21,913 bases of DNA, taken from Pocillopora damicornis (Eukaryota). Shown piece by piece: positions 1-21,913 of the stretch (positions within the stretch are counted from its first letter, which is position 1; each line of letters starts with the position of its first letter). The stretch covers positions 19,971 to 41,883 of the forward strand of contig NW_020846470.1 in NCBI RefSeq assembly GCF_003704095.1, written 5' to 3'. Position numbers and translations under genes: made by a program. The notes beneath the pieces were generated by a model. That model saw nothing but the letters and a program-made list of their open reading frames with translations. It was not told the origin of the DNA and searched no databases.

Positions 1-427
1 AACCTTAACTTGTTGTCAACTGACTGTTGTTGAGTTAGGGGAGGGGTGGGTGGGCGGGCAGTTGCTCAGATACTGATATTGATACGCTAACTCTAATAAA
101 AGAACGAAGACAAAGAAAACATTAAAATCACGAGATTAACATTAACCTCTTAAGGACACAGCCAAGGGTGGCATCGCCATAGCTGGCATCGCCATAGCTC
201 GCCTTAATGCCTTAGGTTTTCTCTCGGCGTCACAAGTGCCGATGCTCTTCACCGGCTCAGGCTTTGATTCACTCTCTGTATACATGTCTGTTTGGACAGA
301 AACAGGATCGTGTTAGTGGCAATAAGTTTTTTTTCTTTTGGAGAATGCAGAGTAACATCCATCGGAAAATTATCCTTCGTAGTTGTCCGCCCAAAATAAG
401 AAACTCTGTTCTGTCGAACTTTGTAAT

Positions 428-540
428 AATCGTCACACTTTGTAATACCTGGCGACCTTTACAAAAACTTTTCGTCGCACTTCGAAACAAAAAAGCTGTC
501 ACTCTTTGTAATAATAAATTATCGCACTTGGTACGAAAAT
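428..540. repeat. ~20-bp sub-repeat cluster (gtcRcacttYgtaata-like), 5 units, inside repeat copy 1
   Basis: Successive units: cgtcacactttgtaatacc / tggcgacctttacaaaaac / gtcgcacttcgaaacaaaa / gtcactctttgtaataata / tcgcacttggtacgaaaat. Confidence 0.6.
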
Positions 541-1124
541 ACGCTTTTTGAAATTTTTTCCTCCAACCTCGAGCCTTTAATGGCCGTAATAATTATTTGC
601 AAATCAAAAAATCTTCACAATAATAAGGTTTTCTAAGGTAATGTGCCATGAAATTTGAAGTCATACCAACTCATACTGATATATACATAGTGAAAGACTT
701 CTTCTTGATTGATAGGGGGAATGTCATTTTCACCTTTCAAATTTCACTTTTATAGCTCGAAGAACCAGTTACTGCATCAATCTTCGAAAGATCACCAGAT
801 AAAGCGGTTCCTTTTAATGAAATGTTATACATTTCCCGAAAGTCACCAAGCCAAGCAAGTGGCTTTAAAAAAGTTGACAAGACGTAGTTACATCCTAACA
901 TCAGTGTGCATATTATCCTTACTATTCTCCACACACAGGAGAATTTGTTAAACAATCAAGAGCTTCTTAACTGGCGATCATTTCCTTTATTTTCGACACC
1001 TTAATGTACGATTCAGGTGTGATATTGTTAGGAGAAATTAGATGCTTGTCACACTTAGGGGTCAAAAGGTAAACTATCATCACCCATCAAACCGACTAGT
1101 AAGAGAAAACACGTTCTGCTGTAC

Positions 1125-1226
1125 CTTGGGTCCTCGTTTTAGAGGCTGAATTCATGTCTCTCGTGATTACCCGCGGGGAGGGCGCCTCTGAAGCTTCCTC
1201 TTCCTCATCCTCATCCTCATCCATGC
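1125..1226 (-). CDS. Candidate cassette-like exon (phase 1-1, 102 nt) in repeat copy 1: G MDEDEDEEEEASEAPSPRVITRDMNSASKTRTQ
   Basis: Minus-strand acceptor ttttcaacttacag|GC and donor CCCAAG|GTACAG. Open frame, homologous to exons 2795-2884 and 3321-3490; length 2+99+1. Confidence 0.45.
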
Positions 1227-1571
1227 CTGTAAGTTGAAAATATAATTCGTATTTTGATATTTAATTTATGTTGTCATGGTGTAGTTAGCTTCTTTGCTCC
1301 CTTTTGTCTATCCTTATCCCAGAAAATTATCATGTTGAGGTTTCCATCAATATTCTCTATTTGATAAATCCCAAGAAATAAACAGAGGGAAAGTGTATTC
1401 CACTCCCTGGCTCCCACAATGATTATGTGTACTTTTCTACTGTACTAAGTTTGAACTTCGAACTACGTGTAATGATAACACTTTACGCAGTCTACATTGT
1501 AGCACGCAGGCACAGTTTTGCACAAAGAAAATAAGCAAGCAAACAAACTAGTAGAAATCAAGCTAACTCGG

Positions 1572-1704
1572 ATCAATATCAGTATTTGGGCAACTGCCCA
1601 CCTACCCCTCCCCTAACCCAACATTAACCTTAACTTGTTGTCAACTGACTGTTGTTGAGTTAGGGGAGGGGTAGGTGGGCAGTTGCCCAGATACTGATAT
1701 TGAT
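1572..1704. repeat. Inverted repeat (two 45-bp arms, 1 mismatch, 43-bp spacer) spanning the unit 1 / unit 2 junction
   Basis: 1572-1616 (atcaatatcagtatttgggcaactgcccacctacccctcccctaa) is the reverse complement of 1660-1704 (ttaggggaggggtaggtgggcagttgcccagatactgatattgat). The right arm recurs at 34-83. Confidence 0.8.
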
Positions 1705-2036
1705 ACACTAACTCTAATAAAAGAACGAAGACAAAGAAAACATTAAAATCACGAGATTAACATTAACCTCTTGAGTACACAACCATGCGTGGCTTCGCCT
1801 TAGCTCGCCTTAATGCCTTATGTTCTCTCTCGGCGTCACAAGTGCCGATGCTCTTCACCGGCTCAGGCTTTGATTCACTCTTTATATACATGTCTGTTTG
1901 GACAGAAACAGGATCATGTTAGTGGCAATAAGTTTTTTTTCTTTTGGAGAATGCAGAGTAACATCCATTGGAAAATCATCCTTTGTAGTTGCCCGCCCAA
2001 AATAAGAAACTCTGTTCTGTCGAACTTTGTAATAAT

Positions 2037-2190
2037 CGTCACACTCTGTAATACCTGTCGCACTATGTAAAAAAATTGTCGCACTTTGTAATACCTGGCG
2101 ACCTTTACAAAAACTTTTCGTCGCACTTCGTAACAAAAAATCTGTCACTCTTTGTAATAATAAATTATCGCACTTGGTAAGAAAATACGC
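2037..2190. repeat. Same ~20-bp sub-repeat cluster in copy 2, expanded to ~7 units
   Basis: Copy 2 has the extra block tgtcgcactatgtaaaaaaattgtcgcactttgtaatacc, absent from copy 1. Confidence 0.6.
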
Positions 2191-2794
2191 TTTTTGAAAT
2201 TTTTTCCTTCAACCTCGAGCCTTTAATGGGCCGTAATAATTATTTGCATATCAAAAAATCTTCACTAAAATAAGGTTTTCTCAGGTAATGTGCCATGAAA
2301 TTTGACGTCATACCAACTCATACTGATGATCGGAGGAATGACGACCTGAATTTTTTTATAGTATAGACTTCTTCTTGATTGATAGGGGGAATGTCATTTT
2401 CACCTTTCAAATTTCACTTTTATAGCTCGAAGAACCAGTTACTGCATCAATCTTCGAAAGATTACCAGATAAAGCGGTTCCTTTTAATGAAATGTTATAC
2501 ATTTCCCGATAGTCACCAAGACAAGCAAGTGGCTTTAAAAAAGTTGACAAGACGTAGTTACATCCTAACATCAGTGTGCATATTATCCTGACTATTCTCC
2601 ACACACAGGAGAATTTGTTAAACAATCAAGAGCTTCTTAATTGGTGATCATTTCCTTTATTCTCGACACCTTAATGTACGATTCAGGTGTGATATTGTAA
2701 GGAGAAATTAGATGCTTGTCACACTTAGGGGTCAAAAGGTAAACTATCATCACCCATCAAACCGACTAGTAAGAGAAAACACGTTCTACTGTAC

Positions 2795-2884
2795 CTTGGG
2801 TCCTCGTTTTAGAGGCTGAATTCATGGCTCTCATGATTACCCGCGGGGAGTGCGCCTCTGAAGCTTCCACTTCCTCATCCATTT
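2795..2884 (-). CDS. Candidate cassette-like exon (phase 1-1, 90 nt) in repeat copy 2: E MDEEVEASEAHSPRVIMRAMNSASKTRTQ
   Basis: Acceptor ttttcaatctacag|AA, donor CCCAAG|GTACAG. Phase-compatible with the donor of exon 3321-3490. Confidence 0.45.
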
Positions 2885-3320
2885 CTGTAGATTGAAAATA
2901 TAATTCGTATTTTGATATTTAATTTATGTTGTCATGGTGTAATTAGCTTCTTTGCTCCCTTTTGTCTATCCTTATCCCAGAAAATTATCATGTTGAGGTT
3001 TCCATCAATATTCTCTATTTGATAAATCCCAAGAAATAAACAGAGGGAAAGTGCATTCTACTCCCTGGCTCCCGCAATGATTATGTGTACTTTTCTTTTC
3101 CAAGACAGAATTTCTCCATAAAATATCGATATAATATCAACCAGATAATTGATAAGAATAAGAAAAATATCAATTTGGGGATAATTGGTTTATCCAATAC
3201 TAAATTCTCTGAACTAACATTATAAGAATTGTATGGTTGATAGCAAGGAGAATTACAAATTTGATCTAGGAGTTAAAAGGTTAAATAATGGCCGCTCCCT
3301 TGGTGTAAGTTTCCTCGTAC

Positions 3321-3490
3321 CTTGCTGGTCCATTTCACAGAATTCAAGCTCCTCTTCATCCAGAAGTTCTGCCTCCGCCACCGAAACATTATTGTCGCTA
3401 CTATCCCCAGAGGAGAAGGCACTACCTTCTGTAGGATCACTCCAGTCGGAATCTTTGCTTGTGGAATTCCGTGGCACTTCGACATCGAGA
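3321..3490 (-). CDS. VIT/VWA gene 3' exon: acidic Ser/Asp/Glu-rich segment (S)LDVEVPRNSTSKDSDWSDPTEGSAFSSGDSSDNNVSVAEAELLDEEELEFCEMDQQ
   Basis: Acceptor cattttttcgattgtag|T takes 1 nt to complete the AG left by exon 4473-4570. Donor CAGCAAG|GTACGAGG. 170 nt = 1+168+1. The 3' part is homologous to the repeat-unit exons. Confidence 0.55.
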
Positions 3491-4127
3491 CTACAATCGA
3501 AAAAATGTATAATCGCGGATGAGAGAGAAATTCTCAAATTGATTTTCTCTTGTTGATGTTCTTATTTACCTCATGGTATCGATCAATTTCCAGCTTTTTA
3601 TATTTTCGCTTAGAAGAAAAATTTAAAAGTCCCTTTAGTTGTTGAAATGTACATGTGAATGCAAATGTTAATGTAGGGGAAGATTCAAAGGTCAGGTTCC
3701 ATTACAAAAACACGATCTTCAACTGCAAACGATTGGTAAAGTGTTCGATTGAGAGAATGACTGAAACACTTCCAACTCAAACAAGCTGCAAACTGAAAAG
3801 GTTGATCCCGATGAAAAATAACCAAAGTATAGCTTGCCACAGGAAACCAGACCATCGCGTGAAATCAAGAAAGTTGTTTAGTAATTGTCATCACATGAAT
3901 AGGAAATATCAGCGACAGTTAACGACAACCCTTCATGGCGAGTTATAACTTTTAAGAAAACTTTAGGCAAAAAGACCTATTTTACGGAGTCAAAAAAGTG
4001 TGATCACATATTATCACCCGTTCTACTCCGTGCTTCGAGAAAAAGTAAAAAATGAAAATGTTTTATTCCTAGCAAGCAACAGGTTTAGTTAAGTTTAGTT
4101 CAAACTTCGATCCAAGGGTTAGGGGTT

Positions 4128-4176
4128 AAGTAAAGGAGGGGAGTAGAGGGGAGGGGAGGAGAGGAAGGGGAGGGAC
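4128..4176. repeat. Polypurine GA-rich tract (GGGGAGG-like units)
   Basis: aaggaggggagtagaggggaggggaggagaggaaggggaggga. Confidence 0.8.
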
Positions 4177-4242
4177 TGACAAAAGATGTAACTTGTCCTA
4201 TGAAGTGACAGTCACAGTCATGATAATTAAATTATAATGACT

Positions 4243-4306
4243 ATATATATATATATTATAATATAATATATTATAATGATTATATATATATATATATATA
4301 TATATG
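4243..4306. repeat. (TA)n microsatellite, interrupted
   Basis: ctatatatatatatattataatataatatattataatgattatatatatatatatatatatatatatgg. Confidence 0.9.
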
Positions 4307-4472
4307 GAATCCGTATCAATGTTTCTATCCTTCACTATATCCTTGTACTTTCTTAGTGAGTCTTTCCTTCGTTTTGGTCTTTCTGTCGCGCAAAATGAAG
4401 GTAGTTTGTCCAAGTGCCAAAAGTAACTTAAAATATAATGATGAAGGAGAAAAGGAATAAGTACGCTCTTAC

Positions 4473-4570
4473 CTGAAATCACTGACAGCCGACTCGTTTT
4501 CTTCAAAAATTCGGCAAGCCTTCTCCTCTTCACCCATCAAAGTGTACAAGTTTGAAAGGGCTTTTATTGC
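4473..4570 (-). CDS. VIT/VWA gene exon: AIKALSNLYTLMGEEEKACRIFEENESAVSDF (phase 0 in, 2 out)
   Basis: Acceptor ttttttttttaacacag|GCA, donor TTTCAG|GTAAGAGC. PVTVK|AIKALSNLYT resembles the recalled human VWA5A C-terminal PSVVKAAITFLKS. Confidence 0.6.
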
Positions 4571-5093
4571 CTGTGTTAAAAAAAAAATAAACATGACTAA
4601 ACGGCCAGAAATACTCTTCATTGTTGGTTTTAAAGACAAAGACAGTCAAGGACTCCAGAGGCAACTTATTCGTGTCTTAACATCGTTTGTATACGAGGCT
4701 GACCTACACAGCTGCTGTAGTTGAGCTCGGGCGCTGTGGAATGAAGCAACTAGGAGTACTTCTCCTGAATAAAATGTCAGTCCACCACAGGTTACCACAT
4801 CCCCTCCCCCAATTTCCTTGGATTTTACTTACAGTTCAATAGTTATCATTTACTACTGGGTTGAGAGAAGGAGGAGAGGGTTGTTCAATATAAATTATCT
4901 AGCCCAAGAATACAACACGAAGAACTAGAACCCAACCTATTCGCTTCGAAGTTCAGTAGGCTAACCACTTGACAAATACGTCTCTCTTGCATCTCGTGGC
5001 GTGTCTTTGTCTACTCTACCACACTTTAGTCATGAACGACCAGAAACAGACAAGTAGACAAAAAACCATGGAAATCAAATAGGCACAGTTTAC

Positions 5094-5237
5094 CTTAACT
5101 GTCACTGGCTGATCAGCACCGAGGTTTTCCTTCGCTTCTTCAATAATTTCTTTGTAAAGGCGCTCGCTTTGTAAAACTGAGCTTGTCTCCAACACCTTCG
5201 CCTCTTGGAGCTTTTTCTCTAGTTTCTCTTCAATATT
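5094..5237 (-). CDS. VIT/VWA gene exon: NIEEKLEKKLQEAKVLETSSVLQSERLYKEIIEEAKENLGADQPVTVK (phase 0-0)
   Basis: Acceptor ttccaaccacag|AAT, donor GTTAAG|GTAAAC. 144 nt, 48 codons with no stop, coiled-coil-like composition. Confidence 0.65.
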
Positions 5238-5651
5238 CTGTGGTTGGAACGTGGAGGGCAATCATGCAGATTTGCACATAACGACAAAATTACAATCTTA
5301 GCCTTGACCTCCAAAATCATTTTAACAAAACACCAAACCCCGAAAACGCTTTTCTTTTTGTTAAGTTAAAACCTCTCCCAACAAGGAGTGACTTCAAAAG
5401 AAGTTTGTCTTTACAAGATCTATACATTTTCAAGCAGAAAGCTGATGGGAAGAAAGGAATACCAGAATATCAACTAGGGGATGTTGTTTGATTTGACAGT
5501 AAATTCTCCGAGCCTAAAATGAGAAATATGTTCTGGAAAATGGAGAAAATTTATAGCTAGATCTTGGGACTAAGGTCATAAAAAAAACAAGATATAAGGC
5601 TTTGCAGTAAGCTCGATTTGAAGGCTACTGCTGAAAAAGGACCATTCTTAC

Positions 5652-5774
5652 CAGTTCCTGATTTTTCTCCATTACAGGTCGACTCTCCCAAGCTATGTAT
5701 TCCAATATGTCTACATCTTCCGTAGAGACCAACTCGAGTATACTCGGTCCCTGGCCCTCCTTGAATTTCTCGTC
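5652..5774 (-). CDS. VIT/VWA gene exon: DEKFKEGQGPSILELVSTEDVDILEYIAWESRPVMEKNQEL (phase 0-0)
   Basis: Acceptor ccttcttatag|GAC, donor GGAACTG|GTAAGAATGG. 123 nt. This frame was preferred over the Gly/Cys-rich frame of the six-frame track. Confidence 0.65.
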
Positions 5775-6368
5775 CTATAAGAAGGAAACGGAAAAGCAAC
5801 ACACATGTTGTCAAGAATTTTGAGAGGTTATATGGGTAATTCAACTCCAGCCAATACTCCTTTAAACAGGGTTTCAACGAGACGTATACTCTGGAAACCT
5901 TATCATTCATGTTATTAAAAGCATTTACATGTAAATTCTTAGCTTACCCCTATTTGAGATTCCAGAGTTATCTCGCCATTCGAAAATTTTCTCCTAATGC
6001 TTTAAAAATTCAACTTTAGACTCCGCCATTTTGAAAACAATTCAGTAAAATGGGAACGCACACATAACCTATGAGCAACGGTTCACATTCTGCCGCTCCT
6101 GTAGCTTCAAACAAATTGGCGAGAGATGGAAGAGTGGGGAATGAGCCTTGTTATGTCACAGGTAAGCAGCCGGATCGCTAAGAAAGGTTTAATATGGCGA
6201 CCTCCATGGTCGAATCTTCAGCAAATTGAAAAAAGACTTAGAAAGGCTCGGTTACTCTTAATAATCTCAAAATGAAGCAAGAATCATAATTTCGTACATA
6301 CGCTATTCATCAATGAGACTAAATTGCATGGTTTCTTGGGCATATTTCTCCCTTTATCTCATTTCTAC

Positions 6369-6470
6369 CTTTTCTCTGTGTTCAACTGCAACAAAACTTG
6401 TGAATTTGGATACCACGGAGAACGTCTTGCTCAAGGAAACGATGAAGTCTTTCCTGTCTCTCTTCACAAT
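6369..6470 (-). CDS. VIT/VWA gene exon: IVKRDRKDFIVSLSKTFSVVSKFTSFVAVEHREK (phase 0-0)
   Basis: Acceptor ttattttatgattccgtag|ATT, donor GAAAAG|GTAGAAATG. Aligns well with the recalled human VWA5A segment KKDALNLSLESGVISSFTAFIAINKE. Confidence 0.75.
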
Positions 6471-7014
6471 CTACGGAATCATAAAATAACAACAACCTCG
6501 GTTCAGTCATGAACAAGGCAAATCTCGACGGCCTAGACATAAGTAAGCACTTAGGTATTAACATGCAACTGCAGCCCCCGGTTCTTTGAATGGTGGATAA
6601 CTCAATCCCCAAGACAAATCTCTATCCCGTGGATAGCGCAATACGTTTTGTTCGCAGTTATCCACTAGATAGCGACTTATCCGTTATTTAGTGTTAGTTT
6701 AGCCTCTTAGTCAGCCCCTTGAACAACTCGCAGCCAGTAAATTGTGTTCGCCAAGAACACAACATGATAACCCTGAGCAGGGTTTGAACCCAGACCCCTC
6801 CATCAGGATAGTGAATCAGTGTGTAATGTGTCAATCACCATTTGAAGTTATCGTCATAATCCTCATTGTTTCTGTCTCATCTTATGGAGACTAGGGCCAA
6901 TCCCTCTTTCTCCCTCCAACACGATTTGAATTACTCAGCACCGACAACATGCGGCTAAAATAAATGCAATGATGAATGATATTATTTAATATTAGCTATG
7001 TTTTTGAGACAAAC

Positions 7015-7095
7015 CTCATGCCCAGTGCGCTGCTCATGCAGGCTACCTTCGTCCCAGTCTCTGATGATTGCACGCGCGGTCAGCTGATGAAGAAT
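7015..7095 (-). CDS. VIT/VWA gene exon: ILHQLTARAIIRDWDEGSLHEQRTGHE (phase 0-0)
   Basis: Acceptor ttccttgcacag|ATT, donor CATGAG|GTTTGTC. Aligns with the recalled VWA5A segment TIHRLAAKSLLQTKD. An alternative donor after GACGAAG|GTAGCC gives a shorter exon with a non-compatible phase. Confidence 0.65.
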
Positions 7096-7175
7096 CTGTG
7101 CAAGGAAGCGATTGTAGAAAATTACCAAAAATGCAATCACTGAAAGCTGGATAGTTTTTTTCCACTTGCACTTAC

Positions 7176-7256
7176 TTTGCCCTTAGTGATATTTAGATCA
7201 GCGGTAGACACCATGGTTGATACCGTTGTGCCGTTAACCTCTGCGCTCAAGGTGGC
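7176..7256 (-). CDS. VIT/VWA gene exon: ATLSAEVNGTTVSTMVSTADLNITKGK (phase 0-0)
   Basis: Acceptor tcctaccag|GCC, donor GGCAAA|GTAAGTGC. 81 nt. DLNIT resembles the recalled VWA5A DVNLT. Confidence 0.65.
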
Positions 7257-7333
7257 CTGGTAGGAGTTCAGAAAAAATTCAAAGCATCAGTGTGGCCTTA
7301 AAATGAACTTGATGTCAGAAAATCAGTAGTTAC

Positions 7334-7504
7334 CTGTGTGCAGTTATCAACAAATCCATAAACCACTTGTCTAGAACCGTTGAACAGCGACAAGAGTTGG
7401 TGAGGAGCTTGTACAGGGGGACTGGACCCGGAATCGTGCTGCTGCCAGGTTACTCCCACTGATGTCAGGCCTGGTTGCTCAGCTTTGGACAACTGCGATC
7501 TCAC
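7334..7504 (-). CDS. VIT/VWA gene exon: VRSQLSKAEQPGLTSVGVTWQQHDSGSSPPVQAPHQLLSLFNGSRQVVYGFVDNCTQ (phase 0-0)
   Basis: Acceptor gttcatttag|GTG, donor CACACAG|GTAACTAC. 171 nt. Aligns with the recalled VWA5A segment VSLSWHLPPG...IFRGQRLISYAQL. Confidence 0.75.
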
Positions 7505-8021
7505 CTAAATGAACATTATTTTCTCAACAACGAATTCTTAAATATTCTTTTGATAATCAATTTTTCCAGAAGCTATGGCCGTTTTCTAAGAGACAATGAA
7601 GATTGGCGGAAGTTGTCATCGATAAATAATTTCATGCCATCAATTTTCATCTCGAGTCATAATAGCCTTTTCTGTTGACAGGAATTCCATACCTTTCTTT
7701 CCCATTTAGACTTGGCACTACCTTCAAAAAACTCTGAGGCACCAGCTCCAACTCTGGACATTGCTCGTAGAAGGTAACGATTGGCCGTGGAACTGAGGAG
7801 AAAAGGAAACGAACCAAACAAGGTGTAGTGATGAGAAACTTCTCGCATACAAACGGATATATATAGCAATTTCAAAGGTAACGCCTCAAGTCATCGGTGG
7901 TGTTTAACCAAAAATCCGAATTGTCACTTATCGTCTACAGGTAGAACAGGAAAAAATAATTTAATATCAGAGATCACATTTCTTTACGGGATGCTGCGCA
8001 CCCCGAGATCTGCCTCAATCC

Positions 8022-8058
8022 TAACTTGAAGCATCGTAGCTCAGTTGGTACCGGCATC
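8022..8058 (+). other. tRNA-derived fragment (5' half-like: GCATCGTAGCTCAGTTGGTA...CCGCAG)
   Basis: Shares TAGCTCAGTTGGTA and a CCGG..ATC..CGCAG segment with the 9256-9327 element, but is not a complete cloverleaf. Confidence 0.3.
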
Positions 8059-8899
8059 CAACCGCAGCACACGGACTTGAGTCGACTGTCATCAGAAAAG
8101 AAAAGAAGACCGAATTGGACGACATCTTTGGATCTCTTTGCTAAGATTAAAAACAAGGGAAACTTTATCTCATGGAAAAAACATTAAGTTTACAAAATCT
8201 GAGAGCTCAAAACGCCCTTCCTGAGTGTTTGCAAAATTTAAACTTAGCTTGAGCATCCAACACAGAGCTGAAGCCTTTGGGAGATATGGTACAATACGAT
8301 CCTAACCTGGAAAGGCCCTTTTCCGGTTACTTACCCCACACCAAGGGAAAAGAGCCTGTCACTTTGGCAATGATTGCGGATCAAGCCAAGAGTGGTTTCC
8401 TCTTCTGTCACGTGGCCATCCGAGATTAAGAACAGATTGCGTGGGTGGTCAGCGGTCGATAAGGTGGGTAACATGTACAGCTTCCGAAGGACTCGCCACA
8501 ACTCTGTGCTGCCTTTGTCAGCGATTAAGGACTGGAAAAAATGACGTAATAACTAACGATCTTGACTTTCAACCGGGTTGAAAACCAAAGGAATGGAATG
8601 GCATTTTAATTCGTTTGCACAGAAAAAGAATGTTATGTTCAATGAGAAGGCAATCTGAGGAAGAAATTACATTCTCAACAAGTTTTTAAATTCTTTTCAC
8701 GTGCCTTCCACGCGGTAAATTTTGCCAGCATGAGAAATTTTCAAGTGAAATAACTGAGAAAATCGTATGCAGCCTGTGCTCATATTTTACCATTGCGAGA
8801 ATCTGAGTAAACGCAGGAGCCCATTAATGAGCTCCTAGTATACGCCGATATGTCTCTGGTCAACTGAGCCACCCTACGGAAGCTTAGGAGTTTGCTTAC

Positions 8900-8973
8900 C
8901 TCGACAAATTTTTTAGCTTCTTCAAAAGAATCTTTGTCTTTTCGTACGCTATATAGAAACAGCTCTGAATGTT
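8900..8973 (-). CDS. VIT/VWA gene exon (C-terminal VWA helix): (x)HSELFLYSVRKDKDSFEEAKKFVE (phase 1 in, 0 out)
   Basis: Acceptor tgtctgttttcag|AA, donor GTCGAG|GTAAGCAAAC. Resembles the recalled VWA5A segment TSEFITGKDRMQSKALRTLKR. The upstream partner exon that supplies 1 nt was not found. Confidence 0.6.
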
Positions 8974-9255
8974 CTGAAAACAGACAAGTACAGCCAGTTA
9001 ACTGAACTGATTTAATATCAATTTGAAGCTGCACAAAGGGCTAAAGACGCGATGGAAATGCTAAAAAACGTTTACAGAGTAAGTTGACAATTAAAGGTGT
9101 CCCTCCCTACCTGCCGTCAAAACACAGTAGTTAAACTACAAACTAATCTGAATTTCATATATTTGCACTGCGGTGAAGAGATGAAATTAAGAGATCCTCG
9201 CAGCTAAGAACACTACTGAAACGAGTAGTTGAAAATAGGACCTGAAAAAAATTCA

Positions 9256-9327
9256 GGCTCGTACGGGATTTGAGCCCATGACCTCTGCGATACCGGTGCA
9301 GCGCTTTACCAACTGAGCTAACAAGCC
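9256..9327 (-). pseudogene. tRNA-Ile-like degenerate tRNA (pseudogene or SINE head), followed by a T7 tract
   Basis: Minus strand: GGCTTGTTAGCTCAGTTGGTAAAGCGCTGCACCGGTATCGCAGAGGTCATGGGCTCAAATCCCGTACGAGCC. Resembles a recalled tRNA-Ile sequence, with acceptor stem and A/B-box-like regions. The D-stem and anticodon stem have mismatches, position 33 is not U, and the T-loop reads CTCAAAT. TGAATTTTTTT follows 4 nt downstream. Confidence 0.5.
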
Positions 9328-10800
9328 AACTGGGAGCTGGTCAATGTGTTGAGTCCAAATAAACCATCCAAGTAATGAATGAAGATTTTAGATATATGAA
9401 TTTCATATATTTAAATATATATTTATAAACTAATCTCTTGTTTGTAGTCAACAAACCATTGACAGAAATGTAGCGTCCACGGATTTACGAAAAGAGCATG
9501 GAAATGGAGCGTGTTACTCTTATTTTAACTTCAATGTTCATTGCAATCAAATCAAATAAAACCAAGGATTCTAAGGTATGCGCGAGTTGATTGGTCAATT
9601 CCGTTTCCGAGCCCACGTTCTACCAGGCCATTGACTCCCACAAAATGAGGAGAGCACCTGGCAAATCAAACGCTATTCATATGTACATCTGAATTGTTGA
9701 CGAGATAATAAATATTCTAATTCAAATAAATTACAGAAACTTTTGATTCTCTGATCTGCGATTGAAGCTGGTTCGGAAGGTTTTTTCTGTAAAACAATTG
9801 TTGAGGGTTTTGAGGAGGATTTATGATCATTGCTCAGTACTGACTGCAAGGAAAATTAGAACTATTTAATTAAAGAAGAGGTACTACACTGTGACTATAA
9901 AGTAGCTAAATATAAACTTATGTACATGGCATTTCGTGCATTCTGGCATGACTGCTTTTCATACAATTTGAATTGAGTAAACAGAATAGGAAAAACGCTA
10001 GAAGAGCAGAGTTCGCGGAGATAAACTAAAACCGAGAAAAAATTCCTGGTGCAGACCTGAGTTCTAAGCTTGGAAGGTTTTTGTACGCAGTAGTACTCTT
10101 TCGCATTCGTCAGACAATTTCTGGATACGAAAGTCTTGATTTCACTGTCAAAATTGATCAGTCTCTATTTGTCTCTGAACGAGGTTGTGCTTCATTTGAA
10201 ATTACGTTAGCCCTGGTTAGTTCTCTTCATAACTTCTTCTGAATCTTTCATCTCATTTTTTTCAACTATTGGGCTAATGCAGGTCCTCCTTACTCTTTCG
10301 AGCATTTTGATTGGTTTCTAACGCCAATAAACAATTAAGCACCACATAACAATCGCTTTTATGATTGAAATAAATTTAATTCACCACCTGACAAATCCAT
10401 GTTAAGGTTATGTCATGAAAGAAGTAAGATACATTTTCCAAGGGTTTATGCCGTGATAAACACTCACGGGATATTCGAAGAACACTCAGAAAGACTGACA
10501 ACGGCTCGTTATTCATGTTCTTTAAACAACCTGAGCGACTTTATGCCGCTAAACACTCTTGGATAAGGCTCTCTGTCGCCTACATAAATCACATCAGCAT
10601 AATTTTGCATGCTGCGGAGAACGAGTCAATACATCACTAAGTAGCTACTTTAAATGGAGATAAAACTCATTCCTACACTATTTTTGGTTTTTGGGAGATC
10701 TTATATCACCGTTTTTGAAAAATGCGGAAAGGACTCAAAGAAAATGTAATATTTAAAGCCTTAAAAATAAGTCTGAAATCATTCTCAGTTTATACGATAA

Positions 10801-11928
10801 CTAATTGTTAATACTCTCAGATTTGTGCTTTACAGAACGCAGCTTTCCCGCACACCACAAGACAATAGCAACATGTCCAAAGAGAACAAACATGGCCACG
10901 CCAACCGTGTTCATAAGAGTGGGCTGTGAAGAAAAACGATCTAACAGAGCTGATCTCCTTTCTTGAAGATCCACTTGGGCCGCGTTGAACGCCTGTTGGA
11001 TACCCATGGCGATCAATATATGAGCTAAATTGTGGCTTTGGCCAAAATTATCGAACACACCTGCCATTAAACGTTCTGGAACTCTCGTGGCGTACAGCGC
11101 GGCGCCTAAACCGCAGAAGACAACATGACGTTTGAAATACACCGTGGATATGCGGTTATACGCTGGGTCGGCGTTTTCACATAACAAAATACGGACCGTG
11201 TATGGTGATGTGATAACAAGCCAATTTACGGCAAGAACGCCGACCCTCAGCAAGGCTTTGTAATCTTTACAAAGTGGATGGTTTGATGCGCAACACAAAA
11301 AAGTTATGAAAAACGAAAAGAACGTCGAAATAGACTGGAAAACGGTAAGCGAATCGTGCACTGCCCAAGCAGACGCGCCCGCGGTCCTAGAGTAGAAAAA
11401 CATTGCTTGGCCGGCCGTGAACGTGTAAAACCCGATAGCCGCGTAGTCAAAGAAGAAACAAATTCTATGGGAATCCTCTGACATGCAGTTGAAAAGATGT
11501 GCAGAGGAACTCATTAAATACAGAACCGAAATTCCCACGGCGAAGGAGATCAGCGGCAGAAAAAATGGGTCAGTCGTGGGTAAGGACGTCATGTTTACAG
11601 ACACGAACAGTACTAGAGCAAGCAGGTGGCTCCAGACGTTTATAGTTTCGTTGGAAGATCGGAGCAAACTTCTGATACATTCCCAGAAGGTTAATCCAGG
11701 TCGTCGATAACCAGACACGATGAATGGCGTCCTGAACACTTCAGGGATTTGGTTGCTTGACAAGCCGTACTTTTTCTTGTTCGCCCCTTCAGAGTTCTCT
11801 TTTACACTTGAAGTTTTCTTCATATTGTCGCAGGCTGAAAAATTATTTTCCCATTCGTGACAGTTTGTCGGCGTTCTTTCTTTCATTTCGTTGGGTTGTT
11901 GAGGCCTTTTGTACGTCTTTAAATGCAT
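10801..11928 (-). CDS. PAQR family (class II, membrane progestin receptor-like) 7-TM protein; single exon; ~375 aa from first ATG
   Basis: Uninterrupted ORF. N-terminal IPEVFRTPFIVSGYRRP matches the recalled mPR motif VPPLFWKPYIYAGYRPL. Motifs present: NETINVWSHLL, SSSAHLFNCMS, DYAAIG, PERLMAGVFDNFGQSHNLAHILIAMG (three-His Zn site of the ADIPOR fold). Multiple hydrophobic TM segments. Confidence 0.85.
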   Translation of the reverse strand: MHLKTYKRPQQPNEMKERTPTNCHEWENNFSACDNMKKTSSVKENSEGANKKKYGLSSNQIPEVFRTPFIVSGYRRPGLTFWECIRSLLRSSNETINVWSHLLALVLFVSVNMTSLPTTDPFFLPLISFAVGISVLYLMSSSAHLFNCMSEDSHRICFFFDYAAIGFYTFTAGQAMFFYSRTAGASAWAVHDSLTVFQSISTFFSFFITFLCCASNHPLCKDYKALLRVGVLAVNWLVITSPYTVRILLCENADPAYNRISTVYFKRHVVFCGLGAALYATRVPERLMAGVFDNFGQSHNLAHILIAMGIQQAFNAAQVDLQERRSALLDRFSSQPTLMNTVGVAMFVLFGHVAIVLWCAGKLRSVKHKSESINN

Positions 11929-12502
11929 TCTCACGGATTAGCAGCTCCTTCTTTCGTTTCACTCAGCGATAAAATTGATTGATGGCGTTGTCTTCCTCAA
12001 TTAGACAACAGTTTATTCATTTGTGGGTCATTCACTTGAAGATTCCCGCCGTTAAATAAAAAATGTGGCTCACCTACGGCTGATTTCCTAGGTGCTTTCG
12101 CTTTTGCTCAATTTCCTTGAGCTTACCCGGTTGTCAAGTCAAGCACTGATATCAAACCGCTACCAGTTCTGAAAACGCCAAGCGCTGATCGGACCGCTTA
12201 CCAGTCGCGACGCTTATCATGAATAAATAAAATCGTTCTCTGCTACACTGGCAGGACAGATACGCAGACATTCTCTTGAAAAGTTCATTAAGAACTACAC
12301 GAAACCACAGATTAATACAACATTCCCGAACAAAACAAAGCCAGCGCTAAAACCGGTATGAAATGGATGACATAATAAGTTCAACTGGCTTGTAGAATCC
12401 CTCGCGCGTCTGCTCGCGTTGACTAACGTCATGTAAATTTTAAATATTTACCAGATCATCTTTCTCGAAAGCATCTCCCAGCGTTAGAACGCCAGCAATT
12501 AC

Positions 12503-12558
12503 CTTTGCCAGTATTATAAAGGCGAACAAAAGATTTTCGTAAATCTTGATTTTTTCGC
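12503..12558 (-). CDS. Possible small VWA exon (G)EKIKIYENLLFAFIILAK; weak
   Basis: Acceptor tatgcgccacag|GCG, donor GCAAAG|GTAATTGC. Phase-compatible with exon 13497-13763. Homology is weak and an alternative frame is also open. Confidence 0.25.
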
Positions 12559-13496
12559 CTGTGGCGCATAAATTTGATAAATTAGGAAAGTCACATTATT
12601 CATGTTAATATTTATTGTATAAGTCTCGAGGGACCCTCTGTTTATATTTGAATAGTTGCGTAAATATGGGCCAAACTGAAAATAATTTGAAACAAAACAG
12701 TAATACTAGTTAACAATTTGTATTTCAAGGTAAAAACACGTTCGTGACAAACTCCACAAAAATTTATCAATGTCACTCACTGAGTATTCGAACCATCGAC
12801 TTCGCAATGTATTACAAAAAAACGGACCGCATGAAATTGGAGTTAATTGTACAGAGATGTATGTAAAAAAAAAAAAACAATTCCGTTGTGATTTATTCTA
12901 TCTAGGAAAATCAACACAAATCTGATTTTCCTCGTTCTTCGCGGATGTTTCGGTATAGCTTAAAATGTACATTAAACGAACTAACAAAGCTAGGTGATAC
13001 AATACTGTAGCGAAACAAAACGATAAAATTCATTCATTGGATAGAGAAAAGGTTGCTAGAAGCAGTACCCTTTCGTGAGGGCTTCTCGCTTTTTTTGTTT
13101 CTTTATAGTATCAAAGCAGGTGATAACTCTGGACAATCAAGTCACCAGAAAAGTTTTATTTAACAAATTTCTATGGAAACGTTAGCGTTTCAGCGGAAAT
13201 TCGCTAATCGTAGTGCTATAAATCACGACGTTTGCTTGAATGTAACGGTTGAAGCGCATGCATGAAATGCACGCACAGTCAGTCTTCTTGTTATAATTTC
13301 TGTCTAGACGGATAATTCCCTTAAATTATTGAGAAGAATTTTTTAGATGCAATAACCTATCATCAAAAGGATGCTCTAAGTGGATAGAGTTCCACAGTCG
13401 TAATATATCCTTTGAACTAGACTAAAAGTAGACTGCTTTATAGAGCTCTTAAAATAGCCCTCCAAGTGGAGCCCCGCACAATGCGAGCAGGGCTAC

Positions 13497-13763
13497 CACA
13501 GGAACAAGTTGATGTAGTATCTGAAAAGAATATTATTCTCTCTACTTGAGATAAGGTATCACGAGGAAACATATCAAAATTCCATGCAGCTCTTGATAAA
13601 ACAACAACTACTTCAGACCCATAAAAACATCCGTAAGCAAGCACCTTCGAAAATCCTCGCGTTTGGGGCGTATATTTTAATACAGGAAATAAATGGGCGC
13701 TTTTACAAGGGCAAGAGAAGACACTCATTGAATTTTTCCCAAAAACGAGGCCAGATGTGGTCA
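13497..13763 (-). CDS. VIT/VWA gene exon (central VWA): (M)TTSGLVFGKNSMSVFSCPCKSAHLFPVLKYTPQTRGFSKVLAYGCFYGSEVVVVLSRAAWNFDMFPRDTLSQVERIIFFSDTTSTCSC (phase 1 in, 1 out)
   Basis: Acceptor (T-rich)cattctgcatcttaaag|TG. HLFPVLKYTPQT aligns with the recalled VWA5A CFPESVKYTQQT, and IIFFSD with LFVFTDG. Donor TGTG|GTAGCC is tentative; an alternative is ATT|GTGCGG at 13480. Confidence 0.55.
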
Positions 13764-13780
13764 CTTTAAGATGCAGAATG

Positions 13781-13824
13781 AAAAAAACAAAAACAAAAAC
13801 AAAGAAAAAATAACAACAAAAAAC
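13781..13824. repeat. (AAAAC)n-like A-rich microsatellite
   Basis: aaaaaaacaaaaacaaaaacaaagaaaaaataacaacaaaaaacc; on the minus strand it forms the T-rich polypyrimidine tract of the acceptor of exon 13497-13763. Confidence 0.8.
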
Positions 13825-14790
13825 CAGATACTATGAGTAGAATAGAAAGATGGTGAATGTTAGGATCAGTCACAACTTACAATTTTGCAATGAGCGCTAT
13901 GTAGAAGAAAAGGAAATGGTTTCCTTTATTGAAATGCTTTAGTTAGAAGCTATTATCAGTTATTGGAAGAAAGGATAGACGAGTGTGATAAACCAGTCAA
14001 AGAATCAACGCCGAAATCTAATCCTCTCTCATAATAAAACATTGTTCTTAAAGGTTTTGTAACTCGTCCTTACAACAAAGGGACGGAAGAGAGCGCTTTT
14101 TTCAATTGTTTCTAATTTTTTATTGGAGGGCCGTTCATTTAAAGAGAGCTGCTGAAACGAGAATTGAATGTGCGCCACTTAAAAGCAGTTATTCTGATAA
14201 CAGTTCGAGTACGATGACCAAAGCTGTCTCAAAATTTGTTTTAACTACAATGGTAAAAACATTTTGCGAGTAAAAACAATCATGAAATCAATTTACAAGT
14301 AGAACAAAGGTACTATGTCTGTAAAAAGTTCATTTCCATGCAATTTTCATGGACATTACATTACAATGATCAGCACAAGAATAGCGTGGAACACTGAAGT
14401 GTTAATAGGCCATTGATATCTGCAAAAAATTAATTCAAATACCTTTCTAATTAAGAATATATATAGAAAACCTCATTAAAAGATCAAGTCCTAATTGGAA
14501 GAAAAAGTTTCGGACATTTCTCTGAAGAGGACAACTTGCCTCGGTGATATAAAACATCCGTACTTAAAATAACAAAAAATATTCAAATAAATTCATGCTA
14601 TATGTATCTCAACAGTAGAAAGCAAACCGCTTGTTCTTCTTTACAATTTTCACGCTTTCCTCTTTAGAAAAACAATGGCAAACTTAAAATAAATTTTACT
14701 TTTGGAGGAAACATCCACTTCGATCAAATTACAGTATTTGCAACATAGGCGAACTTCTCGCCTTCCTTCGCAGAAATTTAAAAGTTCAGT

Positions 14791-15903
14791 TTAAGTAGAT
14801 TTATCATGTCCAATTTTACCGGATGAATTCGAAATTAAAGACCTAGCAAACCAGAGTACGATAGCGAGATTCCCAACCAGAACTAAAAGAGTCAAACCGA
14901 TCGTCTCGAAAAAACTCGGTGTATGTTCCGTGCTGAGGAATTCTTTTCTGGCTGAGAGATCCGAAAGGAGAACGGAGAATGCAAAATGGTCACCGGTAGT
15001 GGTAAGCACATGAAGAAAGTTGTGACTTTGCCCGATAAAATCGAAGAACCCGGGAACGAACCGTTCAGGTATTCGGGTCATATTCATTAAGGCAGCGGCG
15101 GCGAACGAGATAAGACACCCTACGAAGAGACCAAGAGAATCGGGATTGCATGCAGGATCAGAAGAGCACAAGAACAGACGAACGAAGTACGGTGAACAGT
15201 TGTGCAACCAGGATAGGATGTAGAAACCGGTGCGGACGATGAAACGGAGATCGAACCACTGATGACGAGACTTGCAACAGTTGAAAGTGGCACTGAACGA
15301 AATCAGGGCTGAAACGAATAGGAACAACTCCCGCCAGTCGAACAAAAGGAGCCCAGATCCCAGCGGATGGCTGTAAAAATAGAAGGCTTGACCATTGGTA
15401 AATGTGTATACGCTGATAGCAGCGTAATCCAGGTAGTACCCGATGTGGTTTTGTAGCTCGGTCATAGAGCTGAACATATGGGCCACACAACTCATCGTGT
15501 ACATAATGCAGCAGCCGAGAGTGTACGACACCAGTGGAAAATAAAAATGATCAGTGAAAGGATTATGGTTCCACACCACTGAGCAGTAGCGGGCAATGAG
15601 TATCACGGCGGAGAGAACATGGCTCCAGAAATTTACTGTCTCGTTGTTGGCGTAGAAAACACTCTTCACGCTATCGAGAGCGGTCAGGTTACGCGGCCGG
15701 TATCTTGTCGTAAGAAACTCGGTGCGGAAAGCTTGTGGGATTTGATCTTCACGTAATAACATGGAGTAGCGGTGGACCTCTTCAGTTTTACCTTCTTTCA
15801 GTGACCCATTTTTGTAAACACTATCATCTAAATCGTGCGACATCACCGCACCGTTTCGTTCGACTTGTTTAAGCTTTCCTTGTCTCGTCAGCACCTTCGT
15901 CAT
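14791..15903 (-). CDS. Second PAQR family (mPR-like) protein, paralog of 10801-11928; single exon; ~371 aa from first ATG (MTKVLTRQ...)
   Basis: ORF open to 16002, but the first ATG is at 15903. Motifs: IPQAFRTEFLTTRYRP, NETVNFWSHVLS, SCVAHMFSSMT, DYAAIS, PERFVPGFFDFIGQSHNFLHVLTTTG. Roughly 40% identical to the other copy. Confidence 0.85.
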   Translation of the reverse strand: MTKVLTRQGKLKQVERNGAVMSHDLDDSVYKNGSLKEGKTEEVHRYSMLLREDQIPQAFRTEFLTTRYRPRNLTALDSVKSVFYANNETVNFWSHVLSAVILIARYCSVVWNHNPFTDHFYFPLVSYTLGCCIMYTMSCVAHMFSSMTELQNHIGYYLDYAAISVYTFTNGQAFYFYSHPLGSGLLLFDWRELFLFVSALISFSATFNCCKSRHQWFDLRFIVRTGFYILSWLHNCSPYFVRLFLCSSDPACNPDSLGLFVGCLISFAAAALMNMTRIPERFVPGFFDFIGQSHNFLHVLTTTGDHFAFSVLLSDLSARKEFLSTEHTPSFFETIGLTLLVLVGNLAIVLWFARSLISNSSGKIGHDKST

Positions 15904-16499
15904 TTTTAACGATTTCTCCGCTCCTAAAAATATTTTTGCTTTTCTGAACCGGCGCCGGCGCTTCGCTTGTTGATGAATCGATATTGCAAACTGTAAAAAC
16001 AATTATGCAAATTCCAAACAATACGTAAGAACTGAGCAGATCTAACTTGCGCACGTTCAAAGTCATCTTCGTGGGTTGCACATTTTAAATAACGAAAAAT
16101 CATTAGAAAACGACAAATTAAAAGACACATTCTGGAGAAAACTTTACAGTAAAATCCTTCTAAAGCATCTGTATCCGTTGGATTTAATAATGGTTTCAAA
16201 GTTTTGAGTATATGGACTTTAAACTACTATCAATTAAAGAGTCTGATTATCTTTTGACTAAATAATTGACTCGTGACAGAATAGAGTGATTTTCACAATA
16301 TCTGTAAAGAATGAAGCAAAACCAAGTTTCTTTTTCTCTCTCTCTCGCACAGTTAAACCATTGCTTTATTTATTTGAGAGTTATGAACACACTGAACAGA
16401 GGTTTAAATAAAAAGGTTGGAGAGAAGAAGCTTACGCTCAAGAATCTTGAAGGGAGTACTTAAAGAAAGGAAAATACGTCACACCATAAGTGAAATTTT

Positions 16500-16560
16500 T
16501 TAAATGTCTTGAAATCCGCAATCGTTACGACGTGACGTTAACGCGCGACTGATTATCATG
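16500..16560 (-). promoter_or_regulatory. CpG-rich block with TGACGT (CRE-like) half-sites upstream of the nested PAQR gene 14791-15903
   Basis: atcgttacgacgtgacgttaacgcgcgactgattatcatg lies ~600 bp upstream of the ATG at 15903 on the coding strand. A tatttaaaat TATA-like motif lies ~185 bp upstream (around 16085). Confidence 0.25.
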
Positions 16561-17121
16561 CTGAAATGCACTGGCGTTTTTCAAGGATAGTTATTTCATA
16601 TTTGCACGCTTGAGTTGTTACAAAATTACGCTTCAAAATGCACACCATTTAACATCTAAATCCAGGTGGTTTAAGATGTGTTCAAAAATTAAAACTTCAG
16701 ATATTTCGACTCCACTCTAACGGTTCACGAATATCGCACCACAGTTGTGGTGTCGGCTCCAGGAACATTGCACATCATGGGGACGAGTATGTGCAAACAT
16801 CGTGGTGCCTGAAGACATTAGTTGTTAAAAAATTTAAAACAGATTTTTTTCGAGCTTCTCTTTTACACTTGGCACTGTTCTGATCTTCGTGCTTTAGGAG
16901 TGGTGCCCTCTTATGTCTAACGTGGCTTCAACGGAGTCTACGAATGTGAGGCGCATGAGCGAATGCAATTGGCTATTCTGACGAAAATATGACCATGGAC
17001 TAGTATGAGATAAGACACATGAAACTTTCTTTTCCAATGAAGAAACGCATTTGAGTTGCAATGTTTAAGTCCGTGGTATATCTTTTTTCAAAAAATCCCT
17101 TTAACACACAAATGAACTTAC

Positions 17122-17215
17122 TGCTTCCAAACACGAGTACGTTGAAAATCCAACCTTCCTTCACAAGACTAAGGCACATCAGTAGTATCTTTTTGGCGTC
17201 GTTAAGATTTGAACC
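17122..17215 (-). CDS. VIT/VWA gene exon (VWA alpha1/betaB): GSNLNDAKKILLMCLSLVKEGWIFNVLVFGS (phase 0 in, 1 out)
   Basis: Acceptor ttttctctaacag|GGT, donor GGAAGCA|GTAAGTTC. Aligns with the recalled VWA5A segment RIQAAKETLILLLKSLPIGCYFNIYGFGS. Continues the MIDAS motif of the previous exon. Confidence 0.7.
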
Positions 17216-17754
17216 CTGTTAGAGAAAACAGATGTCAGCAGTATAACATATTTTTTTCAGAGCAATAAGGACAATGGTGCAGTTCTGGGCCCAGTTGTTC
17301 GAAGGCCGATTAGCGCTAACCCAGAATTAAATTTTAGTCTGCTTTTAGATCTGAAATCAGATTTCACAGTAACCCTAGAGCTTGGTTCGTTCCTTGTAAA
17401 AGGAAGATGGGGTCTGTAATTGGCTTAAGTATATACTACAATGGGGTTGGGGTTCTGAGAGGCCAGCGGCACGTTTCCGGAAAAAATTGACCCAGGTACC
17501 TTCCTTGCCCTGGCTTATCGTTTCCTTCGGAAAGTACAAATAGCACAACCTGAGATTAAACAGCTGTGGACAAACCATAGAAAAATGACGCAAATTTCCT
17601 AATTAAATGGTTCTGGAGTTTGAGATTAGCGCCGGAAATGAACAGCTCTCATTTGATCCCCAGAGGGATTTGCTTTAGCATGCGAAGAACATAACTACTA
17701 CGCGCTTCTGTACAGAAACGTACAAATAATATATTGACAGAGATCAACACTGAC

Positions 17755-17847
17755 CTTCATTGAGCAGGAAAGATCAAGCAGAAATATCACTTCAACTTCA
17801 GAAGGACTTTTAGCCTCGAACTCAGGATAAAATGTGAGCATACAAGC
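17755..17847 (-). CDS. VIT/VWA gene exon (start of VWA domain, MIDAS DxSxS): ACMLTFYPEFEAKSPSEVEVIFLLDLSCSMK (phase 0-0)
   Basis: Acceptor catttttcctctag|GCT, donor ATGAAG|GTCAGTG. Aligns with the recalled VWA5A segment VSFYPNIPEDQPSNTCGEFIFLMDRSGSMQ. Confidence 0.75.
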
Positions 17848-18080
17848 CTAGAGGAAAAATGCGTCCATGAGATTAAAGGTCTTTAGAGGAGAACACACGT
17901 GGCCCTCATCGCCCTTCCACAGCAGAAAGCAACTAAGAGGATCTTAACTCTTTTGGAATGGAAAGGCAGGTCGTCACAGGTCCTGAGTATTAACCTTGCT
18001 ATTCCGCCTCTTTACATCAAAAGTACAAGTGATTGTAAGTGTTCAATGTGAAAGATAACACTAGAGAGCTGACCACTGAC

Positions 18081-18218
18081 CTGTCTATCTGAATTGTTGG
18101 TGTGCCGCTCCACCCACATCCGGGGTACGTGAATCTCTGCTAAACCAATCAAAAGTTGAAATCCATCCCCAAGAGACTGGCCTGGCTCCAGTTCTATCAC
18201 TGCTTTGGTGGCTGTTCG
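18081..18218 (-). CDS. VIT/VWA gene exon: RTATKAVIELEPGQSLGDGFQLLIGLAEIHVPRMWVERHTNNSDRQ (phase 0-0)
   Basis: Acceptor tctctatccag|CGA, donor GACAG|GTCAGTGG. Aligns with the recalled VWA5A segment TSAQVSLAAGHKFDRDVELLIYYNEVHTPSVVLEMG. Confidence 0.75.
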
Positions 18219-18716
18219 CTGGATAGAGAAACAAACAAACATGAATATTCAGATAACAACGTTATGCTGGGCTAATGCTCGAAACGCTAGGTTTTCAAAA
18301 TTCGCTGCAGCGACTCATCTACCTTTATCAACATATAGTTTACAATTAACAAAAGGCGATTAAAATCTTCCTCTCTAGAATCGTGGATAGAAGAGGAAAT
18401 GCGAAAGGCACAAGTAAGAAATGAAGTCAAGAAATATAACTAGAGAGCGCTATTCAATTGCGTATTTTAAAACCAAAACTTGAGGAAAATATCAATGAGA
18501 TATCAAAGTAAAACCGAAACCTCGTGAAGCGCAGGAAAACGCGGGCGATCAAGTCGTGATCGGTTTTAGTCTTGTAACTGATTAATTGAGAAGAAGAAGG
18601 CGCGAGTTTTCTGGACCAGTCACAAAACATAGTTGAAAGTAGCCAATGCAGTCCGTTACATCTTTCGATACGCAATGAAAAAGTGCTCCACAAAAGCGTG
18701 AGTGAATGAATATTAC

Positions 18717-18810
18717 CTTAACTTTCATCGCATGAGTCGGTGAGTCAAGTGAGCGAATCTCAAAGGGCATCTCCACGGACACTTTCATAGAAACGTCAAA
18801 GGCGGGATCG
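18717..18810 (-). CDS. VIT/VWA gene exon: (C)DPAFDVSMKVSVEMPFEIRSLDSPTHAMKVK (phase 2 in, 0 out)
   Basis: Acceptor cgttgttctctttcag|C, donor GTTAAG|GTAATATTC. Aligns with the recalled VWA5A segment DLPYTLSMVATIDSQHGIEKVQSNCPLSPTEY. Confidence 0.75.
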
Positions 18811-18953
18811 CTGAAAGAGAACAACGAATTAAGGATAATAAAAAAAGGAAATGCAGCTTAATTTCTCAAGGTTGCACCCGAGCAACTTTCAAAAATAAAG
18901 AGAAAAAATTAACAGCTGTTTACAAATCAATGCACTCCCATCCCAGAACTCAC

Positions 18954-18994
18954 CAGGGTCCCACTTCCCCTATCCGCACTGTATCCACATAAGT
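18954..18994 (-). CDS. 41-nt micro-exon: TYVDTVRIGEVGP + 2 nt (phase 0 in, 2 out)
   Basis: Required to bridge phase 0 (exon 19104-19268) to phase 2 (exon 18717-18810). Acceptor tttttttttcttatcag|ACT, donor CCCTG|GTGAGT (consensus). Confidence 0.5.
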
Positions 18995-19103
18995 CTGATA
19001 AGAAAAAAAAACAAAAGAACTTGATTCAACGATGAAGTTGAAGTCAAACGCGCAACAACACAAAAGAAGTAAGTAAAAGAAGGCATAAAACGTGGGTCAT
19101 GAC

Positions 19104-19268
19104 CTGAGTTACTTCTTCTAAGGCCTTGTCACGTGTCCACGGAGCCACGGTGCCTGGGAGAGAGAAACAGATGTGTTCGCCGTCCACTGTTAATTCAGTG
19201 ACATAAGTTATCTTGATTAATACTTGAGCACCGGGAGGAAGGTTTCCAACACTGACTGTAAACACATC
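19104..19268 (-). CDS. VIT/VWA gene exon (VIT core): DVFTVSVGNLPPGAQVLIKITYVTELTVDGEHICFSLPGTVAPWTRDKALEEVTQ (phase 0-0)
   Basis: Acceptor tatttactcag|GAT. Strong match to the recalled VWA5A segment DVFSCNVGNLQPGSKAAVTLKYVQELPLEADGALRFVLPAVLNPRY. The 3' end is either CAG|GTCATG (19104) or GAA|GTAACT (19113); both leave phase 0. Confidence 0.75.
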
Positions 19269-19736
19269 CTGAGTAAATATGAAATAAGCAAGAGAAATAT
19301 GAGATATAAATAAAGGGTGGGATCTTATTAGCGTTACCTTGAGGAACCCAGAGAATTCGGAGAAAGGGGGCGACATGTTGTGGTGGTGGCGCAGTCTTAC
19401 TCCATATAACAACAAATGAACATTTACTCTAAAGATTCTACGTTTCAAGAAATCTACGAGGAGGTAATCCCTCTCGGCCACCACTAAAGCTATCGACGAT
19501 TACCTTTATCTCAAAATAGAAAAGACTTCGCTACAAAGCTGGAGGTGTACGAATTGCATGATAGCCAAAACTTTGTTTGAAGGAGACAGGATAACTAAAA
19601 AAATATAATCTTTTCGAAGTTTTAGACCTATAAATTCTTCTTGTGTTCACTCAATTCAAATGAGCAACTTCAATATCACAACACAACGTAGATGAAGTTT
19701 CGTGGTTGAAAAACAGGTGGAAAACACGTTACCTAC

Positions 19737-19870
19737 CGGAGTTTCCTCGTCCATAAGGTAGGCCCCATGCCCCTTGCTGATGGCTTCCCTATATTCTTTG
19801 TGCGCTTGTTCTTTTTCCTTCACTTCACCAACGATATGCTTACCATTGATGAACGCCTCAAAACCACAAA
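19737..19870 (-). CDS. VIT/VWA gene exon: (V)CGFEAFINGKHIVGEVKEKEQAHKEYREAISKGHGAYLMDEETP (phase 1 in, 0 out)
   Basis: Acceptor ctggtcatag|TT, donor ACTCCG|GTAGGT. Aligns with the recalled VWA5A segment YSFEALVDGKKIVAELQDKMKARTNYEKAISQGHQAFLLEGDSSSR. Confidence 0.8.
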
Positions 19871-20229
19871 CTATGACCAGAAGGACGTCGACAGAGAAGG
19901 TATGTTAAACTTCTATTCAACAGTACTTCGGGAGCTTTTTAAACCCCGTTAAGATAAAACAGCGGGCCCGATTCGTCGGCAACGTGAACCCTTAATTTTG
20001 AATTCATTCTCTCAACCAAAACAAGGGAAAAAACTATTACAGAGAAGTGAATCTCCTGGATAATATGAGAATCCAACAAAGTTTACCCCTCAACTATAAC
20101 CACAAGTCCGAAGGTCATCTGCCGTAGCCAAGATACAAATTACAGGAGTTCGAAAGTTCATCACACAAGTTTTTTAAAAAGAGTTTCGAATTTTTCTATA
20201 AACTATCAGGCCGTCGACTAAAGACAAAC

Positions 20230-20314
20230 CTGCTGCCATGTCGTCGAGAGGGAAAACGTATTTAGCTTCTATGGGCGTCGAGCTGTTATTGCTGTACTCT
20301 TGAAAAACTATCAC
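20230..20314 (-). CDS. VIT/VWA gene exon 2: VIVFQEYSNNSSTPIEAKYVFPLDDMAA(G) (phase 0 in, 1 out)
   Basis: Acceptor T20-accacag|GTG, donor GCAG|GTTTGTC. Aligns with the recalled VWA5A segment ATLNYENEEKVPLEAFFVFPMDEDSA. Confidence 0.75.
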
Positions 20315-20321
20315 CTGTGGT

Positions 20322-20341
20322 AAAAAAAAAAAAAAAAAAAA
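20322..20341. repeat. A20 homopolymer
   Basis: Direct run of 20 A; serves as the minus-strand polypyrimidine tract of the exon 2 acceptor. Confidence 0.9.
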
Positions 20342-20448
20342 GAATATAAAAATGATTTGTAAGCTTATAATCGCCAAAAATTCAAACAGCTCTTGGAGAG
20401 AGACGATAGGAGCTACGTCACGCTTCCTGCATCTTAAACTAGATCGCT

Positions 20449-20589
20449 TGCAATCCGTAGTCAAAAAAAAAAACATTTACTCTAAACTAAGATTATGTAA
20501 TCTTAGTTTAGTCTTGCTTCTCTGGTGTTTTCCTGTCTAATCAAACTAATCATTAGTCATTACTAATCATTACTAATTTGCAATCCGTG
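20449..20589. mobile_element. MITE-like small element (~117 bp) with a perfect 14-bp-arm palindrome, flanked by an 11-bp direct repeat
   Basis: ttgcaatccgt at 20449-20459 and 20577-20587. Internal palindrome ctaaactaagatta-tg-taatcttagtttag. Also holds the tandem tcattactaa x2. Confidence 0.35.
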
Positions 20590-20834
20590 TCAATCTGCGC
20601 CATCCTTGACCATACTTCTCCCTCTTGGTTTATCTTCTTCCCTTCGATGTTTTTCCACCTTGCCGATCTAATATTTTGTAGCCTTCTTCAAGATGAAATT
20701 GATTTTTCGCGCCCAGAAACCGGAAAAAATGTGACATAATATCACAGATCGCGATGCAGCTCAATCAGAAAGGGAATGAATGATGTAGCCTACCAAATAA
20801 GCTTAATCAAATTTTCCTCGGCAATTTGACCAAC

Positions 20835-20951
20835 CTGAGCCGCCAAATCCAACAGCCTAGCTCTAATATGAACTGACTGCAACGGGATGGACTTGTCTCC
20901 AGTTCCCTTAAGTCCTGCCTCAACTTTAGTCAGAGGATCCACAATTGACAT
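20835..20951 (-). CDS. VIT/VWA gene first coding exon with start codon: MSIVDPLTKVEAGLKGTGDKSIPLQSVHIRARLLDLAAQ
   Basis: First in-frame ATG after an upstream in-frame TGA. Donor GCTCAG|GTTGGTC. Aligns with the recalled VWA5A N-terminus GLLTLHREPVPLKSISVSVNIYEFVAGVS. Confidence 0.7.
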
Positions 20952-21913
20952 CACATCCGTTAGGACTACACTGCCGCGATGGTCTAGGAAAAAGCATTTG
21001 AAATCAGTTCAAAACTCTAGTTACATTTTCAACTATTGTAAGAACATGCTTAAAAGCAATAACAAATAGAAAATAGACTCATATCGCAATTTATTATCCA
21101 TAATATAATTGAATAACAGCGACCTGTCACCTTAATTTTAGAAACCTACATAAAAATGTCAAAATGGAGGACGTTCATTCAATACCTTCGGGAGCAGCTT
21201 CCGAGCTATCATCGAAAAACCCGCTATCAATCGAGGCATCATCTCGATCAGCGACTACAACATCACCACGCAACACAAACTCAACCAGATATCTGCAAAA
21301 AAATGGAAATTTTTAAAGATCTTTGGACAGATATTTTACACACACGTATCGTAAATAAAGGTTATAGTTCTAAAAAAAGTATCAAATAAATCTGGCCCTG
21401 CATAACTGCCGAGGCTTAACGCACTTTTTTTTTTAGCATTACGTGACTTAGGGTAGTAAACAGCCTCAAGTAAGCTCCCTAACAACTCTGGGAAGGAAGA
21501 GAGACTGTATCACTTCAGGCTTTGCCAGAAACGAAAAATCGTTTCCCGGCCAAAGCTTGGCCTCAGTTTATTTTACAGATCCAGAATTGATCAAGATGCA
21601 CCGTCTCTTTTTAATATGAATCTATTATCCAACAAACAAATACCGAGAATGGAAAATCTTATCAAGAAAATATGTGTTGATATAACACCAAATCCTCCCA
21701 ACTAATTTAAAAGAAAATGTAAAGCAGTTTATGAATCAGATCTATGAAGTCCTCTTAACTGCAACCCTCAAAGCTAGGTGATGGACACCAAGCACTGTTA
21801 CAGTTACCTTATTTTCTGTTGGTTCCCGTTGTAGATGGCAAACTCGTCGTCCTGAAGAGCAATCAAAGTGCTCTGTGAGCAAACTCGTGAATTGACACAT
21901 GATTTTTTAGATT

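Follow-up and report, generated by a model that had tools for sequence, protein, structure and literature searches.

A copy-number-variable tandem array of a small symmetric exon in the PARP4 linker of Pocillopora corals

We analysed a 21,913-nt stretch of the Pocillopora damicornis genome (contig NW_020846470.1, positions 19,971 to 41,883; hereafter the window). The window carries most of the PARP4 (vault poly-ADP-ribose polymerase) gene of this stony coral on its minus strand. We consider it probable, at roughly 80%, that a PARP4 segment bearing a small exon, here called R, was tandemly duplicated specifically in Pocillopora, giving arrays of 2-4 R exons with a second candidate exon, X, between them, which would act as in-frame modules of the protein's linker.

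Judged by sequence, the gene is PARP4 (vault PARP). The best homologs of the window exon products were coral PARP4 proteins. The concatenated window exons matched the full Pfam VIT profile (6.2e-40); the VWA_3 match was weak on this partial concatenate, and both VIT and VWA were clear on the orthologous model P0178. This model also has full N-terminal BRCT and PARP catalytic domains, and its locus is 97-98% identical to the window, where the catalytic domain is represented by its last exons only (21801-21878 matches residues 315-340 of P0001 and 564-582 of P0032). The C-terminal major-vault-protein interaction domain, PF26156, lies beyond the window; it is annotated in P0108 and in the proteins encoded by the orthologous loci L002 and L018. 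Both the Stylophora PARP4 locus (~77-82% identity) and that of P. cf. effusa (97-98%) are collinear with the window. The array exons correspond to residues ~1392-1493 of a 2050-residue PARP4, within a disordered linker that runs from the VIT/VWA module to the C-terminal vault-binding domain. Downstream of them lie ~550 codons, including a large linker exon of ~425 codons and the vault-binding domain, beyond the window start; scaffold L009 carries the window sequence on into the large linker exon. The earlier note had interpreted the region as a 3' array, produced by unit duplication and encoding a C-terminal repeat region. Its exon amplification by unit duplication and its in-frame symmetry stand, but the array is part of the internal linker.

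Self-BLAST of the window aligned positions 411-1438 with 2055-3096 (93.1% over 1054 columns, E=0) and 1-451 with 1626-2057 (91.8%), defining head-to-tail tandem copies at 1-1438 and 1626-3096 with a unit of ~1.65 kb. The introns of the two copies differ by 3.6%, counting substitutions only. The shared block starts 212 nt upstream of each R exon, at 3096 and 1438, and the spacer at 1439-1625 is single-copy in the window. Unit a, as delimited by the repeat alignment (1439..3096, minus strand, 1658 nt), starts in gene orientation with 212 nt of intron, which lead to exon R; next come 570 nt of ancestral intron and a ~790-nt part with a minisatellite, exon X and a palindrome. The portion 2225-2854 of the unit is homologous to Stylophora L002 45884-47099. 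Unit b (1..1438, minus strand) is truncated by the window start and goes on in L009, which matches the window from 11224 to 1 at 99.72% and holds a third unit just past position 1. Together with the exact splice sites described below, these alignments bear out the proposal of tandem 1.6-kb units with one R exon each in an array that leaves the window start. The array recurs, with distinguishable units, in many independent Tara Pacific coral metagenome assemblies, and it is also present in the gap-free long-read genome assembly of P. cf. effusa.

Within the unit, the 19/40-nt minisatellite (2017..2133) is the site of a 40-nt length difference between units. The palindromic, MITE-like element (1567..1704) has 52-nt arms that are 96% complementary; a second copy starts at window 1-86 and further copies lie at L002 43360-43497 and 2420-2658. 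Rfam identified no known RNA gene in the unit, with miRNA-hairpin matches on the palindrome only and below the gathering score, and Pfam identified no domain in the unit ORFs. A SINE-like multi-copy repeat (3100..3285) is inserted in the intron that separates exon A from the first unit and matches L002 13472-13661, 18588-18743 and 58453-58586 at 75-82%; it is missing at the orthologous Stylophora position.

Exon R is present in the window as copy a (2795..2884, minus strand, 90 nt; (E)MDEEVEASEAHSPRVIMRAMNSASKTRTQ(G)) and copy b (1125..1226, minus strand, 102 nt; (G)MDEDEDEEEEASEAPSPRVITRDMNSASKTRTQ(G)), both of phase 1-1. The acceptor and donor are tattttcaatctacag and CAAG/gtacagta for copy a, and tattttcaacttacag and CAAG/gtacagca for copy b. 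In each copy the first 2 nt complete a split codon and the last nucleotide (G) opens the next, and both lengths are multiples of 3. The coordinates, acceptor, CAAG/GTACAG donor, phase and peptides proposed previously for these exons are all exact on the minus strand. Across the assemblies, 37 of 37 R copies had the ...acag acceptor and the gtacag donor and lacked a stop codon, with lengths of 90, 96, 102 or 108 nt. The GTACAG donor is without the usual G at +5, and its C at +4 is shared, among the gene's other donors read, only by exon A (GTACGA). The run-on ORF of copy b was found in 34 blocks of a public assembly collection, and all contigs read came from Tara Pacific coral metagenomes.

Every full unit, meaning one with another unit after it, also holds the second candidate cassette exon, X, which is open and of phase 1-1; the earlier note was right about R but overlooked X in giving one cassette exon per unit. 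Copy a of X (1768..1893, minus strand, 126 nt, phase 1-1) encodes (D)MYIKSESKPEPVKSIGTCDAEREHKALRRAKAKPRMVVYSR(G) and has the acceptor tcctgtttctgtccaaacag and a weak donor, gttaat. Copy b (147..287, minus strand, 141 nt, phase 1-1) includes an in-frame 15-nt tandem repeat at 169-199. All 27 X copies examined were open, with splice sites kept and lengths of 120, 126 or 141 nt, all multiples of 3. The gene model CAH3035263.1 places an X homolog, at L018 35882-36004, between two spliced R exons.

Upstream of the array, a PARP4 exon at 4473..4570 (minus strand, 98 nt, phase 0 to 2; AIKALSNLYTLMGEEEKACRIFEENESAVSDF) matches P0178 residues ~1302-1334 and sets the reading frame into exon A. Exon A of the linker (3321..3490, minus strand, 170 nt) is Ser/Asp/Glu-rich, ends in ...EFCEMDQQ (...ATGGACCAGCAAG/gtacga) at a CAAG/gtacga donor and leaves phase 1. 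Its Stylophora ortholog is the 3' part of exon L002 41451-41648, whose ...CAACAGG/gtacga donor is used in the RNA-derived transcript contig L001. Exon A is not a member of the array. It had been taken as a homolog of the repeated exon, but we found no significant similarity, the likeness being limited to shared acidity and the CAAG/GTAC donor, and the idea that it is an older copy of R was dropped. The predicted stop near 3253 on read-through of exon A is present.

The Stylophora pistillata PARP4 locus (PFX33719.1, XP_022795687.1; LSMT01000009.1) shares with the window its exon order, two nested HlyIII genes, the donors GTACGA and GTACAG and a series of small linker exons of phase 1-1, which in Stylophora measure 87, 84 and 120 nt. 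In contrast to the window, it has a single, highly diverged R of 120 nt and extra small exons at 42995-43081 and 44570-44653 without window counterpart, X was not detected, and the intron at window 3491-4472 is missing. Both window units map to the single Stylophora region L002 45884-47099, and no self-similarity was found in L002 at the region equivalent to the array. Since Stylophora has one R copy, the duplication appears to be specific to Pocillopora. The last 60 nt of R copy a and its downstream intron align to the constitutive Stylophora exon 45824-45943 and the following intron. In shuffle tests against that exon, the peptide of copy a scored z=3.4 and that of copy b z=5.1, with 0 of 500 shuffles as high. 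The Stylophora exon at 44570-44653 ('ESPDVLRVENQSALYRPTSPG') looked akin to R by eye and was rejected at a shuffle z of ~0; only 45824-45943 was significant.

The founding exon R is genuine and expressed. In Stylophora, the RNA-derived contig L001 aligns with L002 in 17 blocks, with 45823-45943 joined to 47768, so that the R ortholog is spliced in via its GTACAG donor (GCAG/gtacagttgaac, matching CAAG/gtacagtagaac in the window). The earlier note had named transcripts stopping after exon 3321-3490 as a refuting scenario; this does not hold for the Stylophora ortholog, where L001 splices onward and includes the R ortholog.

The window left the copy number open, and extension beyond it gave 2, 3 or 4 R exons. 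Scaffolds L009 and L020, both gap-free, have 3 R exons each, which is the number for the window's lineage, and the long-read P. cf. effusa reference, L018, has 4. L019 and L021, from two different samples, have 2 each. Aligned to L020, L019 has lost the third R by a clean 313-nt deletion, and in L021 a third R is missing from the stretch that leads from the second X to the large exon. The R deleted in these two is the copy at the ancestral position, so these haplotypes can splice in only a duplicated R or no R at all. The suspected copy-number variation is thus present, with 2 to 4 R exons among spanning scaffolds, in a unit comparison that mixes paralogs and several lineages and draws mostly on short-read metagenome scaffolds, in which repeats may be collapsed or mis-joined. 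Scaffold L016, with three b-type exons, was not taken as a sign of at least 5 units: it begins and ends with the same 330 nt, suggesting a looped assembly path.

Because each copy is of phase 1-1 and of a length divisible by 3, any subset could join the mRNA without a frameshift. On a spanning scaffold, 32 of 32 R/X inclusion patterns kept the frame and stayed open, in agreement with the claim that any number of R copies fits in frame. The P. cf. effusa gene model CAH3035263.1 comes from a sister lineage whose copy of the gene is 97-98% identical outside the array. It joins R, X and R, and so uses two of that genome's four R exons and one of its three X exons. According to the parts of Noel et al. 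2023 (PMC10236652) cited here, the model was built from aligned proteins and transcripts only; those parts treat tandem duplication of whole genes and make no mention of the PARP4 array or its copy-number variation. Querying proteins with the C-terminal peptide predicted after splicing gave no match at E ≤ 0.001, a full HMMER scan over 1.84 billion cluster representatives found genomic ORF fragments of 40-81 aa only, and the R exon was absent (0 matches) from JGI metagenome contigs scanned for its exact pattern. As these searches yielded no spliced match, joint inclusion of several R copies in a Pocillopora mRNA is a prediction that rests on one gene model.

As a test, the earlier note had suggested asking whether purifying selection acts on the exon in comparison with the intron. 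The outcome was the opposite, the exons being ~3 times more variable. In a 16-unit sample, nucleotide diversity was 0.028 in the intron, 0.078 in R and 0.095 in X, and segregating columns made up 9.3%, 22% (p=1e-4) and 25.5% (p=2e-7), respectively. The gap persisted when columns in CpG context were left out. Nonsynonymous codon states outnumbered synonymous ones 19:1 in R and 40:3 in X (joint p=7e-4), and variable sites were concentrated at codon positions 1 and 2 (49/162) compared to position 3 (11/81; p=0.004). Indel events were in frame in 4 of 4 cases in the exons and 3 of 17 in the intron. In the two window copies alone, 6 substitutions in the 90-nt exon compared to 48 in 1316 nt of intron gave no significant difference (p=0.15), in the direction opposite to purifying selection. 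Between the window lineage and P. cf. effusa, pN/pS was 1.75 for exon A, 2.40 for the large linker exon, 0.46 for the VIT-VWA block and 0.30 for the C-terminal domain, and pooled paralogs gave 9.2 for R and 3.2 for X; these values come from small counts in one pairwise comparison and a pool of paralogs, not from a phylogenetic site model. On sequence grounds, the exon pattern fits a translated disordered region that is weakly constrained or diversifying. Some of the exon variability falls in slippage-prone tracts, (GAT/GAG)n in R and the 15-nt repeat in X, and slippage may inflate it; in-frame indels in these tracts need no selection.

This pattern bears on an alternative that we hold unlikely, in which the duplication is real but the extra R copies and all X copies are silent pseudo-exons in undecayed intron, with one R, such as that at the ancestral position, being spliced. 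Unused intron should vary like other intron, whereas R and X vary ~3 times more, the surplus falling on codon positions 1 and 2. With 59 nonsynonymous to 4 synonymous states and 0 stops in 64 copies, this frame-following pattern is hard to obtain without translation. Intact splice sites and frames could, on the other hand, have lasted by chance, because the units are young (3-4% apart), and the GTACAG and GTTAAT donors are weak. The evidence-based model CAH3035263.1 counts on both sides, having two R and one X but skipping two R exons, as does the loss of the ancestral-position R in L019 and L021, which indicates that one R exon can be deleted outright yet leaves those haplotypes with a duplicated copy or none. 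Silent copies would also agree with the lack of a Pocillopora spliced match in the transcript searches.

Tandem exon duplication is reportedly a classic source of mutually exclusive exons, and the R copies, which differ at many amino-acid positions, might likewise form a cluster with one copy per transcript, yielding linker variants instead of a longer linker. We regard this as quite improbable: the exons are symmetric multiples of 3, so the frame does not force exclusivity, introns of ~1.5 kb between copies give no reason to expect steric exclusion, and the sole gene model at hand has two R in one predicted transcript. Least credible of all is that the units are a transposable element with a captured PARP4 pseudo-exon, a scenario also raised in the earlier note, or an assembly artefact such as two haplotypes placed side by side. 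The window does end inside a repeat and L003, which is 99.92% identical, breaks at 1598; each unit has the MITE-like palindrome, and the SINE-like repeat lies just upstream of the array. Apart from the palindrome and the SINE-like piece, however, no other copy of the unit occurs in the 21.9-kb window or the 61-kb Stylophora locus, the unit ORFs lack Pfam domains, and the last array unit, on L009, is collinear through the ancestral intron into the large exon. Against an artefact stand the distinguishable units in many independent assemblies and the four units, with no gaps, in the long-read reference.

Under the favoured reading of a Pocillopora-specific duplication, the common ancestor with Stylophora would have had one small phase 1-1 exon R in the disordered PARP4 linker. 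In the Pocillopora lineage, a segment of ~1.65 kb, comprising 212 nt of upstream intron, R, the downstream intron and the ~790-nt junction, would then have been tandemly duplicated, and unequal recombination probably expanded or shrank the array. The array would add modules of 30-36 residues to the PARP4 linker, each an acidic run followed by SPRVITRDMNSASKTRTQ, and X-encoded segments may lie between R modules. The ~790-nt inter-unit part, which makes n R exons go with n-1 X exons, could be filler from the first junction or ancestral upstream intron. When X and the inter-unit sequence were compared to the upstream introns and small exons of Stylophora by BLAST (word size 7) and nhmmer, the palindrome alone matched.

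Duplicating exons is a textbook way of making proteins longer or alternatively spliced, so the event at the base of this array, an ordinary exon duplication, is in itself an ordinary finding. The array resembles other tandem exon duplications in its direct genomic units, homologous exons, conserved splice sites and symmetric phase, and in a copy number that shifts by further duplication or deletion. Unlike the usual case, it has two candidate exons per unit, and its exons are more variable than the introns, not less. It is also a very young, still-polymorphic case (2, 3 or 4 copies; one clean exon deletion): with units only 3-4% apart, copy number still differs among close lineages, and steps of exon amplification can be traced within one coral genus.

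The array lies in a part of PARP4 that evolves fast in vertebrates and has been proposed there to face pathogens. In the sections of Daugherty et al. 2014 (PMC4038475) cited here, the disordered stretch of vertebrate PARP4 (human exon 30) varies strongly in sequence and length, with a human-rhesus dN/dS of 1.75 and the remainder of PARP4 conserved. The coral region is the same fast-evolving linker of the same protein, between the VWA and the vault-binding domain, and the coral exon copies likewise have a surplus of amino-acid changes. In those sections the vertebrate signal is in one large exon and exon amplification is not described, whereas in coral part of the length variation comes from a cassette-exon array just upstream of the large exon. 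That diversifying selection acts on the coral linker, as has been reported for the PARP4 of primates and bats, with the copy-number-polymorphic R/X array as a second route of variation, is a tentative reading that we consider rather doubtful at present. If true, individuals or lineages would make vault PARPs differing in the number and version of the acidic/SPRVITRDMNSASK module, and the signature of host-pathogen conflict proposed for vertebrate PARP4 would extend to a cnidarian, offering a testable link of vault biology with coral immunity or adaptation. A practical warning also follows, as short-read coral assemblies break or collapse at the array and 2 of the 4 R copies are left out of the reference gene model.

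The window is eukaryotic DNA and holds the bulk of one multi-exon gene on the minus strand. When open segments between 21,000 and 8,300 were concatenated, they matched the VIT domain along its full profile (E=6e-40) as well as the beginning of a VWA domain, and the closest database relatives were the PARP4 proteins of the corals Acropora, Desmophyllum, Oculina and Porites (73-81% identity). The 90% cluster of one relative, P0108, includes Stylophora pistillata PARP4 (PFX33719.1 and XP_022795687.1), and the reverse-complemented window is collinear with the P0108 genomic locus in Stylophora (L002) at ~77-82% nucleotide identity. The gene is PARP4. One coral scaffold (L003) was 99.92% identical to window positions 21913 to 1598, and the P. 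cf. effusa reference (GCA_942486045.1, under the name P. meandrina) was 97-98% identical outside the repeat. Together with the Tara Pacific and Stylophora matches, these identities place the window in a Pocillopora lineage near, yet distinct from, the P. cf. effusa reference.

Self-alignment of the window confirmed the tandem 1.6-kb repeat, with 411-1438 aligning to 2055-3096 and 1-451 to 1626-2057. In a global alignment, homology begins 212 nt upstream of each repeated exon, R, at 3096 and 1438; 1439-1625 is single copy in the window. The inter-unit part of ~790 nt occurs n-1 times for n R exons. The coordinates, splice sites, phases and peptides in the earlier note were all correct. Upstream exons set the reading frame, in which exon 4473-4570 ends in phase 2 and the linker exon 3321-3490 (exon A) reads xxT-CTC-GAT through CAA-G. 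The R exons of 90 nt (2795-2884) and 102 nt (1125-1226), both on the minus strand, each carry 2 nt at the start and 1 nt at the end. Each array unit that precedes another unit also contains a second candidate exon of phase 1-1, X, which had not been reported (1768-1893 and 147-287, minus strand). Its acceptor is good, its GTTAAT donor is weak, and its 3' half holds an in-frame 15-nt tandem repeat. The predicted junction peptides are ...TRTQ|GMDEDEDEEEEASEAPSPR for R to R and ...TRTQ|DMYTESESKPEPVK for R to X.

Several dispersed elements lie in or beside the array. A MITE-like palindrome with 52-nt arms (96% complementary) is found at 1567-1704 and 1-86, as well as at L002 43360-43497 and 2420-2658; its Rfam matches to mir-4436 and mir-3943 fell under the gathering scores (51.6 vs 74 bits). 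The short-read scaffolds L003 and L005 end inside this element. A SINE-like repeat, which recurs at three or more places in the Stylophora locus, occupies 3100-3285 in the interval that separates exon A from the first unit. The distance from exon A to the first R is 436 nt in the window compared to 4.2 kb in Stylophora, where this interval includes small exons (42995-43081 and 44570-44653) without a window counterpart.

Both window units matched a single Stylophora region, L002 45884-47099, in which no internal repeat was seen. The Stylophora exon 45824-45943 encodes (G)DADKEKIRCRAYERPSPPFISPFPRVARRRQFSAPKPEAA, is also phase 1-1 and has the same odd GTACAG donor (GCAG|gtacagttgaac vs CAAG|gtacagtagaac in the window). 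Only for this exon was the similarity of the R peptides significant (z=3.4 and 5.1); the neighbouring small Stylophora exons showed none, and no Stylophora counterpart of X was detected. An RNA-derived Stylophora contig (L001, run SRR13196817) aligned to the genome as 17 blocks, including 45823-45943 joined to 47768, demonstrating that splicing in vivo uses the founding exon with its donor in the Stylophora ortholog. Stylophora also shares and uses the donor of exon 3321-3490. Directly downstream of R, the first 100 intron nucleotides (window 2735-2794 and 1065-1124; L002 45944-46043) are 76-78% identical between Pocillopora and Stylophora, more than the last 60 nt of the R exon (69-72%), and could be a splicing control element.

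Since some short contigs may be mis-joined, copy number was counted only on gap-free spanning scaffolds and a long-read assembly; exact look-ups were possible because metagenome gene callers had called R exons as mini-ORFs. The gap-free scaffold L009 (99.72% identical to window 11224 to 1) reaches 8.9 kb past the window and reads exon A, R (90 nt), X, R (102 nt), X, R (90 nt) and a large linker exon at 12911. The array therefore runs beyond the window start, as had been proposed, with three R exons in total. Copy number proved variable: L020, from another lineage, has the L009 layout with three R in different exon versions, the gapless long-read P. cf. effusa locus (L018; CALNXJ010000003.1:950902-995306) has four R and three X in units 95-97% alike, and L019 and L021, from two different samples, have two R and lack the third. 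In L019, a clean 313-nt deletion relative to L020 takes out the third R, which is the copy in the ancestral place, along with flanking sequence; in L021 the second X is followed by the large exon without an R between. The acidic tract also changes length by multiples of 6 nt, and the resulting ORF variants measure 40-46 aa. The coral scaffold L016 was set aside as copy-number evidence as its assembly appears looped.

The P. cf. effusa PARP4 gene model (CAH3035263.1) has the order ...CEMDQQ | DMDKEKEASEAPSPRVITRDMDSATKPRTE | DMDTESESKPEPVKSIGTRDAERKPEAFRRARARMAVFSRG | MDEDEEEEASEAPSPLVITRDMNSASKTRTE | DESKK..., the middle piece being X, used once. This annotation (PMC10236652) was built with no ab initio step, solely from alignments of cnidarian proteins and of the transcriptome of the species itself; the R-X-R model therefore counts as indirect evidence that R and X are used. 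In this protein of 2050 residues the VWA ends at 1056, the R region spans 1392-1493 and the conserved C-terminal domain begins near 1919. The repeat is thus an internal linker and not, as the earlier note had it, a C-terminal region.

All R copies (37/37) and X copies (27/27) keep their splice sites, lack stop codons and have a length divisible by 3, and the five cassette exons of L009 can enter the large exon in frame in 32 of 32 combinations, bearing out the claim of in-frame modularity. Across 16 distinct units aligned with one another, indel events were in frame in 4/4 cases in exons vs 3/17 in the intron. R and X were the two most variable places of the unit, with a nucleotide diversity of 0.078 and 0.095 vs 0.028 for the intron and segregating columns at 22%, 25.5% and 9.3%, respectively (21.9%, 22.6% and 7.5% with CpG context excluded), in a sample that mixes paralogs and lineages and in which some variation falls in slippage-prone tracts. 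The expectation of purifying selection on the exons relative to the intron was therefore wrong in direction. The excess lies at codon positions 1 and 2 (49/162 vs 11/81 at position 3; p=0.004), and nonsynonymous to synonymous codon states were 19:1 in R and 40:3 in X, where ~22% synonymous was expected (joint p=7e-4). Such reading-frame-tied variation argues that R and X are translated and are either weakly constrained or under diversifying selection.

Comparison of the window lineage, extended by L009, with P. cf. effusa gave pN/pS values of 0.46 for the VIT-VWA block, 1.75 for exon A, 2.40 for the large linker exon (L009 12911-14232; L018 37692 onward) and 0.30 for the C-terminal domain. Nonsynonymous change exceeded synonymous change across the whole linker between the two lineages. 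In vertebrate PARP4, Daugherty et al. (2014, PMC4038475) reported the same contrast, with a ~360-residue disordered region from the largest exon whose sequence and length vary greatly and whose dN/dS is 1.75 between human and rhesus; in a cryo-EM study, the folded domains of PARP4 are described as bridged by long disordered regions (PMC12280208). The contrast between the coral linker and its flanking domains parallels vertebrate exon 30, and the coral array directly precedes the largest linker exon of the coral gene. The array is located in a protein region already known for fast evolution in vertebrates.

Collectively, an intron-exon-intron segment was duplicated in tandem specifically in Pocillopora and copies were later gained and lost, with splice signals and reading frame conserved across copies and the orthologous exon and donor used in Stylophora. 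Unequal recombination would be the engine of copy-number change, several copies may be included in Pocillopora mRNA, and diversifying selection may act on the exon copies. The earlier interpretation stands for exon amplification and in-frame modularity and fails for the position in the gene and the direction of selection. The array adds a young, polymorphic case to the known tandem exon duplications.

Other PARP4 exons also differ between the two genera. Window exons split by a 982-nt intron (3491-4472) correspond to one continuous Stylophora exon (L002 41451-41648), and the window has 57 nt of extra coding sequence beside this intron (flanks 4473-4508 and 3470-3490). The residues encoded there (CRIFEENES...) are similar to ASIVFEQTQ... 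in Acropora PARP4, so a genomic deletion probably removed the intron and adjoining codons in Stylophora. A helical TPR-like exon (NIEEKLEKKLQEAKVLETSSVLQSERLYKEIIEEAKENLGADQPVTVK; about 5100-5240, minus strand), found in Acropora, Porites and P. cf. effusa PARP4 models, is left out of all Stylophora transcripts and models seen, and its sequence is retained there at 89.6% (L002 41063-41139); alternative use of this exon is possible. Two intronless HlyIII/PAQR genes, at 10804-11928 (375 aa; Pfam HlyIII 6.5e-31) and 14794-15903 (370 aa; 6.5e-25), lie on the same minus strand as PARP4 in its ~8-kb intron splitting the VWA domain. The first 30 nt of L001 map inside this big intron in Stylophora (L002 29236-29265), where the first of the nested HlyIII genes follows ~270 nt downstream, and are then spliced to VWA exons; they may mark an alternative first exon or promoter inside the gene, or the contig could be chimeric. 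Stylophora PARP4 nests the same HlyIII pair (L002 29536-30648 and 33721-34845), and 20 scaffolds from Tara Pacific coral metagenomes carry letter-for-letter matches to the protein of one nested gene.

Follow-up and report, generated by a model that had tools for sequence, protein, structure and literature searches.

Within a 21,913-nt stretch of the Pocillopora damicornis genome (hereafter, the window), two intronless genes of the PAQR family lie inside a longer minus-strand gene with VIT and VWA domains. The locus raises the question of what this host gene is, how the pair sits within it, and whether the layout reflects more than ordinary gene nesting.

The host gene

We placed the host exons by tblastn of the homologues P0085 and P0094, both of which carry a precomputed PF00644 annotation, together with a splice-site check; all window ranges given below are on the minus strand. 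At the upstream end of the window, exons encoding the tail of the PARP catalytic domain directly precede VIT: 21808..21851, bounded by AG/GT, encodes DDEFAIYNGNQQKIR, the C-terminal tail of that domain, and is joined (...QQKIR|YLVEF) to 21186..21292, which matches the homologue and links the PARP domain to VIT (YLVEFVLRGD...SSEAAPE). VIT (Pfam, E=3.8e-38) starts in 20835..20983 and extends over 20230..20314, 19737..19870 and 19104..19268, all supported by homology and splice sites. The same evidence supports 18717..18810 and 18081..18218, which are preceded by a micro-exon at 18954..18994 (TYVDTVRIGEVGP) located by tblastn of P0085 residues 298-311 and its splice sites. VWA starts in 17755..17847 with the MIDAS DxSxS motif (DLSCS; Pfam, homology, splice sites) and continues in 17122..17215 (...NVLVFGS), which ends in phase 1 at a GTAAGT donor, immediately ahead of the PAQR-bearing intron. 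After that intron, VWA goes on in 8900..8973 (K-HSELFLYSVRKDKDSFEEAKKFVE; homology) and in 8335..8531, which holds the remaining MIDAS residues (GST...; LISDG) according to Pfam and homology. Homology and splice sites further place exons at 7693..7792, 7334..7504, 7176..7256, 7015..7095, 6369..6470 and 5652..5774, while 4473..4570 (AIKALSNLYTLMGEEEKA...), the last exon of the chain drawn up previously, rests on its splice sites and on alignment of the cDNA contig L007. One more exon, at 3391..3490, encodes an acidic, Ser-rich region; its acceptor is at 3490, its 3' boundary at 3391 is provisional, and q1022-1097 of L007 align to 3469-3391. The boundaries 17122|17121, 8974|8973 and 4473 of the previous chain proved to be canonical GT/AG sites. 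Its start at 20951 did not hold, this being an internal Met of exon 20983-20835 with further exons upstream (21292-21186, 21851-21808 and beyond the window), and neither did its middle exon, discussed below.

The closest homologues of the host in our search were coral PARP4 proteins with PF00644, VIT, VWA and PF26156, in the order PARP catalytic, VIT, VWA, PARP4 MVP-interaction that is common to PARP4/vPARP. In addition, an ORF with PARP_reg lies upstream of the host region in the same-species contig L012. Homology identifies the host as PARP4 (vault poly(ADP-ribose) polymerase, vault PARP), which runs past both ends of the window, its N-terminal part (BRCT, PARP_reg) and its C-terminal MVP-binding part lying outside. 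The PARP4 homologues and the PARP_reg ORF thus argue against the original prediction of a secreted, VWA5A-like host: VWA5A shares the order VIT then VWA but has no PARP domain, whereas here PARP catalytic exons precede VIT, and PARP4 is an intracellular protein.

The PAQR genes and their flanking signals

PAQR-B (14791..15903, 370 aa) and PAQR-A (10801..11928, 375 aa; stop codons included) are, as predicted, intact, intronless and in the same orientation inside the host, with Pfam HlyIII matches at E=5e-25 and E=6e-31, respectively. They are paralogues with 39% identity. PAQR-B is 100% identical to XP_027051522.1, the P. damicornis RefSeq protein "membrane progestin receptor delta-like," and PAQR-A falls in the same 90% cluster as XP_058952383.1, a 375-aa mPR gamma-A-like protein of P. 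verrucosa. We place both tentatively in class II (mPR-like) from their best-hit names in RefSeq and from a survey in the literature, not from a phylogeny, and the labels "gamma" and "delta" that RefSeq gives to the coral pair are likewise best-hit labels, not orthology; mPR-delta arose only in vertebrates (PMC6604198), and a sponge "mPR gamma-A-like" protein has only 28% identity to coral PAQR.

Both proteins retain every PAQR motif and zinc ligand, in line with the predicted intact zinc-binding His/Asp motifs. The ligands align to AdipoR1 H191/D208/H337/H341, with the Asp column marked by the D208A mutant entry 6KRZ, and are invariant across 43 homologues. The AF2 model of PAQR-A (pLDDT 85.8) has an extra helix at 339-374, and a fold search with this model returned AdipoR1/2 for all of the top eight PDB matches (TM 0.73-0.81), GPCRs scoring 0.47 or less. 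Both genes are under purifying selection, with dN/dS values, relative to four to five orthologues, of 0.10-0.15 for PAQR-B and 0.13-0.17 for PAQR-A. We know of no ligand or activity for cnidarian class II PAQR members.

Each gene had also been credited with TATA-like and CRE-like motifs of its own. For PAQR-A, a TATA-like block, TTTTATTTATTCATGATAAGCGTC (12209..12232), lies ~300 nt upstream of the ATG and is conserved in a six-species alignment that includes Acropora; cross-genus BLAST recovered no other non-coding sequence from the intron. The block is a candidate core promoter; it contains an ATG invariant in 6/6 corals that possibly opens a uORF. The TATA-like element stands for this gene only: upstream of PAQR-B we found no conserved block within 700 nt and no canonical TATA. 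The CRE part reduces to half-sites upstream of the genes; there is no full CRE near either one, the sole full palindrome of the window being remote from them, at 2303. Downstream of PAQR-A, a stretch of about 1.8 kb contains ATTAAA variants but no AATAAA.

The PAQR-bearing intron and competing readings

The splice sites and homologues indicate that both PAQR genes share a single phase-1 host intron of 8,148 nt (8974..17121), and not two gaps with one PAQR gene each as originally proposed. This is by far the longest host intron in the window (8.1 kb vs 77-1,081 nt for the others). Its GTAAGT donor and polypyrimidine-AG acceptor give a phase-1 join, VFGS-K-HSELF, as in the spliced homologue P0085; because the homologue residues pass uninterrupted between ...VFGS and K-HSELF, there is one intron rather than two. 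The intron splits the VWA domain, leaving the MIDAS DxSxS upstream and the MIDAS Thr/Asp downstream, and one Pfam VWA_3 match extends across the junction. The intron also holds a tRNA-like sequence (Thr-GGT; 9255..9327; Rfam tRNA, 50.8 bits; ARAGORN) that probably heads a tRNA-derived repeat. In Acropora (L009), related copies are arrayed in tandem at an unrelated site.

The earlier two-intron model, with one PAQR gene in each, requires a real coding exon at 13497..13763. This segment is indeed stop-free, 267 nt long (a multiple of three) and phase-compatible, with a polypyrimidine-AG acceptor on one side and a GT donor on the other, and contig L002, of the same species, carries it intact. However, none of the PARP4 homologues or cDNAs has a residue in it, it has no Pfam match, and it has no counterpart in the corals L003 and L005, where the middle ORFs are unrelated. 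It would also put 89 aa into the middle of the VWA fold, and at least four other loci in the intron yield, by chance, AG..GT segments of at least 150 nt that are equally phase-compatible. We rejected this exon as spurious and regard the two-intron model as exceedingly improbable. The host might instead comprise two genes, PARP-VIT ending before 16000 and VWA/MVP-binding starting after 10800, with the PAQR genes intergenic. This would fit the Desmophyllum PARP4 model P0094, which stops precisely with the exon that precedes the intron (...VFGS|ISSQ), and the start of L007/P0105 at the post-intron exon, the cDNA contig L007, from a relative, beginning 28 nt before that exon with non-exon sequence; moreover, a junction-centred protein search found no spliced product from Pocillopora itself. 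It would not fit the division of one VWA domain and its MIDAS residues by the intron, nor the donor and acceptor, which are canonical, phase-matched and conserved. It is also at odds with the mRNA contig L008, which is 98-100% identical, exon by exon, to genome contig L005 and joins L005 exon 3341-3436 directly to 13613-13690, skipping both PAQR genes over 10.2 kb, and with the A. digitifera RefSeq model P0087, which joins both flanking exons. The predicted host splicing across the PAQR genes is therefore seen in a related coral, which speaks against a host that ends before 16002 and a separate gene after 10800, and we consider a two-gene host very unlikely. Given where P0094 ends and L007 starts, truncated or alternative host transcripts may exist at this intron.

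Contigs from five independent assemblies (L002 and L012-L015) align colinearly to the window with 99-99.95% identity, which excludes mis-assembly and, with it, wrongly inserted PAQR segments. In L003, L005 and A. digitifera (L009), the same intron carries an orthologous pair on the same strand, with B preceding A. The proposed check of synteny in related genomes thus comes out positive, and this comparison indicates that the nested layout is an old one that stony corals have conserved; the Nematostella homologues are not nested. A literature search found no paper describing a PAQR gene within a PARP4 gene in any organism. The linkage, presented as undescribed, is nevertheless already visible in public annotation, where the range of the A. 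digitifera PARP4-like gene contains two HlyIII genes (NCBI). Genes that are both intronless and intronic bear the classic signature of retroposition, and the ORFs could be recent retrocopies, decaying pseudogenes or an artefact of assembly. Yet the closest Nematostella homologue, P0023, is likewise a single-exon ORF (1,029-nt gene, 342 aa), so that intronlessness looks ancestral, as judged from this one outgroup gene, and one-to-one orthologues lie at the same place in Acropora. The dN/dS values, these orthologues and the five assemblies refute the pseudogene and artefact versions, and such an origin has next to no chance of being correct; an ancient retroposition may have given rise to the genes and would leave the present description unchanged. 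That position, order and strand are so deeply conserved could also reflect functional coupling, in which mutual regulation of the PAQR genes and PARP4 retained same-strand nesting for hundreds of millions of years. For example, PAQR promoters or poly(A) sites might truncate PARP4 after VIT and half of VWA, leaving an isoform that lacks the vault-binding domain, or host read-through might silence the PAQR genes. The Desmophyllum model that stops at the intron and the L007 start would suit such a scheme, and PMC3192792 and PMC11694760 document transcriptional interference involving nested genes in mammals. Conservation of nesting is, however, expected under neutrality, a nested gene being hard to remove; a truncated half-VWA product would lack the MIDAS Thr/Asp; and an annotation artefact is the simpler explanation for the Desmophyllum model. 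In Drosophila, a nested gene and its host show less correlation in expression and function than neighbouring genes do (PMC3814207). Coupling thus appears unlikely.

Nesting within PARP4 and known systems

In our assessment, the locus is very probably a Pocillopora PARP4 gene with a long phase-1 intron harbouring tandem, same-orientation, single-exon class-II PAQR genes, an ordinary nesting with no functional link indicated. The window would then be a piece of minus-strand PARP4 whose VWA is interrupted by the long intron, and the PAQR pair would be anciently duplicated in tandem, membrane-progestin-receptor-like and of the cnidarian "mPR-gamma" type. Each gene is predicted to encode a 7TM protein of the AdipoR fold in which the His/Asp/HxxxH zinc site is intact and an eighth helix is added at the C-terminus, and each evolves under purifying selection as a protein-coding gene in its own right. 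Host pre-mRNA would be transcribed through both genes, which would leave with the intron, as the mRNA of the related coral shows; transcription of the PAQR genes themselves presumably starts at promoters of their own within the intron, with the TATA-like block as the candidate element for PAQR-A. The arrangement would predate the Complexa/Robusta split of Scleractinia, and it most likely persisted because an intronic gene is hard to move without damage to its host; having no introns, the nested genes add no competing splice sites.

There is so far no sign of a functional link between PARP4 and the PAQR genes. Most nested genes that share the strand of their host have a single exon and occupy a long intron (PMC3814207), and since the coral layout fits this pattern, the unusual functional linkage proposed for it is not indicated. 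As an example of textbook nesting, the finding is real and holds little that is new. Among mammalian genes, 12-17% host a nested gene (PMC11694760). As in host/nested pairs of Drosophila, human and mouse, each gene lies whole within one host intron; unlike the catalogued pairs, the coral intron holds two paralogous genes, and the nesting has been kept across the deepest stony-coral split. Whereas Drosophila nested genes tend to be young and fast-evolving (PMC3814207), the coral pair is old and constrained (dN/dS 0.10-0.17). With class II PAQRs/mPRs (vertebrate PAQR5-9), the pair has in common the HlyIII/PAQR domain, the AdipoR-type 7TM fold, the intact zinc site and the additional C-terminal helix. 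Human mPR-beta and mPR-epsilon also have a single coding exon, and tandem duplication, the usual mode of mPR expansion, likewise describes the coral pair, the cnidarian "mPR-gamma" expansion counting seven genes in Nematostella (PMC6604198).

Two PAQR genes on the minus strand

The window comprises 21,913 nt of eukaryotic DNA with a GC content of about 39% and no Ns. Its minus strand carries two long ORFs, together with many short stop-free pieces between AG and GT. The two long ORFs, PAQR-B (15903-14791, minus strand, 370 aa) and PAQR-A (11928-10801, minus strand, 375 aa), are each a single ORF and match the PF03006 (HlyIII/PAQR) profile over positions 1-220 of 224 (E=5.1e-25) and 4-220 of 224 (E=6.4e-31), respectively. 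Each is already annotated in RefSeq as a protein-coding gene of its own: PAQR-B is identical at every residue to XP_027051522.1, [quoted passage not shown] and PAQR-A shares a 90% cluster with XP_058952383.1, [quoted passage not shown] which also has 375 aa and a start equal to that of PAQR-A. The next named PAQR relatives are found in Oculina patagonica (71%) and Nematostella (44%). PAQR-A and PAQR-B are 39% identical to each other, which makes them old paralogues and rules out a recent duplication. When each gene was aligned by codon to its orthologues in four to five other corals, dN/dS came to 0.13-0.17 for PAQR-A and 0.10-0.15 for PAQR-B; both are functional genes under constraint and not retro-pseudogenes. 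Intact ORFs, full-profile HlyIII matches and low dN/dS all agree with the original prediction, which had placed two intact PAQR genes at these positions.

Both genes had also been credited with the zinc-binding His/Asp residues of the ADIPOR fold and with an N-terminal mPR-type motif, for which we required a TM2 His (SxxxH), a TM3 Asp, a TM7 HxxxH and an N-terminal ExxNxW(S/T)H. A phmmer search of PDB sequences aligned PAQR-A to human AdipoR1/R2 (E=3e-14), with H144, D161, H299 and H303 falling on the AdipoR1 zinc ligands H191, D208, H337 and H341; the Asp column of this alignment is marked by the D208A mutant entry 6KRZ. PAQR-B carries the same motifs (NETxNxWSH, SxxxH...DY, PERxxxGxFD and SHxxxH), and the zinc-ligand and motif residues are invariant across an alignment of 43 homologues. 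The AdipoR1 alignment, the motif scan and the homologues thus concur in assigning both features to both genes. An AlphaFold2 model of PAQR-A built from the 43-homologue alignment (pLDDT 85.8, pTM 0.84) was used in a fold search, in which the top eight PDB matches were all AdipoR1/2 (E about 1e-8, TM-score by target 0.73-0.81), while GPCRs and rhodopsins reached a TM-score of at most 0.47, the best GPCR match having E=6e-3 and TM about 0.4. PAQR-A is accordingly modeled with an AdipoR-type 7TM fold, distinct from that of GPCRs.

Past the HxxxH helix, both proteins contain a strongly hydrophobic segment (342-360 in PAQR-A, 335-353 in PAQR-B), and the PAQR-A model has a long helix (339-374) outside the AdipoR-aligned core. 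An extra eighth TM helix, C-terminal to the 7TM core, is typical of the mPR class (class II). All named homologues of the two proteins are “membrane progestin receptor gamma/delta-like.” Similar cnidarian genes have been classed as “mPR-gamma,” with seven copies in Nematostella, in a study where mPR expansions are mostly tandem and a single coding exon is also seen in several vertebrate mPR genes (PMC6604198). The RefSeq names and this published cnidarian placement suggest that PAQR-A and PAQR-B are mPR-like (class II). Our search of the literature on cnidarian and coral mPRs found no characterized cnidarian mPR. To our knowledge, cnidarians have no nuclear progesterone and oestrogen receptors, and the nPR count tabulated for Nematostella is zero (PMC6604198, Table 3). 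In corals, the two constrained mPR-like genes are candidates for the sensing of steroids or lipids at the membrane.

The host gene and its PAQR-bearing intron

The original prediction nested both PAQR genes, on the same strand, within introns of a VWA5A-like gene encoding a secreted VIT/VWA protein. A rough joining of the flanking exon-like pieces gives a spliced product with Pfam matches to VIT (E=3.8e-38) and VWA_3 (E=2.3e-12); together with the splice sites and the conservation of the pair, these matches support same-strand nesting in a VIT/VWA-encoding gene. The nature of this gene is another matter. Its best homologues are “poly [ADP-ribose] polymerase 4-like [Acropora digitifera]” and [quoted passage not shown] and these have a PARP catalytic domain N-terminal of VIT and an MVP-interaction domain (PF26156) downstream. 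By tblastn, exons 21851-21808 and 21292-21186 (minus strand) match the end of the PARP catalytic domain of P0085, a spliced PARP4 homologue, and P0094, the Desmophyllum model. The bulk of that domain falls beyond the window end, and a PARP_reg ORF lies about 3.5 kb further upstream in L012, a same-species contig 99% identical to the window. At the other end, the host runs past 4473 to at least an exon starting at 3490; PF26156 is found in the 89%-identical relative P0105, and the Pocillopora counterpart of this region is beyond the low-coordinate end of the window. From its predicted domain order, we identify the host as the intracellular vault PARP (PARP4), cut by both window ends. A VWA5A-like host, with VIT and VWA and no PARP, was rejected, given that PARP-domain exons are spliced upstream of VIT and that the close homologues are all PARP4; the idea of a secreted product goes with it. 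Since the PARP-tail exons lie upstream, the Met at 20951, previously taken as the start of the exon chain, is internal to exon 20983-20835.

To build the host exon table, we combined tblastn hits with a search for splice sites and with L007, a cDNA-like contig from a close relative. All host exon junctions are AG/GT, and the spliced product is a single open frame. The exon ending at 17122 (...NVLVFGS) has the donor GTAAGT in phase 1, the exon starting at 8973 has the acceptor TGTCTGTTTTCAG, and their join reads VFGS-K-HSELF. The same junction peptide is present in homologues, as VFGSKHSELF in P0085, where it is intron-free, and as LFGSKNSELF in the Acropora model, and tblastn left no homologue residues unmapped for an additional exon between 17122 and 8973. 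The two PAQR genes share a single intron of 8,148 nt (17121-8974, minus strand); the other introns in the window measure 77-1,081 nt. This intron splits the VWA domain, with the MIDAS DxSxS (DLSCS) encoded in exon 17847-17755 and the other MIDAS residues in exon 8531-8335, so that a working VWA domain needs splicing over both PAQR genes.

Two host introns had been proposed instead, with an exon at 13763-13497 between them. This segment is stop-free, 267 nt long, phase-compatible and edged by AG/GT, but has no homologue match and no Pfam hit, and is absent as a conserved sequence in other corals, and we rejected it. Four other sites in intron 17121-8974 yield phase-compatible AG..GT segments of at least 150 nt, and the ORFs that a gene caller places between the PAQR pair in other corals are unrelated sequences. 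The main value of our analysis lies in annotation: the host is PARP4, not VWA5A, and a chance phase-compatible ORF can be mistaken for an exon.

Transcripts bear on the same junction. A coral mRNA contig from JGI (L008), which encodes P0085, aligns to the coral genome L005 with 98-100% identity per exon; in it, L005 3341-3436 is followed immediately by 13613-13690. Both PAQR genes (6140-7276 and 10001-11161) lie within the 10.2 kb spliced out. Splicing of the host mRNA across the PAQR pair, which followed from the original prediction, is thus shown mRNA-versus-genome in a related coral, and the A. digitifera gene model is likewise spliced across the orthologous pair. A junction-centered protein search for a spliced Pocillopora PARP4 product returned distant hits only. 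The Desmophyllum model P0094 ends in ...VFGS|ISSQ, at the exon preceding the PAQR intron (window 17122), which is most simply explained as a gene prediction broken by the nested genes; coral gene predictors appear to break PARP4 at this intron. L007 (a Logan contig from SRR13196817) starts 28 nt ahead of the exon following the PAQR intron and has an in-frame TAA in this leader, and its first 28 nt gave no convincing match to the preceding exon or to the window intron. The leader may reflect an alternative 5′ end or intron retention, or simply the end of the contig. The end of P0094 and the start of L007 leave room for alternative host transcripts, which may arise at the PAQR intron.

Some further features of the locus deserve mention. 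A 424-aa “long” PAQR-B (P0231), encoded by one Pocillopora contig (L016), was considered as a PARP4-PAQR fusion or a spliced leader and rejected; it reflects two frames merged by a 1-nt indel, which falls in a run of A residues within the 5′ leader (window about 15950-16085, minus strand) and indicates a leader devoid of coding constraint. The stop-free segment 5100-5240 (minus strand; EKLEKKLQEAKVLETSSVLQSERLYKEIIEEAKENLG...) matches the Acropora PARP4 model at residues 789-835 with 45% identity. L007, which joins 5652 straight to 4570, skips this segment, and the host may use it as an alternative exon. Downstream of exon 4570-4473, a host intron contains an AT-rich microsatellite-like tandem repeat (4223-4305) with a 39-nt unit including (AT)n. 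In the PAQR intron, 3′ of PAQR-A, 9255-9327 (minus strand) is tRNA-like (Rfam tRNA, 50.8 bits) and is called by ARAGORN as tRNA-Thr with anticodon GGT. Copies with 81% identity are arrayed in tandem every 239 nt elsewhere in Acropora, at a site with no relation to this locus (L009 4664-5429). We therefore consider a functional tRNA gene at 9255-9327 less likely than the head of a repeat derived from a tRNA.

Conservation and regulatory signals

Five independent assemblies are colinear with the window at 99-99.95% identity, which excludes the mis-assembly that the original prediction had named as a possible source of error. The Tara Pacific scaffold L002 covers 16815-9228 at 99%, and four further contigs (L012-L015) match at 99-99.95% over both PAQR genes and the host exons on either side. 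A look-up of the annotated NCBI P. damicornis locus gave ENA/TARA contigs that carry no eukaryotic gene models. Synteny extends to related genomes: in two other coral assemblies (L003 and L005) and in A. digitifera (L009), the ...VFGS exon, the PAQR-B orthologue, the PAQR-A orthologue and the HSELF exon follow one another on one strand, and the NCBI annotation of A. digitifera has two HlyIII genes within the range of a PARP4-like gene. Orthology is one-to-one, with 65-66% identity to the matching copy versus 36-38% to the other. Pocillopora belongs to the Robusta clade of corals and Acropora to the Complexa clade. As the arrangement is shared by both, the A/B duplication and the nesting are older than the deepest split of crown Scleractinia, and the locus provides a clean, deeply conserved synteny marker for Scleractinia, found in both major clades.

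In Nematostella (L006), the closest PAQR homologues are paired but not nested, with a COX24_C-domain gene between them and a peptidase-M13 gene flanking. No PARP4 exons were found within 10 kb of the PAQR homologues of Nematostella L006 and contig L017, in a comparison that covers the PAQR loci of these species. L017 also contains, 2-4 kb upstream of its PAQR homologue, two ORFs (6031-7727) with Pfam hits of the YqaJ / viral alkaline-exonuclease type, which may form a recombinase module that was carried by a transposon or came from a virus.

Each PAQR gene had been assigned its own upstream TATA-like and CRE-like motifs, a claim that is weakly supported overall, although PAQR-A does have a conserved candidate control element. 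The block TTTTATTTATTCATGATAAGCGTC (12232-12209, minus strand), about 300 nt upstream of the PAQR-A ATG, hardly varies among six corals, Acropora being one of them, and is the sole non-coding part of the intron recovered by cross-genus BLAST; it reads as a candidate TATA-like core promoter of PAQR-A. An ATG at 12220 within this block, invariant in 6/6 aligned corals, opens a short uORF (MISVATGKRSDQ... in Pocillopora), and the block may represent a conserved uORF start, instead of or besides a TATA-like promoter element. Upstream of PAQR-B, we found neither a conserved block in the first 700 nt nor a canonical TATA in the first 800 nt. The full CRE palindrome occurs only at 2303-2310 in the whole window, and near the PAQR genes we found half-sites only, at chance-level frequency; one of them, TGACG at 12431, belongs to a block common to 4/6 aligned corals (the window, L010, Oculina L001 and L003). 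A search for conserved 3′ elements of the PAQR genes found none. PAQR-B has AATAAA poly(A) signals at 14124 and 13930, 670 and 860 nt past the stop codon, and PAQR-A has ATTAAA variants only. We infer that the PAQR genes are transcribed independently, as their separate RefSeq models support.

The palindrome at 2303-2310 is contained in a tandem duplication of about 1.65 kb (43-1438 and 1664-3096), whose segments are 84-98% identical and spaced by 1606-1670 nt. The duplication lies beyond the last host exon that we mapped, on its downstream side, and could be an intronic repeat or a transposable element.

Autonomy, coupling and comparison with known nested genes

The most likely model is that the PAQR genes are autonomous units, which would be driven from intronic promoters. 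Their absence of introns would introduce no competing splice sites on the host strand, and the nesting would have been kept since it is hard to undo. Alternatively, the nested same-strand pair could have been retained since before the Complexa/Robusta divergence for cross-control between PARP4 and PAQR, either with active intronic PAQR promoters or poly(A) sites making PARP4 yield a shortened PARP-VIT isoform in place of the complete, vault-binding enzyme, or with PAQR expression gated by host read-through. Conservation is the one positive argument for such coupling by transcriptional interference or premature PARP4 polyadenylation. Our analysis gave no indication of a functional PARP4-PAQR link, and literature searches for PAQR genes within PARP4, for a PARP4-PAQR link, or for PARP4/vault in cnidarians with this arrangement found no papers; we regard regulatory coupling as very improbable. 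If true, it would connect vault and ADP-ribosylation biology in corals with a candidate receptor for lipids or steroids.

Autonomous nested genes, as we favor here, have ample precedent. In Drosophila, nested structures involve about 10% of genes, with the nested genes in long introns; only about 29% of nested genes are on the host strand, 72.5% of these being single-exon, and there is no special co-expression or functional relation between host and nested genes (PMC3814207). Genes hosting a nested gene amount to 17% in human and 12% in mouse (PMC11694760). The coral locus is a new, well-conserved case of this common genome arrangement, with component genes already annotated and no new mechanism. 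Like known nested genes, the PAQR pair within PARP4 has the standard form: same-strand, single-exon and located in a long intron.

Follow-up and report, generated by a model that had tools for sequence, protein, structure and literature searches.

Two genes of the PAQR family lie side by side in a stretch of Pocillopora damicornis DNA of 21,913 nucleotides (the window; contig NW_020846470.1, positions 19,971 to 41,883), and they raise the question of whether an old local duplication has been kept here by selection, and of which PAQR class it belongs to. The window comes from a stony coral and matches L001, a Tara Pacific coral metagenome scaffold of the same species, at 99.3% identity. We consider it probable that the two genes, designated c1 and c2, are functional, anciently diverged members of a class II (mPR-type) PAQR expansion in which every named member is cnidarian. 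The features that bear on this reading are collected in Table 1.

Table 1 Features of the c1/c2 locus, in window coordinates.
Feature	Position	Strand	Description
Downstream neighbour	5155..8987	-	Exons of a multi-exon gene (second synteny anchor); blastn and weak La-domain match
c1	10801..11928	-	Intact intronless coding sequence, class II (mPR-type) PAQR, 375 aa + stop
c1 5′ flank or leader	11929..12410	-	Conserved, with two conserved upstream ORFs
Intergenic spacer	11929..14790	.	c2 stop to c1 ATG, 2,862 bp
c2	14791..15903	-	Intact intronless coding sequence, second class II PAQR, 370 aa + stop
Upstream neighbour	17108..20973	-	Exons of a VIT-domain gene (synteny anchor); Pfam VIT and blastn

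Coding limits were set by the eukaryotic ATG, the GTG and TTG starts in the ORF list being artefacts of a bacterial start-codon rule. The raw minus-strand ORFs (10801–11934 for c1 and 14791–16002 for c2) are uninterrupted; the c1 ATG at 11928 is kept in five of six orthologs, and the c2 start at 15903 agrees with P0083 and P0084, both 370 aa long. The outer positions given by the earlier note, 10801 and 15903, coincide exactly with the c1 stop and the c2 ATG. That note had described co-oriented, single-exon PAQR genes about 2.9 kb apart: both are indeed on the minus strand at that distance, and “single-exon” is correct for the intronless coding sequences and extends to these only. Against Pfam PF03006 (HlyIII; cut-off 26.2 bits), c1 scored 108.2 bits (E = 6.5e-31, profile positions 4–220 of 224) and c2 88.5 bits (E = 6.5e-25, positions 1–220 of 224).

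PAQR motifs were defined as ExxNxxxH before TM1, SxxxH ending TM2, D starting TM3 and HxxxH in TM7. Each of the four catalytic or metal-binding motifs reported from the bare sequence was found complete in both proteins: NETINVWSH, SSSAH, DYAAI and GQSHNLAHIL in c1 (E94, N97, H101, S140, H144, D161, H299 and H303), and NETVNFWSH, SCVAH, DYAAI and GQSHNFLHVL in c2 (E88, N91, H95, S138, H142, D159, H294 and H298). Aligned to AdipoR1, the positions of S187, H191, D208, H337 and H341, together with the E, N and H of the first motif, are invariant in 165–166 of 166 family members. The register of the Asp is backed by PDB entry 6krz, a D208A mutant. A basic residue of c1 and c2 aligns at or beside AdipoR1 R267, where the HMMER alignment is offset by four residues from that of MAFFT.

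The estimate of about 40% protein identity between the copies was accurate. BLASTP gave 130 identical residues of 337 (39%, E = 5e-73), with an alignment covering residues 27–358 of c2 (332 of 370, 90%), and a global codon alignment gave 37%; synonymous sites are saturated (pS 0.77). Orthologs are 64–78% identical to c1 and 62–87% identical to c2, with dN/dS of 0.12–0.20 and 0.09–0.26, respectively. Between the window and L001, the alleles of c1 differ by five synonymous and one non-synonymous changes, and those of c2 by three and one. The open frames, saturated synonymous sites and low ortholog dN/dS uphold the view that neither copy is recent or a pseudogene.

The order VIT-domain gene, c2, spacer of ~2.7 kb, c1, downstream gene is repeated in four other coral assemblies (L003, L004, L005 and L007), where the orthologs are only 64–68% identical; each has one-to-one orthologs of c1 and c2 with order, orientation and spacing unchanged, and the exons of both flanking genes are colinear across the four. 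The VIT gene was recognised from Pfam matches in ORFs 20174–20476 (profile positions 16–44) and 19044–19484 (positions 88–111), and it was called upstream of the pair in L007. Exon-sized blastn matches to this gene, and colinear ones to the downstream gene, occurred in the four assemblies and in L009; the La-domain match of the downstream gene (E = 0.006) is below the Pfam cut-off. In the syntenic loci compared there was no conserved gene between c1 and c2, which are adjacent, and their spacing is constant at 2.6–2.9 kb in five genomes (2,625 bp in L007, 2,724 bp in L003 and 2,770 bp in L004). The arrangement is not universal, as L009, a related genome, has both flanks and a c2-type gene and lacks c1. 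The two genes would have become neighbours before the two sampled coral subclades diverged and would have kept their order and orientation from then on; we take these subclades to be the two major lineages of stony corals. The dating relies on the position of Oculina (Robusta) beside the window in the tree.

Phylogenetic analysis was by neighbour-joining only. Each gene defines an orthogroup of its own, with 18 members for c1 and 31 for c2, and both of these clades had a bootstrap of 100 and shared the same basal two-way split (bootstrap 84–94). Both lie within an mPR-type clade of 130 members in which all named members are cnidarian; its bootstrap of 93 dropped to 56 when lamprey and AdipoR1 sequences were added. 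In the tree rooted on AdipoR1, a single class I sequence, with class III absent, c1 and c2 fell inside a group with lamprey beta-, gamma-, delta- and epsilon-type mPRs and invertebrate mPR-like proteins, with AdipoR1 as the outgroup. From this placement and the predicted eighth helix described below, c1 and c2 are assigned to class II PAQR, mPR type. They sit inside one clade and not in different PAQR classes, the outcome that the earlier note had named as arguing against local paralogy.

AF2 models of c1 (pLDDT 89.1, pTM 0.86) and c2 (pLDDT 88.7, pTM 0.86) each contain eight long helices. In Foldseek searches of the PDB with both models, AdipoR1 and AdipoR2 were the sole matches at E ≤ 0.001 (target-normalised TM = 0.73–0.81 overall; 0.74–0.81 for the class I entries 5lxg, 5lwy and 6krz); sequence identity to them is ~20–23%. 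The AdipoR zinc ligands H191, H337 and H341, along with D208 and S187, align to invariant residues in both coral proteins. In AdipoRs the chain ends outside the cell after seven helices, whereas the c1 and c2 models add a C-terminal helix at high pLDDT (residues 339–374 of c1 and 331–363 of c2) that is 74–79% conserved among orthologs. Lys and Arg are biased toward the N-terminal side (10 versus 4 in c1, 9 versus 2 in c2), which favours an N-in orientation. The predicted fold is therefore the seven-transmembrane AdipoR type, extended by the eighth helix that characterises mPRs; eight helices and an N-in/C-in topology are the hallmark of PAQR5–9 (PMC13562381; PMC9179843).

The likeness to the vertebrate mPRs (PAQR5–9, alpha to epsilon) extends to the Pfam family, the full set of PAQR motifs, the seven-helix AdipoR-like core with an eighth C-terminal helix and predicted N-in/C-in topology, the clustering away from AdipoR1 in the rooted tree and, for human, mouse and lamprey mPR-epsilon, a reported intronless coding sequence. 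Lamprey mPRs are, however, only 21–29% identical to c1 and c2, which belong to a separate cnidarian-named expansion orthologous to no single vertebrate subtype.

Each protein would combine a disordered cytoplasmic N-terminal tail, a seven-helix AdipoR-like core and, at the C-terminus, an eighth helix that makes the topology N-in/C-in. The core would carry a complete zinc site, with three His and an Asp, the SxxxH serine and ExxNxxxH. Such an architecture may enclose a zinc-centred intramembrane pocket, lipid-binding or hydrolytic, of the AdipoR/ceramidase type, which would turn a lipophilic ligand signal or the state of membrane lipids into lipid second messengers; c1 and c2 would then be distinguished by ligand, expression or partners. 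Published views diverge on catalytic use of the zinc site in mPR-type proteins (PMC11774516; PMC13562381). Xenopus mPR-beta can do without its zinc-site residues in progesterone-induced oocyte maturation (PMC11774516), and a catalytic role of the conserved site in mPR-type proteins is therefore not assured. In corals, receptor-mediated steroid signalling is still not established (PMC13254851).

The node joining c1 and c2 had a bootstrap of 18–29, which bears on a possible though less likely reading: that they are not each other's duplicates but two older PAQR subfamilies, either the last survivors of a larger ancestral array or juxtaposed secondarily, for example by insertion of c1 beside c2. 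Other cnidarian subfamilies are indeed more similar to each gene than the two are to one another (39%), c1 being 44–46% identical to the P0020/P0025 (Nematostella-type) group and c2 43% identical to P0110 and P0043. An Acropora “gamma-A-like” clade lies nearer c2 in the tree, and only four derived residues unite c1 and c2. A word-index search returned no c1-type protein at 46–64% identity, and in an exhaustive search the matches past the c1-type proteins reached at most 46%. The syntenic locus of L009, with its c2-type gene alone, could also reflect a late arrival of c1, but c2 and P0109 have 21 derived residues in common against one for c1 and c2. The c1/c2 split should therefore be older than the L009 lineage, which fits a loss of c1 there rather than a late insertion.

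The common orientation and constant spacing of the pair in five genomes also tell against the reading as two older subfamilies, as does the documented expansion of the PAQR family by tandem duplication (PMC6604198). The mPR-gamma-type expansion of Nematostella vectensis and the mPR-beta tandem arrays of lancelet are, like c1 and c2, lineage-specific multiplications of mPR-type genes, in which species-specific copies are often tandem (Ren et al. 2019, PMC6604198). Nematostella, too, has two intronless PAQR genes (P0025 and P0160) ~5 kb apart. P0025 is inside the same cnidarian-named clade, but it represents another subfamily (43–45% identical to c1), and the Nematostella pair differs from the coral one in having a COX24_C gene between the copies, other neighbours and no VIT gene. 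Unlike species-specific copies, the coral pair recurs in several genomes. Even two genes left over from an array would count as an old local duplication. The arrangement of c1 and c2 most likely arose by local (tandem) duplication inside an older PAQR array, after which they would have become separate orthogroups, each under purifying selection. Of the proposal that this is an old local duplication under selection, the age and the selection are borne out by the orthogroups and dN/dS; the local origin, with so low a bootstrap at the joining node, is plausible only.

A second reading, that c1 and c2 are cnidarian orthologs of vertebrate mPR-gamma (PAQR5) and mPR-delta (PAQR6) and preserve an ancestral gamma/delta duplication, is very improbable. 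It draws on the NCBI names of the Oculina patagonica orthologs, “membrane progestin receptor gamma-B-like” for c1 (P0003) and “membrane progestin receptor delta-like” for c2 (P0086). Placement of the lamprey sequences contradicts it: lamprey gamma and delta pair with each other (bootstrap 100), and this pair clusters with sequences from echinoderms and crustaceans, apart from c1 and c2. c2 fell in the cnidarian-named clade and not in a vertebrate mPR-delta (PAQR6) group excluding gamma, and it is about as close to lamprey gamma (28%) as to lamprey delta (26%). “Gamma” and “delta” names both occur within one crustacean clade, and in the published phylogeny delta and epsilon arose in vertebrates only, the seven Nematostella mPR genes all being of gamma type (PMC6604198). 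Because c1 and c2 are separate from lamprey mPR gamma and delta and from AdipoR1, the “delta-like” database label does not denote orthology.

Least probable of all is that either copy is of recent origin, is decaying as a pseudogene, or is an artefact of assembly or haplotypes. The sole hint is that automated coral annotations often miss these genes, the NCBI protein sets having yielded no Stylophora or Acropora ortholog. The reading is contradicted by the 39% identity with saturated synonymous sites, by frames that are open throughout and keep all family-invariant residues, by purifying selection on each orthogroup, and by independent assembly of the pair in the Tara metagenome scaffold and four long-read assemblies.

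Judged by their sequences, c1 and c2 are an ancient, functional paralog pair kept by selection, and an ordinary outcome because tandem gene duplicates are very common in coral genomes: they make up ~30% of genes in Porites and Pocillopora (Noel et al. 2023, PMC10236652). The definition used there (E ≤ 1e-20 over at least 80% of the shorter protein, same contig, at most 10 genes apart) includes c1 and c2, which are adjacent and align over 90% at E = 5e-73. They form a two-gene cluster much older than most such duplicates. Among the amplified families reported in that study there is no mention of “progestin”, “PAQR” or “hemolysin”.

The divergent N-terminal tails had been described as Lys/Glu-rich and proposed to indicate differing regulation. 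They are only moderately charged (9 K and 6 E in 60 aa of c1, 6 K and 5 E in 54 aa of c2), and the regulatory proposal gained no support: the tails are predicted to be disordered (pLDDT < 50) and evolve fast even among orthologs, with identities of 27% and 45% against 80% and 74% in the core. The spacer is conserved in length and not in sequence, except in the c1-proximal 450 nt tested; blastn matches within it are confined to 12186–12489, and its ORF at 13438–13764 had no match in Pfam. Over 450 nt, the c1 5′ flank is 59–60% identical to L002 and L007, compared with 40–45% for shuffled controls, whereas the c2 5′ flank is at background (43–45%). This suggests that the conserved 5′ flank with its upstream ORFs, present ahead of c1 alone, is a better-founded regulatory difference than the tails. 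The upstream ORFs lie at 12152–12220, encoding MISVATGKRSDQRLAFSELVAV, and at 11997–12020, encoding MNKLLSN.

The G+C content of the window varied between 35 and 47%, and open reading frames (ORFs) were short and scattered except for two long frames on the minus strand. The ORF scan applied a bacterial start-codon rule, and the coding sequences were reset to ATG starts, yielding the neighbouring genes c1 and c2. The c2 start agrees with database proteins of exactly 370 amino acids, while the c1 ATG is kept in five of six orthologues. Both proteins matched Pfam PF03006 over nearly the whole profile. The genes have the same orientation, lie 2,862 bp apart and encode proteins that are 39% identical (130/337 identities, E = 5e-73, BLASTP). 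An earlier note on this DNA, which described co-oriented PAQR genes ~2.9 kb apart and ~40% identical with a full motif set in both copies, was therefore accurate, each motif that it named being present in c1 and c2. Its description of the genes as single-exon holds for the two coding sequences only: TTTTTACAG, at window positions 15995–16003 (minus strand) and ~95 nt upstream of the c2 ATG, looks like a 3′ splice acceptor, and from this sequence the c2 5′ UTR may contain an intron. Scanning the window for Rfam families, tRNAs and repeats gave no result relevant to the pair.

Features of the PAQR pair, its flanks and the L009 comparison locus (window numbering unless another locus is named)
Feature	Position	Strand	Basis or remark
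Long frame	10801–11934	minus	ORF scan with bacterial start codons
Long frame	14791–16002	minus	ORF scan with bacterial start codons
c1 coding sequence	10801–11928	minus	ATG start, 375 aa
c2 coding sequence	14791–15903	minus	ATG start, 370 aa
VIT-domain (vault protein inter-alpha-trypsin) gene exons, upstream of c2	17108–20973	minus	Two ORFs match successive parts of the VIT profile
Multi-exon gene downstream of c1	5155–8987	minus	Up to ten exon-sized blocks kept in five other loci
Conserved 5′ flank of c1	11929–12410	minus	Alignment with coral loci
c1 upstream ORF (uORF), ATG in conserved context	12152–12220	minus	Start present in all seven loci examined
c1 7-codon uORF, MNKLLSN/D	11997–12020	minus	Conserved in the window's coral subclade
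L009 locus	L009 10001–14176, compared with window 8516–15903		VIT gene, P0109 (c2-type protein) and downstream gene present

The closest proteins to c1 and c2 belong to stony corals: in Oculina patagonica, c1 shares 71% identity with a 'membrane progestin receptor gamma-B-like' protein and c2 shares 68% with a 'delta-like' one. Both genes also occur on L001, a scaffold from a Tara Pacific coral metagenome that matches the window at 99.3% identity over 6.3 kb. These matches identify the window as DNA of a reef coral and not of a vertebrate. In four long-read assemblies (L003, L004, L005 and L007), a c2 orthologue (64–67% identical) is followed on the same strand, after 2.6–2.8 kb, by a c1 orthologue (64–68%). 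Exon-sized blastn matches showed that the flanking genes are colinear across loci, with the VIT-gene exons kept in these four assemblies and in L009; in the downstream gene, an ORF overlapped by the first block gave a weak La-domain match (E = 0.006, under the cut-off). The spacer between c2 and c1 (window 11929–14790) has a near-constant length of 2,625–2,862 bp in four genomes (the window, L003, L004 and L007), among which its sequence is not alignable except in the c1-proximal part. The pair represents two coral orthogroups that are conserved and keep a fixed syntenic position (VIT gene, c2, c1, downstream gene); in some genomes they seem to be overlooked by annotation pipelines. A tRNA-Thr gene with anticodon GGT (window 9255–9327, minus strand; Rfam 50.8 bits, ARAGORN concurring) sits between c1 and the gene downstream of it and was not found at the syntenic loci, and L007 has a tRNA-Trp inside the c2–c1 spacer (8319–8391). 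Both could be dispersed tRNA genes or repeats derived from tRNAs.

Neighbour-joining trees of 161–166 family members divided the c1 orthologues (n = 18) and c2 orthologues (n = 31) into a clade each, with bootstrap 100. The two clades have an identical basal split, separating the window, Oculina and L007 from L003, L004 and L005 (bootstrap 84–94). As Oculina is a robust-clade coral, this is probably the split between Robusta and Complexa, and by this inferred dating the pair would predate the crown of reef-building Scleractinia. Word-index searches of the protein database yielded proteins of cnidarians, crustaceans, echinoderms and sponges only, with no vertebrate PAQR proteins. Four Japanese lamprey membrane progestin receptor (mPR) sequences (supplement of PMC6604198) were added to the tree, and the AdipoR1 crystal-construct sequence served as root. 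In the rooted tree, c1 and c2 fell inside the mPR-type group, in the same PAQR class rather than in different ones. They belong to a clade of 130 members, in which every named sequence is cnidarian (bootstrap 93, or 56 with the lamprey and AdipoR1 sequences added). The lamprey beta, gamma, delta and epsilon labels are our own assumption, based on file order and resemblance to human sequences; so labelled, gamma and delta were sisters (bootstrap 100) and grouped with echinoderm and crustacean proteins. Since they lie outside the cnidarian-named clade, the name 'delta-like' of the c2 orthologue is, on this sequence placement, a best-hit artefact, and neither it nor "gamma-B-like" should be taken as orthology to a vertebrate subtype. 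The placement of c1 and c2 is in line with the work of Ren et al. 2019, which reported seven gamma-type genes in Nematostella, traced delta and epsilon to an origin inside vertebrates, and found lineage-specific mPR copies to be often in tandem (PMC6604198).

Direct duplication between c1 and c2 is the weak point in interpreting the pair as an old local duplication. The cnidarian clade comprises at least ten well-supported subfamilies, whose order is not settled by the neighbour-joining trees, and the node joining c1 and c2, together with an Acropora 'gamma-A-like' clade, had a bootstrap of 18–29. c1 is 44–46% identical to the Nematostella-type group and c2 is 43% identical to two other PAQR proteins (P0110 and P0043), in each case above the identity between c1 and c2, and only four derived residues are common to both against the rest of the family. 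All this would fit a secondary juxtaposition of members of two older subfamilies, a scenario that we regard as rather unlikely. At a further locus, L009, both flanking genes are present with a divergent c2-type gene (P0109, 54% identical) and no c1; the first downstream exon follows after ~3 kb, versus 6.3 kb in the window, and tblastn detected no c1 relic at the locus. P0109 and c2 have 21 derived residues in common, whereas c1 and c2 have one to the exclusion of P0109, placing the c1/c2 split before the L009 lineage. The same counts reject a late origin of c1 from c2 after the L009 split with subsequent rapid divergence. Judging from these sequences, c1 was most likely lost in the L009 lineage, and an old local array with c2 and c1 as long-standing neighbours is the most parsimonious interpretation.

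Synonymous sites between c1 and c2 are saturated (pS 0.77, past the Jukes–Cantor limit), which makes a dN/dS ratio between the copies meaningless and indicates that the duplication is very old. Orthologue pairs were used in its place. These gave dN/dS values of 0.12–0.20 for c1 and 0.09–0.26 for c2 (Nei–Gojobori), including the unsaturated pairs c2 versus L011 (dS 0.26, omega 0.26) and c1 versus L012 (dS 0.68, omega 0.17). Between the window and L001 alleles there were five synonymous and one non-synonymous differences in c1, and three and one in c2. The comparison between copies that the earlier note had proposed was thus uninformative as such, with the orthologues revealing purifying selection, and its view of an old duplication kept by selection was borne out.

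AlphaFold2 models built from 100-sequence alignments (pLDDT 89.1 for c1 and 88.7 for c2, pTM 0.86) each comprise eight long helices and a disordered N-terminal tail of ~40–50 residues, superseding a Kyte–Doolittle hydropathy count of 5–6 segments. The charge bias of both proteins is consistent with an N-in/C-in topology. Foldseek matched only AdipoR1 and AdipoR2 in the PDB at E ≤ 0.001, with TM up to 0.81. An eighth helix distinguishes PAQR5–9 from the AdipoRs (PMC9179843; PMC13562381); it is found and conserved in c1 and c2, which in this respect resemble PAQR5–9, unlike AdipoRs. Positions matching the zinc-binding residues of AdipoR1 and their catalytic neighbours (S187, H191, D208, H337 and H341), along with ExxNxxxH, are invariant in 165–166 of 166 sequences, c1 and c2 included, the Asp register being confirmed by a D208A mutant entry. 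Alignments disagree on the c1/c2 position matching the progesterone contact Q206 of human mPR-alpha. Overall, the models and alignments show a predicted AdipoR-type fold with an intact zinc-site signature, under purifying selection.

Family knowledge suggests that a zinc-centred intramembrane pocket would bind or hydrolyse lipid, as in the ceramidase activity of AdipoRs, and that its lipid products could carry the signal. Mutating the zinc site of Xenopus mPR-beta does not abolish its ability to mediate progesterone-induced oocyte maturation, for which the co-receptor ABHD2 is required (PMC11774516), arguing against a strictly catalytic reading of mPR-type members. In corals, progesterone and estrogen cycles have been measured, and receptor-mediated signalling 'remains to be established' (PMC13254851). 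If coral mPR-type PAQRs were the missing receptors of these cycles in gametogenesis and spawning, the pair would be a concrete candidate locus. The practical value is modest: c1 and c2 are named candidates for membrane steroid/lipid receptors in coral reproduction, where none is yet established (PMC13254851).

The N-terminal tails had been described as Lys/Glu-rich and as suggesting differing regulation of the copies. This is not supported: they are only moderately charged and predicted to be disordered, and their identity among orthologues is 27% (c1) and 45% (c2), versus 80% and 74% for the core. As the tails diverge fast even among orthologues, their difference between paralogues says little about regulation. 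The 5′ flank of c1 appears to be a more concrete asymmetry. Over 450 nt ahead of the c1 ATG, the window shows 59–60% identity to L002 and L007, against 40–45% for a shuffled control, even though synonymous sites are saturated in these comparisons; the c2 upstream region is at background identity. The Logan contigs L006 and L008 show 100% colinearity with genomic L005 and L007, and Logan contigs from two species (L008 and L013) both start at a homologous 'ATTGAACG', ~475 nt upstream of the c1 ATG, which may mark a transcription start. L012 reaches further upstream and contains a Nextera adaptor, so that RNA and DNA origins of the Logan contigs are indistinguishable, and we rejected them as transcript evidence for a c1 leader. 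A more far-reaching reading, which we consider unlikely, is that c1 and c2 are functionally specialised lipid/steroid sensors in corals and that c1, the one copy with a conserved leader and uORFs, has a translational control of its own.

The pair belongs to the expansion of mPR-gamma-type PAQRs already known in cnidarians, and it fits the operational definition of tandemly duplicated genes in corals, a class that accounts for ~30% of the genes catalogued in Porites and Pocillopora (PMC10236652). An exhaustive HMMER search over 1.84 billion representatives, where the whole c1 clade forms one 50% cluster, found a large PAQR family (1,867 representatives at E ≤ 0.001) and, above 46% identity, nothing except the c1 cluster and three fragments, 48–76% identical to c1 over short matches only. 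The finding is real, well characterised and ordinary, with no departure from family expectation, and illustrates both the cnidarian mPR-type PAQR expansion and how pervasive tandem duplication is in corals.

Nematostella vectensis (DS469507.1; L010 10001–16798) likewise carries a pair of intronless PAQR genes on the same strand, ~5 kb apart (P0025 and P0160). Unlike the coral pair, these have a COX24_C-domain gene between the copies and a peptidase M13 gene upstream, and the locus is not obviously syntenic with that of corals. Elsewhere in the window, a ~1.4 kb segment is duplicated head-to-tail (43–1438 and 1664–3096) with a period of ~1.65 kb and blocks that are 84–98% identical. Similar ORFs at 264–551 and 1813–2070 belong to this segment, which looks like a recent local duplication or a repeat element.
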